NCBI GenBank assembly: GCA_041659805.1
Contig: JBAZXP010000001.1
Coordinates: 966,841 to 1,030,840 of the forward strand
Direction: 5' to 3'
From: Microgenomates group bacterium
GTDB lineage: Bacteria > Patescibacteriota > Microgenomatia > Daviesbacterales > UBA10151
DNA: 64,000 nt
Shown here: positions 1 to 64,000 of the stretch, in pieces
How positions within the stretch are numbered: the stretch's first letter is position 1
Layout of the letters: each line of letters opens with the position of its first letter
Program-made: the position numbers and the translations under genes
The notes under the pieces: model-generated
What the model saw: the letters and a program-made list of their open reading frames with translations, nothing else
What the model was told of the DNA's origin: nothing
The model's database searches: none

Positions 1-47
1 TGCAAAATGCTTCGTTCTTCAAAGATACTGTTCTCAACGCCTTCAAG

Positions 48-572
48 TTGGTTGTTATACTTGAGTTTGTCATCAACTTTTACACCCTAAACTTCTGGCT
101 AGAGATGGTTTTGATACCAACTCTCGTAATTATAGGTGGAATGAGCGCTTTAACTGAAATACAGGCAGAATATAAAACGGTAAAGAGGTTTATAAATTCG
201 CTCTTGGCTATCATAGGATTCCTCATGGTTATTTATGCAACGGGTAATGTAGTCGCAAATTATCAAACTTTCGTAACACTAAAAAATCTCAACACTCTTG
301 TTTTACCTCCATTGTTAACCCTGTTCTATATTCCTTATCTCTACTTCTTCGCCCTAATCATGGCTTACGAAACTTTATTTGTGAGACTGGGTATCTTCGT
401 TAAAGACAAGCATCTGCTGGATTTCACTAAGCAAAGGGTTTTTCTTTTATGCAATCTAAATCTAGGAAAACTCAATCTATTCGCACGAACCTACACGAGG
501 GAATTTATGGAATTTAATAACAAAAGTGATGTTAAAAAATTGATTAGCAATTTTCAGCTAAAAAACAAGTAA
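48..572 (+). CDS. hypothetical polytopic membrane protein (may start left of window)
   Basis: 174-aa ORF with several hydrophobic helices and no diagnostic motif; an open frame continues to base 1. Confidence 0.4.
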   Translation: MVVILEFVINFYTLNFWLEMVLIPTLVIIGGMSALTEIQAEYKTVKRFINSLLAIIGFLMVIYATGNVVANYQTFVTLKNLNTLVLPPLLTLFYIPYLYFFALIMAYETLFVRLGIFVKDKHLLDFTKQRVFLLCNLNLGKLNLFARTYTREFMEFNNKSDVKKLISNFQLKNK

Positions 573-577
573 AAGTT

Positions 578-1195
578 ATGAACAATCTACTCCGCGTAAA
601 GGTAAATGGCAATCCGATAATGAAATTTTGCCTAAGTAAAGATAGGCAGGATTTTTATTGTTATTTCCCTCCAATTTCACAAGATAAGCACACAATAGAA
701 GTTCACTTTTCCTTCCACTCTAAAACTGGAAGAACGACATTCAAAACTACCAGCATCAAGACCGATCAAAAAGAGTTGTTACCTAGTATTCTCGATACGG
801 TGAAAAATCACCCTTTATACAAAAACGCAGTCACTAAAAACGACTTAGATCTTTATAAAGGTAAAATTATAACCTTCGATGAAAGACAAACTTTCTATCC
901 CTTGTTCACAATCGCTTTGAATATGCAGAATTCGGATGTAAGTAAGCAATTCGGTGAATCAAAAACAACCGATGCAAACTTTCAAAGCGTTTTTGATATA
1001 AAGATTGCTCCTCCGAGTAAGGAACAGATCACTATTAAAGGCTTTGTTGGTAAAAATATCAAAGGAATTCCCAACAAGAAGGATAAAGAATATGACCTAT
1101 CTTTTGCCGTAAACGAAACCAATTTTCTAAATGACAAATATACCTTTATCTTTTGTTTGAGCTACGACTTTCCTGATCTCAACAAGAAAGGATAA
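578..1195 (+). CDS. hypothetical protein
   Basis: 205-aa ORF 5 bp after the previous stop on the same strand; no recognisable motif. Confidence 0.35.
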   Translation: MNNLLRVKVNGNPIMKFCLSKDRQDFYCYFPPISQDKHTIEVHFSFHSKTGRTTFKTTSIKTDQKELLPSILDTVKNHPLYKNAVTKNDLDLYKGKIITFDERQTFYPLFTIALNMQNSDVSKQFGESKTTDANFQSVFDIKIAPPSKEQITIKGFVGKNIKGIPNKKDKEYDLSFAVNETNFLNDKYTFIFCLSYDFPDLNKKG

Positions 1196-1206
1196 AAAAC
1201 TGAACT

Positions 1207-2895
1207 ATGTCAGATTATCGATATTTAAAGGACGAATCTTGGTATATTGACCACTATGATCTCCTCACAATAAAGGAGTGCCTTAAAGTCATTAAAATGT
1301 TCCAAGATGTCTATGACAAATGCTTAACCAGCAAAGAGCTTCAGGGTATGTCTAAAAACGATAAATACATCGATACCACCAAACTGATGTATTGGCAGTT
1401 GTGGTTTGTCCAGGCTCAAGAATATAAAAACAAGAAACAGACAATTGAGAAATGGATGGAAGATGATCGTATAAAGCAGGAAAAATACGACAATGCCGTT
1501 GTGCTTCAAGATGTCCACTGTCCTTCCTGTAAGACCATAATGCAAGTGAGAGAATCCAGACACTTGGAAGACTACATGGATCAGCCAATTCGAGTGATGT
1601 TTCTTGTTCGCTGTCCAAAATGTAAAAAGCAAGAATGGGTTTATGAGAATGGTGAGATAAGGGTGTCAAAACCCGATCTTTGTCCTAAATGCGATAAAGA
1701 GATTGATGTAAAACATGCCAAGAAAGGTCAAGTTATCACCTGGACCCGCAGGTGCAAACATTGTGGGTATACCGAAACTGAGGCAGATGACTTCGAAAAG
1801 AGTCATCGGGAATACCTACAAAAAGAACAGGCAGAAATAGAGTTGTTGGAAAAATATCGCACTGCGTTTTGTTTAACGAACGAACAAGGAGAAAAGTTTT
1901 TATTTGAGCTTGAAGCAATGGAATTTGCCAATCAAATACGCAATGAAGCAAGGCAAAAGTATGATAACAGTGCCTATCAGCAAGTAAGCACATTGAAAAA
2001 ACTAACCATTGTTGAACTTGAAAAGCTCCTTACAGGGGTATTTGAAAAGGAAAACTACATGAAACTGTCCTTTGCTCCTCCTGAAATAAATCAGTTCATT
2101 TTTGCTCCATTTACATTACAGGATGCCGATACCACACGAAGAGAAAATATAAGCACCAGTTTGCTTGAAAAGCTAATAAAAAGCACTTTAGAAAAGACTA
2201 ACTGGCGACTCGTTGATGGTATAAGTTACCGACTCGGTTTTCTATCTGGCAGATTGAAAGGATACGAACGAGAGGAAGATTTGATGAAGCTTTATGAAAA
2301 GCAGAAAGAACCACAAAAACCAATAGATCCAGAAAAGAGAATGAAATATAGTATCAGCAACTGGGTTAGGTTTGCAGAAATGAGGGGCGAGCAGGAAGGG
2401 ATTGAGGCTGCTCGAAAGCGAAGACTTGAAAAAGAGCCAGAAGGCTTTCCTTTAGATAAAGAAGATCATTATAACTGTAGTATTTGTTACGGAGGCCACT
2501 ATGGAGATGAAATGTGGTGGAATTTAGATGGGATTCGCTGTGCTGACTGTTGGCGTAATATCAAGGAAGGCGTTATTCCACCGCTTAAAAAGCACCTTTT
2601 TGATAACGATGTTGAGTGGATTTCAAACTCACAACTAAAATCAGACTACAATGTTCCCACTCCTCTTGTAAGAAAGCTTCGTGAAGAAGGTTTACTTCAC
2701 GCAAGGGAATTAAAGAGCAAGAATGGCGGAACCTACTATACGGTTTACCTTGTTAGTGAAAACCAAGAATTTCTCAAAAAGTATCCTAAAAACAAGAAGG
2801 AAGTGAATAAATCGATACTAACACTAGATATTTCTGGTCATGTGGCGCAAATAGGCGAAGTTCCTGACGAAGAAAAGTCTAATCCAACTGCCTAA
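1207..2895 (+). CDS. hypothetical zinc-ribbon-rich protein
   Basis: 562 aa with at least five CxxC pairs (HCPSCK..CPKCKK, CPKCDK..CKHCGY, CSICYGG..CADCW) and a coiled-coil middle. Confidence 0.45.
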   Translation: MSDYRYLKDESWYIDHYDLLTIKECLKVIKMFQDVYDKCLTSKELQGMSKNDKYIDTTKLMYWQLWFVQAQEYKNKKQTIEKWMEDDRIKQEKYDNAVVLQDVHCPSCKTIMQVRESRHLEDYMDQPIRVMFLVRCPKCKKQEWVYENGEIRVSKPDLCPKCDKEIDVKHAKKGQVITWTRRCKHCGYTETEADDFEKSHREYLQKEQAEIELLEKYRTAFCLTNEQGEKFLFELEAMEFANQIRNEARQKYDNSAYQQVSTLKKLTIVELEKLLTGVFEKENYMKLSFAPPEINQFIFAPFTLQDADTTRRENISTSLLEKLIKSTLEKTNWRLVDGISYRLGFLSGRLKGYEREEDLMKLYEKQKEPQKPIDPEKRMKYSISNWVRFAEMRGEQEGIEAARKRRLEKEPEGFPLDKEDHYNCSICYGGHYGDEMWWNLDGIRCADCWRNIKEGVIPPLKKHLFDNDVEWISNSQLKSDYNVPTPLVRKLREEGLLHARELKSKNGGTYYTVYLVSENQEFLKKYPKNKKEVNKSILTLDISGHVAQIGEVPDEEKSNPTA

Positions 2896-3186
2896 TACCT
2901 TTATGGTAGATTTATGTTCTAGCTGTGTAGAAGGCCATAGGAAGGCTTAGAAGCTGCCTCAAGTATCATTTGTGGTGGAACTGATCTGATAATTCTTCCG
3001 AACTCGTCTCTCATGGCTATTATGCGTTCTTTTCTTGGCTCTGGAAGCTTGAAGTTAAACTTGAATTCTAAGGTTGGGACTGTATAGCATCGGTTCCAAC
3101 TTTCAAACTCATGAAGGAATTATATCAGAGAAAAATGGGTTTTAAGTAGTTTTTGTTTTTTATTCATAACATCTATAATATAGAAA

Positions 3187-3468
3187 ATGGCAATCATATA
3201 CACAGATCACCTAGAAATAAGACTCAAAATTAGAAAATTTCCTTATGATTACCCTAAAATCATATATAACAATCCGGACCAATGTTATTATGATGAAGAC
3301 CAACAAAGTTTTATCTCTATAAAAAAATTACTTTACAACGGAAAAAAGAGAAAAATTTGTATAGCCTACACATTTGATGGTTTAAATGTTAAAATAAAAA
3401 CAATTCATCCTGAAAAAGAGATCACTATTAAAAATAGGATTGCAAAAGGAAGGTGGGTTAAACAATGA
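3187..3468 (+). CDS. DUF4258-like small protein (putative toxin of a DUF4258/DUF2283 pair)
   Basis: 93 aa with N-terminal YTDHLEIRL..NPD pattern typical of DUF4258; 4-bp ATGA overlap with the next gene. Confidence 0.45.
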   Translation: MAIIYTDHLEIRLKIRKFPYDYPKIIYNNPDQCYYDEDQQSFISIKKLLYNGKKRKICIAYTFDGLNVKIKTIHPEKEITIKNRIAKGRWVKQ

Positions 3469-3734
3469 AAAAATTTTACGATCCAGAAACAGATAGCTTA
3501 ATGATAGTTTTTAAAGAAGGTGCTGAAGACTCCTATGAAGAAATTGCACCTGGAATTAACATGGAGTTTGATAAAGAAGGTGAAGTTATTGGAATAGAGG
3601 TATTAAATGTTAGCCTATATGATAAACAAGAATCTTCTGAATCTAAAAGCAATTTCAAAATTTCTCCTGTACTATTAAAAAATAGCGCACCGATGAACTC
3701 GGTTAGCACAAGGTTTTATACAATATCAGCATAA
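3465..3734 (+). CDS. DUF2283-like small protein (putative antitoxin)
   Basis: MKKFYDPETDSLMIVF...EEIAPGINMEFDKEGEVIGIEVLNVS closely matches the DUF2283 consensus (Y-D-x-E-x-D-x-L-x-I..E-I-A-P-G..D..G..I-G-I-E-I-L). Confidence 0.55.
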   Translation: MKKFYDPETDSLMIVFKEGAEDSYEEIAPGINMEFDKEGEVIGIEVLNVSLYDKQESSESKSNFKISPVLLKNSAPMNSVSTRFYTISA

Positions 3735-4196
3735 ATGATTAAGCATATTTGGTCAGTATTATGTCAAAAATCAAGTGTGGATCAATTATCTAATAATATT
3801 AGCTTATTTGATGTATTTGAGGCCTTAGAAGTTGATATTAAATCAGCCTCCAATGTTAAACCTACAACAGATTCTAGTTATAATGTTCCTGTCCAATATC
3901 AAGTAGTTACGTTGCTTTCCAAAGATACAGCGGATTCTAAAGATACTCAATATAGTATTCGCATCACGTTGGTAAATCCGGAAGAGAAAGAAAAGATCCT
4001 AGTTGATCAAAACCTAACTTTCCTAGCTAATAAAAAAAGGATGAGAAGTATTAACCAGATTCAAGGCCTTCCAGTAAATAAGAGCGGTGACTATCATTTT
4101 ATTGTCGAGCTAAAACATGAAGAAAAATTCCAAAAGGTTGCCGATCTTCCATTAGAAGTTAAATTAAATATCAATACATCTCCAAAACAAGCTTAA
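3735..4196 (+). CDS. hypothetical protein
   Basis: 153-aa ORF starting immediately after the previous stop; no motif. Confidence 0.35.
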   Translation: MIKHIWSVLCQKSSVDQLSNNISLFDVFEALEVDIKSASNVKPTTDSSYNVPVQYQVVTLLSKDTADSKDTQYSIRITLVNPEEKEKILVDQNLTFLANKKRMRSINQIQGLPVNKSGDYHFIVELKHEEKFQKVADLPLEVKLNINTSPKQA

Positions 4197-4209
4197 TTTT
4201 TTGGAAGAC

Positions 4210-4887
4210 TTAATCCAGTTTTGTTAAAAACTTTTCAATTTCTTTCATCACAATATTAGTTTCTTTTTCTGATTTCCGGAAATTATGCCCCATTTGAGGC
4301 TGTCTAATTACATAAGGATTATTTGCATTAGCCACTACCCTTTCAGTTTCACTGGGTGGAACATCTTTATCATCAAGCGCTATAAAAATCATAAGTGGTT
4401 TGTGAATATCTTTTACTTCTTCTACCGCCGAATATTGCATTCCATCAATGGCAAAAGTATCTGGGATGTCAAAAGATCTCAGTTTTTCAGGGCTTTCTGG
4501 CAAGTCTCTCTCTGAATGTCTCAATTTCTTACCCTGCCAATTTAAAGCAACACCTACCCTATCAGCTGCAGGACAAAGTGCCACTATCTTATTTACTTCT
4601 TTATTTCTATTTCCTACAATTATTGCAACATATGCACCTAAGCTATGACCAATTAATACAATTTCCTCGGGCTTTTTAATTGCATAAGATTCAACCAAAT
4701 CTGAAACTTGTTTAATATAATTTGTTATTGTGTAATTTTTAACATCTCCTGTCTTCCAAAGGGAACAAGGATCTATTCTTTCTGCTGTATACCCCAGCTC
4801 TTCAAGCCATTTTGCAAAAATCTTCATATGGAGATAATCAGGTGAATCTAAATAACCAGGTAATAATAAAGCTACTTTAAAAGACAT
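4210..4887 (-). CDS. alpha/beta-fold serine hydrolase (esterase/lipase-like)
   Basis: GHSLGA nucleophile-elbow motif (GxSxG) in a 225-aa protein. Confidence 0.6.
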   Translation of the reverse strand: MSFKVALLLPGYLDSPDYLHMKIFAKWLEELGYTAERIDPCSLWKTGDVKNYTITNYIKQVSDLVESYAIKKPEEIVLIGHSLGAYVAIIVGNRNKEVNKIVALCPAADRVGVALNWQGKKLRHSERDLPESPEKLRSFDIPDTFAIDGMQYSAVEEVKDIHKPLMIFIALDDKDVPPSETERVVANANNPYVIRQPQMGHNFRKSEKETNIVMKEIEKFLTKLD

Positions 4888-4898
4888 GAGGAAATTAT

Positions 4899-4924
4899 AG
4901 GATTTTTGGGGAATTTAATCCAGC
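4899..4924 (+). repeat. copy A of a ~26-bp intergenic repeat AGGATTTT(T)GGGGAATTTAATCCAGC with internal GGATT/AATCC inverted repeat
   Basis: The 18-bp core GGGAATTTAATCCAGC(A/G)C recurs at 4909-4926, 5093-5110 and 5757-5774, all in the same orientation. Confidence 0.6.
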
Positions 4925-4950
4925 GCATTCCTTTTTTAATTTAATCAATC

Positions 4951-5076
4951 CAATATCTAACCCCCGAGGTTAGATATTTATTTACTTTAATTTCTATTTC
5001 TATCCACCTCTCAGGTGGACAATGCGTACACCTTCCCGTCAAAGGATTTTTACCACACTTTTTCTAAAAAGTGTGA
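4951..5076 (+). other. three consecutive perfect hairpins: AATATCTAA-N9-TTAGATATT (4951-4978, followed by a T-rich run), TCCACCT-ctc-AGGTGGA (5011-5029), CACACTTTTT-ct-AAAAAGTGTG (5055-5076)
   Basis: Read directly from the sequence; the first hairpin plus a following U-rich tract looks like a plus-strand intrinsic terminator. Confidence 0.4.
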
Positions 5077-5083
5077 AATAAAA

Positions 5084-5108
5084 AGGATTTTGGGGAATTT
5101 AATCCAGC
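5084..5108 (+). repeat. copy B of the ~26-bp repeat
   Basis: AGGATTTTGGGGAATTTAATCCAGC; its 5' half AAAGGATTTT is also duplicated at 5041-5050, flanking the third hairpin. Confidence 0.6.
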
Positions 5109-5166
5109 ACTCTTAATCTTGTTAAATACTAGAATTATCTTTTTTGGTTTGCAATATTTTTCTCAA

Positions 5167-5703
5167 CTAACGTTCATCTAACATAGGCTGAAGAGGATTA
5201 ATAATTTTAAAAGCTTCACTTCTTGGAGCATCCCTAAAAATATTTACTGCGTATACACGCCTCATTATTCGGTGAAAATCTTTTGCACCATGTGTATTTC
5301 CTTCAAACATATAATAACGATGTGCTTCTACTAACCCCTTCCAGCCTTTACCTTCAACTTCAGCGTGGGCAAGTTCTGCAGCCAACTGGTATGTTTTAAT
5401 GGGATTCTTTTTAGCCTCACCCCGGATTTCAGACAGTATCTCCCAAGCCCTATTATCTCTATCCATAGCAGCCTCCCACGATATTTGCATCGGTGTCCTA
5501 TTATGCAATATTTGAACCCGGTCATAACGGGGACCATCTTTAGTGAAAATAATATGGCTATCAGAATAAGGACAAATCGTCCTTGCTTCTCGCCAGTATT
5601 TTCCCAACCCCTCCTTCTCCATGGTAAAGGGGGTCTTTAAAACCAGGCCCTCATCAGAGAGCACATATCCTATTTGTTTTGAATTAAGAGCTATTTTTTC
5701 CAT
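5167..5703 (-). CDS. hypothetical protein
   Basis: 178-aa ORF bracketed by repeat copies B and C; no confident family assignment. Confidence 0.4.
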   Translation of the reverse strand: MEKIALNSKQIGYVLSDEGLVLKTPFTMEKEGLGKYWREARTICPYSDSHIIFTKDGPRYDRVQILHNRTPMQISWEAAMDRDNRAWEILSEIRGEAKKNPIKTYQLAAELAHAEVEGKGWKGLVEAHRYYMFEGNTHGAKDFHRIMRRVYAVNIFRDAPRSEAFKIINPLQPMLDER

Positions 5704-5754
5704 TTGCGGAATTATATCTTATTTGAGGCTAAAATTCTATAACTAGTACTTTTT

Positions 5755-5774
5755 TAGGGAATTTAATCCAGCAC
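5755..5774 (+). repeat. copy C (3' core only) of the ~26-bp repeat
   Basis: TAGGGAATTTAATCCAGCAC lies in the divergent promoter region between the genes starting at 5703 (-) and 5838 (+). Confidence 0.55.
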
Positions 5775-5837
5775 AATTAATGTTACAAAAAATAGGACTT
5801 GAAAAGTAAAAAACTTATGTTATGCTAGCTATGTTTT

Positions 5838-6476
5838 ATGAATAAGAAACTTCCATTAATTATTGGTGTCATAGTTTTGCTTGGAGGATTGGCAGCATTC
5901 ATGCTTCTGTCTAAGGGTAAAAACGTTACTCCTCAATCCCAAAGCACACAAACAATACCAACAGAACAAGAACAGGAAACACCAAAACCAACTGTTCAAC
6001 CAAAATCATTAAAAGACTTGCTTGCTTTAGGCAAAACCCAAAGTTGTACTTTTACAGATGGCAGCAATAGCAAAACAAGCATTTTCTTTGCTAATAACAA
6101 AATGAGGGGTGATTTTGAGGCTACATCGGAAAAAAGTGTAATGAAAACCCATATTATAGTTGATGGTCAAACTTCATATATGTGGATAGATGGTCAAACA
6201 ATGGGCTACAAAATGTCTGTTGATAAAGCAACTGCAGAACAAACAAACACACAACAAAACCAAATTGATTTGAACAAACAAGCTGATTACAACTGCAAAG
6301 ACTGGACTGTCGATTCTTCAGTTTTCAACCTTCCTACAGGAATTAATTTTACAGACCTTAGTAAACTCATTGCTCCTACTGGTGCTGATGGTGGAAACTC
6401 TGCTCAGTGTGCAGCCTGTGATACTCTGCAGGGTGAGGCAAAAACACAGTGCAAAACCGCTTTAAAGTGTAGCTAA
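5838..6476 (+). CDS. secreted/membrane-anchored Cys-rich hypothetical protein
   Basis: N-terminal hydrophobic signal/anchor (LPLIIGVIVLLGGLAAFMLL) and a Cys-rich C-terminus (CAACDTLQGEAKTQCKTALKC); a TTGAAA-N17-TATGCT promoter-like element lies upstream at about 5799-5827. Confidence 0.4.
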   Translation: MNKKLPLIIGVIVLLGGLAAFMLLSKGKNVTPQSQSTQTIPTEQEQETPKPTVQPKSLKDLLALGKTQSCTFTDGSNSKTSIFFANNKMRGDFEATSEKSVMKTHIIVDGQTSYMWIDGQTMGYKMSVDKATAEQTNTQQNQIDLNKQADYNCKDWTVDSSVFNLPTGINFTDLSKLIAPTGADGGNSAQCAACDTLQGEAKTQCKTALKCS

Positions 6477-6489
6477 CAGGGCATCTTTT

Positions 6490-7719
6490 TTGCATTTGAC
6501 AACTTTTCTATTCCCACTTACAGTAAATATAGTGATAATTTCCTATTTTAATAAATTTTACCGCACTTTTAACAGAAAAGTTGTAACTGTAATCTTACTT
6601 TTGATTACCTTATCTGCCATAGGACTCGCAGCTTTTTATTATAAAAGTATTAGTGACCTGACTGCTATGGATTTAAGCCTGCAAAAAAAGCTTAGTGAAA
6701 CAAACAAAGAGTTAGCTGATCTAAAAAATGTTGATCAGGTTAAAATTAATCAAAACTTAAACGATGAAATTAAAAATATTAATTCAGGTTATAAAAACTC
6801 AATCTCTGCATATGAGAAAATTACTGATTTAAAAGCTCAAAAGCTGGATACCTCCAAATTAGATCCTAAATATGCCGATGTTGTCAGACTTTTAGCAGAC
6901 AAAAAGTATAGTTCTGCCTCTGCAAAACTGGCAGATTTAAATACAGAAATCGAAAAAGTTACACCAAAAATAGTTGCCAGTGCTGCTCCTCCTGCTGCAA
7001 ATGCCCCACAAAGCAATAATCCACCAGGATCAGGATTTTCCCGTCAGGTGGTTTCAGTAGATGGTCAAAATTATACAGTTGATATTGTTGCAGCTGACCT
7101 TAATTCAACAAGAGTTATTGTTGATACTGCCTCTGATTCTGATTGTAGAAACAATTGCCCGACATTACCTTTAGCCACTTATGTTTCACGCTCAGGAGCT
7201 TTTGCCGGAATTAACGGTTCCTTCTTTTGTCCTGCAGAATATCCAAGCTGTGCAGGCAAAACCAATTCTTTTGATACTTTAGTGATGAACAAAAACAAAC
7301 ATTATTTTAATTCTGACAATAACGTTTATTCCACCCTTCCCTTAGCTGTTTTTTCTGCAGGTTCTGCCAGATTTCTGGGTCAAACTTTAAGCTGGGGCAG
7401 AGATACTGGGGTTGACGGAGTAATTGCCAATTATCCTTTGCTTGTTTCCGGTAATAATATTGTTTTTACCGAAAGCCCAAATGAACCCAAATTTGGCGGT
7501 AAAGGACCAAGAAGTTTTATTGCTAACAAAGGAAATATGGTTTATATGGGTTATGTTTACAGTGCTTCTATGGGTGAATCTGCCAAAGTTATGCGAGCAA
7601 TGGGTTTTGAAAATGCTTTAAATATGGATGAAGGCGGGTCATCTGCTTTGTGGTATGGGGGTTATAAAATAGGCCCAGGCAGAAATATCCCCAACGCAGT
7701 ACTTTTTGTCAGGAGGTAG
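6490..7719 (+). CDS. membrane-anchored protein with C-terminal phosphodiester-glycosidase-like (DUF2233/NAGPA-like) domain
   Basis: N-terminal TM, coiled-coil, then a C-terminal domain with NMDEGGSSALW, resembling the LDGGGSS motif of the phosphodiester glycosidase family. Confidence 0.45.
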   Translation: MHLTTFLFPLTVNIVIISYFNKFYRTFNRKVVTVILLLITLSAIGLAAFYYKSISDLTAMDLSLQKKLSETNKELADLKNVDQVKINQNLNDEIKNINSGYKNSISAYEKITDLKAQKLDTSKLDPKYADVVRLLADKKYSSASAKLADLNTEIEKVTPKIVASAAPPAANAPQSNNPPGSGFSRQVVSVDGQNYTVDIVAADLNSTRVIVDTASDSDCRNNCPTLPLATYVSRSGAFAGINGSFFCPAEYPSCAGKTNSFDTLVMNKNKHYFNSDNNVYSTLPLAVFSAGSARFLGQTLSWGRDTGVDGVIANYPLLVSGNNIVFTESPNEPKFGGKGPRSFIANKGNMVYMGYVYSASMGESAKVMRAMGFENALNMDEGGSSALWYGGYKIGPGRNIPNAVLFVRR

Positions 7720-8272
7720 GAAACCAAAAATGAATGTGCCTTACTTGTTTGAATGTTCCTCTTACCAATTTTGTATCAATATTAATCGGTCTTTCAAATA
7801 AAATTACCTTATCAGGAGTTAGTCTTAAAACAGTCATCACTTTGGCTATAAATTCAGCCGCAATAATCCTTTCTGTTGCCGGACTTGCCAACCAGATTAA
7901 AGATTGATTTAAGTCATCTGGTAACCAATATGGAAATAAATTTGGAGCTGCAGCCATATCAGAAGGTCCCAAAAAATCTTTTACCTGTCTTTCCAAATCT
8001 TCTTTTTTTTGTGCGTGATACCTATTATATTCATCTTCTGTCTTTATAGGCAAAAGTTCCAAATGACGTATTTTATCTCTGTCTTTTAAAAGTGAGTTAA
8101 ACTTTGGATAAATTTTGGGATCAATAATTCCCGGTTTTTTAAATTCTCTTCCCAATAAAATCTCAGGTGGTGTCATAATTCCCAAAACATCATCAATTAA
8201 TTCTTTATCCACAGATATATCCTCCAAATCAGTTGTTCTTAAAATATTTGGAATAAATAAAAGTTCTTTCAT
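7709..8272 (-). CDS. hypothetical protein, C-terminal H-x-H-x-hydrophobic motif (possible HIT/GalT-like)
   Basis: 187 aa ending ...VRHIHFWFPTS; 4-bp overlap with the upstream PurA-like gene implies co-translation. Confidence 0.3.
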   Translation of the reverse strand: MKELLFIPNILRTTDLEDISVDKELIDDVLGIMTPPEILLGREFKKPGIIDPKIYPKFNSLLKDRDKIRHLELLPIKTEDEYNRYHAQKKEDLERQVKDFLGPSDMAAAPNLFPYWLPDDLNQSLIWLASPATERIIAAEFIAKVMTVLRLTPDKVILFERPINIDTKLVRGTFKQVRHIHFWFPTS

Positions 8273-9579
8273 ATTATATTTATTGTTTTATCCCCCGCTT
8301 TAGGCCCACTTGATGTTATAACTATAGGTACTTTAATTTGATCCTGAATAAATTGAACATATTCAGATGGAGGCAAAATATAATTTGGTGTGCATTTTTG
8401 TAACATTTCCCCCAATTTTTGCTGATAAATATTATCTGTTGGGTGCATAACTTCAATTTTTTGTAATATTTCCCCTGTCTCAGAGGTATAAGAATTACAT
8501 ATTTTCCATTCCGGCATGCTCTTTAATTTGTCCAAATGAGTTAAGGCAATCCCATCAACAGACCCCAAAACTTCAACAGCATACCTGAGGGTAACTAAAT
8601 CAAAAAACCCTACTCTAAAATTACCCTGCCAGGGATTAGTTAAATTACTGGTATCAGGCAAGAGCTTAGATAATGTTTTATCTTCTGTGGGAAAAGGGCC
8701 TGCTCCGTGACGCGTAGCATATGCCCTGATTACTCCCAATTTGTATACTTCCCCCTGATATCTACTACACCAAATAAGCTCATCAGCATTTCCAAATGTA
8801 GTATCCCCGTGGGTAATATATGGGTAAAATCCATATTCTTGATCTAGAAGCACACCTTGTGCTCCTTCAAAAATAGCAGTTCCTTTCTGATCTAATATCT
8901 TTTTTAAATAATGTCTGTCCACAATTTTAGCAACAGAAATAAATTCTTTATATAAATCCAAAGTGTAGTTTATAGCCTCAGGACTGTCTAAAATCTTCAA
9001 CTCTCTTTTTACTAAATCTGATTCAGGAAAGCTTCCTCTTAAATTCTTTATCTTTTTCAGTTGAACATCACGAAGAAATCGTAATTTCTTTTTTGCCGTT
9101 TTTGCGTCAAGTAAATCTTCCATCATCAAAGTTTCTCTGCCAAACTTTAAATAATCTGCCATAGCTTCACTGACCCCTCTGCCTGTACTGCTTGTTGTAT
9201 TTAAAGTCAGCAATCTGTTTGATGTCTGATGAAAAGGAGTGATCACAGGACATTCCCCTTCTATAGTAGTTTTTTGGAAAGCATCATTAATTCCCATTTC
9301 CTTTAAACCCCGTTCTTCTTTTAGCATGCTCAAAGGATCAACCAGCATAAATCTGGAAAGATGAGTCTTTGTGCCACCTAAAGTTCCACTGCCAAATTGG
9401 GAAAAAATATGCTGATGTCCTTCAGGACTGATTACATTATGCCCGGCCTGAGCACCTCCGTTATAACGGATCACAGTATGTGCATTAAATTCCCTGCACA
9501 AAAAATCAGTAAGGCTGCCTTTTCCGGCGTCGCCGAAACCTAAATCTGCTATTTGTATTACTTTTTGCATTTCTTTCAT
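8269..9579 (-). CDS. purA: adenylosuccinate synthetase family protein (divergent PurA)
   Basis: PurA hallmarks present: GDAGKGS P-loop (canonical GDEGKGK), GGAQAGHNV, TGRG, FEGAQGVLLDQEYGFYPYIT, AYATRHGAGPFPTE, THLD, ITSSGP; 436 aa. Confidence 0.65.
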   Translation of the reverse strand: MKEMQKVIQIADLGFGDAGKGSLTDFLCREFNAHTVIRYNGGAQAGHNVISPEGHQHIFSQFGSGTLGGTKTHLSRFMLVDPLSMLKEERGLKEMGINDAFQKTTIEGECPVITPFHQTSNRLLTLNTTSSTGRGVSEAMADYLKFGRETLMMEDLLDAKTAKKKLRFLRDVQLKKIKNLRGSFPESDLVKRELKILDSPEAINYTLDLYKEFISVAKIVDRHYLKKILDQKGTAIFEGAQGVLLDQEYGFYPYITHGDTTFGNADELIWCSRYQGEVYKLGVIRAYATRHGAGPFPTEDKTLSKLLPDTSNLTNPWQGNFRVGFFDLVTLRYAVEVLGSVDGIALTHLDKLKSMPEWKICNSYTSETGEILQKIEVMHPTDNIYQQKLGEMLQKCTPNYILPPSEYVQFIQDQIKVPIVITSSGPKAGDKTINII

Positions 9580-9601
9580 ATTTTTAAATATAATTACTTT
9601 C

Positions 9602-9632
9602 GGGGGAGAGCCCTTATGTTTGGGGCTCTCCC
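9602..9632 (-). terminator. GC-rich hairpin (GGGAGAGCCC-N9-GGGCTCTCCC) between the vWA stop and the PurA-like start; possible partial terminator/attenuator
   Basis: 10-bp G/C stem in an AT-rich genome, 24 nt before the PurA-like ATG; a moderately U-rich tract follows on the minus strand. Confidence 0.4.
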
Positions 9633-9638
9633 GCCTTG

Positions 9639-10631
9639 CTACAGAAGCCTATATTTAGGCTTATCTGTATCTATCGGACCTAAATTGGTCCCACTATCAC
9701 CTTTAACTAACCTGCCATGCACTGGCACTACTGCGTTCCTGACAGCCAAGATTGTACTCTTACTGACTCCAAACTCTGCCAGGTTTTTCGAACCTGCGTC
9801 AAGATCAGTTGTCCCTTCGGATAAACCGATTTGTAGAGCAATTGTCTCGCAAACAGCCTCAGGATCTTCAAGCTGCAGGACATTTTGTCCTAAAAGCTTT
9901 CTCCAGGAAGCTAAAACTTCCGGGTCTCTCCCATTGCTAGCTGCAGTAGGCAGAATGTAAAAGGTCTCGTATCGTTTTTTCACTTCTTCAAATATCTCAA
10001 CAGTTGAGATATTTTCCTGAAGTGTGTCACCGATCACGTCAGCAACCTCTCTGGCTTTAACATTCGGATAAACCATTTCATCGCCGATAATAAACAAATA
10101 ACCTTTGTGTCTTCGTATATTCCAGCAATCAATGTCCGTATGTCTGGCCATAAAGTAGGTAGCCAACTCATAGCTTTCTGTTTTTTGAGCACCTCCGCCA
10201 CCTTCCAAAAGAATTTTTTCCAAATTCTCATCCATCCTGTTATCAGATTCAAACTGACCAATCTGAAGCGGAACACTGTCGCAGGTTGCGTCCCCAATGG
10301 CACCGAACAAAAACTGTGGATGCTCAGCCCAACCTTTCCGTACTACCAACCCGTTTAATTCCCCCAACTTTTTCTGGAAAATTTGGGGCAGAGTTCTCAT
10401 AGAACCCGTCACATCAAACAGTGTTGCAATGGCTAAAGAATATGCATGTTCTGCACTATCCCGACTTTCACGGAACCTGATACCTTTTGGATCAAGATTC
10501 GGATGAGCTTTCCACTTATCGCGGGAATACCGCTTAGTGTAATCATCATAGTCAAAAACCTTTTTTCCACTGGCTACTCTGGCCTTCTCACGTTCAGAAA
10601 AAACGTCTGTTGTCCATTCACCACCTCCCAT
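9639..10631 (-). CDS. von Willebrand factor A (vWA) domain protein
   Basis: MIDAS motif DVTGSM (DxSGS), downstream GGGGAQ and FIIGDE; likely start is MGGGEW at 10631, preceded by AAGGAGGTGA; the 9639..10673 ORF may be over-extended. Confidence 0.6.
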   Translation of the reverse strand: MGGGEWTTDVFSEREKARVASGKKVFDYDDYTKRYSRDKWKAHPNLDPKGIRFRESRDSAEHAYSLAIATLFDVTGSMRTLPQIFQKKLGELNGLVVRKGWAEHPQFLFGAIGDATCDSVPLQIGQFESDNRMDENLEKILLEGGGGAQKTESYELATYFMARHTDIDCWNIRRHKGYLFIIGDEMVYPNVKAREVADVIGDTLQENISTVEIFEEVKKRYETFYILPTAASNGRDPEVLASWRKLLGQNVLQLEDPEAVCETIALQIGLSEGTTDLDAGSKNLAEFGVSKSTILAVRNAVVPVHGRLVKGDSGTNLGPIDTDKPKYRLL

Positions 10632-11757
10632 TTTTATCACCTCCTTTCGCATTTTTTGGCATACTAAATACATGAAATTTCTTAGGACCCCATAAATCTA
10701 CAATCATAGAATCAAATTCTTCGAGTAATCCCCAGGCATCTTTTGGTCTTTGTTTCGCGGGCAACAAACAACCTCTGAAAAAAGCCTTTATTTTGGGATG
10801 AATATCACTTGGCAATTCCCCTAATTGAGGGTTACCTCCCAAAAGGTAAATCATATTTTTAGCTCCCAGATAAATATCCAATCCGGGACTCACCGGTTCT
10901 TTTTTGAATACTTCAGGCGGATACCAACTCTCCCAGTCACCGGATAGCGCCTGTAACCGTCCGCCTGTTGGATCTTTTTCAATTACAGAATATGACCATT
11001 CATTTATAACCAGTCCGTGTTTTTCCGGTTGGACAAAAAGATTTTGCGGCAGGGCAGCCCCATGAATTAAATTATTTTGATGTGCAAATCCCAACCCTAC
11101 TAATACTCTTCTGAATATCCATGCCATATCTTTTTGATCAATTCCTTTCGGATAAGCGTTTTTTACATCAACAAAAGAAAAAAGCTCATCCGGCCTTTTA
11201 GAAAAAGCATTAATGTTTTTGCGGATATGGTTGCTGTCCTCAAAAATAAAAGAATCAATTAAACCGGGAAAATACGGACGGAAATTATCAAAATTATCTA
11301 CTTCAGCCAATTTGCGAAGCATTTTAGCCTCATTTTCTACAAATTCGTTATCAAGAGGACTTTTTGCAACTTTAAATATGGCTGGAATATTAGTGCCACC
11401 TTCTTTATAGGTAGCCCCATGAACATTGCAAAAATCTGTTTGTGAGAAGGAATCAAAAATTTCATATTCCCTGACTCTGGTTCTGATGGTTAGCAAAACA
11501 TCCGGTGGAATTTGACCATAAGTTCCCAATTTTATTTTTTCCTGAGCTCTTTCCCAAAGCCTGGTCAGATTAATAAAGGCATCTTGAGCCTCTACTCCAC
11601 CATTTAAATCCGGATGAGTGAGCTTGCTTAATTGTCTGTATGTGGAAAGTACAGTTTTCAGAGGGTCGGCTGCTTCGCCTAATCCACCAAAGACATCTTC
11701 AGGATGTTTGGCATTGATAATTTTTTGTGTTATTAAATCTGACTCATTTTCTTTCAT
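10618..11757 (-). CDS. J-domain (DnaJ-like, HPD) fused to a degenerate protein-kinase-like (pseudokinase) domain
   Basis: YRQLSKLTHPDLNGGVEAQDAFINLTRLWE is a J-domain helix II-III with HPD. A kinase-like fold follows: AIFKVAK (beta3 Lys), ENEAKMLRKL (alphaC Glu), LIHGAALPQNLFV replacing HRDLKPEN (no catalytic Asp), no DFG, WYPPE replacing APE. Likely start is the ATG at 11757 preceded by GGAGGA, rather than the GTG at 11775. Confidence 0.55.
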   Translation of the reverse strand: MKENESDLITQKIINAKHPEDVFGGLGEAADPLKTVLSTYRQLSKLTHPDLNGGVEAQDAFINLTRLWERAQEKIKLGTYGQIPPDVLLTIRTRVREYEIFDSFSQTDFCNVHGATYKEGGTNIPAIFKVAKSPLDNEFVENEAKMLRKLAEVDNFDNFRPYFPGLIDSFIFEDSNHIRKNINAFSKRPDELFSFVDVKNAYPKGIDQKDMAWIFRRVLVGLGFAHQNNLIHGAALPQNLFVQPEKHGLVINEWSYSVIEKDPTGGRLQALSGDWESWYPPEVFKKEPVSPGLDIYLGAKNMIYLLGGNPQLGELPSDIHPKIKAFFRGCLLPAKQRPKDAWGLLEEFDSMIVDLWGPKKFHVFSMPKNAKGGDKNGRW

Positions 11758-11763
11758 GTTGTA

Positions 11764-11826
11764 AGTGTCCTCCACACACTAACTATAGTGTAACTATTAC
11801 ACAAAGGTTAGTGTTTTGTCAACACC
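11764..11826. promoter_or_regulatory. three tandem palindromic operator-like sites AGTGT-N7-ACAC(T/A/C) at 11764, 11787 and 11810 (23-bp phasing), overlapping the RBS/start and a TTGACA -35 on the minus strand
   Basis: AGTGTcctccacACACT (perfect), AGTGTaactattACACa, AGTGTtttgtcaACACc; the third spacer is the reverse complement of TTGACA, followed by a TGTGTAATAG-like -10. Confidence 0.5.
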
Positions 11827-12124
11827 CTATTTTGATTCTTGACGATTTATTATTAGAGCCCTACAATACCAATCTAGAAGACTGCTCTTTAAAAAATGAG
11901 TAAAGTTGATTTAGATTATTATGATAGGTTAGAGGTTAGCCCCCGTGCCAGAGCCTCTGTGGTGAACTTTGCTTAAAAGGAGATTTACTGGCAACAGCTG
12001 TGAATGTTTTTCAGGCTTTTAAATCAGTTTATCCTGATCCAACAACCCGCGAAAAACAAAATCCCAATCTATTCAGGTTACCCCAGAAATTATTCCGTTC
12101 GATGTTTAAGTAATACCTGAAATT

Positions 12125-15100
12125 TTAACGTAGAATACTATCAATAGTGTGATCCACTAAAATCCTTTGTCTTCTATCCCCTATTTTGGGCAGAATAACT
12201 CTTTTGCAGACATCTTTTACATTTGCAGCATGATTCATACGAAGTGCAATATTGACCATTTCCCGAAGAGAGGTTGTAAAATCCATGGGTTCATTAGATT
12301 CACCAACTTGATATGCCTGATACATCCTTCGAAGGTCATTAGCTACCCTGATTGCATCATATAACCTTCTGACATCTTTTTCTAAATTTGCGTTGGCTTT
12401 AAGGAGCATATCTCCTCCATTGGTGGTATCTCTGTTTATAATATAATCCCAGGCTTGTTTAAATTCCTTTTGTTGTAAACTTTCTAAAACATGAACATAT
12501 GAAAACAACATTTCAGCCTCATCACTTCTATAATAAGTTCTTCCATTTCTTGGTTCTTCAAATGGAGGATAAGCAACCTCTATAATATCTCCTCTGGAAA
12601 GAATTGTTTCAGCTAATTTATCTACACCTGCATAGTCCTGAGGATTCATAGTACCTGCTAAAATAACTGTCGGATCAGCAATAACTTCATGCTGCACTCC
12701 ACCTTCATTAACAACCAACTTCCTTCTATAATCAAATAACGGATTTAACATTTTTACAATTCCCGGTTTGACTGTATTAATTTCATCAAACAGAATAATT
12801 GCCCCCGGCTTTTGTAATGCTTCTATTAAACGTGAAGGTAATTTATAAGTTCCTTTATCAGGATCATAATAAAATTCATAGGTTAAATCTTCTTTTGCTG
12901 TATTTTCATTACAAGCAATCGTCACAACTTCCCTATTGGAAAGATTAGCCAATACATCTATTAATACATTTTTCCCTGTTCCTGCTTCTCCTTCTAAAAT
13001 AGTAATCCCCATATGATTATCCATTTGGATATTCAGGCTCTCTGCTAACTCTTCCAGTTTTTTATTTTGATATTCAGATATTTTCCATCTGTCATTATAT
13101 TCAGGAACTTCCCTTTTTAAGCCTTTGAAATGATCTTCTGCCTCTTTTCTGTGTCTTTCGATCATACGAGCAGTATCTTCAAAGTTTAAATCAGGTATAA
13201 CCGGCGTCCTATGATCTGGACTTGGATGCCAAAGTCTACCTTGTTCATCCTGAAATGCTAAATCAGCATGCATGGCTCCGGCAATCGGAAGTAAAACAGG
13301 CCTCCATAAACGGGGCGGCTCTTTATAAACCGGAAAGCTAACTTGACCAAACTTTAATTCTCCTGTATCTCCAACAACACCCAACTCTTTTCTGTGTTCA
13401 ATATCCTTTTTGCGTGCACCCATCACTACTTCCAATTTTTTCTCTTCGATTTCACGAAGTTCAGGTGGTAAGGCAAAAATCTTGGCTCTCCAGGCAGTAA
13501 CCAAAGGATTTCTGTCAAACCTATCTAATTCTCTTGTATCTGAAAGCTCTGTAATTTGCTCCCTTAATGAAGCCAAATCTTCTTTGGCCTCTTCTACTAA
13601 CTGAGCCCATCTTAAACGTTGTTCCTCTTCCAGCTGCCTGCCTCTGGATTCAAGCTGAGATCTTTGTTCAGATTTGATAATATTTAGCTTGTCCCTAAGC
13701 TCTTTTCTTACCTGTGGGTCCCGGACATTTGCCAACATCATCTCAAATTGTTGTGCTTCAATTGTAGTTCCAAACATTGCCAACTCCTGAGAAGAACCAG
13801 TTTCTTTAATAAGCTGTTCTATATTAGGAAAGGCACCTTGGATTGCATCAGATAATTCTTGTTGGTATTGTCCAACAACCATTTCCTTTTTAGCTTGTAT
13901 CGATCTTAACCTCTGTTCTATATTTCTGCGGGTTGCAGGATCAGTAACATCTGTTTTTTGACGAAGCTCCAAAAGTCTGGCAAATTCTTCGTCCAAACCG
14001 ATCGTATCCCCCATACTTTTTACCTCCGTTATTGATTTTTCATATTCGGCAAGTTGATTATCAAATTCAGCTGTCCTAATCCCACTCAACTTTTCTCTGG
14101 CCTTACTAATAAATTCATCTACTACTTCACCATATGCCTGGTTTGCAGGATCTGCTTTAAGACCCTGAAGCCTATCCATAATCTCTTCAATTGCTTCCGG
14201 GTCGGTTGTTTGAACTAAGGGTTCATCGACTTGTCTGGCGATTGCTTCACGTAAGGTATTCGCAACATCCTCTTCAGAAATTCCATTACCTTTTTGTTTT
14301 TGAACTCTTTTAAGTTCCAAAGATGCAAACCTTTCCTGCATTTCACGAAGTTGTTCTTCTCTTTTTTCATGAGCTAACTCGCTACCACCTGTAGGAATAG
14401 CCTGAAAATTTGTTTGTATTTCTCTTAATTTATTTTCAGTATCAACATATAAAATATCTCCTTGTTTATCGACCAAAATTGGCCCTAAAACATTATTGAA
14501 TTCCTTAACTACCTCTCCAGATTCTTTATCAATGATTGATAGTTTTTGGCCAGATCTGACAATGAAAAAATTAACATTCGGATCAATCTCTATTTCTTCG
14601 GGATTCTCAACTCTTATTTGAGCTTCAAGCAAAGGCCGAGCACTTCTATCCGCTACCCCATTCAAATCCAGGCTATATATTCCTCCAGTATTAATAAAAT
14701 AGAGCTTACTTTGATCATTTGGGTCTAAAGTTGGCTTAGAACCACTAAAGCTAGCCAGCTCCTTTCCATCTGAACCATTTATTTTGAAAAAATGCGCTTC
14801 CTCTTTAAGTGTTAACTCTCCTATAAGTTTTGCTGACGGATCAATAAGTTGACTAAACACTTCATTAGTAACTGTCTTTTTAGTCGCAGGTTGTGTAGGA
14901 TTAATAAAAAAATAGTTTTCTTCGGTTTGAAAAATAAAGCCAGTCGTATTTTTTTCAGGAACCTTTCGAATCTTCATTTCCCATTTTCCGACAGGAATAA
15001 AAAATTCAGCGTTTTTTCTAACATCTGTCTTATCCATCATAAAGCCATATTCTGCTCCATAGCGTGTTCCTAACTGATTTTTAGCGATTTTACGCCAAGT

Positions 15101-15499
15101 AGTCTGAATTGTTTCCTGCGCTGCTTTTTTGGAAAAACCTATTTTTCTAAGCAAGTAACTAAAATCGTCTGAATAATCATTAGTTTTATCAACTGCTATG
15201 TAAGTTCTACTATTCGCATCAGCTATATCATAGGTTGTAGGGTCTAGATGAACTCTTGAGAGATTACCCAGACCATCAAACATTAAAGCTTCATAATGAT
15301 TTTCGATTTTAGACAAAATCCCGACTACTTCATCGATCTTTTTTATATCCTGTACTTCTCCTACTAATCGTTCCTTGAATCTTTCTTCAGGCAAAAGCTG
15401 AGTCTCTACTGTTTGAGCCAAAAGACTTCTTTGAACCAATATTTTTTCTTCTTCTTTCATATTATAGGGTATTTTACGCTTTTCATAATCAAATTTCAA
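12125..15499 (-). CDS. giant coiled-coil protein with C-terminal MoxR/AAA_5-type AAA+ ATPase domain
   Basis: 1124 aa. The N-terminal ~330 aa look like beta-rich repeats and ~450 aa are heptad-rich coiled coil. C-terminal AAA+ motifs: GEAGTGKNV Walker A (GKN variant), ILFDEINTVKPGIVKMLNPLFD (MoxR-like DEINRA Walker B region), AGTMNP sensor-1. Confidence 0.6.
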   Translation of the reverse strand: MKFDYEKRKIPYNMKEEEKILVQRSLLAQTVETQLLPEERFKERLVGEVQDIKKIDEVVGILSKIENHYEALMFDGLGNLSRVHLDPTTYDIADANSRTYIAVDKTNDYSDDFSYLLRKIGFSKKAAQETIQTTWRKIAKNQLGTRYGAEYGFMMDKTDVRKNAEFFIPVGKWEMKIRKVPEKNTTGFIFQTEENYFFINPTQPATKKTVTNEVFSQLIDPSAKLIGELTLKEEAHFFKINGSDGKELASFSGSKPTLDPNDQSKLYFINTGGIYSLDLNGVADRSARPLLEAQIRVENPEEIEIDPNVNFFIVRSGQKLSIIDKESGEVVKEFNNVLGPILVDKQGDILYVDTENKLREIQTNFQAIPTGGSELAHEKREEQLREMQERFASLELKRVQKQKGNGISEEDVANTLREAIARQVDEPLVQTTDPEAIEEIMDRLQGLKADPANQAYGEVVDEFISKAREKLSGIRTAEFDNQLAEYEKSITEVKSMGDTIGLDEEFARLLELRQKTDVTDPATRRNIEQRLRSIQAKKEMVVGQYQQELSDAIQGAFPNIEQLIKETGSSQELAMFGTTIEAQQFEMMLANVRDPQVRKELRDKLNIIKSEQRSQLESRGRQLEEEQRLRWAQLVEEAKEDLASLREQITELSDTRELDRFDRNPLVTAWRAKIFALPPELREIEEKKLEVVMGARKKDIEHRKELGVVGDTGELKFGQVSFPVYKEPPRLWRPVLLPIAGAMHADLAFQDEQGRLWHPSPDHRTPVIPDLNFEDTARMIERHRKEAEDHFKGLKREVPEYNDRWKISEYQNKKLEELAESLNIQMDNHMGITILEGEAGTGKNVLIDVLANLSNREVVTIACNENTAKEDLTYEFYYDPDKGTYKLPSRLIEALQKPGAIILFDEINTVKPGIVKMLNPLFDYRRKLVVNEGGVQHEVIADPTVILAGTMNPQDYAGVDKLAETILSRGDIIEVAYPPFEEPRNGRTYYRSDEAEMLFSYVHVLESLQQKEFKQAWDYIINRDTTNGGDMLLKANANLEKDVRRLYDAIRVANDLRRMYQAYQVGESNEPMDFTTSLREMVNIALRMNHAANVKDVCKRVILPKIGDRRQRILVDHTIDSILR

Positions 15500-15503
15500 A
15501 TAT

Positions 15504-17771
15504 TTACTGAAGGTATCGTTTAAATTGAATTAAGCAGGTTCTGAGTAATCTAAAGGCTTCATCAGGCAAATCCTCAAATTTTTCCGGATAAGCACAATTG
15601 CTTTCACCAAAATATAAGTTTAAATAATTTTGTATCTGTTGTCTTTCATTCGCATTTCCGGATAATCCAAAAGCTTTAAAGGTAAGTCTGCCTCTGTTTT
15701 CTTCAACATAGTCCCGCAAATCATCCCCTGTCAAACCTTGATTAGCTCCTCCGTCTGTGATTACCACAATTAATCCGTGCGAATCTGTGTATCTCCTTCT
15801 TCCCTCATTCATTCCTTCAATAACCAACTCAATTCCTGCATGAATGTCAGTGCTGTTATCTACAGCCTCTGTATAATCAATAATTGCAGGCTTAACCCGC
15901 TCAGAAGGGTTATCAAAATCCTGCTGAAAATCTTTAATTACAACCGCGTCTTCACCAAAGGCAACACCCATAAATGGTATCCCCATATCCTTACAAACTT
16001 CAGAAAAAAAGATCATGGTCTTACGGGCCTGCGCTTGTTTGCTTTTCATCGAATAACTTTTATCTGCTACCAGACCAATAAATAATCTTGGTGCTCCTGT
16101 TGGCCTTTCTATCTGCCTTAAATGAAATCTTTCATCATTCATGGGTGCCCGGCGGACGATCTCCCGTCTATCAAATTTCGGACCGCTAAAAAATTCGCCT
16201 TCATATCTGCCTTCACCTTTTCTGGGGATTACTTTTTCAATTGCCTGTCTGAAATTCCTGATATTGGAATACATACTATCTTCTAAAGTTTTATAAATTA
16301 AATACTTTTCCCGCTCATGTTCCGGATCAAAACCAGCCTGTTCCATATCTAATTTTTCACGCCTTAAACTTTCTGTTTGTTTACGCAAGTCTTCCTGTTG
16401 ACGGTATGTACTTTCTGTCGCTTCAGCTTCAGCTCTCTCCTCTGCCTCCACCTCATTCACAATTTTCTGATACTCACCGGCAGCGTTATTTTGTTGATTT
16501 TCATCTGCCAATTGAGGCTGTCTTTCATATTCTCCTGTATCATTATTCTTCTCCAATTTAGCAGTTTTATTTAAATCCTCCTCTAAGGCTTCTTTTTGTG
16601 CCTCATCGATAATTTCTCTTGACTTTTTCTCTAAAGCTTCTCTTTCTGCAGAGGGAAGTTGATCTATTGCTTCTTGCAGTTCCTTTAATTGTTCATCAGT
16701 AAATTGTGATAAATCAGTCCTTTCCTGTTTATTAACATTCTGGTTTTGTTGCGGTTTTTTTTCTCCGGTGAGAGCCTGTTTAATTCTGTCCATAAATCCT
16801 TGCATTCCGCCTTTTTTGCCTTCACTTTGCCCAGACTGACCTTGATTTTTACCGCCGGGAATACTTGGTACTGCCGCACCTTCTCCTTGTCCTTCTCCTG
16901 CTGATTGACCACCCCCGGACGACTGACCTTGCCCTTGCCCTTGCCCCTGTCCCTTCATGCCTTTTTGTTGTGCCATTTGACGCTTTTCCTCATCTTTTAT
17001 ATCTTTTTTTTCTAAAACCTTAGCAATATCCCAAATTTTATATTGTAAAAGTTTTCTTTCTTCAACATCCGTGTTATTAAAGTATTGATCCAAAAGAGGT
17101 GCTGCTACTTCCCCTAATTTACCCACTTCTGTATTCGCCAGCTCGGGAATTCCTGTTCCATGAAGTGCCCTATGGAAAGATTCATAAGCAAACTGCAACA
17201 TATATGGTCTGTCTTTTAAAGGAGTTTCTGTAATTCTTTCCTGAAGATCTTTACCTTGATTTTCCTTAATCATTTTGTCTATTGCAGGAGACTCTTCACC
17301 CTCAAGATTATTAATTCTGGGATCTTCTATCCCTTCCCAGGTTAACCAGAAACTTGTAGGCAAGTTTCCATCATCTGTTGCCTTCCTCTGTCCCTCATAC
17401 ATCAACCTGAAATCTGTGTATTTTGCATGACCTGCTTCATGATGAAGAATGGTATCAATTTCCTCCCAATTCATATCCTGAGCAGACTCAGCATCATAAA
17501 GAATTTGTTTTGCTCTAAAAGACTCAGGAGGCAGATCATCCAGAGTTTCTCTTTTGCCCTGAATATATTTTATGATTTCATTATTCACCTTAGGGTCTAA
17601 AGAGGTGGCCCAAACACCCTTGTTTCTGGAAGGAATAACTGCAATATCATATCTTCTGGCAAAAACTCTCCCCATATGAGCGATAAGTTTATTTTTTTCG
17701 AAGCGAAGATGCTCGGCTTTTTGTGCCGATTCTTCTGGGTCGCGCCGTAAAAAAAACTCTGCTTCTATCAT
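15504..17771 (-). CDS. HExxH (zincin-like) - low-complexity/coiled-coil - C-terminal vWA domain protein
   Basis: ILHHEAGHAKYTD (HExxH with a downstream Glu), (GQ)n tract, long coiled-coil, C-terminal MIDAS LVADKSYSM...VVITDGGAN; 4 bp upstream of the MoxR-type gene, as in a MoxR/vWA partner arrangement. Confidence 0.55.
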   Translation of the reverse strand: MIEAEFFLRRDPEESAQKAEHLRFEKNKLIAHMGRVFARRYDIAVIPSRNKGVWATSLDPKVNNEIIKYIQGKRETLDDLPPESFRAKQILYDAESAQDMNWEEIDTILHHEAGHAKYTDFRLMYEGQRKATDDGNLPTSFWLTWEGIEDPRINNLEGEESPAIDKMIKENQGKDLQERITETPLKDRPYMLQFAYESFHRALHGTGIPELANTEVGKLGEVAAPLLDQYFNNTDVEERKLLQYKIWDIAKVLEKKDIKDEEKRQMAQQKGMKGQGQGQGQGQSSGGGQSAGEGQGEGAAVPSIPGGKNQGQSGQSEGKKGGMQGFMDRIKQALTGEKKPQQNQNVNKQERTDLSQFTDEQLKELQEAIDQLPSAEREALEKKSREIIDEAQKEALEEDLNKTAKLEKNNDTGEYERQPQLADENQQNNAAGEYQKIVNEVEAEERAEAEATESTYRQQEDLRKQTESLRREKLDMEQAGFDPEHEREKYLIYKTLEDSMYSNIRNFRQAIEKVIPRKGEGRYEGEFFSGPKFDRREIVRRAPMNDERFHLRQIERPTGAPRLFIGLVADKSYSMKSKQAQARKTMIFFSEVCKDMGIPFMGVAFGEDAVVIKDFQQDFDNPSERVKPAIIDYTEAVDNSTDIHAGIELVIEGMNEGRRRYTDSHGLIVVITDGGANQGLTGDDLRDYVEENRGRLTFKAFGLSGNANERQQIQNYLNLYFGESNCAYPEKFEDLPDEAFRLLRTCLIQFKRYLQ

Positions 17772-17859
17772 AGTAATCTTTGAATTATACTATAAGCCAT
17801 ACATAAAAGACAACATGATTGACATGAAGGAAACTTACAGTGTATAAAATACTTATCAC

Positions 17860-18378
17860 ATGATTTCCTTAGATTCAGAAGTCCGACAAACCACTCTTCA
17901 TACCAAAGGTACCTCCCAAAGACATGTTGCAGAAACTCTGGCCAAAGTTGCAGGTTTCCCAAATGGTAGTGTAATCTTGCAGGCAATAGATATTGAAAGA
18001 TTTTTTCCTTTTGACCACAAAAAAGAAGAACTGGCTAAAAACAGTTTTTGTATTGTGGGATTTCATAAGAACAACCCTGGTAAACCCGGGAAATACACCA
18101 ATAGAACAGGGGCACCAGATTTCCAGGTAACAGAATTGGTGGGTCAAAAAGGTCTTCCCTCACCTACTTACTTGATAGAAATTAACTCCACCATTGATGA
18201 AAATGTACTAAGCAAATTGGAAGCAGAGATTATCGAATCAAGCCAAAAGAGACCCTTTCTTGCAAAATTATTTCGCCGTTTACCTAAAAACCCTGATTTT
18301 GTTTATAGTGGATACAGATCCAAAAGCCCGTTGGTTCTGGACTTGGACTACCCAATCGCTCCCGTACAAAGCAGATAA
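17860..18378 (+). CDS. hypothetical protein
   Basis: 172-aa ORF divergent from the HExxH-vWA gene; no motif. Confidence 0.35.
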   Translation: MISLDSEVRQTTLHTKGTSQRHVAETLAKVAGFPNGSVILQAIDIERFFPFDHKKEELAKNSFCIVGFHKNNPGKPGKYTNRTGAPDFQVTELVGQKGLPSPTYLIEINSTIDENVLSKLEAEIIESSQKRPFLAKLFRRLPKNPDFVYSGYRSKSPLVLDLDYPIAPVQSR

Positions 18379-18989
18379 TGTACTTACATTTCAGTGATTG
18401 GTCTCATTTAAAAAATAGTTTAGATGAAAAAGGAATTCCGCATGGGAATAAAATTATTAAAATATATGCAGGTGAAAACGATCCAAGAGTAATACTTAAA
18501 AGACAAAATCTTTTTACCATAGAATCTGATGGAAAGCCTTTTAGGCCGAATGAGATTTTCCACTATGAGAATCGGAAAAGTTATACAGGATCTGAGTTAG
18601 AAGAAAAATTAAATAGTTTAGGACTAGATGAAGTTGCAAAACCACGGCTCCGGGCTTTATTTCGTTTTAGCAATTTACCGGAGATTCAATCAACTCAGGA
18701 CATGATGGCAACAAAAAACCCTGACGGTAGTTGGAAATATAACGATCCTTTTGAAGATATCGATGGTATTGAATTAGCTCTTAGAGTACCACAAAGAAGG
18801 ACTACCCTTCATGCTGATATTTTTTACGAATCAACATTACAGAGACTTAAGGATTTTTTTGCAAAAAATAGTTTTAATATAGAAGACCCTGAAAGTTTTG
18901 TGTCTTATAACAAAGAACTAATAGGTTTGCTAAATAAGGAAAACAAAAAACCAATTGAAGGATCTCCCAATAAACCTGAAGGCAATTAA
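18378..18989 (+). CDS. hypothetical protein
   Basis: 203-aa ORF, TAATG overlap with the preceding gene; no motif. Confidence 0.35.
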   Translation: MYLHFSDWSHLKNSLDEKGIPHGNKIIKIYAGENDPRVILKRQNLFTIESDGKPFRPNEIFHYENRKSYTGSELEEKLNSLGLDEVAKPRLRALFRFSNLPEIQSTQDMMATKNPDGSWKYNDPFEDIDGIELALRVPQRRTTLHADIFYESTLQRLKDFFAKNSFNIEDPESFVSYNKELIGLLNKENKKPIEGSPNKPEGN

Positions 18990-19028
18990 TATTTGACTTT
19001 TTTGGGTTTTCAGCGTATCTTTGTGTGT

Positions 19029-19721
19029 ATGAGTGACACTATCAAACTTCCGGAAAAATATAATTTGAACGATTATCAGTGCCCTTCTGTAACTGTTGAT
19101 ATCCTTGTTTTTACAATCGAAGCTTCTGAACTAAAAGTATTACTCATCAAACGGGCAATCGAGCCTTTTAAAGACGAATGGGCTTTACCGGGAGGATTTA
19201 TAAAGATGGATGAATCCTTAGAAGCAGCAGCCTTAAGAGAATTAGTACAGGAAACAGGTGTAAAAAATGTTTATTTGGAACAACTTTATACTTTTGGGGA
19301 TACCAACAGAGATCCCAGAAGCAGAGTTATTACTGTTGCCTACTTCGCTCTTGTTCCAAGCGCTAAATTGGATTTGAAAGCATCAACAGACGCAGCTGAT
19401 GTGGCCTGGTTCCCTATAAAAAAACTTCCCAAATTAGCTTTTGATCACAAAAAAATTATTGATTATGCAATGAACAGACTAACAAGCAAGATTGAATATT
19501 CTAATATTGTATATGGATTACTTCCGATTAAATTCCGTCTAAGTGAGTTGCAAAAGGTATATGAAGTTATTTTAAGTAAAAAGATGGATAAAAGAAATTT
19601 CCGTAAATGGATACTTTCCTTAGGGTTACTTGAAGCCACGGGAGAAAAAGACACTGATGGCGCCCACAGACCTGCAGAACTTTTTAAATTTAAAAAAAGA
19701 GAACCAGTTCTATTTGACTAA
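19029..19721 (+). CDS. nrtR: Nudix-related transcriptional regulator (NrtR-like): N-terminal Nudix domain and C-terminal helical/winged-helix-like region
   Basis: Near-canonical Nudix box GGFIKMDESLEAAALRELVQETGV (one Glu to Gln change) followed by an ~80-aa C-terminal domain containing KRNFRKWI; sits next to a full NAD salvage operon. Start is the ATG at 19029; the ORF track uses TTG at 18993. Confidence 0.5.
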   Translation: MSDTIKLPEKYNLNDYQCPSVTVDILVFTIEASELKVLLIKRAIEPFKDEWALPGGFIKMDESLEAAALRELVQETGVKNVYLEQLYTFGDTNRDPRSRVITVAYFALVPSAKLDLKASTDAADVAWFPIKKLPKLAFDHKKIIDYAMNRLTSKIEYSNIVYGLLPIKFRLSELQKVYEVILSKKMDKRNFRKWILSLGLLEATGEKDTDGAHRPAELFKFKKREPVLFD

Positions 19722-19760
19722 AACGAATCCTGACCTTTTTTGTGATCAGGATTTATCGTT
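19722..19760. terminator. bidirectional intrinsic terminator between convergent nrtR-like (+) and pncA (-)
   Basis: AATCCTGAcC-tttttt-GtGATCAGGATT stem-loop flanked by T-runs on both strands. Confidence 0.6.
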
Positions 19761-19768
19761 TTAGTTTT

Positions 19769-20473
19769 TCATTGAGCCTTACCATAAATCTCAATGATTC
19801 TTGGAATTTCTCCAATGCTGATAATCTTAGCTCCAGCTTCTTCCATCTCTAATAAGGCCTGCTTTGCTCCTTCTGGAGTAATACCTGATATTGCATCTTC
19901 TACGATGTACGTCTGTATACCGCGCTTTTGCATCCCTACGACTGCAGCCAGATCACAATACTCAGTCGCAACATAATAAACAATAGCTGCTCTTACTCCT
20001 GCTTCTTTGAGAACAGTTTCAACAGCAGGGTTTGTAAAAACATCATAATGTTGTTTTTCAAAGATTATATCTTTGCCTGATCTTGCAATCTCTGCCAACT
20101 CATCTGGACTATAACGTCTGAAGTTGTCTCCCTCAGCAATCTTATTTTCAACAATTAAAGCTGAATCAGATGCTACTTCAGGAATAAAATCTATGCCAAA
20201 TGTTCCGTCTTCATTTAACTGATTGTATTTCCAATCCATGCAATGAAGCGGAAAAGGGCCTCCGTTATCGATAAGCTCAGGATCATCCATAAAATGTCTG
20301 TCCCTACTCTTAAATCTCCTGATACCTGCATCTTTTAGCATTTTTCCGACAGAAGCAGCATTTTCTCTGATTTCTTCAGCACCAGGAACGTATAATCTTC
20401 CGTCATTTTTTCTCATGAAATCATTCTGTGCATCAACTTCATAACCTATTAATTCTTTTGACATTTTTCTCAC
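19769..20473 (-). CDS. pncA: nicotinamidase/pyrazinamidase (isochorismatase-like cysteine hydrolase)
   Basis: LIGYEVDAQNDFM N-terminal signature and ~230-aa isochorismatase-family length, in an NAD salvage operon. Confidence 0.65.
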   Translation of the reverse strand: MRKMSKELIGYEVDAQNDFMRKNDGRLYVPGAEEIRENAASVGKMLKDAGIRRFKSRDRHFMDDPELIDNGGPFPLHCMDWKYNQLNEDGTFGIDFIPEVASDSALIVENKIAEGDNFRRYSPDELAEIARSGKDIIFEKQHYDVFTNPAVETVLKEAGVRAAIVYYVATEYCDLAAVVGMQKRGIQTYIVEDAISGITPEGAKQALLEMEEAGAKIISIGEIPRIIEIYGKAQ

Positions 20474-20479
20474 CTCCCT

Positions 20480-21385
20480 TCAAGGTAAAATTGCAACTCT
20501 AAGCGGGTGTTCGTGAGCTACAGAGATACTGACTTTACTTCCTTCTTCAAGGTTGAATGAAAAACTATCGTCACTTGGATCAGGATCAAAATCTATTTCT
20601 GTATCTTTCCCTAGAGAAAAAATTGTTAACTCCTCACCTAAATCCAAATCCCCAATTTCCAAAAATCCTGAATCAAGATCTTTTTCTCGGCAAACAAAAC
20701 GGGCATGAGGGGCAGTTCTGGGAAAATGAGAATATTTTTCCATAACTTCATCTTTCCAGTGTCCGACAATATTTCTGTACCAACCTGTAAGCCCTGAACC
20801 TGTGGCAATAACCAAACCGGAATTTTTTTGCTCGTCATTTATTCCGCGATAATTAATAATACTTCTGCTAATCCCTCTGTTTTTCAATTCACCGACAAAG
20901 ATTTCTGATAGAGCAAAAAACGGCAAAAGCTCTCCGTCTAAAACTGCCTGTAATCTTGTCCATTTTTCTGTTTCAAAGGAATTTTTATCCAGACAATCAC
21001 GGAGGTAGTCAATATGTTCAGGTTTAAAAGACAAAATCCCACCTTTAGAAGTTTCCGGATCAGAATTTATTCCAACAACCAGCTGGTCTCCGGTCACAAA
21101 ACGTGACACATATTGCAAATGATTATCTCCTCCGGGACTAAAAATAATGTTATATTTTTTAGCGACATCTACATTAAAATCATCGCGGTGGATTATTGGC
21201 ACGTTTAAAGCTTTGCCTAATTTTTCAATGTTCTCTATCTGTCTGTAATGACTGGCAATTTTTTTATCAGCATCTGCCCCCTGCTTTTTCCACAAATTAA
21301 TCTGATCCTGCATAGAAATATTGGAAGTTTTCATTTTCCATTCAACTACAGTGAGTTTTGGTACGATTACAGCCTCAACGCTCAT
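20480..21385 (-). CDS. nadK: NAD kinase-like (ATP-NAD kinase family, divergent GGDN motif)
   Basis: IIFSPGGDNHLQY (vs GGDGT), VVGINSDPETSKGGILSF (vs NxGxLGFL), ATGSGLTGWYRN (vs SGSTAY). Confidence 0.5.
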   Translation of the reverse strand: MSVEAVIVPKLTVVEWKMKTSNISMQDQINLWKKQGADADKKIASHYRQIENIEKLGKALNVPIIHRDDFNVDVAKKYNIIFSPGGDNHLQYVSRFVTGDQLVVGINSDPETSKGGILSFKPEHIDYLRDCLDKNSFETEKWTRLQAVLDGELLPFFALSEIFVGELKNRGISRSIINYRGINDEQKNSGLVIATGSGLTGWYRNIVGHWKDEVMEKYSHFPRTAPHARFVCREKDLDSGFLEIGDLDLGEELTIFSLGKDTEIDFDPDPSDDSFSFNLEEGSKVSISVAHEHPLRVAILP

Positions 21386-22320
21386 TTTATAAATCTCCTT
21401 TTCCCGATATAATCTTTAATGAATCGATTATGATCAAACGCTAGATTATCAGGTATTTGATCCCAAGGGAATACTTTAATATCAACGGCATCATCACCAG
21501 CTCTTAAGACTCCTCCATCAATCCTTTTTTCATAAACCATAGTGACGTAGTGACCTCTCGGATCTCTATCGGGATCTGAATATTGTCTGAATTGATCTTC
21601 TAAGGAAACTTCAATATCAAGATTTGTTTCTTCTTTTGCTTCCCTAACAGCAGCACCTTCAACAGTTTCCTTTCCATAATTAATATAACCTCCGGGGATT
21701 GCCCATTTTAAGGAATTCGGATCGCCTAATTTTTCTTTTCTCTGGATTAAAACAATACCCTCATCTCTATAATTAAGAATTACATCTGCTGTAACTGCAG
21801 GGTTTAGAAAACGCTCCCTACCGCTGATGCGCTGCTCTCCTTTGATCTTTTTTAGATGAGCAATCACTTCTTCTGGTACCAGGTCTTCCCACTCTCCACC
21901 GTTTTTAATCATTTCCCGAACATCTGTTGCGCAAATCGGTAAATCATGTATCGGCTTTCTGATTTCAATCCCGTATCCGTCAAATATTCTGCTTACCCAA
22001 TTATTTCCTGTGTAAACTATGCTGAATCTTTCAGGACTAAGGATATCGATTAGCTTTCTCCATTTTTCATCATTGTAAACATCGGGAATACCGAAAACTG
22101 CAAATGGTTTTTCCATTCTCTTTTCCAGAGTTGCTTTAATCATTTGCAAGCGTTCATTAAAACTGAAAGGGTTGTGCTCTGTATTGCCTTCCTGAGAAGA
22201 TCCAATTCCGATTAATATTTTTGCAACATCTGGTGCTCTTTCAATTTGTTTGACAACAGAAAGATGCCCCAAGTGAAATGGTTGAAATCTACCTACAACT
22301 AATGCATTTTCTTGTTTCAT
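21382..22320 (-). CDS. nadM: bifunctional NadM-type NMN/NaMN adenylyltransferase with C-terminal Nudix (ADP-ribose pyrophosphatase) domain
   Basis: ALVVGRFQPFHLGH (archaeal-type NMNAT HxGH) plus C-terminal Nudix box AIPGGYINYGKETVEGAAVREAKEETNL; likely start is MKQENAL at 22320. Confidence 0.75.
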   Translation of the reverse strand: MKQENALVVGRFQPFHLGHLSVVKQIERAPDVAKILIGIGSSQEGNTEHNPFSFNERLQMIKATLEKRMEKPFAVFGIPDVYNDEKWRKLIDILSPERFSIVYTGNNWVSRIFDGYGIEIRKPIHDLPICATDVREMIKNGGEWEDLVPEEVIAHLKKIKGEQRISGRERFLNPAVTADVILNYRDEGIVLIQRKEKLGDPNSLKWAIPGGYINYGKETVEGAAVREAKEETNLDIEVSLEDQFRQYSDPDRDPRGHYVTMVYEKRIDGGVLRAGDDAVDIKVFPWDQIPDNLAFDHNRFIKDYIGKRRFIK

Positions 22321-22324
22321 TTTT

Positions 22325-23953
22325 TTACCTCCTAAATTCATGACTAATCGGGATTCTTCTACCAATACCGAATGATTTCGGAGTAACTTTTATGCCGGGA
22401 GCAGCTTGTCTTCTTTTGTGTTCATTACGGATAATTAAATCCCAATATTTTTCGACCAACGGACGTGGGTATTCTTTTAAAACTTCTTCTATAGTTGCCC
22501 TATCCTCTATTAAACGATTTACAATTGGCACAATCAGGTCATAATCGGCTCCAAGGCTCCCTTCATCTGTTTGATTCTCACTAAGCTCTGCTGAAGGCTC
22601 TTTAATAATTGAATTTCGGGGAATCACTTTTCTATAAAGATTAGCCAACTCATAAACTTTTAATTTATCAACGTCAGATATAGCAGCCAGGCCTCCTGCC
22701 ATATCTCCATAAAGGGTACAGTAACCAAGCGCTGTTTCTGTTTTATTTCCTGTGCTGATTACTAAAGCATTTTCCTCATTTGCCTGTGCCATTAAAATCA
22801 TTCCCCTGATTCTTGCCTGAATATTTTGATTAGTTAAGTCTTTTGGATCTTTTTGCAAAACTTGTGATATTTCACCAACTAAAGTTTTTCGTGTTTCTTC
22901 GATCGGAATGATCTGAAAATTAATCCCTAAATTTTCAGATAGTTTTCTTGCGTCATCCACACTTCCGGAACTTGAAATTCTGGATGGCATTGTAATACCT
23001 GTTACGTTTTCTTTGCCCAAGGCTTGAGTTGCCAAAGCAGCTACTACTGCTGAATCGATCCCCCCAGAAAGTCCAATAAAAGCCTTATTAAAATTTGATC
23101 TTCTGAAGTATTCTTTAATCCCTAAAACCAAAGCCTTATTTAATTGATCAATTGAATCAGTATTCTGAGGTAATATTTCCTTTGGATTATCCAAATCTAC
23201 TTTAACGCTATCTTCCTCAAACGCCTTCCCCAGACCTAATAATTTTCCATCTGCCCCTAAAACTATACTTTGACCGTCAAAAACCAATTGTCCGTCATAA
23301 CCGTCCTGTGAGCCAACTAAATTGGTATAGATAAAAGGCTTTTTGTATGTGTTAACAACTCTTTCAATAAGATTTTTTCTGACATTAAATTTATCTAGAT
23401 AAAATGGAGAAGCAGAGATATTTATTAAAACATCTGCTCCTTTTTCAACCAACTCAGATGTAACATTTTTTTGATAACCATTACTCCAAAGGTCTTCACA
23501 AATTTCTATACCTAATTTCTTTCCACAAACTTCATATAATTTGTGTGACCTGTTGGCAGAAAAATATCTGGTTTCATAAAAAACATCATAGGTTGGCAGA
23601 AGTGTTTTATCTTCTATTCCCAAAATTTTTCCATTTTGTAAAATCGCTGCGCTATTAAATCTGATTGGTGTGCCATCAGGCCCAATGATATTTGGGTCTG
23701 AATCAACAAAACCCACAATTGCTGTAATTCCTTCTGTTGCGGCAACAATCCGAGATAAAGCTTCTTTATTTTGAGAAATATAATCAGAATAAAGCAACAA
23801 ATCCATAGACATATATCCTGGGATTGTCAGCTCTGGAAAAACTATCAAATCAGATTTGTTTAATTTTGCCTGCTCAATATAAGAAATTATTTTTTGGGTA
23901 TTTTTTTCTATACACCCAGGATCTGTATTAATTTGTGCAAGTTCTAATTTCAT
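22325..23953 (-). CDS. nadE: glutamine-dependent NAD+ synthetase (nitrilase domain + NAD synthetase domain)
   Basis: N-terminal CN-hydrolase domain (FPELTIPGY), C-terminal GLSGGIDSAVVAALA PP-loop; 542 aa. Confidence 0.8.
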   Translation of the reverse strand: MKLELAQINTDPGCIEKNTQKIISYIEQAKLNKSDLIVFPELTIPGYMSMDLLLYSDYISQNKEALSRIVAATEGITAIVGFVDSDPNIIGPDGTPIRFNSAAILQNGKILGIEDKTLLPTYDVFYETRYFSANRSHKLYEVCGKKLGIEICEDLWSNGYQKNVTSELVEKGADVLINISASPFYLDKFNVRKNLIERVVNTYKKPFIYTNLVGSQDGYDGQLVFDGQSIVLGADGKLLGLGKAFEEDSVKVDLDNPKEILPQNTDSIDQLNKALVLGIKEYFRRSNFNKAFIGLSGGIDSAVVAALATQALGKENVTGITMPSRISSSGSVDDARKLSENLGINFQIIPIEETRKTLVGEISQVLQKDPKDLTNQNIQARIRGMILMAQANEENALVISTGNKTETALGYCTLYGDMAGGLAAISDVDKLKVYELANLYRKVIPRNSIIKEPSAELSENQTDEGSLGADYDLIVPIVNRLIEDRATIEEVLKEYPRPLVEKYWDLIIRNEHKRRQAAPGIKVTPKSFGIGRRIPISHEFRR

Positions 23954-25125
23954 GCAGCTAACCCCAACCTTTCTAAAGTTTCCCTAACTATCGATTTGTC
24001 ACCGGAGATCTTTCCTAAATCGTCTGAAAGTTTTACTACAGCTATTTGATCCAAACTTTGTGGCTTGGTAATATGAAACATTTTAATTACCATATTTAAA
24101 GGAATTCGACCAACATCATTAGTGAAATTTGTACCAATTCCAAATAACGTATTAATTCTGCCTTCGTTATATTTGAGAATTTCCAAAGCCCGTGGAATAT
24201 CTAAAGCATCAGAGTATAGGGCTGTAAAATCCATTGGATTTAAGCCAAGTTTATTTTGAATATGATTAATAATTTTATCTGTCCAGGCTTCTGGATTACC
24301 GGAATCCTGTCTTAAGGTCTTGAAAATTGCTGCCTTCTCAGACGTGTAAGACTTTAGAAAATTGTCAGTTGTATAAGTATCTGTTAGAGCTGTTGCCAAA
24401 CTTCCATTAAATTCTTTTGCCCAAATTTCCATAGCCATCTGATTGGCTCTTTCTACTCCATATATTCCAGACAACCCTTGTACCCATTCATGAGCAAAAG
24501 TCCCTTTTGGAGATAAGTCATACTTCATCGCCAATTCAACGTTACTGGTTCCTAAAAGCGAAGCTCCTCCATCTCTTTTTAAAATCGATATGAGTTCGTC
24601 ATGCACAAAATAAGAAGCCCTTCGTCTAGTTCCAAATTCCAAATATCTGGCGCCATTAGCTAGAAATATTTGAGCTTTTTTTGAAGCCTTTTCTTGCCAA
24701 CCTTCTACTGGTGGTTGCCCTGTTTCTTGAAAATAAAGTTCAGAAATAGTTGCCATCAAAGGAACTTCCCAATAAATTGCTTTGTGCCAAGGTCCTTCTA
24801 TATCAACAGATAAATCTCCTCCGTCTTGTTTTATAGAAACTTCTTCCGGACTAAAACGGTATTTAGAAAACCAATTAAGATAATCAGCTGCAAGATATGG
24901 GCAGCCAACTTCTAAAAACTTTCTTTGTTGCTCAGTCAGAGATAAGTCTGCCATTAAATCTACCTGCTCTTGTAGTTTTTGACCGAATCCATTAGGAAAT
25001 TCTGTCTTTGCACGGTTAATAAACTTAAACCCTGCATCAATATCTGCAAAGTTATGAAAAACTGCCTGACCCATTGTCAGCTTGTATAAATCGTTATCTA
25101 ATAATGTATGTATAATTCTTTCCAT
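23950..25125 (-). CDS. pncB: nicotinate phosphoribosyltransferase
   Basis: N-terminal LLDNDLYKLTMGQAV matches the PncB signature (DxYKxTM); 391 aa. Confidence 0.75.
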   Translation of the reverse strand: MERIIHTLLDNDLYKLTMGQAVFHNFADIDAGFKFINRAKTEFPNGFGQKLQEQVDLMADLSLTEQQRKFLEVGCPYLAADYLNWFSKYRFSPEEVSIKQDGGDLSVDIEGPWHKAIYWEVPLMATISELYFQETGQPPVEGWQEKASKKAQIFLANGARYLEFGTRRRASYFVHDELISILKRDGGASLLGTSNVELAMKYDLSPKGTFAHEWVQGLSGIYGVERANQMAMEIWAKEFNGSLATALTDTYTTDNFLKSYTSEKAAIFKTLRQDSGNPEAWTDKIINHIQNKLGLNPMDFTALYSDALDIPRALEILKYNEGRINTLFGIGTNFTNDVGRIPLNMVIKMFHITKPQSLDQIAVVKLSDDLGKISGDKSIVRETLERLGLAA

Positions 25126-25166
25126 TTTTTATTTTTCCTTTCTTGTTTATGTATTTTTATAAATGT

Positions 25167-26156
25167 TTAAACAGTAAAGAAATATTTTGACTGTTTTAGC
25201 GATTCATCTATTAATTGAATAGCTGAATTTAAACGGGTTTTTTGAGAACCTTCCAAAACTACAAAATTCTTTTTTGACTTCTTAAGTTCTTCAATAAACC
25301 TCACATGCATTTGATGACGGATATGTTCCCCATCCCTTGTACCATCTTGAACAAACGGGATTTCATCCCCTGTTAAAAGATAAAGATCGTAACTATGTTT
25401 TTTAGAAACTGCTTTCACTTCCGGTGAAATTTTTCCGACATATCGTTCATTCCAAAGAGTAGTTGCAAAAGCATCTGTATCACAAATAAGTAGTCTGTTT
25501 GCTCTTCTGGCAAGAATATCCTCCAACCTGTTTTGCTCTTTTGCTATATGTACGAATTCTTTGTCTACCCACATATTCCCTTCAGGAGAAAACATCTTCG
25601 CCTCGTAATATATTCTTCCGTATTCGGGTACCCAACTCGTTTCATAATGTTTTGCTAAATCTTTTGCCAAGGTTGTGGTACCGGTAGATTCTGCTCCCAG
25701 AACACATATTTTTTTAACAAAATATGCCCTTACATTTGGTTCTAGATATTTCCAATATTTAAGAGGATTTTGTCTTATCATTGTTCCGGAACAAGGAACG
25801 TGCACTCTTTCTCTATCCACTAAAATATGTTTGGATCCCATGAATTTTGCATAAGGCTCACCATAATCCTCAGAAGTAAAAACTAAATCAGGGACGAAAC
25901 CCAACCATTCGATTGTTTTCTTAGCCCAGATTTTTGAATCATCTGGATCAAGATCGCTTTCATCGATTACCATAACTTTTACCTTTGGATGAATTTCTCT
26001 TATCCATTTTGCCCGTAATTTTGGTGAAATTGTTTGCGCTTTTTTCCCACAAACAATAACAGTTAGATGATCAACTTGAGAGCTTGCTGTATCTATCAAG
26101 TATTTATGACCCAAGTGTGGTGGATAAAATTTTCCGATTACCAATCCTTTTATCAT
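25167..26156 (-). CDS. nadR: NadR-type bifunctional NMN adenylyltransferase / ribosylnicotinamide kinase (no HTH domain)
   Basis: GKFYPPHLGHKYLI (HxGH nucleotidyltransferase) and a C-terminal P-loop kinase domain GAESTGTTTLAKDLA; start taken at MIKGLVIG (26156), which abuts the pnuC stop. Confidence 0.7.
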   Translation of the reverse strand: MIKGLVIGKFYPPHLGHKYLIDTASSQVDHLTVIVCGKKAQTISPKLRAKWIREIHPKVKVMVIDESDLDPDDSKIWAKKTIEWLGFVPDLVFTSEDYGEPYAKFMGSKHILVDRERVHVPCSGTMIRQNPLKYWKYLEPNVRAYFVKKICVLGAESTGTTTLAKDLAKHYETSWVPEYGRIYYEAKMFSPEGNMWVDKEFVHIAKEQNRLEDILARRANRLLICDTDAFATTLWNERYVGKISPEVKAVSKKHSYDLYLLTGDEIPFVQDGTRDGEHIRHQMHVRFIEELKKSKKNFVVLEGSQKTRLNSAIQLIDESLKQSKYFFTV

Positions 26157-26794
26157 TTTGTTCCTCCCATTAATGACTTGCGCCATTGCATAAGCCCTAC
26201 TATGCACATACAAAGGAATAGCGCATAAAGAACGCTTGTCAGGTACAAGCCCTTGTAGGCATATAGCCAAATGTAAATTACATCAGCAGAAATCCAAACA
26301 TACCAATTCTCAAGTATTTTTCGTGTTAATAAGTACTGCGCTACCAAGCTCATCACCGTGGTTAAAGCGTCCCAAAAAGGTGCTGAATCGTTGATTTGTC
26401 GCAGATATACAGTCATTCCGAATGTTGTAAGAATTGTTATCATTAGGAGTATTAACACGGTATTGATCCCTACGTGAGAAACTTTAAGTTCGGTTTTATT
26501 CTCCCCACCTTTTAGCCACCAGTACCAACCCAGGATTCCTAAAACTATATAGACAACCTGAAGTCCCATATCTGCAAAAAGCCTGGCTTGTAAAAATAAA
26601 ACAATAAAGAAAACATTGTTGGCGATCCCAATAGGCCAATTCCAAATATTTTGTTTTACAGTCAACCAAACACAAGCTGCACCAGTTATAAATCCAAGTA
26701 CTTCAGTTACCCCCATTGGTAAAATACTTTTCCAAGATGTATACAGCAAGGCTGCTGAAACTAAACTAAAAATTGTTAATTCTTTTTTGTTCAT
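26153..26794 (-). CDS. pnuC: nicotinamide riboside transporter PnuC
   Basis: 213-aa, 7-TM protein with WNWPIGIANNVFF; classical pnuC-nadR adjacency. Confidence 0.65.
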   Translation of the reverse strand: MNKKELTIFSLVSAALLYTSWKSILPMGVTEVLGFITGAACVWLTVKQNIWNWPIGIANNVFFIVLFLQARLFADMGLQVVYIVLGILGWYWWLKGGENKTELKVSHVGINTVLILLMITILTTFGMTVYLRQINDSAPFWDALTTVMSLVAQYLLTRKILENWYVWISADVIYIWLYAYKGLYLTSVLYALFLCMCIVGLMQWRKSLMGGTK

Positions 26795-26815
26795 ATAATT
26801 TATTTCTTTTGTATT

Positions 26816-26877
26816 AGTGTCTTTCTTACACTTACTTAGTGTATGATATACCCTTTAGTTAGTGTTGTCAATACACT
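26816..26877. promoter_or_regulatory. promoter of the pnuC-nadR-pncB-nadE-nadM-nadK-pncA operon with three tandem AGTGT-N7-AC(A/C)CT operator-like palindromes (22-23 bp phasing)
   Basis: AGTGTctttcttACACT (26816-26832), AGTGTatgatatACcCT (26838-26854), AGTGTtgtcaatACACT (26861-26877). The third spacer is TTGACA on the coding strand, a TATCAT -10 lies inside the second box and the first box sits at the presumed TSS. Confidence 0.5.
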
Positions 26878-26920
26878 ACTTTATAACAAAGGGATTTGTG
26901 TGGTTACTTTTAGAATTAAC

Positions 26921-28219
26921 TCAGGACTTTGGCTCTTGCAGCTTGTCCGATAAAGGAAAGACGGCTTTTTCTCCTATTACAGCAATAGTACCCAAGCCTA
27001 ATGCCATAAGTAGGGCATCTGTTAAGTGACGGGTATAGATTGTAGTGGACTTTGAACCTGCAAATTTTGTAATTTCTCTGGTTCCATATAAATTTCGGTT
27101 TGCTAAATCCATCGCTGGAGGAATTTGGTAATTACCTGATTCATATTGAAAAAAATCATCAAATAATTTCAATGTGGTATCTGCTTGAACATTTGTGTTC
27201 TCTACCGAAGATCTAACTTTATTCCAACGTGAATCTAAAAACCCGTTGTATCCGCTAAGCAATACTTGAGTCCGATCTTTAATTTCTAGCAGCTTGCTTC
27301 TAACACTTTGTACGTCATTTCCCATAACCCGCTTGAAATTTACATCAGGCGAGGCGTCTGTTTGAGAAACAACCTGGGCTGTATTTCCTTTAATCTCTTT
27401 CAACAAGTCTTTATTTTCACTGGCAAAAGCTCTTTGTAGATCTCTTATCTTAAAGGATAATAATCCTGCAGCAGCAAGTTTCAAAAAAGTTCGTCTCTTA
27501 ATATATTTTTTATCATCAATAAATGCATATCCGTATCCATCATCTGTCATGTGATGTAATGCTTCCTCATATGTACAAAAAGCACCCCCTACTATTCCAA
27601 AAGCCAAACCAGCCATCCAAAATTGACTAGTAGTATCAACAGCTTTTTCACTATAATATAAGGACGATCCATTATTGGATAAATCAAAAGCTTCTGGCGC
27701 CTGCTTTTGATTAGACTCTAGCTTACCAATAAGATCTCCCGTGTCATTTTCCCAGTTATATATTTGATTATGACCTAAACCTAACCTAGTCAACGTAGCA
27801 TCTTTCCATACATATTCGCATTCAGTTTTAGTTGTTATAGTTGAGTTTCCCTTACTATCATATGTAATTACCGGAACTGTTCTGCATTCATAATCTTCAT
27901 AAGCAGACGTCCATGCAGATTTTAAATTCTTAAGTTGAAAATACATAGGATTAATAACTGAAGCAAACCTTTCAAAAAAATCCATTATTTCAGGAAATTC
28001 GGAAAGATTTTTTAATCTGCTTTCTGACTTTACTTCATAGCTTACTAACTGATCCTGAGACCCTTTCCAGGCTAAATATAACATCCCCATTACGCTTAAG
28101 GCTTCTCCTCCATATTCAAGCAGTGTATCGGTGCTATTTACACCATCATCTTTAAAGTGATCGAAAGGAGCTGTTAAAATTTGTCTGCGGCTATATTTTT
28201 TAGGCTCTTTAAATTCCAT
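26921..28219 (-). CDS. hypothetical protein with an internal twin-arginine-like motif
   Basis: 432-aa ORF; KRRTFLKLAAAGLLSF (Tat-like RRxFLK plus hydrophobic run) lies at residue ~236, preceded by a Met at ~222, so the gene may be shorter or a fusion. Confidence 0.35.
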   Translation of the reverse strand: MEFKEPKKYSRRQILTAPFDHFKDDGVNSTDTLLEYGGEALSVMGMLYLAWKGSQDQLVSYEVKSESRLKNLSEFPEIMDFFERFASVINPMYFQLKNLKSAWTSAYEDYECRTVPVITYDSKGNSTITTKTECEYVWKDATLTRLGLGHNQIYNWENDTGDLIGKLESNQKQAPEAFDLSNNGSSLYYSEKAVDTTSQFWMAGLAFGIVGGAFCTYEEALHHMTDDGYGYAFIDDKKYIKRRTFLKLAAAGLLSFKIRDLQRAFASENKDLLKEIKGNTAQVVSQTDASPDVNFKRVMGNDVQSVRSKLLEIKDRTQVLLSGYNGFLDSRWNKVRSSVENTNVQADTTLKLFDDFFQYESGNYQIPPAMDLANRNLYGTREITKFAGSKSTTIYTRHLTDALLMALGLGTIAVIGEKAVFPLSDKLQEPKS

Positions 28220-28274
28220 AGATTGGAATTATACTGCAAACTCATACTATTTTCAAACTATGGGCCTTGAAAAG

Positions 28275-29258
28275 TTATTTATTAAAATATTCATAAACAG
28301 CTTTGGATATTAATGCAATCCTGTCTTGGGCACCTGCAGGTGAGTCACTTTTTGACATAACCACAATAATATAATCCCCTTTTTCTGTATAAACTATACC
28401 TGCATCGTGCTTAAACCAACCTATATCACCTGTTTTATTAGCCACAATAGTGGTTGGAGGTAAATATTTAGGTAACCCCCCATCAGATTGCTGCCCTTTT
28501 AGAATCTCCAGCATTTCTGTTGTATCTTCAGGATTTGCAAGCTCCCCTTTATATAATTTTTCAAAAAACAACATGATATCAAAAGCATTAGAACTTGGCG
28601 CTTCTACCCCTTCCCTTAGAGCAGACGATGAAAAAATGTTTGATTTCAAGAAAATTTCAACAGATGAAGATTTAACCTTATCAGTAAGCAACATTGCTGC
28701 ATAGTTATGCGATATTGTTATCATTTGTTTTATTGCTGACGCAACAGACATACTAAATGCACCGCTTGTCATTTCTGCGTCCGCTGGCCCGATATTAAAT
28801 TTTTGATTTAGATTTCTGACACTATCACTTAAAATCTCATCCTTAGTTAAAATTCCTTCCTGAATTTGTTGATAAGCTGTTGCCATCACCCACAGCTTAT
28901 ACAAACTACCGGTTTCATATATTTTTTTCTCATTCAAAAAATAAGATTCTCCTGTTTTTAGATTTTTGATTGCAACTGCATAATCACCTTTAGTGTCAAC
29001 CAAAGCATTTTTCACTGCTTTCTCTATTTGGTTCTCTGCTTCTGGAGGATTAACTCCATTCGGAGAATTTAGATTGGAACCGGACGAGACAAAGGGGTTA
29101 ACTAAGCCGCCAGACTTACCTGAAATACCCCTAAAAAACATAAAGACAAATCCTACTGCCACTACGGTAATGAGTATCAGAACAAAGGTTTGAATCAACC
29201 TTCTTCTTTTCCTTCTTTGTCTTTTAATAAAAAATTTTGTCGCAATTTGTTTTTCCAT
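28275..29258 (-). CDS. class A beta-lactamase-like / PBP-type serine hydrolase, membrane anchored
   Basis: N-terminal TM, then SxxK (TGSLYKLW), SxN (ISHNYAA) and KTG (ANKTGDIGW) motifs. Confidence 0.55.
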   Translation of the reverse strand: MEKQIATKFFIKRQRRKRRRLIQTFVLILITVVAVGFVFMFFRGISGKSGGLVNPFVSSGSNLNSPNGVNPPEAENQIEKAVKNALVDTKGDYAVAIKNLKTGESYFLNEKKIYETGSLYKLWVMATAYQQIQEGILTKDEILSDSVRNLNQKFNIGPADAEMTSGAFSMSVASAIKQMITISHNYAAMLLTDKVKSSSVEIFLKSNIFSSSALREGVEAPSSNAFDIMLFFEKLYKGELANPEDTTEMLEILKGQQSDGGLPKYLPPTTIVANKTGDIGWFKHDAGIVYTEKGDYIIVVMSKSDSPAGAQDRIALISKAVYEYFNK

Positions 29259-29351
29259 ATTAGATATATCAACTATTTATACCTAGGATTGAATCGCTGG
29301 TCAAGATTAAGAAATAAAAATTTAATAAAAGTGATAAAATTGCTAAAGGTT

Positions 29352-30224
29352 ATGATTAAATTTATTTTTCCTGAATATAAATATCTTGGTTCTGCTTTTA
29401 ATAATCTAGCTGATGGACGATTTTCAATTAACCGTTTCCCAAACCAGGAAATGTATGTGACATTAAAAACAAATGTTAAAAATGAAGATTGCCTGGTTGC
29501 AGGTTCTATCACTCCGCCTGATGAAAACTTAATTGCCATGTTATTTTTATCCCATACTTTAAAAAAAGAGGGAGCAGATAAAATTACTTTATTTTTACCC
29601 TACCTTGCTTACGCCAGACATGATAAACAAAAACCGGGAGAAAGTTTAGTAACAGAAGAAATAGGCAGATTGTTAAAAGTCTCGAATGTAAGCAGTATAG
29701 TAACTATTGAAGCACACAGTCAAAAACTGGAAGATTTTTATCATATACCTGTCACATCTCTTTCTACAACAAAATTATTTGCCAGTGTGATAAAAAAACT
29801 TAATCTGAATAATCCGGTTTTTGTTGCCCCTGATGAAGGTTCTTTAAAAAAAGCTCAGGACTTATTCGATGAATCAGGCAAAAAAGGATCTGTTACATAC
29901 TTTAAGAAGAAACGTTCTACAGGAGGTAAGATTACTTCAGTCTTACAAGCGCAAGTTTCCGGTGTTGCAATTATTATAGATGATATGCTGGATACCGGAG
30001 GAACTTTAGTTACTGCTTGTGAACATTTACAGACCAAAGGGGTTAAAGATATATATATTTTAGTGACACATGGATTATTTACCGGGGAAAAATGGCATAA
30101 ATTGTGGGATTTAGGTGTTAAAAAAATATATTGTACTGACTCAATTCCTAATCCTGATTTTGCAAAAAATCCAAATATTGAAGTACTCTCGATAAAACCT
30201 ATTATAGAAGAATATTTAAGATAG
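29352..30224 (+). CDS. prs: ribose-phosphate pyrophosphokinase (PRPP synthetase)
   Basis: PRPP-binding motif IIIDDMLDTGGTL and Prs-like length; start moved to the ATG at 29352 (AAAGG RBS) because the 29190 start would overlap the upstream gene. Confidence 0.8.
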   Translation: MIKFIFPEYKYLGSAFNNLADGRFSINRFPNQEMYVTLKTNVKNEDCLVAGSITPPDENLIAMLFLSHTLKKEGADKITLFLPYLAYARHDKQKPGESLVTEEIGRLLKVSNVSSIVTIEAHSQKLEDFYHIPVTSLSTTKLFASVIKKLNLNNPVFVAPDEGSLKKAQDLFDESGKKGSVTYFKKKRSTGGKITSVLQAQVSGVAIIIDDMLDTGGTLVTACEHLQTKGVKDIYILVTHGLFTGEKWHKLWDLGVKKIYCTDSIPNPDFAKNPNIEVLSIKPIIEEYLR

Positions 30225-30653
30225 TTTTTTTATTTTTTCTATTATTTTTTGAGTAGAAAAACCGTCAACTAATAGTGTAACAACTTTTACTTTTGCACTA
30301 ACTAATTTTGCAGTTCTTTCTTTAAATTTAATATTGGGATCGCCCGCTGTTGTGGCAATAATATCTGGATTTATTTGTTTAACCATCAAATCATAATCAC
30401 TATTTTTCATTTCAGTTGGTAATAAAACTACAACATCCACGTCCTCCAAAGAGGTTAAAACTTCTGCCCGGTCTTTTTGGATATTTACAGGTCTACCCTG
30501 CCCTTTCATCTCCTCTATCCTCTCATCACTTTCTAACAGCACAATTAATTTATCACCCAAAGATCTGGCTTTTTGTAAAAATCTGATATGACCAACGTGC
30601 AAAATATCAAAACACCCACCAACTAAAACTACTTTTTCATCCGAGGTTTTCAT
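30216..30653 (-). CDS. small HxGH cytidylyl/adenylyl-transferase (TagD / RibL FAD-synthase-like family)
   Basis: VVLVGGCFDILHVGHIRFLQKARSLGDKLIVLLESDE closely matches the GxFDxxHxGH...A+xLGDxL[IV]V...DE core of glycerol-3-phosphate cytidylyltransferase/RibL; 145 aa. Confidence 0.55.
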   Translation of the reverse strand: MKTSDEKVVLVGGCFDILHVGHIRFLQKARSLGDKLIVLLESDERIEEMKGQGRPVNIQKDRAEVLTSLEDVDVVVLLPTEMKNSDYDLMVKQINPDIIATTAGDPNIKFKERTAKLVSAKVKVVTLLVDGFSTQKIIEKIKKLS

Positions 30654-30937
30654 ATCTAAAATTATACTACACCAAAGCCCGTAATTTGCTTATTTTCCAA
30701 CTTTGTGCTATGATACACAAAGTTGATTTAAAATTCGAGCTATTCGAAGTATTACTTCCTTACTTACTGCCAGTTTTTTTATGCAGTTGCTATATGGTTA
30801 GCGGGACTTTAATTTTTGATAGTAGCTCCTAAGTCTCGTTAATAAATTTCAAGATTTATATTTTTTCTTCAATCAGAATTGTCCTGTGTCGTAATGTTTT
30901 TATACACAGAACACAGGATAACTCGCCAAATAAAAAT

Positions 30938-32161
30938 ATGTACCAAAACCGTTACAGTTCAAATAGATCAAATAACAGGCCATCTTATGGTGGTTCTTCT
31001 CGTTACCCCAGACGCCCAAACACACGTTTTAACGGTCCGAGAAAATCAGCACTCGAAAACAATGTTAGTCTTTTTATTAAGAGAGCAGAACCGCTCGCTG
31101 TAGAAATCGGAGAGAATGTAACTCATGCTAGTTTTAATGACTTTGATATTAACGACGCTTTAAAACAAAATATTTCAGCAAAGGGTTACACGTGTCCTAC
31201 CCCAATCCAGGACCAAGTAATTGAACCTATTTTAGCAGGCAGAGATTTAATAGGACTCGCTAATACAGGAACAGGTAAAACTGCTGCTTTTTTAATTCCT
31301 TTAATTAATAAAATTTACAAAGATAGAACTCAGGGCGCTTTAATTGTTGTACCAACCAGAGAATTGGCAGTCCAGATTTTGGAAGAATTCAGAAGCTTAA
31401 CTATGGATATGAAATTATCCTCAGCTCTGGCAATCGGCGGATCAAATTTAGACAGACAAATCAGAGATGTTAAACGTGTTCCTCATGTAGTCATTGGTAC
31501 TCCGGGGAGATTAAAAGATTTAATTGAAAGAAATGCTTTAGATTTATCTGATTATTCCACATTTATACTTGATGAAGTAGATTTGATGGTAGATATTGGC
31601 TTTATTGCTGATGTGAAATATTTTGTGTCACTTTTACCAGAAGTTCGTCAATCACTATTTTTCTCTGCCACAATTTCTCCAAAAATTCAGGAAATTATCA
31701 GAATTTTTGTTAACAACCCTGTAACTATTTCTGTTAAAACTACAGATACTTCAAAAAATATTGATCAGGATGTTATTTTAGTTGAAAATGGGCATAAAAA
31801 AATTGAACAATTACACGACTTATTAATAAAAGACGGATTCGATAAAGTATTAATCTTCGGCAGAACAAAAAGAGGTGTTGAAACTTTAAACAGAGAACTT
31901 GAAATCAGAGGTTTTAAAGTCGGAGCAATTCACGGTAATAAGACTCAGGGATATAGACAGAGAGTCTTACAAAGTTTTAAACAAGACGAAATTCAAATTC
32001 TTTTGGCAACAGACGTTGCTGCCAGGGGATTAGATATTCCAAACGTTTCTCATGTTATCAATTACGAATTACCGGAAACCTACGATGACTATATTCACAG
32101 AATCGGAAGAACAGGCAGAGCCGGAAAAGTAGGCACTGCTTTAACTTTTGTTAATGCTTAA
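30938..32161 (+). CDS. DEAD-box ATP-dependent RNA helicase with RG/S-rich N-terminus
   Basis: Q-motif region, GTGKTAAF (motif I), DEVD (motif II variant), SAT, HRIGRTGRAG (motif VI). Confidence 0.85.
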   Translation: MYQNRYSSNRSNNRPSYGGSSRYPRRPNTRFNGPRKSALENNVSLFIKRAEPLAVEIGENVTHASFNDFDINDALKQNISAKGYTCPTPIQDQVIEPILAGRDLIGLANTGTGKTAAFLIPLINKIYKDRTQGALIVVPTRELAVQILEEFRSLTMDMKLSSALAIGGSNLDRQIRDVKRVPHVVIGTPGRLKDLIERNALDLSDYSTFILDEVDLMVDIGFIADVKYFVSLLPEVRQSLFFSATISPKIQEIIRIFVNNPVTISVKTTDTSKNIDQDVILVENGHKKIEQLHDLLIKDGFDKVLIFGRTKRGVETLNRELEIRGFKVGAIHGNKTQGYRQRVLQSFKQDEIQILLATDVAARGLDIPNVSHVINYELPETYDDYIHRIGRTGRAGKVGTALTFVNA

Positions 32162-32190
32162 ATATTTCATCGGTAAAATATACACCACGT

Positions 32191-33429
32191 TCAAAGAACT
32201 TCAGAAATTCTAGAATCAATAAAATACGGATCATCTCCCCTCATATCTTTTTCTATAACGTCACACAACCAAGGTGCCAAATCTACCCATTCGGTTTTAC
32301 CATAAGGGTTTAAATCTCCTAAAGGTTGTCTGGAATTTGTGGCAAAAATATTAGATATAAAAGGATTGTTTATTCTTTGAGCCCACTTTAAACCTACTAA
32401 TTCTAAGTGTGCGGCTAAAACAATATACGCCTCAGCTCCCTTTTTATACTGCAAATCCTCTGCAATTTCATCGACGGTTGATACGCCAGTAATAACATCA
32501 TCAAAACCAACGCCAATCTTATTCTTTAATATAACTCCTTCGTTTTCCAGGTGATCTCCATTAATAGTCACGCTACTTTCAGTTTTACGGATCTTACTAT
32601 ATCCAAAACGGGGAATGCATAAATAATCACTGATTTTACCCGCAGCATGGTTTCTTCCATCATCAGGCCCGATAATCCGAGTGTTATCCACTGTTAACTT
32701 TACTCTAGATCCATCACAAATTCGTACGCCTTTGTTTTTGACTTCGTCTGCCATTACTTTCCATAAAGATAATGGCAAAAGAGGCATCCCTCTCTCTGCT
32801 GCGAACGCTTGAGTTGCACTTGAATGAGGCTCAACCACAATCATCCTGTCAACAACAGTACTAAGCATTTTAAGCATGGCTTTGTTGTTAATTGCCTGAT
32901 GTTCATATTTTCCTTCCTTGTTAACGTTTTTATCCTGTCTGGCGCCTGCCAAAAATGATACCACAAGAGTAAAGCACTCTACTCCCAATTCATCCTTACA
33001 CCTATCAGCAGTTGCAATAATACTAAATAGGTCCCTCTCATCAACAATTGATGCTATACCGTATATAGATTTAACTCCTGATTCAAGTCCAATGCTTTCA
33101 TTTTTCGGTTCATGATTATCAAATTCAAGAGAATGGTTAACCCGCACTATCGGGAGAGAAGATAACTTGCTCAACAAAGGTGATTGAAAAAGTGAATTAG
33201 TCACATCCTGAATTTTTTCAGGGTTTCGCTGGAAAATTATTATTTGGTGATTAAAAGGATCATCCAAACTACCGAGTAATTGATTTCTTTTTGAAGTGCC
33301 TTCTACCCACATATCATGAGCACTTTGACGTTCTAAACGGAGAGCATGCCTGTATATCCGTCCATGAATACTATCTTCTGGCAACGTTTCTTCTACAAAT
33401 ACTGGTTTAGTTTCTAAGTTTAGTGACAC
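32191..33429 (-). CDS. Prs-like phosphoribosyl pyrophosphokinase paralogue with ~60-aa N-terminal extension
   Basis: LAGARQDK (vs YARQDR), MIVVEPHSS (vs ALDLHA), IIGPDDG (vs VSPDHGG), GFDDVITGVSTV PRPP-binding loop (vs DDIIDTAGT). Confidence 0.5.
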   Translation of the reverse strand: MSLNLETKPVFVEETLPEDSIHGRIYRHALRLERQSAHDMWVEGTSKRNQLLGSLDDPFNHQIIIFQRNPEKIQDVTNSLFQSPLLSKLSSLPIVRVNHSLEFDNHEPKNESIGLESGVKSIYGIASIVDERDLFSIIATADRCKDELGVECFTLVVSFLAGARQDKNVNKEGKYEHQAINNKAMLKMLSTVVDRMIVVEPHSSATQAFAAERGMPLLPLSLWKVMADEVKNKGVRICDGSRVKLTVDNTRIIGPDDGRNHAAGKISDYLCIPRFGYSKIRKTESSVTINGDHLENEGVILKNKIGVGFDDVITGVSTVDEIAEDLQYKKGAEAYIVLAAHLELVGLKWAQRINNPFISNIFATNSRQPLGDLNPYGKTEWVDLAPWLCDVIEKDMRGDDPYFIDSRISEVL

Positions 33430-33462
33430 TTAAAAAATCTTTCTGGGCAGAATAAATTTTTG

Positions 33463-33954
33463 CTATCTTGTCACATTTATTGTAACACTTAATTCTGCTG
33501 ATGGCGCTGCTACTGTCACTCTATTATTCGTAGCACTTTTTACAACAGTATAACCGGTATCGTAAGTTGTGCAATCAGTATATGAACCTGTTAACGGATC
33601 AACCGGCAACTGTGCAATATAAGTCGGGACCAAAGAAGAACATATATCTGCTCCACCTGTATTTTTAATTGTAGCTGCTGTAGTTCCTATCCCTACAGGT
33701 AAGGCTCCTCTGTTGTCTGCAGCATATTGATTAATTGCATTTAAAATTGAATTAACGTTGCTTTGTCTTTGAGTATTATTGGATTGAGAAAATTGCCTGG
33801 AAGGATTAATTGCAACCAAAGTAATTGTTAGGAGAACTGCTAAAATTCCAATAACAACTAAAAGTTCAATAAGAGTAAAACCTGTGGAGATTAATTTGAA
33901 GTAAGGCAGTTTCATATACTTATCGTAAGCGAGTTTTAATAGACCGTCAAGCAT
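33463..33954 (-). CDS. type IV pilin / pseudopilin
   Basis: Prepilin leader and N-terminal helix STGFTLIELLVVIGILAVLL (G|FTLIEL cleavage/methylation motif). Confidence 0.6.
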   Translation of the reverse strand: MLDGLLKLAYDKYMKLPYFKLISTGFTLIELLVVIGILAVLLTITLVAINPSRQFSQSNNTQRQSNVNSILNAINQYAADNRGALPVGIGTTAATIKNTGGADICSSLVPTYIAQLPVDPLTGSYTDCTTYDTGYTVVKSATNNRVTVAAPSAELSVTINVTR

Positions 33955-33958
33955 TAAT

Positions 33959-34504
33959 TTAGCTTCTTAAAAAGTTAGCTGTAGTTATTATTTTACTATC
34001 ATTAACTTTTTGCCAAATATCTTTTTGGTTTAAAGGTGTGTCCTGTGTAACATTACCTAAAACTGAAGCTGGTACTACTGTTTCAACAGTAAAACCAATC
34101 TTTTCTAATATTCTTTTCACAGGCAAATATAGATTTTTAGTAATAGCCACAACAGCAAGGTCTTTTTCATTAGCAATCTTTTTTATTTCTAGTTGGGTTG
34201 GGTCAAAAGGAATTTTTTCCAAAAAATTTTGTATTTGTCGCTGTTCTTCTGCCGGATTATGGGGAAAGACTTTCTGAAAAACCATATCACTACTTAAAAC
34301 TAGAGTAATTTTTTGACCTCCCCGATTACCTTGAGGAAAAATTCCAAAAATAAATTTTTCAAAGGCATCCACATCCATTATCTCTAAATGCCGAACTGCT
34401 CCAAAAGGATATGTAACATCAGCAGTTTTTTCACTTCCCTTATATACTTCCAAAGAATTTCTTTTTAAATATATAATAAGCTTAGGTTTATTAAAAAATA
34501 ACAT
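33959..34504 (-). CDS. hypothetical pilus-operon protein (paralogue of the N-terminal domain of the 35018..36037 product)
   Basis: Shares ...FL(E/N)xIPF...KI...VE(T/A)VVP... with the N-terminal 180 aa of the 339-aa protein two genes downstream. Confidence 0.3.
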   Translation of the reverse strand: MLFFNKPKLIIYLKRNSLEVYKGSEKTADVTYPFGAVRHLEIMDVDAFEKFIFGIFPQGNRGGQKITLVLSSDMVFQKVFPHNPAEEQRQIQNFLEKIPFDPTQLEIKKIANEKDLAVVAITKNLYLPVKRILEKIGFTVETVVPASVLGNVTQDTPLNQKDIWQKVNDSKIITTANFLRS

Positions 34505-34528
34505 TCTAGATTTATTGTAGCAGGAAAT

Positions 34529-34978
34529 TTAACGGCTGACAGTAACTGTTGCACTCTCAGCCGAAGGTGCACTCACAGTAACCCTATTATTAGTCGCACT
34601 TTTGGCAATTGTATAACCTGTATTATAGTTTGTGCAATCAGTATATGAGCCAGACGATGGATCAGCAGGCAAAGCTGCAACAAATTCTGTAACAAGAAGC
34701 GAGCAAATATCCAATCCTCCGGAGCTTCTAACGATTTGTGCGGAAGTAGTTATGCCTGCAGGGAGAGAACCATATTTTACTAGATACTGACCTACTGCAT
34801 TTAATATTACATTCACATCACTGTGTCTCTGGGTATTTCTAGCAGCAGCAAGTTGTGCACCCGGATTAATGGCAATTAAAACCATTGCTAAAAGAAATGT
34901 AAGCACTCCTGTTACAATAAGCAATTCTACAAGGGTGAAACCGAAATCTGAAAACTTAAATTTGAATCTGGGCAGCAT
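34529..34978 (-). CDS. type IV pilin / pseudopilin
   Basis: FGFTLVELLIVTGVLTFLLA N-terminus. Confidence 0.6.
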   Translation of the reverse strand: MLPRFKFKFSDFGFTLVELLIVTGVLTFLLAMVLIAINPGAQLAAARNTQRHSDVNVILNAVGQYLVKYGSLPAGITTSAQIVRSSGGLDICSLLVTEFVAALPADPSSGSYTDCTNYNTGYTIAKSATNNRVTVSAPSAESATVTVSR

Positions 34979-35017
34979 ATATTTATGATCTGATATTTGT
35001 AATAGTTTGTCAACGAA

Positions 35018-36037
35018 CTACTTATCCGTTCCTGTAGTTATTATTACTTCAAAATTTGCGGGGACATATTTTATTGTAGCTACATCTGAAAAATCAGTTT
35101 TAAGCATTTTGGTAATCTCGTCCTGCACATCAGATGAAACTTTATCAGAAAAAGAAACTGTTGTTTGTGCACTTGCAGTCCCCTCATAGTTTCCTGTTTC
35201 AATTATAGAATATCCTAACTTTAGAAGCTGATTTCTTATTTCAGAAGCCTGACCTGCAACCCCTGAACCATTTAGAATCTCAATTGTTAATTTATCTTTT
35301 GAGATACTGATCTCGCCTGACGAACTGGATTGTTGCATGGGGCTAGGACTAATATTAAATGTCAGATTAGGTGAAGAATTTGAACTATTTTTAGATTGCT
35401 CAGCTGACTTTAAGAAAAATTCTGCTAAAAAAATTAAAACAACCAACAAAAAACCTACAAATATAGCTATAAAATATTTTTTATTATTTCTCTTGGCACC
35501 ATACCCGGAAGACACTATTAAAAAATTATCTGGTTCTGAGGAATTAATTTTTTCAACAAGCGGAGGAATAACTTTCCAGCTTACCGCTCCTTTATCAATT
35601 TCCCCAAGTTTTTTAAATGGCACCACAGCTTCAACCTGCAATTTCATTAAAACACATGTATCTAGCAAAAAAGAATAAAGGTCTTTATTCGTACCTATCA
35701 ATTTTTCAGTCTCTGCTTTTGGAATTTTTACAAGAGCAATTTTTTTATTTTCAAAAGGTATGGTGTTTAAAAACTCCATAATTTCTTTTTCTTCTTCCTC
35801 TGGTGACTTAAAAGAAATATCTTTTTCATAAATAATCTCCTGAGACAATAAAATAACTGCTGATTCATCACGAAGATTATTTTCGTTAAAGAAATTTGTT
35901 ACCAGTCCTGTGTATTTTCTGCTATCTAAAATCTCCTGATTTTGTATAGTATCAGCTGGAAATTCCAACTTTTTGCTTTTATCAGAAACTATCAATTCTA
36001 TTGATTTATTATTCACTAAAATTGCTATTTTGCTCAT
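35018..36037 (-). CDS. bitopic pilus-assembly-associated protein: cytoplasmic N-domain, TM, periplasmic LytR_C-like domain
   Basis: TM helix FIAIFVGFLLVVLIFLAEFF at ~190. The C-terminal LTIEILNGSGVAGQASEIRNQLLKLGYSIIETGN resembles the LytR/CpsA/Psr C-terminal domain consensus (V-x-V-L-N-G-T-G-x-x-G-L-A). Confidence 0.4.
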   Translation of the reverse strand: MSKIAILVNNKSIELIVSDKSKKLEFPADTIQNQEILDSRKYTGLVTNFFNENNLRDESAVILLSQEIIYEKDISFKSPEEEEKEIMEFLNTIPFENKKIALVKIPKAETEKLIGTNKDLYSFLLDTCVLMKLQVEAVVPFKKLGEIDKGAVSWKVIPPLVEKINSSEPDNFLIVSSGYGAKRNNKKYFIAIFVGFLLVVLIFLAEFFLKSAEQSKNSSNSSPNLTFNISPSPMQQSSSSGEISISKDKLTIEILNGSGVAGQASEIRNQLLKLGYSIIETGNYEGTASAQTTVSFSDKVSSDVQDEITKMLKTDFSDVATIKYVPANFEVIITTGTDK

Positions 36038-36039
36038 AA

Positions 36040-36447
36040 TTAATTAATCTCGTTCCAACTGGATACTGTAAAAACATGCCCGGAAAAAGTACCAACAACC
36101 TGAATTTTCCGCCTAAAATTACCCATTACACCTTCTGAAACAATGGTTTTTGTTGTTGTACCGCTAACTGTAATTGTAACAGTTCCAGACCCTACACTAA
36201 AAGTCTCACCTGTGTAGTTGGGGTTTCGGAGCAGCCTTAAAACTGCATTGTCAGCACCTGTTTGGGCAAGTAAATAAGAATTTTCACCAATCTCAACTTT
36301 ACTGGTAGCTTCTGAATTAATTATTGTCACAGCCACAGCCCCCGTAACCACGGTTATGGCAATTACCATAAAAACTAACAAAGTAATCAAAGTCTGACCC
36401 TTTTCCTTGACTCTTAATTCTGTATTTTTAAATCTTAAATCTTTCAT
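36040..36447 (-). CDS. pseudopilin-like protein (atypical leader)
   Basis: KGQTLITLLVFMVIAITVV N-terminal hydrophobic helix but no Glu at +5. Confidence 0.4.
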   Translation of the reverse strand: MKDLRFKNTELRVKEKGQTLITLLVFMVIAITVVTGAVAVTIINSEATSKVEIGENSYLLAQTGADNAVLRLLRNPNYTGETFSVGSGTVTITVSGTTTKTIVSEGVMGNFRRKIQVVGTFSGHVFTVSSWNEIN

Positions 36448-36932
36448 TATCTTCTCCCCACAGTTGTTGTAAAAGTTCTAACTTCGCTCCCTGCAACTCT
36501 GGTAGTTGCACTGGTTAAAGTGTATGTTACTTTTATTGTATCTTTACCTCCCGTATTTCCCAATCTTTGAAATGTCAGACCTGAAACCTGAGATTCTGAA
36601 CTATTTAGATTATTTGTTCCAAGGTTATTTACTAACTGTAAATTTGTGCCATTCAGAGAATACGTATAGGTATTTCCCCCTACAACCATTGTTAAAGTAC
36701 CGCCTGAGGCACCAAGAGTTGCCGGTTGGGATATCGATGTCGCCAACGCGACATCGTAAGCTAACCTGGCTGTAATAAACCTACCATCAGTCTGCACAGA
36801 TGAAGTAGCTGCTGATTCTGCTTTAACATCCAAAATAGCCACCAAAACATCAGTTAAAACCAGCAGGAATCCTGCCATCAAACCCATATAAATTAACATT
36901 TCTACTAATGTGAAGCCTTTTTGTTTTTTCAT
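36447..36932 (-). CDS. type IV pilin / pseudopilin
   Basis: MKKQKGFTLVEMLIYMGL N-terminus. Confidence 0.6.
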   Translation of the reverse strand: MKKQKGFTLVEMLIYMGLMAGFLLVLTDVLVAILDVKAESAATSSVQTDGRFITARLAYDVALATSISQPATLGASGGTLTMVVGGNTYTYSLNGTNLQLVNNLGTNNLNSSESQVSGLTFQRLGNTGGKDTIKVTYTLTSATTRVAGSEVRTFTTTVGRR

Positions 36933-38767
36933 GGACTATAATTTACTGATAAATCTGTGACATACGGAATGTCAGTGTTTGTACTGGTAAAGTATATTTT
37001 ATACCTTAAGTACCTGCCTGAAACATTTACCAGATTAATTGCTCCATATCCACCTGTAAAATATGTGCCAGAAGTTCCATCTGGACCCACGAAACTCCAT
37101 GTAGCATTATCAGAGTTTGTGGCTATTTGTAGTCTGGTAGTTGTATTTGCTGTATTGACTTCTGTCCAATTTATATTATTAAAACCGGCATTTGCGCCTG
37201 CATCCATAGTCGCAGATATAAAATCACCTGAATTGGGAAATGCAGACCCGTTATAACCAATTTGTATTTTATCTAATCGCACAAATTGAGCACCGTTACT
37301 AATTAAAAATGCCCGGACTTTTATCTGACCTGAAGCAGCAGAAAAAGCAGGTATAAACTGATTCACAGTAGCAGCTGAATTATAGTGTGTCGGTAAAGTC
37401 GCTGTTTGCCAACCTCCGCTCCAATATTTCCATGTTACTCCATTATCATCAGAAAGTTGGTACATAATTGACCCGCCATTTGTTATTTCTGTCGCTGTAA
37501 ATGAACTCCAGGAAAATACATTACTTGGAACAAATGAAGCTATGGGGTAAATTGTCGGGCTGGTGGTATCATAACTTACAATATTGCCTGTCCAGGAAAG
37601 TAAAGCATTATCATACCCAATTGTAAAAGGTCCACCGTTTAATACCGTATCATAATCAACGAAGGCTCCGATTTTTAAATAATATGTACCGGCAGTTACC
37701 ATTTGGGGGCTGACATCAACCGTCACTGTACCTGACCAGGGCATAACTGAAATAATATTGCCTGAATCCCAAACCTGAGTAGTAGGAACACCTGTGGCAA
37801 TAGTATCCAACCACGCATAAAGATGAAGAGAAGTTACAGTTGGATTAAAAACTAAAACCTGCCAATTAAAAGTTAGTGTGCCTGTTACATTCGGAACTGT
37901 TGTGGTAGTAGGCTGACGATAATAGAGCCCACCCGCTTTATTGTGATTTTTGTTTGTAACTTCTCTTAACCAAGCACCGGGAATTCCACCTGTAGCTATT
38001 CTTGCACCTGCCTGACCTACACCATCACCATAATTAACACGGACCCAAGGATTAGCGGTAGTATCAAAACCAGGATTTGTAGTAGCACCTGAAACAGGAG
38101 TATTAATTGGTTTTAGTTCTGCAAAACCATTTAAAACCTCAATTTTATTTGAATCATAAGTATAGCTAACAGGAGATGTGTAATCATCAACAAAACTGTA
38201 TGAACTGGATCCAACATTGGAAAGCCTAACCGATCCTCCACCAGTTGTATCACTTTCAGTATTATTAAATGTTCCCCCGTTAAAATCTGCTTGGGTGGTA
38301 TGAACTAAAGTTGTGTTCCCCAAATACCTTTGTAAATATTCTGTGGTGGTAACTGAACCTGGGTTGGGAGTTGTCCAGGAAACAGTATAAACAGCCAACT
38401 TAGTGGAAGGGTCTATTACTCCACCGCTCAATACAATATTTCCACTTGAATCTCTTTGAACTGAAGATATAGCAACTTGCCTGGTAAAATTACTGTTGAT
38501 TGTTTCTGAACCTGTTGCTAAACTCCAGGAAGTTGCACCTTGTACAGGATGATAGGTATTATTAGAAGCAATATTACTCCATCCTGCTTCCCTAACAGAT
38601 CTGACAGCTTCTTCCTCCTCTTTTAAATAAGTTAAAGCCTGCAACCGTTGCCCCTCTTGCGCCTTTCCTTCGCGGGATGCGATTAAGCCGCTCAAAATTC
38701 CCGGAATAATTACGGCAGCCAAAGCTATTGCGATAAGTAATTCAATTAAAGATTGTCCTTTTTGCAT
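36929..38767 (-). CDS. large pilin-like protein with N-terminal pilin helix and ~580-aa Thr/Ser/Gly-rich beta-rich domain (candidate tip adhesin / PilY1-like function)
   Basis: MQKGQSLIELLIAIALAAVII prepilin-type N-terminus followed by a large low-complexity beta-rich region. Confidence 0.5.
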   Translation of the reverse strand: MQKGQSLIELLIAIALAAVIIPGILSGLIASREGKAQEGQRLQALTYLKEEEEAVRSVREAGWSNIASNNTYHPVQGATSWSLATGSETINSNFTRQVAISSVQRDSSGNIVLSGGVIDPSTKLAVYTVSWTTPNPGSVTTTEYLQRYLGNTTLVHTTQADFNGGTFNNTESDTTGGGSVRLSNVGSSSYSFVDDYTSPVSYTYDSNKIEVLNGFAELKPINTPVSGATTNPGFDTTANPWVRVNYGDGVGQAGARIATGGIPGAWLREVTNKNHNKAGGLYYRQPTTTTVPNVTGTLTFNWQVLVFNPTVTSLHLYAWLDTIATGVPTTQVWDSGNIISVMPWSGTVTVDVSPQMVTAGTYYLKIGAFVDYDTVLNGGPFTIGYDNALLSWTGNIVSYDTTSPTIYPIASFVPSNVFSWSSFTATEITNGGSIMYQLSDDNGVTWKYWSGGWQTATLPTHYNSAATVNQFIPAFSAASGQIKVRAFLISNGAQFVRLDKIQIGYNGSAFPNSGDFISATMDAGANAGFNNINWTEVNTANTTTRLQIATNSDNATWSFVGPDGTSGTYFTGGYGAINLVNVSGRYLRYKIYFTSTNTDIPYVTDLSVNYSP

Positions 38768-39240
38768 TAATTCACAGATATAACACCTAAATTATTTACG
38801 GTAATTGTTTTTGAATTTCCCCCATTATCAGAAATGGTTATGGTGTTTGAACCATTCACAAAACTTACAACTTCACCACTTCTCCTTTCGAATACAACCA
38901 GATGCCCTGAAAAAGTATCTACTAAATTTTCCGAGGTATCCAGATTTATAATAAAATTACTGGTGTCTCCTGAATTATAAGTAGTACCTCTAAAAATAGT
39001 GTAACTATTGGAGGTAAAAAAAATTCCATAACTCTGAGCAGTTGTTTGTCCCTCACTATCCCCGATCATTGATTTTAACTGAGCTTCTTTTAAATCAGCA
39101 GCCAACGTGTTGATGGAAGCTTCAACCGATGCTTTTGTTTGAGGACGGATTAAATTAATAGTAATAAACGAGGCTAAAATTGCAAACAAACCCATTACCA
39201 AAAGTATCTCTACCAAGGTAAACCCGAATGATTTTTTCAT
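38767..39240 (-). CDS. type IV pilin / pseudopilin
   Basis: MKKSFGFTLVEILLVMGLFAIL N-terminus. Confidence 0.6.
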   Translation of the reverse strand: MKKSFGFTLVEILLVMGLFAILASFITINLIRPQTKASVEASINTLAADLKEAQLKSMIGDSEGQTTAQSYGIFFTSNSYTIFRGTTYNSGDTSNFIINLDTSENLVDTFSGHLVVFERRSGEVVSFVNGSNTITISDNGGNSKTITVNNLGVISVN

Positions 39241-39243
39241 AAC

Positions 39244-40290
39244 TTACCTTCCCTTTATCTGACCGATGAGCTGATAAATAGGAGACACAATTGAAAGCAT
39301 TAAGCCTCCTACAAAAATTCCTATTATTACCAGTAATATTGGTTCAAGTAAAGTTGTAAAATTCTTTAGCGCATTTGCCACCCTTGTTTCAAAATAATCA
39401 GATAATTCCTGCATTGATTTTTCCAAAGTTCCGCTTTTTTCTCCTGCCTCAGTTATCCTCATCATTGTTTCTGGAATCAGGTGTTTTTTATCTTCTGCAA
39501 ATCCGTCTGACAATTTCTTACCTGCATCAACCGCAACCTTACAATTTTTAATTAAAGTCTCAACGTCACGTCTATTAACCACAAACCGGCAAAGCTCTAA
39601 GGATTCTGTAATCGGAATTCCTGCACCCAGAAGGAGAGACAGGCTGTGTGTAAAACGGGCAAAATCAATTTCTAAGGCTAGGCCTGAAAGAAGTGGGAAT
39701 GAATAGAAAAAATTAATTAATTCCTTTCTTCTTGTGTTATAAAGATAAACCGCCAATATAATAACTAGAATAGCTGCTCCTGCAACATAGATTGTGTATT
39801 GTAGTAACAGGTTGGAAAAGAAAATCAAAACTTGAGTAGGCAGGGGCAGAGAAACATTTAACCTGCTAAACACTACTGCAATTCTGGGAATAACATATCC
39901 TAAAACCAAAAGTAACACACCCAAAAAGACCACCACTACTAAACCGGGGTAAGCCAACGCAGCCTTTACTTTATCTGAAAATTCCATTTCTTTTTTAAAG
40001 CTAATTACCAAATCCTTTAAGGTGGTGTCCAAAGTTCCTGATTCTTCAGCAGCTTTAATAAGACTGACGGTAATTGGATCAAAAGCGTCAGGAGAATTCT
40101 CGAAAGATTCTGCAATTGTTTTACCTTCTTTTAAATCTTCTCTTAATTTTTCCAGGATTTTTTTAGGGTTTCCTTTTGCTTCCTTTAAAGCTGAATCAAC
40201 AGCATCCAAAATAGGAATGCCTGCTCCCAACATTGTTCCTAAATTACTTATAAGATTAAGCCTTTCTTGGCTGGACAGATTTAGACTCAT
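39244..40290 (-). CDS. pilC: type IV pilus / T2SS platform protein (GspF/PilC family)
   Basis: 348-aa polytopic membrane protein with duplicated GspF-like cytoplasmic segments, adjacent to the PilB ATPase. Confidence 0.7.
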   Translation of the reverse strand: MSLNLSSQERLNLISNLGTMLGAGIPILDAVDSALKEAKGNPKKILEKLREDLKEGKTIAESFENSPDAFDPITVSLIKAAEESGTLDTTLKDLVISFKKEMEFSDKVKAALAYPGLVVVVFLGVLLLVLGYVIPRIAVVFSRLNVSLPLPTQVLIFFSNLLLQYTIYVAGAAILVIILAVYLYNTRRKELINFFYSFPLLSGLALEIDFARFTHSLSLLLGAGIPITESLELCRFVVNRRDVETLIKNCKVAVDAGKKLSDGFAEDKKHLIPETMMRITEAGEKSGTLEKSMQELSDYFETRVANALKNFTTLLEPILLVIIGIFVGGLMLSIVSPIYQLIGQIKGR

Positions 40291-40298
40291 ATAAAAAT

Positions 40299-41984
40299 TT
40301 ATTCCTTTGTTGCTCTAACAACCTCCTCTATGCTGGTAACTCCTGTGATAGCTTTCTCAATCCCGTCATCCATCATGGTAGTCATTCCTTCACTCTCAGC
40401 TTTTTTTGAAATTACATCAGAATCAGCTTTTGCCACAATTAATTCCTTAACGCTATCTGTCACCTCTAATACTTCAAAAATTCCTACCCGGCCTACATAA
40501 CCGGTATTATGACAGACAGGACAGCCTTTACTCATATAAAGTCTTACTTCTGTCTTTTTATCAAAATGTTTAGCGAACATTACATCACCAATCTCTTTTT
40601 GAAGTTTTAGAGCATCAGCTGAAACTGAGTACCTACATTTCTCACAAAGCCTTCTGACTAGTCTTTGGGCAATAATAACATTTACGGTGCTGGATACTAA
40701 AAACGGTTCAACTCCCATTTCTATAAAACGGGGCAGGGAGGTTGCAGCATCATTGGTATGTAACGTCGACAAAACCAAATGTCCGGTCATAGCAGAATTT
40801 ATAGCAATCCCAGCTGTCTCATCATCACGGATTTCTCCGACGAACATGATATCAGGATCCTGTCTCATAATAGACTTCAAACCTTCTGCAAAAGTCAAGT
40901 TAGTCTTGGGATTTACCTGAATTTGGTTAATTCCCTCAATTTCATATTCCACAGGATCTTCAATTGTGGCTATATTTTTTTCTCTACTATTAATAATTTT
41001 TAAAACTGCATAAATCGTTGTGGTTTTACCACAACCAGTAGGACCGGTTGATAAAACCATTCCAAATGGCTTCATAAAACCATTTTTTACTTTTGCTACA
41101 TCTTTATCATTCATACCCAAATCCAACAGCCCAAATTGTCTTGACTTCGAGGACAAAAGACGCATAACAGTCTTCTCCCCATTCACTGTCGGCACTATTG
41201 AAACGCGGATATCCAACGTCTCATCCGGCATTTTTTTCTGCATTTTGCCGTCTTGAGCACTTAAATGTTCATCAATTCTCAGTTTACTTAATACTTTGAT
41301 ACGGGAAACGATTTTATCATGCAAAGTTAAAGGCAAATTTAAAACGTCGTGCAAAACACCATCCACCCTAAACCGGACAACACTTCCTTCTTCTTTAGGC
41401 TCAATATGTACGTCCGAAGCGCGCTGTGAATAAGCGTGATCAATAAGAGTATCAATAATCTTGGCAATTGGTGTTTCCGCTGCCTGGGAGGTAGTGGCAA
41501 TTTTTGCTTCACTGATGCTTTCTGCAATCATTGAATCAAAATCTTTTTGGAGGCTTTTTCTATACAACTCAAGAGCTTTATCTAAATCACGGTCTGTTGC
41601 AAAATATGGGTGAACAGACACCCCTGCTTTTTGAGAAACAGTTTGAATGATATCTTCATTCGAAGGATCAGCCATAGCCAGCTTTAGACCTGTTTTATCA
41701 GTTTCAAAAGCGATAATCCTTTGTTTCAAAGCCATATTCTCAGGAATAATTTGTAGAATTTCCGGGGGGATCGCCCTTTCAGATAGCTTCACAAAAGGCA
41801 CTTTAATCATATCTGCAATTACTTTTCCGAGATTTTCATCACTAATTAAATCCCTATCAACCAAAAGTTTTACTAAGGGAATTTTTTTATTTAAAGAGGC
41901 ATTGCGCACCTCATCTAATTGCTTCTGATCAATTACACCCAACTCTGCAAGCATTTTATACAAGGAATCATCAGAATAAAGCAT
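40299..41984 (-). CDS. pilB: type IV pilus assembly ATPase (GspE/PilB family)
   Basis: Walker A GPTGCGKTTT, Asp box, Walker B/His box, C-terminal tetracysteine (CEKC...CPVC). Confidence 0.85.
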   Translation of the reverse strand: MLYSDDSLYKMLAELGVIDQKQLDEVRNASLNKKIPLVKLLVDRDLISDENLGKVIADMIKVPFVKLSERAIPPEILQIIPENMALKQRIIAFETDKTGLKLAMADPSNEDIIQTVSQKAGVSVHPYFATDRDLDKALELYRKSLQKDFDSMIAESISEAKIATTSQAAETPIAKIIDTLIDHAYSQRASDVHIEPKEEGSVVRFRVDGVLHDVLNLPLTLHDKIVSRIKVLSKLRIDEHLSAQDGKMQKKMPDETLDIRVSIVPTVNGEKTVMRLLSSKSRQFGLLDLGMNDKDVAKVKNGFMKPFGMVLSTGPTGCGKTTTIYAVLKIINSREKNIATIEDPVEYEIEGINQIQVNPKTNLTFAEGLKSIMRQDPDIMFVGEIRDDETAGIAINSAMTGHLVLSTLHTNDAATSLPRFIEMGVEPFLVSSTVNVIIAQRLVRRLCEKCRYSVSADALKLQKEIGDVMFAKHFDKKTEVRLYMSKGCPVCHNTGYVGRVGIFEVLEVTDSVKELIVAKADSDVISKKAESEGMTTMMDDGIEKAITGVTSIEEVVRATKE

Positions 41985-42030
41985 ACTAAAATAGTGCTAG
42001 CAGATTACGGGTAAAATGAAAAGAATTTAA

Positions 42031-42408
42031 CTAAAGGTGCTTAAATATATTTTTTATCTTTTCCATCATTTCTACAAGAGAAATATCTGATTTAACAAAA
42101 TAGCCCAATACCCCCATTTTATTCGCTTTTTTTACATCTTCCTCTTGTCCGAGATTTGATAGAACAATCACTTTTAAGTCTTTAAGATTTGCATCAGCTC
42201 TTAACTCTTCTAATACCTCAAAACCATCCTTAATGGGCATGACTAAATCTAAAAGCAGTAAGTCCGGTTTTTTCTGTCTCACGGCAACCAAAGCTGTTTC
42301 ACCATTCCCAACTATTAAAGTTTCATAGCCTCCTTTTAGCAGCTTAATTTTAAAAAGGTTGGCATAATATTTATCATCCTCTGCCACAATAATATATTTT
42401 TTATCCAT
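42031..42408 (-). CDS. stand-alone response-regulator receiver (CheY-like)
   Basis: IIVAEDD...DLLLLDLVMPIKDGFEVL receiver signature; 125 aa. Confidence 0.7.
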   Translation of the reverse strand: MDKKYIIVAEDDKYYANLFKIKLLKGGYETLIVGNGETALVAVRQKKPDLLLLDLVMPIKDGFEVLEELRADANLKDLKVIVLSNLGQEEDVKKANKMGVLGYFVKSDISLVEMMEKIKNIFKHL

Positions 42409-42410
42409 TT

Positions 42411-44780
42411 TTATTTTAAGTTATTTGGCTTGAGCGGAAGTTCAACAAAAAACGTTGTGCCCTGATTGTCTCCCAATGACGGACTTTTTACCCAAACTTT
42501 TCCACCCCATGACTCCACATAAAATTTTACCACAAAAAGACCCAGACCCGTGCCATAAGCTTCGCTTTTAACGGCGTCTCGGCCACGGAAAAATTTGGTA
42601 AATAACCGGTGTTGCTCATCAGTAGGAATACTTTTTCCTGTATTTGTAATACTTATTTTTATTGAATTTGCTAATTTTTCAAAAAATATATCAACTTTCC
42701 CGTGAGCAACATTATATTTAATGGCATTGGAAACAAGATTACTAATTGCCTGTTGGAGGTGCAAAGGATCAAGCATTAATTGCGGCACTTTTTCTTTCTT
42801 TTCAAGAAGATTTATTGTTACTTCTTTATTATTTGCGTCAATTTGCATCTGATCAATCACTGATTTAACCACATCAGAAATATTTGTTGGTTTCGGATTA
42901 TTTGAAATTCTACCCTGTTCAATTCTCGACACATCGAGCAAATCGTTTACCAAGCTAATCATCCCCTGGTTGCTTTCATATATTGTGGATAACATCTTTT
43001 TAATATCTTTTGGAAGCTCGCCAAAATCCCCATTTAAAAGCATTTCAAAACTCCAGCGCATACTGCCCAGTGGAGTTCTTAACTGATGGGCAGCAATAGA
43101 CAAAAATTCAGATTTTTCCCGGTCGATTTCTTTTTCACGGGTTATATCACGGAATATTTCAACTACACCAACAACTTTATGATTTAAAAGAATAGGAGCG
43201 GCAATTAGAGCTACAGGAAATGTGGTCTGATCTTTTCTGACAAAATAATTTGCTTTGACAATAGAACATGATGAAGCTTTGTAACTGTTTATAACTATTT
43301 TACATGGTCTTTTATCACCTGTAACTAACTCACCTTTCTCATCTTCTAATGTAACTACCTTTTCCAATTCTTTCCCAAGAAGATCTTTGACCTCCCAACC
43401 CAACATTAAAGCTGCTGCTTTGTTAATTAATGTGATCTTACCATTCAGGTCAGTAACCACCAGACCCTCACCGATATTCTCGAGTATAGCATCATCCTTT
43501 ATCTTCGCATTTTCAACTTCTAATTTTGCAACTTTTAAGTCCTCCAAAAGATTTAAAACAGCAATTTTGGTTTTTTCAAGCTCAACAGCATGCTTTGCCA
43601 ATTCCCGTTCCGCCATTTTTTGAGCCGTTATATCTTCTATTGTCGATTGGATCAATTCTTTCCCATCAGCATAAAATTTAGTAACCGAAAGAAGACCATC
43701 AACCACCTTACCATCTTTGCGCTTTAAGCGAACTTGCTGACCTACTATTTTATTCGTCTTTTGTAAAATTTCCATAATTTTTTTTCTGTCTTCAGGATTT
43801 TCATAAGTATCTGCTAAATTAATATTTTTTAATTCTTCTTTTGAATAACCTACAAACTTTTGTATTGCAATATTGCTGGAAATCACATTTCCTTTTATAT
43901 CTGCCAAACCAATTCCGATAGGAGCATTATCAAAAAGTAGATGATAATAGCTCTCTGCCTTTTGCAGATCTTTTGTCCTTTGTATTACTTTTTCCTCCAG
44001 GTGCAAATAATATTCCTGTAGCCTTGAAGCCATAGTATTAAAAGCAAACCCAAGCCTGCCTATTTCATCATAGGATTCAATCTGCACCCTTGAAGACAAA
44101 TCCCCTGTTTCAAATTGCTTTGTGGCTTTAATCAGTTTATCCAATGGTTTATTGATAATTAATTTAAACAACACATAAAATAGTATAAAAGCTGCTAAAA
44201 CAAATACTGTTGTTGAAATTATTTGAACTACTCCGATTTGTGCTAAAATACTTTCTTCTAATGCTACATTTTCATAAATTTCTATTACCCCTGACGGTGA
44301 TTTTAACCCATTAAAAGTAATCGGAACATACACCTCCATCGCTTCCCAGTAAACTTCTTCATACACAGCCTTTGATTTTTGCGGTGTTGCGTCTTTTGTG
44401 ACTATATTTCCCTGCAACGATTGTTGATATTCTTTATCTTCCGAAAAAGTTTTTCCGATAATTGTTTCATCATTAGAAAAAATAACCCTACCACTCGTAT
44501 CCCAAACCTTAATTCGGATTATATCCGGATTTTTTATATGCTCATAAAATTTAGTGAAAGTTGCTTTAGTTTGCTGAGGATCATCAAATGAAAAGTCATC
44601 CGGAGTTAGATTCTCTATGTGTTGAATAATAAGATTACCTGTAGTTTTTTTTGTATGGGTCATAAATGAATTCTCAATGACCCATCTGAGCGCTAATGTT
44701 AAACATAGAGCTAAGAAGATAACCACCAAAGCAGCGGAAATAAAAAACTTAGTGAAGGTGGAGATCCTCATTTTACTCAT
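42411..44780 (-). CDS. membrane sensor histidine kinase with extracytoplasmic domain, HAMP, two PAS domains, HisKA and HATPase_c
   Basis: HisKA H-box SIAAHQLRTPL; G-boxes GTGLGLFVVK; PAS-like repeats; two TM segments. Confidence 0.8.
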   Translation of the reverse strand: MSKMRISTFTKFFISAALVVIFLALCLTLALRWVIENSFMTHTKKTTGNLIIQHIENLTPDDFSFDDPQQTKATFTKFYEHIKNPDIIRIKVWDTSGRVIFSNDETIIGKTFSEDKEYQQSLQGNIVTKDATPQKSKAVYEEVYWEAMEVYVPITFNGLKSPSGVIEIYENVALEESILAQIGVVQIISTTVFVLAAFILFYVLFKLIINKPLDKLIKATKQFETGDLSSRVQIESYDEIGRLGFAFNTMASRLQEYYLHLEEKVIQRTKDLQKAESYYHLLFDNAPIGIGLADIKGNVISSNIAIQKFVGYSKEELKNINLADTYENPEDRKKIMEILQKTNKIVGQQVRLKRKDGKVVDGLLSVTKFYADGKELIQSTIEDITAQKMAERELAKHAVELEKTKIAVLNLLEDLKVAKLEVENAKIKDDAILENIGEGLVVTDLNGKITLINKAAALMLGWEVKDLLGKELEKVVTLEDEKGELVTGDKRPCKIVINSYKASSCSIVKANYFVRKDQTTFPVALIAAPILLNHKVVGVVEIFRDITREKEIDREKSEFLSIAAHQLRTPLGSMRWSFEMLLNGDFGELPKDIKKMLSTIYESNQGMISLVNDLLDVSRIEQGRISNNPKPTNISDVVKSVIDQMQIDANNKEVTINLLEKKEKVPQLMLDPLHLQQAISNLVSNAIKYNVAHGKVDIFFEKLANSIKISITNTGKSIPTDEQHRLFTKFFRGRDAVKSEAYGTGLGLFVVKFYVESWGGKVWVKSPSLGDNQGTTFFVELPLKPNNLK

Positions 44781-45351
44781 TAGACTCCTTAAGCTTTTTA
44801 TTTTCTTGTTTTAACTCAGCCATTTTTACTTCACGGTTGACCATAAAACTATTCATTTTCTCTGTATCTTTCATTTGGGAATGAATTTCTTTAGTCCTTT
44901 CAGTCACTTTCTCCTCAAGATTTTGAGTATATTGTTTGAGTTTATTCTCCAATTCTTTTTTTTCTGTAATATCTTCAATTACCAACACAATAAGCTGTAA
45001 TGAGTCTATCTGCCTGGCATTAAGCAACATTGTTTTCTGTCCGATCTCCGGAAAATTATGTTCAACCTCATAATCATTCACAAGTTTCTGTTCGGGTAAA
45101 ATTTCTTCCAATAATTTTCTAAGTCTCGGAATATCCCATTGTTTATTTCCTAAATCATAGAGAAATTTATTTACCGTTTCTTCAATTGTTACTTTAAAAG
45201 TCTTATAGAAAAAGGGGGTTGCTTCAAGAACTTTAAGATCAGAATCCAAGATCAAAAACGATTCTCTGGCTATCTCTACTACAGGCACAATATAATGAAG
45301 TGCTAATTTTCTTTCTTCCTCAAGAGTATTGTTTTTATCCACAACTATCAC
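44773..45351 (-). CDS. PAS-fragment / coiled-coil hypothetical protein
   Basis: 192 aa; 8-bp overlap with the downstream HK; C-terminal heptad-rich region. Confidence 0.35.
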   Translation of the reverse strand: MIVVDKNNTLEEERKLALHYIVPVVEIARESFLILDSDLKVLEATPFFYKTFKVTIEETVNKFLYDLGNKQWDIPRLRKLLEEILPEQKLVNDYEVEHNFPEIGQKTMLLNARQIDSLQLIVLVIEDITEKKELENKLKQYTQNLEEKVTERTKEIHSQMKDTEKMNSFMVNREVKMAELKQENKKLKESNE

Positions 45352-45410
45352 CCCCTTTTGAGATATGCATTTATCGTATCATAAAAAAAATGAGAATTCA
45401 GTAAGAATAA

Positions 45411-45971
45411 TTACTCTGTTTTGCCTGTCAGAAGAGCATCAATTACATCATGAGGTAATGCTGCAGCATTCAAAAGCGCTTTTCTAGCTAAAGTTCCGGT
45501 TTCAGACCCGATTTCATCAGCTGCTTTCAAAACACCGATAACTGCATCTTTAGCCAAATTGCCTGAATCTTCACCTATTTCACCTGCAGCCTTAATTGCT
45601 CCGTCAACTGTTGCCACTGCAGTTTCCCCAACATCCCCACCTACTTCCTTTGTTCCCTTAATAGCTCCTTCAGCTGCAGCTATTGTAGCTTCTTCCAAAT
45701 TCAATCCTGCTTCCTTTACCCCTTCAATAACTCCGGAAACAAGTCCTGTCACTGATTGCACTAGTGATACACCGGTATCAGAAGTTGCTTTAACTCCTTC
45801 AGATACTACATCTGCAATAGTTTCTTCAGTAGTGGTAACAACTTCTCCTCCGGCTTTTAAAGTAGTCACTACAGTTTCTTTTGCAACATCGCGGACGGTT
45901 CCATAAACATCACCAACACCGGATACTACAGAGGAAAGTGCATTTTTTAAATCTGTTGCAATATTGGACAT
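45411..45971 (-). CDS. hypothetical Gly/Ala/Val/Glu-rich repeat protein
   Basis: Imperfect ~17-19-aa repeats, e.g. GAIKGTKEVGGDVGETAVATVD / GAIKAAGEIGEDSGNLAKDAVIG / VLKAADEIGSETG; no family recognised. Confidence 0.35.
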   Translation of the reverse strand: MSNIATDLKNALSSVVSGVGDVYGTVRDVAKETVVTTLKAGGEVVTTTEETIADVVSEGVKATSDTGVSLVQSVTGLVSGVIEGVKEAGLNLEEATIAAAEGAIKGTKEVGGDVGETAVATVDGAIKAAGEIGEDSGNLAKDAVIGVLKAADEIGSETGTLARKALLNAAALPHDVIDALLTGKTE

Positions 45972-46003
45972 TAATTAATGATAAACACAAAATAAATAAT
46001 CTG

Positions 46004-46375
46004 TCAAGTTTCCTTAATCAGACTATTTATTTTATTCACTAAATCGTCCAAAGTCATGTCACTTTTAACAATATAATCTGTTGCCCCCAAACTTTTACCG
46101 CGATCGATATCTTCTTTCTGCCCCAAATTTGATGCTATTAAAACAGGAATGCTTTTGAGTTTTTCATTAGCCCTGATTTCTTTTAATACTTCAAAACCAT
46201 CTTTTTTAGGTAATACCAAATCCAGTAAGATTACGTCGGGAATATCCTTAGCTAAAACGCTTAATGCTTCCTCTCCATCAGCAGCAACAATGATTTCAAA
46301 ACCCGCCTTTGCTAGCTTGACACGGTAAGCACTGGTTAAAAATTGATCATCTTCCACAACTAGAACTTTGGCCAT
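46004..46375 (-). CDS. stand-alone response-regulator receiver
   Basis: KVLVVEDD...DVILLDLVLPKKDGFEVL; start set at MAKVLVV (46375) because the longer ORF overlaps the upstream receiver gene. Confidence 0.65.
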   Translation of the reverse strand: MAKVLVVEDDQFLTSAYRVKLAKAGFEIIVAADGEEALSVLAKDIPDVILLDLVLPKKDGFEVLKEIRANEKLKSIPVLIASNLGQKEDIDRGKSLGATDYIVKSDMTLDDLVNKINSLIKET

Positions 46376-46376
46376 T

Positions 46377-46742
46377 TTAAGGGATTTTTTTCCTGACAGC
46401 TTCCACAAGATCTTCCAAGCTGTAATTTGCTTTAATAAGATAATCTGATTGACCTGCAATAACAACCTGAAGAATTTTATCGTCATCCTGCAAGTTAGTT
46501 AAAACAATAACAGGAATATTTTTAGTTTCCTCTGATTCTTTTAATCTTTTTAAGACACTCATTCCATCTAAAACAGGCATGATTATATCCAAAAGAACTA
46601 AATCAAACTTTTCCTTGGCAATTTTATCCAAAGCTTCTTGACCATCGTATGCAACCCCAACTTCATAACCTTCACTGATCAATTTTTTGGTTAGAACTTC
46701 TACAACAGATCTTTCATCATCAACAACAAGAATCTTTTTCAT
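46377..46742 (-). CDS. stand-alone response-regulator receiver
   Basis: KILVVDDE...DLVLLDIIMPVLDGMSVL. Confidence 0.7.
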   Translation of the reverse strand: MKKILVVDDERSVVEVLTKKLISEGYEVGVAYDGQEALDKIAKEKFDLVLLDIIMPVLDGMSVLKRLKESEETKNIPVIVLTNLQDDDKILQVVIAGQSDYLIKANYSLEDLVEAVRKKIP

Positions 46743-46769
46743 AGCATCTTTATTCTGTACATATTTAGC

Positions 46770-49118
46770 TTAGCTGTCAAGTGAGACTTCACCTTTTTTT
46801 GGTTTTGATCCTGAAAGTGGTAAGGAAAAGAAGAAACTCGTTCCTTGCCCAACTTTACTTTCAAACCACATCTTTCCTCCGGAAGATTCGACTATTGCGA
46901 TAGCTAAATAAAGACCTAAACCATTACCGTTAGGTTCAATCTTAACTGCATCGGCACTTCTGTAAAATTTAGTAAATACTTTATTTTTATCTTCTTCAGG
47001 AATTCCTATCCCTGTATCAGTGATTTGTGATATTACATCTGTATCTTTTACAAAGATCTTAACCGAAATCTTTCCTTTAACAGGAGTGTACTTAATCGCA
47101 TTTGTTAAAAGATTCATATAAACCTGTCTGATCAGAGCAGGATCAATATTGATTTTGGATAAATTTTCTGCAATATCGGTATTTAAGACCTGCTTCCTTT
47201 CATCTATTTTCTGTTGAAGTTCTTTTATCATTCCTTTTAATAGATCTCCTATATTTGTGGGTGTTGGTGCAATAACAATTCTTCCTGATTCAATGCGGGA
47301 AACATTAAGCAATGCATTTACAAGTTCTATCATTCTTTCAGTAGACATGGCAATATTTTTACTGAAATCTTTTTGTTCTGCGTCAAGCTTTGTATCCCCT
47401 AATAATTCCACAAACCATTTAATTGCAGAGAGTGGAGTCCGGAGCTGATGGGAAGCAAGCGAGATAAACTCAGTCTTCATCCGATCTATTTGTCTTTCTT
47501 TTGATACATCCCGAAAAACAACTACACAACCTACAACTACCCCATTTTTATCTTTTAGGGGTGCTGCCGAATCGGCAACAGCAATTTTCCTACCCTCGCT
47601 ACACTCCAACATTGTGTGATTTGCCATTTCCTGTACCTTTCCGGTAGCCATCGCATCTTTAATAAATTTATCATTGATGGTATCCGGTTTTGCCTCATAT
47701 ACAAACCTTAAAACCTCATTGTAATTTTTACCCACAGCGTCTTTGATTTCATGACCACACATTTTTAACGCTACATCGTTAATCAGAATAATAGACAGAT
47801 TCTTATCTACCACAAATACCCCATCTCCAATACTATGCAAAATCGCATCCATCCTATCTCTTTCTACAGCAGTTTTATTTTTTTCATCTTCCACATCTTC
47901 TAAAATATTTAAAATTGCTGCTCTTTGTTCTTCCATAGCACGGCTTCTTTCGACTAGTTCTTTTGTTTGTTCTTCAACCCGTTTATCAACTTCTATCCTA
48001 GATTGTTTAATAGAGGCCACCATTACATCAAATGATCTTGATAATTGCCCCACCTCATCCCGGGTATCTGTACCAACCTTATAATCTAAATTTCCTTTTT
48101 CAATAACTTCTGTACCTTCATGCAGCTCTTCAAGCGGTTTAGTAATACTACGAGATACCAAAAAGGCAACAATAATAAAAATTAGTCCTCCGATAATATT
48201 GGCTGCAACATGAAAAATTATTTGCTGTCTCACAGGATCAGAAACTTCAGATTGGTCAATTTTAGCAATCAAGCACCAACCTGATTCCTGAATATAACTG
48301 TGAGTCCCATAAATGTTTACACCCCGGTAGTCAACATATTGTTTAAGTTGAGGCATATTCAAATGATTTCCAATAGGCGCATCTTTATATTTGGCTATTT
48401 CTTCAGGATTAAAACAATCCTTAGCATTTTGTGTTTCCACTTTTTCCTTTAAAATAACATCACTGCCTTTAAAAAGTGACGGAGTCAAAAACATCCTGTC
48501 TTTATTAATTAAAAACGTTTCGCCGGTTTGTCCTAATCCTGACCTATCTTCCAATAAATTAAAAAGCCCATCTGGCTTAACCCTTGCAACAACCACACCT
48601 AATGTTTTCCCTGTTTTACTATCAATAATCGGAGCTGATAATGCATATCCAATCTTATTAGTTGTTGATGATAAGTAAATATCCTTAATATAAGGGCCTT
48701 TTAAACCATTAACAAAGTAAGGATCGTTATTTTTATCTTCGCCTACCTGTGTTTTATCAGTAGACAAAACAACCTTACCTTTATTATCTAATAAAAAAAT
48801 TTCATTAAAAATACTATCCTCCTTCAAATAAGCACCGAGTAATTGTTGAGCACTTGTTGCATATTCAGACCTTATTTGACCTGACTGTAGAAATTCCTGA
48901 AAACCATCCTCCTGGCTAATAATTATAATTATAGTCTTTTGATCTTGAATAAATCTTCTTATCTCATCATCACGCATTTCAGAAACACCTTGAATATTAT
49001 TTAAATAAGTAGCCCTAATAGCTCTTGTATTTAACTCAACAGTAACCAAAGTAACAATAGTCACGATAATCACAAAAACCACTAAAAAATTAATTAATAT
49101 CCTTGTCCTGATTTTCAT
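46770..49118 (-). CDS. membrane sensor histidine kinase with Cache-like periplasmic domain, HAMP, PAS, HisKA and HATPase_c
   Basis: Two TMs bracketing a ~270-aa extracytoplasmic domain; H-box SLASHQLRTPLSAI; G-box GNGLGLYLAIAIV. Confidence 0.8.
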   Translation of the reverse strand: MKIRTRILINFLVVFVIIVTIVTLVTVELNTRAIRATYLNNIQGVSEMRDDEIRRFIQDQKTIIIIISQEDGFQEFLQSGQIRSEYATSAQQLLGAYLKEDSIFNEIFLLDNKGKVVLSTDKTQVGEDKNNDPYFVNGLKGPYIKDIYLSSTTNKIGYALSAPIIDSKTGKTLGVVVARVKPDGLFNLLEDRSGLGQTGETFLINKDRMFLTPSLFKGSDVILKEKVETQNAKDCFNPEEIAKYKDAPIGNHLNMPQLKQYVDYRGVNIYGTHSYIQESGWCLIAKIDQSEVSDPVRQQIIFHVAANIIGGLIFIIVAFLVSRSITKPLEELHEGTEVIEKGNLDYKVGTDTRDEVGQLSRSFDVMVASIKQSRIEVDKRVEEQTKELVERSRAMEEQRAAILNILEDVEDEKNKTAVERDRMDAILHSIGDGVFVVDKNLSIILINDVALKMCGHEIKDAVGKNYNEVLRFVYEAKPDTINDKFIKDAMATGKVQEMANHTMLECSEGRKIAVADSAAPLKDKNGVVVGCVVVFRDVSKERQIDRMKTEFISLASHQLRTPLSAIKWFVELLGDTKLDAEQKDFSKNIAMSTERMIELVNALLNVSRIESGRIVIAPTPTNIGDLLKGMIKELQQKIDERKQVLNTDIAENLSKINIDPALIRQVYMNLLTNAIKYTPVKGKISVKIFVKDTDVISQITDTGIGIPEEDKNKVFTKFYRSADAVKIEPNGNGLGLYLAIAIVESSGGKMWFESKVGQGTSFFFSLPLSGSKPKKGEVSLDS

Positions 49119-50059
49119 TTTTTACTCTCCATTTCCATAATCTTCTTTTTCAGCTCAATCATTTTAAGCTCCCTACCAACCATATAGTTATTTGTTTTTT
49201 CCAGCTCTTTAGTTCTATTTATAACTCTACTTTCAATATTTTCTTTTGCACTTTGAAGTTGAGTTGACATTTCATTAAAGTTTTTTGCTAATTCTCCGAT
49301 TTCATCGTTTGATTTTATATTTACTTTTACTTGTAAATTACCTGCAATAATTTGCTTAGTTGCCTCGCTTAAGCTATCAACAGGTCTAACGATTAAACGT
49401 GCAATAATAATGGCTAAAATCACGGCTATCAAAACAGTAATAATTACCGCAATGCTTGTATAAAATATCCCCATGTCTAAAGCATGCTGAATATATAGAA
49501 AATTATTATTTAGATTATCTGTTGAAACAATTAAAACATCATCATAATGTCTACCCTGTTTTTCAATATAACTGGTTAAACCATTCTTATAAATTTCCTT
49601 TTGTGTTGAATATTCTTCTCCATCTAAAATTTTAACAGCCTCTGTTTTTTTACCATTATCAACCAAATCTATGGCTTTAGTTTCCATATTAACCAGCGCC
49701 AGATTCGCTAAGTCAATTGATGCAAACATTCTTTTATCTTCGTTATCTCCAAGTTCTAATGCTTGTTGAATTTGATTATCTAATTCAGGAGATATCTGTA
49801 AATATCTATCCTTCCATTTTTTATCCCCGGTAAAAGCATAATTCCTGGCAGATTGAGTTAAAACTTCATCATAATATCTAGTGAACTGGGCTATACTATT
49901 TAGACTGACAGTATTACTCAGGTTTTGTATATTCTGTGTGCTTTCTGCACTAACCCGCTTATCCATTGCATCTAAAGCAATAATTGAGGCAATCCCAATA
50001 ATAAGTACCGGGATTATTCCTAAAAAAACAGCTAGAAATATTTTTGTTCTAATTTTCAT
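49115..50059 (-). CDS. membrane protein with periplasmic 4-helix-like domain, HAMP domain and coiled-coil but no output domain
   Basis: Two TMs; HAMP-like IVRPVDSLSEATKQIIAGNLQVKVNIKSNDEIGELAKNFNEM. Confidence 0.5.
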   Translation of the reverse strand: MKIRTKIFLAVFLGIIPVLIIGIASIIALDAMDKRVSAESTQNIQNLSNTVSLNSIAQFTRYYDEVLTQSARNYAFTGDKKWKDRYLQISPELDNQIQQALELGDNEDKRMFASIDLANLALVNMETKAIDLVDNGKKTEAVKILDGEEYSTQKEIYKNGLTSYIEKQGRHYDDVLIVSTDNLNNNFLYIQHALDMGIFYTSIAVIITVLIAVILAIIIARLIVRPVDSLSEATKQIIAGNLQVKVNIKSNDEIGELAKNFNEMSTQLQSAKENIESRVINRTKELEKTNNYMVGRELKMIELKKKIMEMESKK

Positions 50060-50249
50060 TGATTATAAGCTCTTTTAATTTTTGGACTATCTCCATATGT
50101 CTAATTTCATCATCCCTAATTGAAGCCAAAATTTCCGCCTCCTCTGGATTATCTAAAGTTTCTAAAAATTCATCATATAAATCTCTCGCTTCTTTTTCCA
50201 AACCATACAAATCTTCAAACATTTTGATTAAAATATCTTTATTATCCAT
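50049..50249 (-). CDS. small hypothetical acidic protein
   Basis: 66-aa ORF in an operon-like position between the HAMP and PAS genes. Confidence 0.25.
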   Translation of the reverse strand: MDNKDILIKMFEDLYGLEKEARDLYDEFLETLDNPEEAEILASIRDDEIRHMEIVQKLKELIINEN

Positions 50250-51360
50250 TTGTCTGTTCCTTCTCCATTTGCTTTAAAAAAGCCAAATGACGCGTGCTAT
50301 CATCAATTAATACTTGTAGTAATTTTTTACATTCTTCTTTTATTTCGTCCGCTAATTTTGATTGGTTAATTTGATCAAAATACAGTCCTTTAATCTTTGT
50401 CACAAAAATTTCTTCAATATTCTCCCCTTCTCTAAACTTATCTTTCCATGAAAGATTTTCTATTTTATTTTTTAAATTCATACCTCCTTCTAATTCTTTT
50501 ACCCTTTCCTTTAATTCAATCATTTTGAGCTCACGTCCTACCATTAATTTATTCATTTTTTCCTGAGCATCAAAGGCTTCCTTAGCTTGCTCTTCCGCTT
50601 TTTTCCGTTCAGTTATATCAGTATGAACTGCAACTAAAACTTTTCCATATTCCGAATGATCAAAAACTGAAACATTGGCATAACACCAAAAAGGAGTTCC
50701 GTCTTTTTTAACATTGTTTACTTCTCCGTGCCATTCACCCGTTTTTGCCAAAATTCCCATAATCTCTTTGGCGGTTTCTTCCGGTTTTTTATCAGTCGGC
50801 GCATTAACAATCGAGGCAGGTTTTCCGATCATTTCGCCTGAATTGAAACCAAACATTTTCTCAAATTTCGGATTGGTATAAACGATAGTTCCGTCAGAGG
50901 CTCTAATCAAATAAATTCCTTCAGCCAAATTCTTTATTATTTCATCACGGAATAGCAATTCCAACCCAGTTTTTTTGCGCTCAGTTATATCCCAAAATAT
51001 TCCCAATATACCTATCGTTTGTCCTTTTTCTTTAATCGGCACTTTAACAGTCTGCACCCAATATTTTTGACCCTCAACTTCATATGCTTCTTCAACCTCC
51101 TTCTTTTCACCGGATTTTAAAACTAGCTTATCATCAGCCCTATATTTTTCTGCCAATTCTTTCGGGTAAAAATCAAAATCAGATTTTCCGGAAATTTCTG
51201 AGGCTTTAATTTTTAAATCTTTGGCATAATTTTCATTACAGAGGACATAATTTAAATCTTTATCTTTATAAAAAATTTTTTGAGGAAGATTATTAAACAA
51301 ATTAATAGCAACAATATTCTGAGTTGCGAGAGATTCTACGGCAGACTTGTTATTGGGCAT
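50242..51360 (-). CDS. cytoplasmic tandem-PAS domain protein with C-terminal coiled-coil (no kinase domain)
   Basis: Two PAS-like segments (FYKDKDLNYVLCNENYAKDL...; IIKNLAEGIYLIRASDGTIVYTNPKFEKMFG...). Confidence 0.5.
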   Translation of the reverse strand: MPNNKSAVESLATQNIVAINLFNNLPQKIFYKDKDLNYVLCNENYAKDLKIKASEISGKSDFDFYPKELAEKYRADDKLVLKSGEKKEVEEAYEVEGQKYWVQTVKVPIKEKGQTIGILGIFWDITERKKTGLELLFRDEIIKNLAEGIYLIRASDGTIVYTNPKFEKMFGFNSGEMIGKPASIVNAPTDKKPEETAKEIMGILAKTGEWHGEVNNVKKDGTPFWCYANVSVFDHSEYGKVLVAVHTDITERKKAEEQAKEAFDAQEKMNKLMVGRELKMIELKERVKELEGGMNLKNKIENLSWKDKFREGENIEEIFVTKIKGLYFDQINQSKLADEIKEECKKLLQVLIDDSTRHLAFLKQMEKEQTNG

Positions 51361-51422
51361 GATTAATATAATCCTTCTTTACATCATGCTAAATTTTGAG
51401 TAAAAAGGCAACTGGGGATAAG

Positions 51423-51782
51423 TTACTGAGGCTGACTAATTTTTCGCTCTAAAATATCTAGTGAAGATAGTACTTTTTGGGAAATAGCAATTAAATCCAG
51501 AAAATATTTTTGGACCATGGCTTCATCTTTTGCATCATTAAATTTTATAATCATTGCTCCAGTTGCATGTAAATCATCATGTGCTTTTTCCAGTTCCTGC
51601 ATCTCTACCAAACCGCTATATTTCATTTTCCCTTCAGTATCAAGCCACTTACCTAAATCACAACTATGAGGAGAAATTATTTGGTCTTCTGTTAAACCAT
51701 CTTTTCCATCTAAATAAGATTGGAGCTTGGTTAGCCAAATAAGGTGTGTTGTTTTTGCTTGGGCAAAATCCAAAGCGATCAT
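51423..51782 (-). CDS. CZB (chemoreceptor zinc-binding) domain protein
   Basis: HLIWLTKL...SPHSCDLGKWLD...HDDLH matches the CZB H-x3-C-x-G-x-W core with flanking His. Confidence 0.45.
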   Translation of the reverse strand: MIALDFAQAKTTHLIWLTKLQSYLDGKDGLTEDQIISPHSCDLGKWLDTEGKMKYSGLVEMQELEKAHDDLHATGAMIIKFNDAKDEAMVQKYFLDLIAISQKVLSSLDILERKISQPQ

Positions 51783-51809
51783 AAATCTATTCTTACACCG
51801 GACGTGAGA

Positions 51810-52142
51810 TTATTCAATACCCATTAACTCTACTTCAAAAATCAATGTGGCATTGGGAGGAATAATTGCCCCTGCACCTGCTTCACCATAAGCTAACTCA
51901 GACGGAATAGTAAGTTTTCTCTTTCCACCTTTTTTCATACCAATTACTCCCATATCCCAACCTTCTATAACTTGTCCTACCCCAATCCTGGTTTGAAAGG
52001 GAGCGCCTCTATCATAAGAACTATCAAATTTAGTTCCATCTTCCAAGGTTCCCAGATAATGAATGGAAATATAATCCCCACCTTTTACTTCCTCACCTTT
52101 ACCTATCTTAATATCTTCTATTTTTAATTTATTTGTACTCAT
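51810..52142 (-). CDS. FKBP-type peptidyl-prolyl cis-trans isomerase
   Basis: GDYISIHYLGTLEDGTKFDSSYDRGAPFQTRIGVGQVIEGWDMGVIGMKKGGKRKLTIPSELAYG. Confidence 0.8.
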   Translation of the reverse strand: MSTNKLKIEDIKIGKGEEVKGGDYISIHYLGTLEDGTKFDSSYDRGAPFQTRIGVGQVIEGWDMGVIGMKKGGKRKLTIPSELAYGEAGAGAIIPPNATLIFEVELMGIE

Positions 52143-52144
52143 TT

Positions 52145-53143
52145 TTAATCACCTCCACCGCCACCCATATCACCACCGCCACCCATATCACCACCGTCGT
52201 ATCCGCCACCATCATAACCACTGTCATTACTACTAAAATTGTTGTCTGAACCAACACCAATATCTAAGCTAGTATTAGGTCCAAAATCTTCTCTTCCCAA
52301 TTCTATATCCAATACAGGTGCTTCTATATCTAATCCTTTGGAGGCCGCATGCTCCATTACGGAATTAACCTGATTTTCATTTAATACATTCCTATCGTCA
52401 AAAAATCCTAGTGCCACCATTCCACCTAAGATGAATGGCCAATAAATCAAAGAGTCATCCTCTGACCATCTGTCAGGCAACCTTTCCGACCGTGCCATTC
52501 TTTCGCGGCTTCTATAACCCAATTTTTTGAATGCCTCAGCATATTCGTCAATTGCTTTTAAATGACCAAGTTGCAGAGTAATTTTTCGATCTTTATAAGG
52601 TCCTTCGTCTATATTGGCGTGTAAATCAGGACTCGCATTATAAACCCTGGGGTTTATACCTTCTTCTATAGTTACTTTAGTCCACCTGGCATTTGTTGTC
52701 ACAAAAGAGACATTCCGTCTTCCTTGTTTTTTTTCTACTCTCCACCCCTCCTGTTTGAGTAAATCCTGGTTAATCCCTTCCTTTGAATCCCCAATGTTTG
52801 CCAAAAAACTATGACCGACAGTTGGATGCAGAATAATTTCTTTTTCAAGTTCTGCAAATTCAGCATCTTCTTCATCAGTCCCTTTAACCCAACCGTAATC
52901 AGTTTGCCTACCGATCAGTGAACCCCAAAAAGTTCTACCGGAAAAATTGATATCTTCTCTTGTGTAAAGTTGTTTCTTGATTCCATTCCACTCATCTATT
53001 TTAACCTCAACAACATTAGGGGTAAGAATTTTTATTTTTGTGGGATCATCTGTATGAGTAACTTTAGTCTCAAATCCAGGTTCAAGCACAGATGTTTCAA
53101 CTTCTGCAAAAAAATATGGTTTATATCTTTTTTCTATAGTCAT
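52145..53143 (-). CDS. hypothetical protein with Gly-rich C-terminal tail
   Basis: 332 aa ending (GGYDGGDMGGGGDMGGGGGD); the tail is encoded by an 18-bp tandem DNA repeat. Confidence 0.35.
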   Translation of the reverse strand: MTIEKRYKPYFFAEVETSVLEPGFETKVTHTDDPTKIKILTPNVVEVKIDEWNGIKKQLYTREDINFSGRTFWGSLIGRQTDYGWVKGTDEEDAEFAELEKEIILHPTVGHSFLANIGDSKEGINQDLLKQEGWRVEKKQGRRNVSFVTTNARWTKVTIEEGINPRVYNASPDLHANIDEGPYKDRKITLQLGHLKAIDEYAEAFKKLGYRSRERMARSERLPDRWSEDDSLIYWPFILGGMVALGFFDDRNVLNENQVNSVMEHAASKGLDIEAPVLDIELGREDFGPNTSLDIGVGSDNNFSSNDSGYDGGGYDGGDMGGGGDMGGGGGD

Positions 53144-53189
53144 CAGGTAGAATTATATATGTGACTATGGGTTAAATCAAGACAGAAAA

Positions 53190-54689
53190 TTAATCTATCA
53201 AGTCAGGTTGATCTTTTGCTTGGGCTTGCCCATATTCGGTATCCAATTCCTGACCAATTTTTTCAAGTAATGGTTCTTCTTTGTGGGATACTCTAAGCGG
53301 AATTTCTTTTAGGAAAAGCGAAGCAATAAAGCCAACTCCCACAAAACTAGCTGCAGTTAGAAAAACTGGTGAAAGGGAATTAGCAAAAGCTATATTTTTT
53401 GGCATTGAAGTTAAATCTTTAGCTAACCCAGAATTAAATAAGCTTCCTAAAATTGCGATTCCAATAGTCCCTCCTATACTTCTGAAAAGTTGTATTGATG
53501 AGGTAACCACCCCTAATTTACTGTGTTCAAAAGCATTCTGGACTATAACAGTAAAAACAGGCATGGCTGCACCCATTCCCATCCCTAAGAAAATCATTCT
53601 GAAGGTAAGATCAAATTGAGAGGTTGCAGTACTCATTTGTGAGAGCAAAAACATCCCGATAGTGGCAACAGCAAGGCCTGAAACAGTCACAATTTTATAC
53701 TTGCCAGTACCTGAAACAATCCTTCCTCCGATAATATTTGTGAGCACCTGCATAATCACCATTGGTGTCATCAAAGATCCTGAGTTTGTGGCAGTTATAC
53801 CCATTGCCCCCTGTGCAAACAAAGGGATATATAAAGCTGCGCCGAACATTCCCGCTCCGAAAAAAAATGAGGAAATAATAGAAACCGAAAAAATTGAATT
53901 TTTAAAAAGATGCATGGGAATAATCGGTTCTTTTGCCGACTTTTCGATAAAACAGAAACTTAATAACAAGATTAACGCGGATATTAAAAGACCTATGATT
54001 TGCACGGATTGCCAAGGATATTCTGTGCCTCCCCAAACCACTCCCAATAAAAGAGTAATTAAACCTAGAGCCAAAGTTATGGCACCTAAAAAATCAATTG
54101 AACATTCTCTAATCGAAAGGGTAATTTTAGGAATAAATAAACCAATTGCCAAAAGAGCCAAGATACCCACAGGAATATTAATATAAAAATTCCATCTCCA
54201 GGAAAAACTATCAGTAATTATTCCTCCCAAAATCGGCCCAACAATTGAAGCAAGCCCAAAAGTTGCTCCCAATACCCCTTGCCATTTTCCGCGCTCGCGT
54301 GGTGTAAAAATATCACCAACTATGGCAAAAGCATTAGCCATAATTGCTCCACCACCTATCCCTTGCAAACTTCTGAAAATTATCAGCTGAATCATATCCT
54401 GTGACAAACCGGAAAGAACAGAACCGATCATAAAAATTATGATTCCGGAAAAGAAAAACCATTTTCTGCCATAAATATCGGAGAGTTTTCCATAAATTGG
54501 AACTGTTACAGTAGAAGCCAACATATAGGCAGTAAATACCCAGGAAATGTGATTCAGGCCACCCAGTTCTTTAGCAATGGTGGGCATGGCAGTTCCCACA
54601 ATGGTTCCATCCAAAGCTGCCAAAAAAATGGCTAAAAGCACCCCAAGCATTACTAATGTTTTTTGTTTTGTAGAAATTTCAGCTAACAT
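53190..54689 (-). CDS. MFS transporter, 14-TM drug:H+ antiporter (DHA2/EmrB-QacA-like)
   Basis: ~14 hydrophobic helices and MFS signature motifs (GKLSDIYGRK-like motif A region). Confidence 0.75.
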   Translation of the reverse strand: MLAEISTKQKTLVMLGVLLAIFLAALDGTIVGTAMPTIAKELGGLNHISWVFTAYMLASTVTVPIYGKLSDIYGRKWFFFSGIIIFMIGSVLSGLSQDMIQLIIFRSLQGIGGGAIMANAFAIVGDIFTPRERGKWQGVLGATFGLASIVGPILGGIITDSFSWRWNFYINIPVGILALLAIGLFIPKITLSIRECSIDFLGAITLALGLITLLLGVVWGGTEYPWQSVQIIGLLISALILLLSFCFIEKSAKEPIIPMHLFKNSIFSVSIISSFFFGAGMFGAALYIPLFAQGAMGITATNSGSLMTPMVIMQVLTNIIGGRIVSGTGKYKIVTVSGLAVATIGMFLLSQMSTATSQFDLTFRMIFLGMGMGAAMPVFTVIVQNAFEHSKLGVVTSSIQLFRSIGGTIGIAILGSLFNSGLAKDLTSMPKNIAFANSLSPVFLTAASFVGVGFIASLFLKEIPLRVSHKEEPLLEKIGQELDTEYGQAQAKDQPDLID

Positions 54690-54748
54690 ATTTGTTTTGC
54701 AAAAATTTATTGTAACTTAATTTTATATCTTTGTAAAAAGGAAAAGAA

Positions 54749-55690
54749 TTATTCCTGATAGTTATCAGGATCGCAAAACTCATAAGACAATTTTAAACCG
54801 GTATGCTTTCCTATATCTACCCATTTTGGTACAAAATTCGGAGCCAACATTTCAAATTGTGTAGGACGGTCAAACATACATTCTATAATGGGTTTCATAT
54901 CCAATTTTTTGGGAGCTGTCAGGGTTTTTACGATTTTGTCTTCTAATGAATGCTGGGATAAAGAAAGCTCGTTACCTTTATATGTATATTTAGCCAAAAA
55001 TAATCTATTATCTAAACAGTCACTTAAGTCTAGTGGAGCTAAGATCATGCCTGCAGGAGCAAAAATATCAAGCCTTCTATATTTTCCCTGCGGATAATAG
55101 TTAAGGTTTCTTAAATCCAGTATTTTGAACTGATCATCAGGTAACCAGCCATTATGATACCAGGCCGCACCAATTGAAGGAGCAAATATCTGACCATCGG
55201 TTGTTTTTGCACTGAAACAACGCCCTAATTCCAAACCACATATTAATTCATTCTGATAATCTACCAATGCCGAAATCCCGCTTGTATCGATTAAATCATC
55301 CGGTACAGGTACGTCTACATTAACACTTTCACCCCCGCTCTCACTTTCAATACATATATCAAAATTTCCTTCAACCCTTAATGCATATTTTGATGACGGA
55401 TAATCCATATTTCCATAAAATGTATAAGTTGTTTTTAAATCACCTGCTTTAACAACACTTTTTAATCCTGTATGATCCAAGATGGCGAAGGGTTTACCGG
55501 AGCTGCTAAATAAATACTCTGCATATTGTTCTTCTATAATATAGCATCCTTCTTTGTGCGCAGGTACAAGAACAGAAAGGAAACCGTTTTGGGCGTTCAC
55601 TGCCAGAACCCAACCATCTTTGAATTTTTCAGGAATTTCCCAATGATCGGGAACGTCCTCAAAAGTAAACCGTGGCAAAAAATCTGACAT
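54749..55690 (-). CDS. hypothetical protein
   Basis: 313-aa ORF; no motif. Confidence 0.35.
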   Translation of the reverse strand: MSDFLPRFTFEDVPDHWEIPEKFKDGWVLAVNAQNGFLSVLVPAHKEGCYIIEEQYAEYLFSSSGKPFAILDHTGLKSVVKAGDLKTTYTFYGNMDYPSSKYALRVEGNFDICIESESGGESVNVDVPVPDDLIDTSGISALVDYQNELICGLELGRCFSAKTTDGQIFAPSIGAAWYHNGWLPDDQFKILDLRNLNYYPQGKYRRLDIFAPAGMILAPLDLSDCLDNRLFLAKYTYKGNELSLSQHSLEDKIVKTLTAPKKLDMKPIIECMFDRPTQFEMLAPNFVPKWVDIGKHTGLKLSYEFCDPDNYQE

Positions 55691-55742
55691 ATGCAGGGAA
55701 TTATATAAGAAATTGGCCTAAAATAAAAGCTATAGGATTAAT

Positions 55743-57064
55743 TTAATAAGTCCAGGTATGACCACGCCACTCAATTTTAGGATCTGGAAGTATTTCTCCA
55801 ACCTGGGCAATTTCTACTCCGTATTTAGAACCTATCACCGTTAATCTGTCTGCGTCTTCGTTATTTTCAACGACAGCCACGAACCCCAATCCTCTGTTCC
55901 ATTGCTCACAAGCCCTCCTTTGATCAATCATTTTTTTAGATTGTTCTTCCGGCAAATGTTTTTCAGCCAGTTCCATTAACATACTTACAGCTTTTGGATC
56001 TTCAAATACCGGTTCTATATGTGCCCCCAACTTTTTTACTTCAAGCATTCTTTTAACTTTTTCAGGAATACCTCCACCACTAATATGAGCTGCACTGATA
56101 ATATTAACTTCCTTCTCACCATCAATTCCACCCAAAGCATCATACATAACTCTTCCATAAAGATTAGATGGTCTTAACACCTCCTCCACAATCTTAGAAT
56201 CCAATTCATGCCATGGCACCAATACCTGTTCTAAAAAATTATGTCCCATCAATTCGTTTAAAAACGGAATTGTCTTTCCGTCTCTAAAGTCACTCATCAA
56301 ATCTCTGTTTATACTACTTGAAATCATTCCCTTTTCTTTTAAATGATCGGCCAAGTGTTCCAGGAAATAAGCCTCTTTTGAAGGATAACCTTGATTAAAT
56401 AAATATGCAGCTTCTAAAATTCCCCTGGCTTTAGATAACCCATTAGATCTGATAGATTTTTCTCTCCAGCCCATTATTTTTTGGCCCGGTTTTAACCCTG
56501 TACCCAAAATTAGCTTTGCTTCATTAATCAAATATAAACCCGTTGCATTCCAGTTAACCCGGGATGGACCAAACCCTGAAGTTCTGTAACTCAGTTCTGC
56601 TGTTTCACCATTTAACAAAGCAAAGCCCCCCCCTCGTTACAGGCGGCTGCCGCGCCTCTTGCAAGCGCTGAAATCATTCCTTCTGTTGCTGTATTGGTAT
56701 CCACTACATTTGCGAAACCTAACAGAAAATGCCCAAATCTATCAGTATCCCCTTTAATCATAGAGGCAACATCAAAAGCCAAAGTGTCAAAATAATCATA
56801 ATTGGCATCTCCTTCTTTAAAAGTAGGCCTGTTTAATTGAGATAATCTTTCTGCAAGTTCAGGTTTTGTACCAATACCGTCTGCAGTTACCCAAACTGAA
56901 AAAGGAGCAGGATTGATACCATATAAATGATATTGAGGTGTATCTAAATATGTAATCGGTCTGTATCTTGGATCAGGAAAATTATTTCTGGTTGAAACTA
57001 TAACATCACCTAAGGTATAGGATGCTTTTCCTTTTTCATCCTGAGTTAATTCAATACTACTCAT
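55743..57064 (-). pseudogene. purM: phosphoribosylformylglycinamidine cyclo-ligase (AIR synthetase, PurM) interrupted by a -1 frameshift in a G8 homopolymer
   Basis: N-part carries DGIGTK; C-part begins LNGETAELSY. The two ORFs (56612..57064, 55743..56618) meet at the run CCCCCCCC 56626-56633; adding one G gives continuous ...ACNEGGGFALLNGETAEL... Confidence 0.6.
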
Positions 57065-58385
57065 ATATCACTCCTAAACACTTGATTATCTCCTTCTATG
57101 CTAATTTCATGCACCCCAGCATATGCATTTTTTCTGGCGCTTTGCAGAGTCTTTCCTTCTCCCATCACATGAATTACCCTGCCACCTGCAACTCTATAAT
57201 CCTTACCATCATCCATCATCCCTGCTCCATATAAACTTACTCCCGGCTTAGCCGCTGCATTATATATTCCTGTTATCTTTTTACCCATTACCCTGGAATA
57301 ATCTCCCGGATAACCATTTGCTGCAATAGCTACCACAACCCTTCTTAAATTATCCCTTTTAATTTTTAATCCTTTTAAAGATCCTCCTTCTGCCAGATGC
57401 ATTCCTACCTCGAACCAATCATTTTTGATCCCTGGTAAAACAAGTTGGGCTTCTGGATCACCCCACCTGGCATTAAACTCCACATTCATAATCATAGGCT
57501 CACCATTTCTGATAATTTTCATGCAAGAAGCATACAGCACCCCTATATAAGGAGCTTTCAATTGAGCAAAAGCATCAAGCATTGGGACAATCATGTTTTT
57601 TCTACTTCTTTCCTGACTTCCTTATTCACAATTTCGGGATTATTATTTCCACCCATGCCACCTGTATTAGGTCCTGTATCACCGTCTCCGATTGGTTTAT
57701 GATCATTGGCACTCCCTAAATAGGTAAATTCCTGACCATTACATAAAACAAAGTAGGAAAATTCTTCCCCAGGCGTTCCGTCATCATTCATTAAGTTTTC
57801 TTCTATCAAAAATCTCTTACCTGCTTCACCGAATTGATCCAAAGAACGGATCCGATCATAAGCCTCTTCCTTTGTTTTAGCCCTCATCGCGCCCTTACCT
57901 TTAGCTAAACCTGAAGCCTTAATCCAACGAGTTCGTTCTTCCCAGGTTTTAATACATCCAATTGCAAATTCAGGATCATCAAATTCCATAAAATCAGGCT
58001 GGTTTATTCCTACCACTCTTCCAATAAACCTGGTAAGTGCTTTGTCTGATTCAATTTTTCCTGCAGCTCTACTTGGACCAATTGTCAAAAACCCAGCGTT
58101 TCTGGATTCATCTGCAACCCCTGCTGCTATTGCATCATCTTGTGCAACATCAACCAACTCAACATTATAATGATCAAAAAGTTGGACTAATGATTTACTA
58201 TCAGTGGTTTTAACTTTACGAAATTTAGGATTATCAATTAGTTTTCCTCTGGTTACCAGTTTTATTCCATCATTACCAGGGACAACCAGAACTCCATCTA
58301 CCAGATCGCTTTCAGCATATTTTTCCGCCTCAGCTGCTTCTCTTCCTCCACCTCCAACTATTGCTACTATATTTTCTTTATGCAT
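57061..58385 (-). pseudogene. purD: phosphoribosylamine--glycine ligase (PurD) split into two ORFs by a 1-base frame change at an A5/T5 run
   Basis: N-part (57591..58385) VAIVGGGGRE...GPNTGGMG; C-part (57061..57594) GVLYASCM...VEFNARWGDPEAQ; ATGA overlap at 57591-57594. Inserting one A in the AAAAA run restores ...EVEKNMIVPMLDAF... Confidence 0.6.
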
Positions 58386-58458
58386 GAATTATTTTTTGAA
58401 AAAACGTTTTGTCTGTATAGATAGTAGAAAAGTGAGTTTTAAAAAACAAGACCCCAAA

Positions 58459-58935
58459 TTATGGGTTAAGCAAAACAATACTTAAATTTAATATAGTTGC
58501 AAAAGAAACCCAAGCCAAGTACGGATATAAAAGGTTGGCTGCTGTTTTATCAACCAAATTTATGCGCCTGATTGTTTCCAAAATCGCGATCCATAAAATA
58601 ATAATTATTAAAAATCCTGCTAAAAGGTTATGTAATCCAAAAAATACCAGCGACCAGATAACATTTAATATAAGCTGAACAAAAAATGCCACATAAGCAT
58701 TATTTCTTATACCCTTGTCTGTTTTTTTCTTGGTCCAAAGTAAATATAAAGTTAAACCCATCAAAAAATATAAAATGGTCCAAACTGGTCCAAAAAGATA
58801 ATTTGGCGGATTAAAAGGGGGTTTATTTAAATAAATATACCAAGATGAGATAGCAGGAAAAGTAAAAACTGAACCCAAAATACCTGCTCCTTCACAAAGT
58901 AATATGGCAGAAATTAGCTTGAGCAGTTTGGGCAT
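58459..58935 (-). CDS. tspO: TspO/MBR tryptophan-rich sensory protein
   Basis: 5-TM, 158 aa, Trp/Pro-rich loops (FNPPNYLFGPVWTILYFLMG). Confidence 0.7.
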   Translation of the reverse strand: MPKLLKLISAILLCEGAGILGSVFTFPAISSWYIYLNKPPFNPPNYLFGPVWTILYFLMGLTLYLLWTKKKTDKGIRNNAYVAFFVQLILNVIWSLVFFGLHNLLAGFLIIIILWIAILETIRRINLVDKTAANLLYPYLAWVSFATILNLSIVLLNP

Positions 58936-58944
58936 AACTTAATA

Positions 58945-60027
58945 TTAAACTATAATTTTAGATTTTGCACCAATAAAGAAACTTGTTGTCTTTTTTTCTT
59001 TTTCACCATCTATAAGCTCACTTTCAGGACCAATTAAGCTGGAATCAATTAGACCCGGAAATTTTTTGATTTTAACTTTTTCCATAATTTCGCTATTTTC
59101 AACCTCAGATCCTTCTATTTCGCATCCGTCTGAAATTGCCGAATATGGTCCGATAAATGAATCCCGGATAATAACATTATCACCAATAATGACAGGGCCT
59201 TTGATTTTTGATCTTTCGATAGTACAACCCCGCCCAACTTTGATATTGCCATCAACTGAAACATCTGACCCATATTCACTTTCTATCTCATTGTCTTTGA
59301 CCAGATATTCCACCATGTATTGATTTGTCTCAATCCAATCATCAAATTTACCTGGATCCAACCATTTACCTTCATATTCCAAAACGTCAACTTGATATTT
59401 ATGGTCAATTAACCACTGAAATGGTGCACTAATTTCCAACTCTCCTCTTGGGGAAGGCTTGATTTGATCTTCACCTTTAAAGCATTTAAAAACATTATTA
59501 TCAAAAAAATATAATCCTGGAATAGCAAAATCATGAGGAGGGTTTTCTGGCTTTTCTACATACTGAATTAGTCTTCCGTTTTTATCAAAAAAAGGAACTC
59601 CTAAACGTCTGTTCTCTTCATGATGGACCATAGGGACCAAAGCATTAGGTTTATTTTTTTCAAAGTGCGTTACAAACTTCTTTATACCATCAACAAAAAT
59701 GTTATCTCCTAAATGCAAGAAAAACGATTCTCCGTCTAAATATTCCTCACAAATTTGAAAAATATTTGCCAGTCCCAAAGGTTTTTCCTGCAGCACATAT
59801 GTGAATTTTAACCCCCAACGGGAACCGTCACCCAAAACTGATTTTGCCTGATCCAAATATGCTGCATCATAAGTAATTGCAACTTCTTTAATCCCTGCTT
59901 CAGCCACAGTTTCAATAGGGAAAAAAATTAGAGGCTTATTGGCAATCGGAAGAAAATGTTTGTTGGAAGAAAATGTCAGGGGCTGCATTCTTGTGCCCCT
60001 ACCACCTGTTGGAATAATTGCTTTCAT
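58945..60027 (-). CDS. sugar-1-phosphate nucleotidyltransferase (RmlA/GlmU-like N-domain with C-terminal left-handed beta-helix)
   Basis: MKAIIPTGGRGTRMQPLT...NKHFLPIANKPLI signature; C-terminal hexapeptide repeats. Confidence 0.65.
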   Translation of the reverse strand: MKAIIPTGGRGTRMQPLTFSSNKHFLPIANKPLIFFPIETVAEAGIKEVAITYDAAYLDQAKSVLGDGSRWGLKFTYVLQEKPLGLANIFQICEEYLDGESFFLHLGDNIFVDGIKKFVTHFEKNKPNALVPMVHHEENRRLGVPFFDKNGRLIQYVEKPENPPHDFAIPGLYFFDNNVFKCFKGEDQIKPSPRGELEISAPFQWLIDHKYQVDVLEYEGKWLDPGKFDDWIETNQYMVEYLVKDNEIESEYGSDVSVDGNIKVGRGCTIERSKIKGPVIIGDNVIIRDSFIGPYSAISDGCEIEGSEVENSEIMEKVKIKKFPGLIDSSLIGPESELIDGEKEKKTTSFFIGAKSKIIV

Positions 60028-60062
60028 AGACTTAAAAGATTATATAACATTCTCTTTTATAA

Positions 60063-61733
60063 TTACCAGCTGCCTCCTCCACCTCCACCTCCACCTCCAC
60101 CAGAAGATCCTCCACTTGAAAATCCGGAGGATGAGGACGGAGCATGAGTTGTAAAAGTGCTGGACATAGAGCTGTTCATACTATCAATTGCAGAATAAAA
60201 AGCTATATTTCCTGAATACCAGGTTGGATGATAGTTTGGATAAATTACTTTTAACTGATCCATAAATTCTTTGATATAACCCAAAGCAATTGCATAAGGA
60301 ATATATTTTTCAACAGTGATTAAATTTTTGGCATACCAAGTATGTTCTCTGCTCATATTTTTTAAGAAAATCTTTAATCCATCGATCTTAAAGTCTATTT
60401 CATCTCCCTTGGCAGTTCTGCCATTTAATTTAAAGAAGAATAAGAGCAAAACGCCAAACAATAAAACTCCTCCAAAAAACATAGAAAATATTGCTCCTGT
60501 TAAAAATAAAGCTTTTTGAGTTTTAGGATTTTTTGTATAAAAACCTCTTTCAATAAGCGAATCAAAAACATCTTTTTCAAAACTTTGAAAAGTTAAATAA
60601 AAATCTTTTTTCAGTGAACTGATTTTAATTTTATCTTCTTTTCTAAAAAAAGACTGCAAAAGACCCCATTCAAAAGCCGTCGTTCCCTCATTGTAATTGT
60701 TCAATTTAATCATAAGAAAATCATCTCCTCCTCCAAACATTCCTAAAACTTTTTCCTGTTTTATTTGTTCTATTTTTATATATTTTCTGATTGCCAAATC
60801 AAAGATTGTGGCAATAACATCATTTTGATCAACAAAATAAGCATCAATACTACCAGCTTCTGCAGGAGCTACTCGCTTTCCTTTATCATCTATGGGAAAG
60901 TCAAAATTAACAGAAGGCGCACCAAACCTGGCTTTTCTTTTGTTTTTAAAATACCAAATTAAGAGTCCTGGAGCTAAAATCAGATTGAAAAAAATAGGAA
61001 CGGCAAATATTCCTAAAATTAACCAGAGGCTTATTTCAGTATCAGTTTTTTCCGGTGATTCTTTTTGTAAAACGCTAGGAGGAAAAGTGTCCTTTGGAAA
61101 ACCCCAAACCCCGGTTAAACCTTCATAAGCACTTAATTCTTTAGTTGATACAATTAAGTTTTTTTGGTTTAACAAGCAGTCTTTGTTTGTAGATCCTTCA
61201 GGTCCTGTAAAACAAGTATCTTTATTAAAATCAACTCCAAAATCTGTGGATAACGAAGCAGAGGCTTTAAGAATCGGTATCTGCCAATTGTTACCGGTAA
61301 TATTCCAATAAATTTCATCATGATCTTCATAATTGCTGCCAATTCCATTCCTAACAAGATAAGAAATAGTATAGGTATGAGGACCAGTTATGGTGACATC
61401 AGCCTTTCCGATTTTTACCGACGCTGTTTTGGAATCACTTTGCAAAGAATAATTTTCTTCTTTCCCATCTCTTAAAATATTTTTAAAATCTACTTCAATA
61501 ACTCTATATAAATTACCTACACTTGATACAAGAGGAATATCTCTGTAGATTCCATGCAGATAAACATCGCCAAAATCATAAACAATTGTTTCTGTAATAT
61601 CCATTGTGCCATCCTGGTGTGCAATAATCTCGGTATCGAAAGAGGTGATTTCCTCAGCTTGCACACCAGAATAGATTGCTCCCCAAAAAACAAACAGAAA
61701 TAAAAAGAGGAAGCTTTTCAAAATATTTTTCAT
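60063..61733 (-). CDS. DUF2207-family membrane protein with Gly/Ser-rich C-terminal tail
   Basis: Signal peptide, ~230-aa extracytoplasmic domain, TM segments, C-terminal GFSSGGSSGGGGGGGGGGSW tail characteristic of DUF2207. Confidence 0.5.
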   Translation of the reverse strand: MKNILKSFLFLFLFVFWGAIYSGVQAEEITSFDTEIIAHQDGTMDITETIVYDFGDVYLHGIYRDIPLVSSVGNLYRVIEVDFKNILRDGKEENYSLQSDSKTASVKIGKADVTITGPHTYTISYLVRNGIGSNYEDHDEIYWNITGNNWQIPILKASASLSTDFGVDFNKDTCFTGPEGSTNKDCLLNQKNLIVSTKELSAYEGLTGVWGFPKDTFPPSVLQKESPEKTDTEISLWLILGIFAVPIFFNLILAPGLLIWYFKNKRKARFGAPSVNFDFPIDDKGKRVAPAEAGSIDAYFVDQNDVIATIFDLAIRKYIKIEQIKQEKVLGMFGGGDDFLMIKLNNYNEGTTAFEWGLLQSFFRKEDKIKISSLKKDFYLTFQSFEKDVFDSLIERGFYTKNPKTQKALFLTGAIFSMFFGGVLLFGVLLLFFFKLNGRTAKGDEIDFKIDGLKIFLKNMSREHTWYAKNLITVEKYIPYAIALGYIKEFMDQLKVIYPNYHPTWYSGNIAFYSAIDSMNSSMSSTFTTHAPSSSSGFSSGGSSGGGGGGGGGGSW

Positions 61734-61780
61734 TATTTTTAGATTATGCCATAAATATATTAATTTGCTATACTAGCTAA

Positions 61781-62146
61781 ATGAGTCCAAAAAAATTAGG
61801 CCGATCTTTTCTATATGCCTTTCAGGGTTTTTATTCAGCAATTAGAACAGAAACCAACTGGGTAATCGGGATTATAGAGGCTATCTTTGTTATACTTGCA
61901 GGAATTTACTTCAATATCACATCGACTGAGTGGGTCCTGGTAATTTTGATTATTGGGATAGTACTCTCTTCTGAACTTTGTAATAGCGCAATCGAAGCAA
62001 TTGTTGATTCATTTGTAGCAACCGAGCATCCGAAAGCAAAGATTGCCAAAGACTTTGCTGCAGGGCAATCAGTTATTGTGGTGCTGGCAGCAGCAATAAG
62101 TGGCACTATTATTTTCTGGCCATATATTCAAAATTTATTGAGGTAA
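61781..62146 (+). CDS. dgkA: prokaryotic diacylglycerol kinase
   Basis: 121 aa, 3 TMs, ELCNSAIEAIVD (DgkA E-x2-N-[ST]-A-[IV]-E-x2-[IV]-D motif). Confidence 0.6.
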   Translation: MSPKKLGRSFLYAFQGFYSAIRTETNWVIGIIEAIFVILAGIYFNITSTEWVLVILIIGIVLSSELCNSAIEAIVDSFVATEHPKAKIAKDFAAGQSVIVVLAAAISGTIIFWPYIQNLLR

Positions 62147-62149
62147 AAA

Positions 62150-62665
62150 TTGCCGAGCAACTCTGAACTTTTTTTAACCATTTATAGTTTAGGAAATCAG
62201 AACTATCTTCTTGATAGGTTTTTTATTTTCGGAGCAAATGAATTAATTTTCATTACATTTTTTATAAGTTTAGTTTTAATTCTTTTGGGAGGATTAAAAG
62301 AAAGAAAGGCTTTTTTATTCTTATTAATTGGATTATTAATTGCAGAGATCTTGATCAAAATCACCCATATTTTTTATTTTGAACCCCGTCCTTATGTTAC
62401 TTTGAATTTAGTTCCCTTAATTAAGCATGTTCCTGATGCGGCTTTTCCTTCAGAACATACCACAATGGCGGCGGCTGTTGCCTTTGCATCTTTTTTTGCC
62501 AAATCAAAATATGCTTTATTGTTTATTATTCTTATGCTTTGGGTAGGGTTTTCCAGAATCTTTGTGGGAGTCCATTATCCTTTAGATATTTTGGGAGGAA
62601 TCCTTTATGGCTTTATTTCTATCTTTATTTCTTCAAAAATCCTAAACAAATTCTTAGACATTTAG
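62150..62665 (+). CDS. PAP2-family phosphatase (undecaprenyl-diphosphatase-like)
   Basis: FPSEHT (PSGH box) and SRIFVGVHYPLDILGG (SRxxxxxHxxxD box). Confidence 0.7.
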   Translation: MPSNSELFLTIYSLGNQNYLLDRFFIFGANELIFITFFISLVLILLGGLKERKAFLFLLIGLLIAEILIKITHIFYFEPRPYVTLNLVPLIKHVPDAAFPSEHTTMAAAVAFASFFAKSKYALLFIILMLWVGFSRIFVGVHYPLDILGGILYGFISIFISSKILNKFLDI

Positions 62666-62695
62666 CCTCGCAAGGGGACGTCTTGAGAGGCTAAA

Positions 62696-63346
62696 CTAAA
62701 ATCTTCCGCCAAATGTAATGCACTTCAATTTAGTCTCATCAATAACTTGTGAAAGATTGGGTATGGTTAGAACTTCTCCAAGATTTTTAGCTAAATATTC
62801 ACACTCTTTTCCAGCAGCCTTTATCCACCTATGATACCTAGCTTCTGGTGGCTCTTCCAATAAACCCCATGTATACCCACACAAAGCTACTCTTCCTTCT
62901 CCAATATCAATCTGAGTATGCGACATTACAGAATAATATTGTATGCTTGAGTTTTTTACTGGAATATCCAATAAACCAAATAACGGCTCTTTCTTTTGGG
63001 TTACCTCACGAAGATCCTGCAAAACTTCTTTTTCCAACTCAAAATCTAACCAAAAGCTATACCATAAATCTCTCTTTGTTTTATTCATGTATTCCCAACG
63101 AGCTCGAGATTCCGTTGGATCTAAAGCTTTGCCTAAATCTCTAGCCGGATAAGCTAAAAATGAATGTACATCGTAAGGATACAAACTTAAGCAACCTTTG
63201 CAGCCAATTTCATCAATATAGAAGTCCTTCTGAGTAATTTGGCGATCTGCACCTTCACTATCCATCCTTGTTCTGTATCTTGTAGGAAGTTGTGACAATT
63301 TCACAGATTCTCCTAAACCAACTGGTCTTCTAATTATTTGTTCCAT
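62696..63346 (-). CDS. hypothetical protein
   Basis: 216-aa ORF; no motif. Confidence 0.35.
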   Translation of the reverse strand: MEQIIRRPVGLGESVKLSQLPTRYRTRMDSEGADRQITQKDFYIDEIGCKGCLSLYPYDVHSFLAYPARDLGKALDPTESRARWEYMNKTKRDLWYSFWLDFELEKEVLQDLREVTQKKEPLFGLLDIPVKNSSIQYYSVMSHTQIDIGEGRVALCGYTWGLLEEPPEARYHRWIKAAGKECEYLAKNLGEVLTIPNLSQVIDETKLKCITFGGRF

Positions 63347-63397
63347 AAATTGTTATATATAAAATAATTTGTGAAATTATACCAGAAAAATATAAAT

Positions 63398-64000
63398 TTA
63401 GTGAGGTTTTGAGGTTAAGCGTTTAAGGGCAATAATATAAGCTGCTGTTCTAAGATCTACTTTTTCTGATTTATGTGTTGCCCAAACATCATCGAAAGCT
63501 TTAACCATTTTTTCTTTTAATTTAGTTCTGACTTTTTCTAAAGCCCATTTTTCTTTATGAATATTTTGATACCATTCAAAATAAGAAACCGTCACTCCTC
63601 CTGCATTAGCTAAAACATCTGGCACCACAATTATTCCTTTTTTATTTAATATTTCATCAGCTTCTGCTGTTGTAGGACCATTTGCCATTTCAAAAATTAT
63701 TTTGGCATTGATTTTTTTGGCATTTTTACCTGTTATGACTCCTTCAAGCGCTGCAGGAATTAAAATATCTACAGGTAACTCTAAAAGTTCTTCATTGGAA
63801 ATAAAACAGCCTTTTTTGGCAATTTCACAAACATCTCCCTGACAGTAACAATTTCGCAAAGATCCTGTGTCTTTTTTACATTTTTTGACACTTTCAACAT
63901 TAAATCCTAAATTGTTTGGTTCATAAATTCCACCTTTTGAATCTGAAAGTGCTATAACGTTATATCCATTTTGGAAACAAAGGTCTGCTAAAAATGAACC
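63398..64000 (-). CDS. gdhA: Glu/Leu/Phe/Val dehydrogenase family (glutamate dehydrogenase), C-terminal part; 5' end beyond window
   Basis: NAD(P)-binding domain ...YNVIALSDSKGGIYEPNNLGF...DILIPAALEG...NGPTTAEADEIL...ANAGGVTVSYFEW; the in-frame ORF continues to the window edge. Confidence 0.7.
   Translation of the reverse strand, partial: GSFLADLCFQNGYNVIALSDSKGGIYEPNNLGFNVESVKKCKKDTGSLRNCYCQGDVCEIAKKGCFISNEELLELPVDILIPAALEGVITGKNAKKINAKIIFEMANGPTTAEADEILNKKGIIVVPDVLANAGGVTVSYFEWYQNIHKEKWALEKVRTKLKEKMVKAFDDVWATHKSEKVDLRTAAYIIALKRLTSKPH

What the first reader, a model, noticed from the sequence alone, without database searches (positions are those of the whole stretch)
26795..26920. NAD salvage operon promoter carries three phased AGTGT-N7-ACACT palindromes overlapping -35, -10 and TSS
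Upstream of pnuC (the first gene of a seven-gene operon) the sequence has AGTGT-ctttctt-ACACT, AGTGT-atgatat-ACcCT and AGTGT-tgtcaat-ACACT at 22-23 bp spacing. On the coding strand the third box encloses a perfect TTGACA -35 and the second encloses TATCAT; the first lies at the expected TSS. Three helically phased operators blanketing the promoter is the architecture of a cooperative repressor. As I recall, NrtR-family operators are ~21-bp palindromes with a conserved GT-N7-AC core, which this motif contains. An NrtR-like gene lies 7 kb away.
Basis: partly seen in the sequence, partly recalled or inferred. Interest (0 to 1): 0.75.

Follow-up and report, generated by a model that had tools for sequence, protein, structure and literature searches.

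The report
NrtR repressor sites blanketing NAD-salvage promoter
Three adjacent binding sites for the NAD-sensing repressor NrtR cover the promoter of a seven-gene NAD-salvage operon in an uncultured Microgenomates bacterium; this is a tidy, well-supported example of a known type of regulation, not a new mechanism.

Summary
Three AGTGT-N7-ACACT palindromes lie 22 and 23 bp apart, directly upstream of pnuC. In extended form they are TTAGTGT-N7-ACACTAA, 21 bp.

The -35 (TTGACA) and -10 (TATCAT) hexamers sit inside the variable N7 spacers of boxes 3 and 2. Box 1 lies just downstream of the predicted transcription start.

The NrtR interpretation is supported:
- The gene at 19029-19721 has the Nudix and NrtR winged-helix domains.
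- The same motif lies just upstream of nrtR orthologues in 39 of 80 loci from many phyla, a 75-fold enrichment.
- The solved NrtR-family protein BtAraR binds AGTGT-N7-ACAC operators. Six of its ten named DNA-contact residues are identical here.
- A PWM trained only on relatives ranks the window's six array boxes as its top six hits.

- An identical triple array lies at 11762-11828, in front of a J-domain kinase / vWA-like / PurA-like cassette. That cassette is syntenic with nrtR in other CPR genomes.
- A single site overlaps the start codon of nrtR, which appears to be leaderless.
- Close relatives keep arrays of 3-4 sites; more distant ones have 1-2.

The window is a cellular Microgenomates genome, not a phage. 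Binding, cooperativity and the ADP-ribose effector remain inferred. Verdict: a new member of a known kind, of moderate interest.

The parts
26859..26879 (-). Operator O3 (box 3). 21-bp site TTAGTGTtgtcaatACACTAC, core 26861-26877. It encloses the -35 hexamer.
   Evidence: Top PWM hit in the window at 20.4 bits. The core AGTGTTGTCAATACACT is identical in L082, L083 and L089. It is invariant in the promoter alignment.
26836..26856 (-). Operator O2 (box 2). 21-bp site TTAGTGTatgatatACCCTTT, core 26838-26854, one core mismatch. It encloses the -10 hexamer.
   Evidence: PWM score 15.0 bits. The same box, AGTGTATGATATACCCT, is present in L082 at 12933.
26814..26834 (-). Operator O1 (box 1). 21-bp site TTAGTGTctttcttACACTTA, core 26816-26832. 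It lies about +3..+23 from the inferred transcription start.
   Evidence: PWM score 20.3 bits. Half-sites are conserved and the spacer varies in the alignment.
26866..26871 (-). -35 hexamer TTGACA, inside the N7 spacer of O3.
   Evidence: Promoter scan.
26843..26848 (-). -10 hexamer TATCAT, 17-nt spacer from the -35, inside the N7 spacer of O2.
   Evidence: Promoter scan.
26153..26794 (-). pnuC (NMN / nicotinamide riboside transporter), first gene of the operon.
   Evidence: Pfam NMN_transporter, 2.8e-54.
25167..26156 (-). nadR-like gene: NMN adenylyltransferase plus ribosylnicotinamide kinase, without an HTH domain. Its ATG overlaps the pnuC stop codon (ATGA).
   Evidence: TIGR01526 4.8e-71; the match to PRK08099 covers model positions 66-409 only. 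Junction shown.
23950..25125 (-). pncB (nicotinate phosphoribosyltransferase).
   Evidence: Pfam NAPRTase and NAPRTase_N.
22325..23953 (-). nadE (glutamine-dependent NAD synthetase).
   Evidence: Pfam NAD_synthase and CN_hydrolase.
21382..22320 (-). nadM-Nudix (NMN adenylyltransferase fused to a Nudix domain).
20480..21385 (-). Divergent NAD-kinase-like gene.
   Evidence: No Pfam hit. Only a weak NCBIfam NAD kinase match, 7.9e-06, far below the cut-off. It keeps the same operon position in L082, L089, L090, L091 and L092.
19769..20464 (-). pncA (nicotinamidase, isochorismatase family), last gene of the operon.
   Evidence: Pfam Isochorismatase, 1.1e-20.
19726..19753 (-). Hairpin terminator between the convergent genes pncA and nrtR.
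   Evidence: sequence.
19029..19721 (+). nrtR, encoding a Nudix-related transcriptional regulator.
   Evidence: Pfam NUDIX and NrtR_WHD. PDB matches to BtAraR (1.1e-45) and SoNrtR (9.6e-39). NCBIfam NF050029 scores 198 bits, below its 400-bit equivalog cut-off.
19022..19042 (+). Single NrtR site TGTGTGTatgagtgACACTAT. It overlaps the nrtR start codon and the predicted transcription start, which suggests autoregulation.
   Evidence: PWM score 11.4 bits, which is within chance range on its own. A site in this position recurs in L082, L089, L090, L092, L212 and L213, and with two mismatches in L083, L091 and L215.
18993..19021 (+). Candidate nrtR promoter, TTGACT-17-TATCTT. It ends 7 nt before the ATG, which implies a leaderless mRNA.
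   Evidence: The promoter is conserved in L082 and L089.
11762..11828 (-). Second triple NrtR array: 21-bp sites at 11762-11782, 11785-11805 and 11808-11828, at 23-bp spacing. TTGACA (11822-11817) and AATAGT (11798-11793) are nested in boxes 3 and 2.
   Evidence: PWM scores 18.2, 17.0 and 15.4 bits. The orthologous array in L082 is at 1142/1164/1187.
7709..11757 (-). Target of the second array. Four genes: J-domain plus protein-kinase-like (10618-11757), vWA-like (9639-10631), PurA-like (8269-9579) and a 187-aa protein (7709-8272).
   Evidence: The cassette is syntenic with nrtR and NAD-salvage genes in L092, L212, L213 and L215. NrtR boxes lie upstream of it in L082, L092, L212 and L215.

Best explanation
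The three boxes are operators for the NrtR repressor encoded at 19029-19721. Each is a 21-bp palindrome, TTAGTGT-N7-ACACTAA, that binds one NrtR dimer through its C-terminal winged-helix domains.

The three sites abut, with 1-2 bp between them, and together cover about -43 to +23 of the sigma-70-type promoter. The -35 and -10 hexamers lie inside the sequence-tolerant N7 spacers of O3 and O2. A fully occupied array should therefore exclude RNA polymerase, and O1 would act as an added roadblock just after the start site.

The repressed operon is pnuC-nadR-pncB-nadE-nadM-nadK(like)-pncA, which covers NAD salvage and uptake. When an NAD-derived ligand, most likely ADP-ribose, binds the Nudix-like domain, NrtR releases the DNA and the operon is expressed.

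The same protein appears to control two other promoters. One is an identical triple array in front of a J-domain kinase / vWA-like / PurA-like cassette. The other is its own, apparently leaderless, gene, through a single site on the start codon.

What is shown: the sites, their enrichment, their association with nrtR across genomes, their conservation at orthologous promoters, and the identity of seven of ten named DNA-contact residues with a structurally characterised relative that binds the same half-site.

What is inferred: occupancy by NrtR in vivo, the direction of regulation (repression), the effector, the transcription start site, and any cooperativity between dimers.
For: Sites and promoter geometry.

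Regulator domains.

Literature rule for NrtR sites, and repression inferred from site position: PMC2330246.

Cross-phylum association of AGTGT-N7-ACACT with the nrtR 5' region: 59 of 100 hits, 75-fold enrichment, 39 of 80 loci, 20 tandem pairs. Composition-matched controls gave 0-5 hits.

Close relatives:
- L082, L083 and L089 keep arrays of 3-4 sites at the orthologous operon promoter. Half-sites are invariant and spacers vary.
- L090, L091, L092, L212, L213 and L215 have 1-3 sites in front of pncA, pncB, pnuC, nadD and nrtR.

A PWM trained without the window ranks the six array boxes 1-6.

BtAraR binds AGTGT-N7-ACAC operators. Its tandem sites are 3 bp apart and bind two dimers, and one dimer covers 25 bp. 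Seven of its ten named DNA-contact residues are identical in the window protein.

Residues that contact ADP-ribose in SoNrtR (Tyr10, Phe15, Arg41, Arg98) correspond to Y11, Y16, R42 and R97 here. The arabinose-binding AraR has Gly at the Arg98 position.

No riboswitch or other Rfam family matches the region.
Against: There is no experimental binding, footprint or expression data for this organism.

The protein scores 198 bits against NCBIfam's 'ADPR responsive transcriptional repressor' equivalog model, below its 400-bit cut-off. By sequence it is slightly closer to the arabinose sensor BtAraR than to SoNrtR. The effector is therefore uncertain.

Three of the ten BtAraR DNA-contact residues differ here, all in the wing region (K200, K204, A208 correspond to T209, H213, E217).

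The middle box of each array is the weakest (15.0 and 17.0 bits).

The single nrtR site scores 11.4 bits, which is within the chance range for a 64-kb scan on its own (null mean maximum 11.4). It rests on positional conservation in relatives.

The spacing of 22-23 bp is smaller than the 25 bp covered by one AraR dimer. Three dimers may not all fit at once, or must touch each other.

The transcription start is predicted, not mapped.
Confidence: 0.85

Rival explanations
1. The boxes are operators for a different transcription factor, or for a second NrtR-family paralogue encoded outside the window. The neighbouring nrtR gene would then be a coincidence.
For: No binding data exist. NrtR-family motifs vary between clades (PMC2330246). 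Only 64 kb of a contig of at least 1.13 Mb was examined.
Against: The motif tracks nrtR orthologues across many phyla. It sits on the nrtR start codon in the window and in at least six relatives. The recognition-helix residues that contact GTGT in the BtAraR-DNA structure are identical here. No other protein with an NrtR winged-helix domain was seen among the window proteins scanned.
Confidence: 0.05
2. The array is a structural or evolutionary by-product with no regulatory role. It could be a short tandem duplication of a 22-23-bp promoter-proximal unit, or a generic promoter feature of this AT-rich genome.
For: A metagenome scan for three AGTGT-N7-AC units at this spacing returned at least 119 loci. 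Most were plain 22/23-bp tandem repeats with no NrtR or NAD genes nearby. Such periodic arrays can therefore arise for unrelated reasons.
Against: Self-identity of the window arrays at a shift of 22/23 bp is only 0.49-0.53. It comes from the half-sites and short linkers, not from whole units. Half-sites are invariant and spacers diverge across five promoters in three genomes. In the window the motif occurs at only three loci, all linked to nrtR or its regulon. The promoter hexamers are placed precisely in the spacers at both promoters.
Confidence: 0.03
3. Regulation acts at the RNA level. The leader upstream of pnuC would be an NAD-type riboswitch (such as the pnuC motif / NAD+-II class) or an attenuator built from the transcribed palindrome.
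For: Box 1 is transcribed and can form a 5-8 bp hairpin.
Against: A permissive Rfam search (E up to 10) over 26600-27100 found only a chance snoRNA hit at 16 bits. The predicted leader folds at just -4.3 kcal/mol, z = -2.4, and 7 of 200 shuffles fold as well. Boxes 2 and 3 lie upstream of the predicted start and would not be transcribed. The same boxes precede non-pnuC genes.
Confidence: 0.02
4. NrtR binds the array, but the effector or the logic differs from the ADP-ribose anti-repressor model. NAD could act as a co-repressor, as reported for C. glutamicum NdnR. Another metabolite could be sensed. The near-intact Nudix box could retain hydrolase activity that shapes the signal.
For: Known effectors in the family include ADP-ribose, NAD and L-arabinose (PMC4666351). 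The Nudix box here is RELVQETGV, only one Glu-to-Gln change away from the catalytic consensus (sequence). NCBIfam's ADPR-repressor equivalog cut-off is not met.
Against: Four residues that contact ADP-ribose in SoNrtR are conserved or conservatively replaced here. The regulon content is salvage of nicotinamide, nicotinate and nicotinamide riboside. That fits sensing of an NAD-breakdown product, as shown for two NrtRs (PMC2330246).
Confidence: 0.2

Closest known systems
NrtR regulons of NAD metabolism (Rodionov et al. 2008, PMC2330246), for example Shewanella oneidensis nrtR-prs-nadV with two tandem sites and Synechocystis Slr1690
   Same: The regulator has a Nudix domain fused to a winged-helix domain. 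The operators are 21-bp palindromes with a GT-N7-AC core. Sites overlap promoter elements of NAD salvage and synthesis genes (pncA, pncB, nadE, nadM and others). Tandem sites that bind two dimers are documented. Repression relieved by ADP-ribose is the demonstrated model.
   Different: This case has three abutting sites (four in L082) rather than one or two. The -35 and -10 hexamers are nested in the operator spacers. The host is a CPR (Microgenomates) bacterium, a group not covered in that study. The regulon also includes a non-NAD-annotated kinase / vWA-like / PurA-like cassette.
Bacteroides thetaiotaomicron AraR (NrtR family; PDB 5bs6, 5dd4, 5ddg, 5deq; PMC4666351)
   Same: It is the best PDB match to the window protein (1.1e-45). 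Its experimentally bound operators are AGTGT-N7-ACAC(C/T), the same core as here. Seven of its ten named DNA-contact residues are identical, including the whole DKRNFRK recognition-helix motif. Its tandem 21-bp sites are separated by 3 bp and bind two dimers.
   Different: AraR senses L-arabinose and controls arabinose utilisation. It has Gly where SoNrtR and the window protein have the Arg that contacts ADP-ribose. Its arrays have two sites about 24 bp apart, not three at 22-23 bp.
Mycobacterium smegmatis NrtR (PMC6800001)
   Same: It is an auto-repressor that also represses an NAD biosynthesis operon, and ADP-ribose disrupts its binding.
   Different: Its operator is a different palindrome, GTTTTCGA-N7-TCGAAAAC. 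It has a single site between divergent genes and controls de novo synthesis (nadABC), not salvage.
Enterobacterial NadR (HTH-NMNAT-RNK), and NiaR
   Same: Both are repressors of NAD salvage, uptake or synthesis genes, including pnuC, that respond to pyridine nucleotide status.
   Different: The nadR-like gene in this operon has no HTH domain. The NadR operator is TGTTTA-N6-TAAACA (PMC2330246), which is not the motif found here.
Phage NARP3 module, PnuC plus HTH-less NadR (PMC13464706)
   Same: The first two genes of this operon form the same two-gene unit: a PnuC transporter followed by an NMNAT-RNK enzyme lacking the HTH domain.
   Different: Here the unit is cellular, sits inside a longer salvage operon, and is under predicted NrtR control. 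No NrtR control of NARP3 is described in that paper.

Membership tests
NrtR regulator / operator system | The regulator has an N-terminal Nudix-like domain fused to a C-terminal NrtR-type winged-helix domain. | tested here: met
   Pfam NUDIX 3.6e-22 and NrtR_WHD 6e-25, both above their gathering scores. Full-length PDB matches to BtAraR and SoNrtR.
NrtR regulator / operator system | The operator is a palindrome of about 21 bp with a conserved GT-N7-AC core. | tested here: met
   TTAGTGT-N7-ACACTAA, three copies. The rule is stated in PMC2330246.
NrtR regulator / operator system | [quoted passage not shown] | tested here: met
   The array spans the -35, the -10 and the early leader of the pnuC...pncA operon.
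NrtR regulator / operator system | The motif co-occurs with nrtR orthologues and is conserved upstream of orthologous targets in related genomes. | tested here: met
   75-fold enrichment next to nrtR in 80 loci, with composition-matched controls. Arrays are conserved in L082, L083 and L089, and sites are present in L090-L092, L212, L213 and L215.
NrtR regulator / operator system | DNA-recognition residues are compatible with the observed half-site. | tested here: met
   BtAraR residues S163, D178, R180, R183, K184, R205 and A207 correspond to S172, D187, R189, R192, K193, R214 and A216 in the window protein. Three wing-region contacts differ (K200, K204, A208 correspond to T209, H213, E217)..
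NrtR regulator / operator system | The purified protein binds the sites specifically, and ADP-ribose (or another NAD metabolite) relieves binding. | not testable with these tools
   This needs EMSA or footprinting. The only indirect support is that four SoNrtR residues that contact ADP-ribose are conserved or conservatively replaced.
NCBIfam NF050029 'ADPR responsive transcriptional repressor' (equivalog) | Whole-protein score at or above the curated cut-off of 400 bits. | tested here: not met
   198.3 bits, E = 1.4e-58. It is the best NCBIfam hit but falls below equivalog level. The protein is therefore filed as an NrtR-family member, not as an equivalog of the model's seed proteins.
NAD riboswitches and other Rfam families (including the pnuC motif) | A covariance-model match in the leader upstream of pnuC. 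| tested here: not met
   The only hit was a 16-bit chance match to a snoRNA family at E = 6.2.
Enterobacterial NadR repressor system | An N-terminal HTH domain on NadR, and TGTTTA-N6-TAAACA operators. | tested here: not met
   The nadR-like protein matches PRK08099 from model position 66 onward only, so it lacks the HTH region. The boxes have a different sequence.

The most novel reading that the evidence does not exclude
In CPR bacteria (Microgenomates and Saccharimonadaceae), the NrtR regulon includes a conserved, uncharacterised cassette as well as NAD salvage genes. The cassette has a J-domain protein-kinase-like protein, a vWA-like protein and a PurA-like GTP-dependent ligase whose aspartate-binding loop is altered. 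In some genomes a protein of about 190 aa follows. In this window the cassette is guarded by the same triple-operator promoter as the salvage operon. The most novel reading is that the cassette performs an unrecognised step, or a control function, in NAD / ADP-ribose metabolism in these reduced genomes, switched on together with salvage by one metabolite sensor.
Probability: 0.3. Interest if true: 0.6.

Novelty: new member of a known kind. Interest (0 to 1): 0.35.

Why it matters
The finding gives a concrete, testable regulatory circuit in a Microgenomates (CPR) bacterium. These are organisms with tiny genomes, few recognisable regulators and no cultured representatives for most lineages.

It shows that the AGTGT-N7-ACACT specificity of one NrtR clade is conserved from Bacteroides AraR through Chloroflexi, Planctomycetes and Proteobacteria to CPR and DPANN genomes. 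NrtR targets can therefore be predicted in metagenome-assembled genomes with a single profile.

The array also shows a compact design principle. The operator period of 23 bp equals the centre-to-centre distance between the -35 and -10 hexamers, so both hexamers fit inside the operator spacers.

The practical lead is the second target. A kinase / vWA-like / PurA-like cassette of unknown function is co-regulated and syntenic with NAD salvage genes in several CPR lineages.

None of this changes the accepted view of how NrtR works.

Tried and rejected
1. Phage origin, with a phage-encoded, ADP-ribose-sensing counter-defence operon.
- This was suggested by strong PHROG hits, by NrtR-like genes in huge phages and by the NARP3 paper.
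- It was rejected. The PHROG hits turned out to be a GspE/PilB ATPase, histidine kinases and an MFS transporter. The window also carries a type IV pilus cluster.
- There is no DNA match to any phage record.
- One window protein is 100% identical to a protein of a Microgenomates MAG on a 1.13-Mb contig.

2. Viral-contig searches.
- The NrtR protein search returned one locus at 51% identity, with no motif.
- The exact box-3 sequence returned four loci, each with a single site and no NAD genes.
- Neither search was informative.

3. Metagenome scan for the triple pattern.
- None encodes NrtR or NAD genes (the positive control worked).
- 84 of the 119 are near-perfect 22/23-bp tandem repeats. The rest include other recurrent elements.
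- The pattern was too permissive for perfect repeats, so the scan says nothing about how common NrtR triple arrays are.

4. LR756504 huge-phage locus (L084). No sites with one mismatch or fewer.

5. Riboswitch or attenuator reading. Rejected.

6. Anti-phage defence reading of the kinase / vWA-like / AAA genes. Only marginal PADLOC hits were found.

7. The supplementary site tables of Rodionov 2008 and the SoNrtR structure paper (PMC2896262) were not available. The S. oneidensis operator sequence could therefore not be compared directly.

8. The small + strand ORF at 11897-11977 is not homologous to the divergent 106-aa gene of L082.
Full report

Yes. The 126-bp gap between pnuC (26153-26794, minus strand) and the preceding gene (26921-28219) contains three boxes on the + strand:
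- AGTGTctttcttACACT at 26816-26832
- AGTGTatgatatACCCT at 26838-26854
- AGTGTtgtcaatACACT at 26861-26877

They start 22 and 23 bp apart. With one mismatch allowed, the pattern occurs 9 times in the 64-kb window. Shuffles give 1.27 on average, and none of 100 shuffles reached 9.

The flanks extend each box to a 21-bp palindrome, TTAGTGT-N7-ACACTAA. Neighbouring sites are therefore separated by only 1-2 bp.

The promoter scan finds a single sigma-70-type promoter in the region, on the coding (minus) strand: TTGACA (26871-26866), 17 nt, TATCAT (26848-26843). Both hexamers lie inside the N7 spacers of boxes 3 and 2. If transcription starts about 7 nt after the -10 (inferred), the array covers about -43 to +23, and box 1 sits just downstream of the start.

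The operon has seven genes:
- pnuC
- an HTH-less nadR-like gene (NMNAT plus ribosylnicotinamide kinase)
- pncB
- nadE
- nadM-Nudix
- a divergent NAD-kinase-like gene
- pncA

The junctions are ATGA overlaps or short gaps with Shine-Dalgarno sequences. A hairpin terminator lies between pncA and the convergent nrtR gene.

**2. What organism is this?**

I first suspected a large phage. Several proteins hit PHROG families strongly, and NrtR-like genes exist in huge phages. This did not hold up:
- The PHROG hits are a PilB/GspE ATPase, Cache-PAS histidine kinases and an MFS transporter. The window also has a type IV pilus cluster.
- There is no nucleotide match to any phage record.
- One window protein is 100% identical to a protein of a 'Microgenomates group bacterium' MAG on a 1.13-Mb contig.

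The window is a cellular CPR/Patescibacteria genome with 36% GC.

**3. Are the boxes NrtR operators?**

Five independent lines say yes.

(a) The regulator. The protein from 19029-19721 has NUDIX and NrtR_WHD domains. It aligns over its full length with the solved NrtR-family proteins BtAraR and SoNrtR.

(b) The published rule. NrtR motifs are mostly 21-bp palindromes with a GT-N7-AC core. They overlap promoters of NAD genes, and tandem sites bind two dimers (PMC2330246).

(c) Association across genomes.
- I fetched 80 loci encoding relatives with 49-62% identity. They come from Patescibacteria, Chloroflexota, Planctomycetota, Proteobacteria, Cyanobacteria, Acidobacteriota, DPANN archaea and other groups.
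- Of 100 matches with at most one mismatch, 59 lie within -250..+30 of the nrtR start. That is 2.66 per kb against 0.035 per kb elsewhere.
- 39 loci have a site there. 20 have a tandem pair, mostly 22-27 bp apart (extremes 30 and 32). None has three.
- Ten permuted half-sites of the same composition gave 0-5 such hits.

(d) Structural specificity.
- BtAraR was shown by EMSA and crystallography to bind AGAGTGTatttgatACACC, AAAGTGTtacttttACACC and AAAGTGTaaaaaagACACT.
- Mapping through the alignment, seven of the ten named contact residues are identical in the window protein: Ser163, Asp178, Arg180, Arg183, Lys184, Arg205 and Ala207 correspond to S172, D187, R189, R192, K193, R214 and A216. Three wing-region contacts differ: Lys200, Lys204 and Ala208 correspond to T209, H213 and E217.
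- D187-R192 are invariant, and S172 and K193 are at least 90% conserved, in an alignment of 31 clade members.

(e) Specificity within the window. A PWM built only from 27 sites in relatives ranks the six boxes of the two arrays as the top six hits (15.0-20.4 bits). Seven hits reach 12 bits, where simulated sequence gives 0.41.

**4. Conservation in close relatives**

- L082 (NrtR 88% identical) has four sites upstream of pncB (12873, 12911, 12933, 12956), a triple array upstream of the J-domain-kinase orthologue (1142, 1164, 1187) and one site on the nrtR start.
- L083 (76%) has a triple array (7416, 7439, 7462) upstream of pncB.
- L089 (86%) has at least three sites at the contig end upstream of pncB.

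An alignment of the five promoters shows invariant GTGT/ACAC half-sites and an invariant TTGACA. The spacers and leaders differ. This is the footprint expected of protein-binding sites, not of a duplicated unit.

The same promoter drives pncB in these relatives and pnuC here. The pnuC-nadR pair therefore lies between the conserved promoter and the conserved pncB...pncA genes.

More distant relatives (L090 from Daviesbacteria, L091, L092, L212, L213, and L215 from Saccharimonadaceae) have one to three sites, at looser spacing, in front of pnuC, pncA, pncB, nadD and nrtR. In this small sample, abutting arrays of three or four sites occur only in the window's closest clade.

**5.

(i) A second triple array at 11762-11828 has the same geometry. 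Its -35 (TTGACA) and -10 (AATAGT) are nested in boxes 3 and 2. It precedes four genes:
- a J-domain plus protein-kinase-like protein
- a vWA-like protein with no family hit (the vWA assignment rests on my reading of a DxTGS motif)
- a PurA-like protein
- a 187-aa protein

The cassette sits directly between nrtR and pncA-pncB... in L092 and L212, and at the end of the NAD operon in L213. In Saccharimonadaceae L215 it lies next to nrtR, nadE, pncA and pncB. NrtR boxes precede it in the window, L082, L092, L212 and L215. L214 has the cassette with no nrtR nearby, and no boxes.

The PurA-like protein keeps the GDxGKG, AGH and KLD motifs. The aspartate-binding loop TTGRRRR is replaced by WQGNFRV. 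The functional roles of these motifs are taken from my own knowledge of E. coli PurA.

(ii) A single site overlaps the nrtR start codon (19022-19042). A TTGACT-17-TATCTT promoter ends 7 nt before the ATG, which implies a leaderless, autoregulated nrtR mRNA. The arrangement recurs in the relatives.

(iii) The 23-bp operator period equals the centre-to-centre distance between the -35 and -10 hexamers. This explains the tight spacing more simply than helical phasing does, since 22-23 bp is 2.1-2.2 turns.

**6. Mechanism**

The most likely mechanism is promoter occlusion by up to three adjacent NrtR dimers, relieved when an NAD-derived ligand binds the Nudix-like domain.

The effector is inferred. 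Residues that contact ADP-ribose in SoNrtR (Tyr10, Phe15, Arg41, Arg98) correspond to Y11, Y16, R42 and R97 here. The arabinose sensor AraR has Gly at the Arg98 position.

Three points argue for caution about the effector:
- The Nudix box (RELVQETGV) is nearly intact.
- The NCBIfam equivalog cut-off is not met (198 against 400 bits).
- NAD is the effector of at least one family member, NdnR.

One AraR dimer covers 25 bp and the sites here are 22-23 bp apart. Neighbouring dimers must therefore touch or compete. Cooperativity is plausible but untested.

**7. Rivals**

There is no Rfam hit, and the leader hairpin is weak at -4.3 kcal/mol.
- A meaningless tandem repeat is unlikely, given the conservation pattern.
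- A metagenome scan for the triple pattern mostly returned unrelated perfect tandem repeats. It is uninformative.
- Another transcription factor is unlikely, given lines (c) and (d) in section 3.

**8. Novelty and verdict**

NrtR control of pncA, pncB, nadE, nadM and pnuC-nadR-type salvage genes is already described. So are the GT-N7-AC palindrome, tandem sites and autoregulation (PMC2330246, PMC4666351, PMC6800001).

I found no paper in the held library that links NrtR to CPR bacteria. That is absence from this library only.

The following points are new in this case:
- a well-supported instance in a Microgenomates genome
- arrays of three or four abutting sites with the promoter hexamers nested in the spacers
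- an uncharacterised cassette as a conserved regulon member

I classify the finding as a new member of a known kind, of moderate interest. The cassette is the most promising lead.

Noticed in passing
window 11762-11828: A second triple NrtR array at 23-bp spacing, with TTGACA and AATAGT nested in boxes 3 and 2. It lies upstream of a J-domain / kinase-like gene and is orthologous to an array in L082 (1142/1164/1187).
   Followed up: yes
window 7709-11757 (minus strand); L092 1240-5317; L212 8382-12520; L213 8529-12671; L215 10001-13741: A cassette of J-domain protein-kinase-like, vWA-like, PurA-like and (in some genomes) a protein of about 190 aa. It is syntenic with nrtR and NAD-salvage genes in several CPR lineages and is preceded by NrtR boxes. 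Its function is unknown. The family is small: 27 homologues of the kinase-like protein at E <= 1e-10.
   Followed up: partly
window 8269-9579 (minus strand): The PurA-like protein is about 30% identical to E. coli PurA and scores far below the NCBIfam equivalog cut-offs. It keeps the P-loop Asp, the catalytic His and the KLD guanine-specificity motif. The aspartate-binding loop TTGRRRR is replaced by WQGNFRV, which hints at a different amine donor or substrate.
   Followed up: partly
window 18993-19042: The nrtR gene appears to be leaderless. Its TTGACT-17-TATCTT promoter ends 7 nt before the ATG, and a single NrtR site spans the start codon. The arrangement is conserved in relatives L082, L089, L090, L091 and L092.
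   Followed up: yes
window 11839-11977 (+ strand): A divergent promoter-like site, TTGACG-17-TACAAT, is followed by a 26-codon ORF encoding MSKVDLDYYDRLEVSPRARASVVNFA. The peptide resembles the start of a J-domain and may be a gene remnant. It is not homologous to the divergent 106-aa gene at the same position in L082.
   Followed up: partly
window 12125-17771 (minus strand): Two large genes lie directly upstream of the second array: a 1124-aa AAA_5 (MoxR/dynein-like) ATPase and a 755-aa vWA-domain protein with a low-complexity Gly/Gln/Glu-rich region. There are no convincing PADLOC hits, and the pair is not conserved next to the cassette in L082.
   Followed up: partly
window 6133-6153: A PWM hit of 13.3 bits (AAAGTGTAATGAAAACCCATA) lies inside the ORF at 5838-6476. 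It is probably chance, since 0.41 hits at 12 bits or more are expected per window.
   Followed up: no
window 29190-30224 (+), 30216-30653 (-), 32191-33429 (-): More NAD- and PRPP-related genes sit near the operon without NrtR boxes. They are a ribose-phosphate pyrophosphokinase, a small cytidylyltransferase-like protein (possibly a NadD/NMNAT type), and a second, very divergent Prs-like protein that hits a PHROG family only.
   Followed up: no
window 36000-49200 (minus strand): A type IV pilus / T2SS-like cluster is present (PilB/GspE at 40299-41984, PilC/GspF at 39244-40290, and a pseudopilin with an N-methylation motif at 36929-38767). Two paralogous Cache-HAMP-PAS histidine kinases lie at 42411-44780 and 46770-49118.
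   Followed up: no
L098, L110, L137, L138, L151, L158, L172, L175, L176, L178 (metagenome loci): A recurrent, near-identical element in many unrelated metagenome contigs: AGTGTGATT(T/A)(C/T)GACA(T/C)...AGTGTCGTTTTGACA(C/T)C...AGTGTGAAAATGACAC. It consists of three GTGTC/GACAC-type palindromes at 23-bp spacing. No NrtR or NAD genes are nearby and its nature is unknown. A second recurrent element (AGTGTGCACAACACACC...) occurs in L115, L146, L154, L170 and L204.
   Followed up: no
L082 12873-12972 and L089 6130-6208: In the closest relatives the NAD-operon promoter carries a fourth NrtR site about 38-40 bp downstream of the triple array, just before the pncB start codon. The window has no equivalent site, either before pnuC or in the gap between nadR and pncB.
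   Followed up: partly

What the first reader, a model, noticed from the sequence alone, without database searches (positions are those of the whole stretch)
55743..58385. purM and purD are both interrupted by single-base frame changes in homopolymers
purM: the N- and C-terminal ORFs meet in a C8 run on the plus strand (G8 on the coding strand, 56626-56633), remarkable in a 35%-GC genome; one extra G restores ...ACNEGGGFALLNGETAEL.... purD: the two ORFs overlap by ATGA at 57591-57594, and one extra A in an AAAAA run restores ...EVEKNMIVPMLDAF...GVLYA.... Either both are homopolymer sequencing errors, or the de novo purine pathway is decaying, since only these two pur genes are present here. 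Alternatively the G8 tract is a slippage-prone phase-variation site.
Basis: seen in the sequence. Interest (0 to 1): 0.5.

Follow-up and report, generated by a model that had tools for sequence, protein, structure and literature searches.

The report
Broken remnant of a purine operon
Two neighbouring purine-synthesis genes (purD and purM) of a tiny-genome Microgenomates (CPR) bacterium each carry one frameshift, sit where the genes between them seem to have been deleted, and are most likely real, recent pseudogenes, which is ordinary gene loss.

Summary
On the minus strand, purD (57061-58385) and a purM-like gene (55743-57064) are each split by one frame change needing +1 nt.

Random sequencing error is unlikely:
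- A separate Logan assembly of run SRR6484324 is identical over 4.5 kb.
- Two NCBI MAG accession sets plus JGI and ENA hold the same fragments, and no intact allele is on record.
- No other gene in the 64 kb is split.

Comparison with relatives points to operon erosion:
- The 70%-identical relatives have purN-like, purD, purS-L … purQ, purM, MFS. In the window purD abuts purM.
- PurD is the only one of 95 homologues lacking the C-terminal tail, and the junction reads like a microhomology deletion.
- The G9 repair adds a glycine found in none of 116 homologues. The family length corresponds to G6, so G8 is +2.
- Deleting one T from the relative's GAAAATAAC gives the window's purD sequence exactly.

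Against old decay: neither protein evolves faster than its relative, and purM keeps every conserved residue. The lesions are therefore recent, or leaky rescue occurs. No recoding signals were found. Whether purL lies elsewhere in the genome is unresolved.

The parts
57061..58385 (-). purD (phosphoribosylamine-glycine ligase) pseudogene. It has one frameshift and a truncated 3' end.
   Evidence: Pfam finds GARS_N, GARS_A and GARS_C spread over two ORFs. The repaired protein scores 301.4 bits on TIGR00877 against a cutoff of 288. Full-length homologues are 430-470 aa, and the best is 70% identical.
57591..58385 (-). purD N-terminal ORF fragment (264 aa). It ends at the TGA at 57593-57591.
   Evidence: It is deposited as a separate CDS, WCV81_04370 (MFA5933483.1 / MFA6453938.1).
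57596..57601 (-). purD frameshift site: A6 on the coding strand (GAA AAA ACA TGA). One missing base relative to homologues.
   Evidence: sequence; relative L002 reads GAA AAT AAC ATG, and deleting the T gives the window sequence exactly; homologues align across the site with no gap.
57061..57594 (-). purD C-terminal ORF fragment (177 aa), carrying the end of GARS_A and GARS_C.
57061..57069 (-). Inferred deletion junction. The coding strand reads GAT ATA TGA, overlapping the purM ATG. It creates a premature purD stop about 13 codons early and joins purD directly to purM.
   Evidence: the window matches L002-like purD up to GATATA, then L004-like sequence from TGAGTA, sharing a 3-nt ATA; the window's PurD is the only one of 95 that ends at 'DI'; the others run 4 to about 20 residues further and include a Gly that is at least 95% conserved.
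55743..57064 (-). purM-like (AIR synthase, long-form Microgenomates family) pseudogene with one frame lesion.
   Evidence: AIRS_C domain. TIGR00878 scores 73 bits, below the 236-bit cutoff. All PDB hits are PurM. 116 full-length homologues of 400-470 aa, the best 70% identical. purS-L, purQ, purM context in relatives.
56612..57064 (-). purM N-terminal ORF fragment (150 aa).
   Evidence: Deposited as WCV81_04360.
56626..56633 (-). purM frame lesion: G8 on the coding strand (GAG GGG GGG GCT). This is 2 nt longer than the family's in-frame length (G6), or 1 nt short of a G9.
   Evidence: L003 reads GAG GGG GGT TTT; 0 of 116 homologues have the extra Gly; canonical PurM 2btu also lacks it.
55743..56618 (-). 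purM C-terminal ORF fragment (291 aa from an internal TTG), carrying the GETAE motif and AIRS_C.
   Evidence: Deposited as MFA5933480.1 / MFA6453935.1.
53190..54689 (-). MFS transporter. It is the downstream synteny anchor showing that the locus is orthologous to relative L004 (purQ, purM, MFS).
   Evidence: the L004 ORF that starts 135 nt after purM begins MLADISLRQKTLIM, and the window's MFS begins MLAEISTKQKTLVM. Pfam MFS_1.

Best explanation
These are real, recently fixed inactivating mutations in the last two genes of an eroding de novo purine operon in a Microgenomates (CPR/Patescibacteria) genome.

Inferred order of events:
1. The ancestor carried purN-like, purD, purS-L, purQ, purM, then an MFS transporter, as the 70%-identical relatives still do.
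2. A deletion of roughly 3.7 kb between short ATA repeats removed the last ~13 codons of purD together with purS-L and purQ, and joined purD to the purM start. The purN-like gene was also lost.
3. With the FGAR-to-FGAM step gone, purD and purM were no longer useful. Each then picked up one frame-breaking indel: loss of one base in GAAAA(T/A)AAC in purD, and expansion of a Glu-Gly-Gly G6 tract to G8 in purM.

Shown: the lesions, their reproducibility across assemblies, the truncated PurD, the gene order in relatives, and the absence of other split genes.

Inferred: the deletion itself, the order of events, and that no purL exists elsewhere in the genome. The cell would then rely on salvage; purA and prs in the same window are intact.
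For: Reproducibility:
- Logan contig L001 (run SRR6484324) is 100% identical to window 54178-58710, including both lesions.
- All four fragments occur under two NCBI accession sets and in JGI, ENA and Logan, on at least 4-5 contigs of different lengths.
- No full-length allele near 100% identity exists in the 5.8-billion-protein collection. The best full-length hits are 70% identical.

Specificity:
- Pfam on about 60 ORFs shows complete domains everywhere else.

Erosion signature:
- L002 has purN-like, purD, purS-L. L004 has purQ, purM, MFS. L003 has purN-like, purS-L, purQ, purM. The order purD, purS-L, purQ recurs in Levy-, Woese- and Curtissbacteria loci.
- The window has purD|purM with an ATGA overlap and no purS-L, purQ or purN-like remnant.
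- PurD is uniquely truncated, 1 of 95, at a junction that reads as purD plus the purM upstream region with ATA microhomology.
- PurD departs from 4 of 78 columns that are at least 95% conserved. Only 6 of 94 homologues do as badly.

Lesion type:
- G8 is +2 relative to the in-frame G6 of relatives. The G9 repair gives a Gly that 0 of 116 homologues have.
- The purD lesion equals deletion of the T in the relative's sequence.

Rest of the pathway:
- No PurS-L on a 1,130,263-bp contig appears among the best 120 protein hits or the best 80 genome loci.
- CPR genomes generally lack complete de novo nucleotide synthesis (PMC11809585).
Against: There is no sign of relaxed constraint:
- Relative-rate tests show window purM has fewer unique substitutions than its relative (20-31 against 36-43). 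purD has only a non-significant excess.
- Repaired purM keeps all 71 columns that are at least 95% conserved.
- Each gene has exactly one frame lesion and no extra stops.
All events must therefore be recent.

Other weaknesses:
- Gene order varies among Microgenomates. In L005 and L006, purD and purM lie without purL nearby. purS-L/purQ could therefore sit elsewhere in this genome.
- The two whole-genome checks are only suggestive. In the genome scan the positive control was swamped. An unfused PurL could score below the listing cutoff.
- The assemblies may share reads or come from one project. No read-level data were seen.
Confidence: 0.65

Rival explanations
1. Sequencing or assembly artefact. 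The true genome has G9 (or G6) and A7, both genes are intact, and the indels are consensus errors at homopolymers.
For: Both sites lie in or next to homopolymers, and G8 is the longest G/C run in the window. Apart from the single indels, both genes look fully functional: purM has 0 of 71 conserved-column violations and there is no rate acceleration. A 1.13-Mb single contig could come from long reads, which are prone to homopolymer errors.
Against: An independent Logan assembly of one run is identical over 4533 bp. Two MAG accession sets plus JGI and ENA carry identical fragments, and no intact variant is on record. The window has 11 A/T runs of 8 and 59 of 7, yet no other split gene. G9 would add a Gly absent from all 116 homologues, and G6 would require a 2-nt error. 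An A6 run is too short for typical homopolymer miscalls. Error does not explain the truncated PurD C-terminus or the missing purS-L/purQ.
Confidence: 0.12
2. The frameshifts are real in the DNA, but the genes still give some full-length product, or switch on and off. Possible routes are -1 ribosomal slippage or RNA-polymerase slippage on G GGG GGG (and Lys-tRNA slippage on AAA-A in purD), or replication slippage that makes the G8 tract a phase-variable switch.
For: In the zero frame the purM site is formally an X XXY YYZ heptamer (GA G GGG GGG), and a -1 shift gives the homologous frame. Low-level compensatory frameshifting on a G7 run is documented for herpesvirus thymidine kinase (PMC5009743). 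Frameshifted genes with no degradation, rescued by transcriptional slippage, are known in Buchnera and Blochmannia (PMC3017870). The lack of rate acceleration and of further lesions fits continued use. The tract has evidently changed length in this lineage, from G6 to G8 or G9.
Against: No stimulatory RNA structure lies 5' or 3' of either site (z-scores -0.08 to +1.17). The purD site has no slippery heptamer in register. The frameshifts are not conserved: every relative is in frame. The tracts (G8, A6) are shorter than the runs of at least 9 used in known bacterial slippage rescue. Every assembly on record has the same tract length. The rescued PurM would carry a Gly insertion that no homologue has. 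Rescue would still leave PurD truncated and, apparently, the pathway without purL/purQ.
Confidence: 0.15
3. Rearrangement without pathway loss. purD was moved next to purM while purS-L, purQ and purN remain elsewhere in the genome. The two frameshifts would then be very recent, possibly strain-specific deleterious mutations in an otherwise working pathway.
For: Gene order is variable in Microgenomates: purD alone in L005, and purM, cobA-like, purD in L006. The whole-genome checks for purL are not decisive. There is no long-term relaxation of constraint.
Against: Two independent knock-outs in the same pathway, fixed in all assemblies, are hard to explain if the pathway were needed. The closest relatives keep the contiguous operon. 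No PurS-L from this contig appears in either top list.
Confidence: 0.08

Closest known systems
Frameshift pseudogenes formed during reductive genome evolution (for example homopolymer indels as first steps of gene erosion in Buchnera and Blochmannia; PMC3017870)
   Same: It is a small-genome, host-dependent lineage. Single indels in or next to short runs break otherwise well-preserved biosynthetic genes. Neighbouring pathway genes are lost by deletion, while salvage and interconversion genes are kept.
   Different: The organism is a CPR/Patescibacteria bacterium rather than an insect endosymbiont. One tract is poly-G in a 36% GC genome rather than a long poly-A. The tracts are shorter (G8, A6) than the runs of at least 9 discussed for endosymbionts.
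Transcriptional-slippage rescue of frameshifted genes (Buchnera/Blochmannia poly(A) tracts; Thermus dnaX; Citrobacter tssM, PMC4256274)
   Same: A frameshift sits inside a homopolymer in a gene that shows no other degradation and no elevated evolutionary rate.
   Different: Known cases use A/T runs of about 9 or more and are often conserved across populations or species. Here the runs are G8 and A6, the relatives are in frame, and no transcript data exist.
Low-level compensatory ribosomal frameshifting on a G run (herpes simplex thymidine kinase G7±1; PMC5009743)
   Same: An indel in a run of 7-8 Gs breaks an enzyme gene. The G string can formally support -1 re-pairing of Gly-tRNAs.
   Different: That case is viral and under drug selection, with about 1% rescue shown experimentally. 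Nothing comparable was tested here, and the second gene (purD) has no such motif.
Phase-variable contingency loci with poly-G/C tracts (Campylobacter, Neisseria, Haemophilus; from general knowledge)
   Same: There is a poly-G tract of 8 within a coding sequence in a low-GC genome, with evidence that its length has changed in this lineage.
   Different: Contingency loci are typically surface, restriction-modification or virulence genes and show tract-length polymorphism among reads and strains. This is a biosynthetic gene with one tract length in all assemblies.
Canonical PurD (TIGR00877) and PurM (TIGR00878) of the de novo purine pathway
   Same: Repaired PurD passes the equivalog cutoff and has the GARS_N/A/C architecture. 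The PurM-like protein has AIRS_C, the GETAE motif, best PDB hits to PurM, and a purS-L, purQ, purM context in relatives.
   Different: Both genes are interrupted. PurD lacks its C-terminal tail. The PurM-like protein belongs to a long-form (410-460 aa) Microgenomates family that scores far below the PurM cutoff (73 against 236 bits).

Membership tests
PurD, phosphoribosylamine-glycine ligase (TIGR00877 / Pfam GARS_N, GARS_A, GARS_C) | Three-domain architecture and a score above the curated equivalog cutoff | tested here: met
GARS_N, GARS_A and GARS_C are all found. TIGR00877 scores 301.4 bits against a cutoff of 288, covering profile positions 3-419 of 425.
PurD, phosphoribosylamine-glycine ligase (TIGR00877 / Pfam GARS_N, GARS_A, GARS_C) | One uninterrupted reading frame with a complete C-terminus | tested here: not met
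   The frame breaks inside GARS_A, between profile positions 148 and 152. It is the only one of 95 sequences lacking the 4 to ~20 residue tail after 'DI', which includes a Gly that is at least 95% conserved.
PurM, AIR synthase (TIGR00878 / Pfam AIRS + AIRS_C) | Score above the curated equivalog cutoff | tested here: not met
   73.2 bits against a cutoff of 236.35. Pfam detects only AIRS_C. The whole homologue family is a divergent long form.
PurM, AIR synthase (TIGR00878 / Pfam AIRS + AIRS_C) | Conserved GETAE-type motif, PurM as the nearest solved structure, and genomic association with purL/purQ | tested here: met
   LLNGETAEL aligns to ALIGGETAEM of 2btu, and all 17 PDB hits are PurM. 0 of 71 conserved columns are violated. 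Relatives L003 and L004 show purS-L, purQ, purM.
PurM, AIR synthase (TIGR00878 / Pfam AIRS + AIRS_C) | One uninterrupted reading frame | tested here: not met
   The G8 tract shifts the frame, and a TAA stop follows at 56612-56614.
Programmed -1 ribosomal frameshift site (dnaX / IS3 type) | X XXY YYZ slippery heptamer in the zero frame | tested here: inconclusive
   purM: GA G GGG GGG is formally in register, but all-G heptamers are poor shifters (general knowledge). purD: GAA AAA ACA has no heptamer in register.
Programmed -1 ribosomal frameshift site (dnaX / IS3 type) | Stimulatory structure a few nucleotides downstream (or a hairpin just upstream for slippage) | tested here: not met
   Folds of the 60-nt flanks and of the roughly 126-nt spans give z-scores from -0.08 to +1.17 against shuffles.
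Programmed -1 ribosomal frameshift site (dnaX / IS3 type) | The frameshift is conserved in relatives | tested here: not met
   All 116 PurM-like and 94 PurD homologues examined are single full-length ORFs. The DNA of the closest relatives is in frame.
Phase-variable contingency locus (homopolymer slipped-strand mispairing) | A long homopolymer within the ORF | tested here: met
   Met for purM only: G8 is the longest G/C run in the window. The purD A6 run is ordinary.
Phase-variable contingency locus (homopolymer slipped-strand mispairing) | Tract-length polymorphism among cells, strains or samples | tested here: not met
   At the assembly level, all contigs on record encode identical fragments and no ON allele exists. 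Read-level heterogeneity is not testable with these tools. The metagenome pattern scan found nothing because the organism is absent from that collection.
Transcriptional-slippage-rescued frameshift genes of reduced genomes | A/T tract of about 9 or more, with mixed transcript lengths | tested here: not met
   Tract length is not met: G8 and A6 against the runs of at least 9 in PMC3017870 and PMC5009743. Transcript heterogeneity is not testable here.
Pseudogene from pathway erosion | Loss of the other pathway genes from the genome | tested here: inconclusive
   The window has no purN-like, purS-L or purQ. No PurS-L from the 1,130,263-bp contig appears in the top 120 proteins or top 80 loci. However, the control was swamped and the whole genome could not be read.
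Pseudogene from pathway erosion | Relaxed selection (accelerated protein evolution, loss of conserved residues) | tested here: not met
   Relative-rate tests show no acceleration. purM has 0 of 71 violations. purD has 4 of 78, which is weak. This implies recent inactivation if the genes are pseudogenes.

The most novel reading that the evidence does not exclude
The frameshifts are real but not fully inactivating. A CPR bacterium would keep a purD-purM pair whose expression depends on slippage at a G GGG GGG tract (and at AAA-A in purD). That slippage could be leaky ribosomal or RNA-polymerase slippage, or replication slippage that turns the tract into an on/off switch for a metabolic function. 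It would extend the endosymbiont-style 'impaired and rescued by polymerase infidelity' phenomenon, or phase variation, to Patescibacteria and to a poly-G tract.
Probability: 0.08. Interest if true: 0.6.

Novelty: new member of a known kind. Interest (0 to 1): 0.2.

Why it matters
The main value is for annotation and metabolic reconstruction. The four CDS fragments deposited for this MAG should be read as two pseudogenes, and the organism should not be credited with steps 2 and 5 of de novo purine synthesis. It is also a clean snapshot of how a CPR genome loses a pathway: an internal operon deletion first, then frameshifts in the stranded genes, while purA and prs are kept. That fits the view that these bacteria depend on scavenged nucleotides. 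No new mechanism is implied unless the low-probability slippage-rescue reading proves true.

Tried and rejected
- Scan of JGI metagenome contigs for the sequences flanking the G tract with any tract length, as a polymorphism test: 0 hits. The pattern does match the window, so the organism is simply absent from that collection and the result is uninformative.
- Concatenated query (window PurD N-terminal part plus the relative's PurS-L) against GTDB genome contigs, meant as a positive control and a purL test in one scan. The PurS-L hits filled all 80 places, so the control could not be seen. The loci were still useful for synteny.
- PurS-L protein search looking for 'longest contig 1130263': none in the top 120. 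This is suggestive only, because an unfused or fragmentary PurL could score below the listing cutoff.
- Literature search for SRR6484324 to learn the sequencing platform: no paper.
- Other candidate split genes (overlapping ORF pairs at 9.6-11.8, 21.4-24.0, 25.2-26.8 and 46.0-46.7 kb, and runs of short ORFs at 33-39 and 51-52 kb): all are separate complete domains.
- The L005 417-aa gene upstream of purD as a possible purM: no similarity.
- Functional two-piece enzymes: rejected because both breaks fall inside domains (GARS_A; the AIRS N-domain just before GETAE).
- Alternative genetic code (UGA read as Gly): rejected because reading through the purD TGA stays in the wrong frame (sequence).
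- RNA structure stimulators of recoding: none.
- tRNA and Rfam scans of the window: nothing.
Full report
**What is there.** The finding lies on the minus strand of a 36% GC window. By exact protein matches the window belongs to a 'Microgenomates group bacterium' MAG with a 1,130,263-bp contig (locus tags WCV81_04360/04370).
- purD is split into a 264-aa ORF (58385..57591) and a 177-aa ORF (57594..57061). Pfam places GARS_N and GARS_A positions 2-148 in the first, and GARS_A positions 152-194 plus GARS_C in the second.
- A purM-like gene is split into a 150-aa ORF (57064..56612) and a 291-aa ORF (56618..55743, AIRS_C).
- The frames meet at an A6 run (57596-57601) and a G8 run (56626-56633) on the coding strand. 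Each needs one added base (a -1 shift) to restore full-length proteins of 441 and 440 aa.
- The G8 run is the only G/C run longer than 6 in the window. The A6 run is one of about 185 A/T runs of that length.

**Are the lesions real?**
- Logan contig L001, assembled independently from run SRR6484324, is identical to window 54178-58710, including both lesions.
- The four fragments occur under two NCBI accession sets (MFA5933480-83, MFA6453935-38) and in JGI, ENA and Logan, on contigs of at least four size classes.
- No full-length allele near 100% identity is on record. The best full-length hits are 70% identical.
- Pfam on about 60 further ORFs shows complete domains and no other split gene, although the window has 11 A/T runs of 8 and 59 of 7.
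- Two random errors hitting adjacent genes among about 60 has a probability of about 0.03.
- I could not see reads or learn the platform, so a shared systematic error is not formally excluded.

**What the relatives show.** All 116 PurM-like and 94 PurD homologues examined are single ORFs.
- At the purM site, relatives read E-G-G-F (L003: GAG GGG GGT TTT, a G6 run). G8 is thus the family length plus 2 nt, or a unique G9 minus 1. Either way the tract has been changing length in this lineage.
- At the purD site the 70% relative reads GAA AAT AAC ATG. Deleting the T gives the window's GAAAAAACATG exactly, so this lesion need not be a homopolymer event.

**Operon context.**
- The two 70%-identical contigs from sample SRR22388067 carry purN-like, purD, purS-L (L002), and purQ, purM followed 135 nt later by an MFS transporter (L004). 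The start of that transporter (MLADISLRQKTLIM) matches the window's MFS gene (MLAEISTKQKTLVM), so the loci are orthologous.
- L003 (61% identical) has purN-like, purS-L, purQ, purM.
- The order purD, purS-L, purQ recurs in Levy-, Woese- and Curtissbacteria loci.
- In the window, purD abuts purM with an ATGA overlap. No purS-L, purQ or purN-like remnant is detectable in 64 kb.
- The window's PurD is the only one of 95 sequences that stops right after 'DI'. The others continue for 4 to about 20 residues and include a Gly that is at least 95% conserved.
- At the DNA level the window follows L002-like purD up to GATATA and then L004-like sequence from TGAGTA (the purM start), sharing ATA. This is what a microhomology deletion would leave if it removed the purD tail, purS-L and purQ (about 3.7 kb by the relatives' gene sizes). 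This step is an inference, because the true ancestor is not available and gene order varies in more distant relatives (L005, L006).

**Is the rest of the pathway elsewhere?** This is not settled.
- A search with a relative's PurS-L returned no protein from a 1,130,263-bp contig among the best 120 hits.
- A genome-collection scan returned none among the best 80 loci.
- An unfused PurL could fall below the listing cutoff, and my positive control was swamped.
- The window keeps an intact purA (8269-9579) and prs (29190-30224). That fits a cell that interconverts and salvages purines.
- CPR genomes are generally reported to lack complete de novo nucleotide synthesis (PMC11809585).

**Evidence that cuts the other way.**
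- Repaired PurM keeps all 71 columns that are at least 95% conserved. PurD departs at 4 of 78 (I66L, Q227N, G287S, and the missing C-terminal Gly), which only 6 of 94 homologues match or exceed.
- Relative-rate tests show no acceleration. purM has 20-31 unique changes against 36-43 in the relative. purD has 31-45 against 22-40, which is not significant.
- Each gene has exactly one frame lesion.
- So either all events are recent, or some product is still made.

**Recoding test.**
- GA G GGG GGG is formally an X XXY YYZ heptamer in register, and low-level shifting on a G7 run is documented for herpesvirus thymidine kinase (PMC5009743).
- However, neither site has a flanking structure better than shuffled sequence (z from -0.08 to +1.17).
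- purD has no heptamer in register.
- The frameshifts are not conserved in any relative.
- The tracts are shorter than the runs of at least 9 involved in endosymbiont slippage rescue (PMC3017870).

**Membership.**
- Repaired PurD passes the NCBIfam equivalog cutoff (301.4 against 288 bits).
- The PurM-like protein does not (73 against 236 bits). It belongs to a long-form Microgenomates family whose PurM role is supported by motif, PDB hits and operon context.

**Verdict.**

| Reading | Confidence |
|---|---|
| Real, recent pseudogenes in the stranded remnant of a pur operon | about 0.65 |
| Leaky rescue or phase variation | about 0.15 |
| Sequencing error | about 0.12 |
| Rearrangement with the pathway intact elsewhere | about 0.08 |

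This is an ordinary kind of event, namely gene erosion in a reduced genome, seen in a new organism. Its interest is low, except as an annotation correction and a tidy example of stepwise pathway loss in CPR bacteria.

Noticed in passing
window 8269-9579 (-) and 29190-30224 (+): Intact adenylosuccinate synthetase (purA; Pfam Adenylsucc_synt positions 6-412 of 416) and PRPP synthetase (prs). Purine interconversion and PRPP supply are kept while the two de novo genes are broken.
   Followed up: partly
window 54749-55690 (-): A 313-aa ORF with no Pfam hit lies between purM and the MFS transporter. In the 70% relative L004, purM is followed directly (135 nt) by the MFS gene, so this ORF is an insertion here or a loss there.
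   Followed up: partly
window 55743-57064 and homologues P0001-P0120; L003 10001-11305, L004 260-1567: A 'long-form PurM' family of 410-460 aa is common in Microgenomates. Pfam usually finds only AIRS_C, and the NCBIfam purM score is far below cutoff (73 against 236 bits). Yet the gene sits in a purS-L, purQ, purM context. It is about 90 residues longer than canonical PurM.
   Followed up: partly
L002 1-804; L003 5420-6259; also L007, L009, L012, L022, L026 just upstream of purD/purS-L: A 267-279 aa protein with only a faint match to PurN / Formyl_trans_N (27 bits against a cutoff of 150) is consistently placed at the head of the pur cluster in relatives. It may be a divergent GAR transformylase. 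It is absent from the window.
   Followed up: partly
window 18993-26794: An NAD salvage island: NrtR-type regulator (NUDIX + winged-helix domain), isochorismatase/nicotinamidase-like protein, cytidylyltransferase-NUDIX fusion, NAD synthase with a CN-hydrolase domain, NAPRTase, NadR-like protein (cytidylyltransferase + AAA_28), and a PnuC transporter.
   Followed up: no
window 33463-41984 (-): A type IV pilus-like cluster: several small proteins with the N-terminal methylation motif, a T2SSF (PilC-like) protein and a T2SSE/MshEN ATPase (PilB-like). This fits the DNA-uptake machinery described for Patescibacteria.
   Followed up: no
window 42031-51782 (-): A dense signalling block: two PAS/HAMP histidine kinases (789 and 782 aa), three stand-alone receiver domains, a HAMP/4HB protein, a double-PAS protein and a chemoreceptor zinc-binding (CZB) protein. 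That is a lot of sensing for a 1.1-Mb genome.
   Followed up: no
window 12125-17771 (-): A 1124-aa protein with a single AAA_5 (dynein-related/MoxR-like) domain near its C-terminus, followed by a 755-aa protein with no Pfam hit. Function unknown.
   Followed up: no
window 59956-60147 (+): An antisense ORF translates to a run of 11 prolines. This implies a G-rich, non-homopolymer repeat on the minus strand in the short gap between the DUF2207 gene and the nucleotidyl-transferase gene.
   Followed up: no
window 56634-56665 (-): The stretch just upstream of the G8 tract is locally very GC-rich (GCGCGGCAGCCGCC) and encodes an Ala run (RGAAAAC) that the relatives lack (they read KGLTEAC and KGSKQAC).
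   Followed up: no
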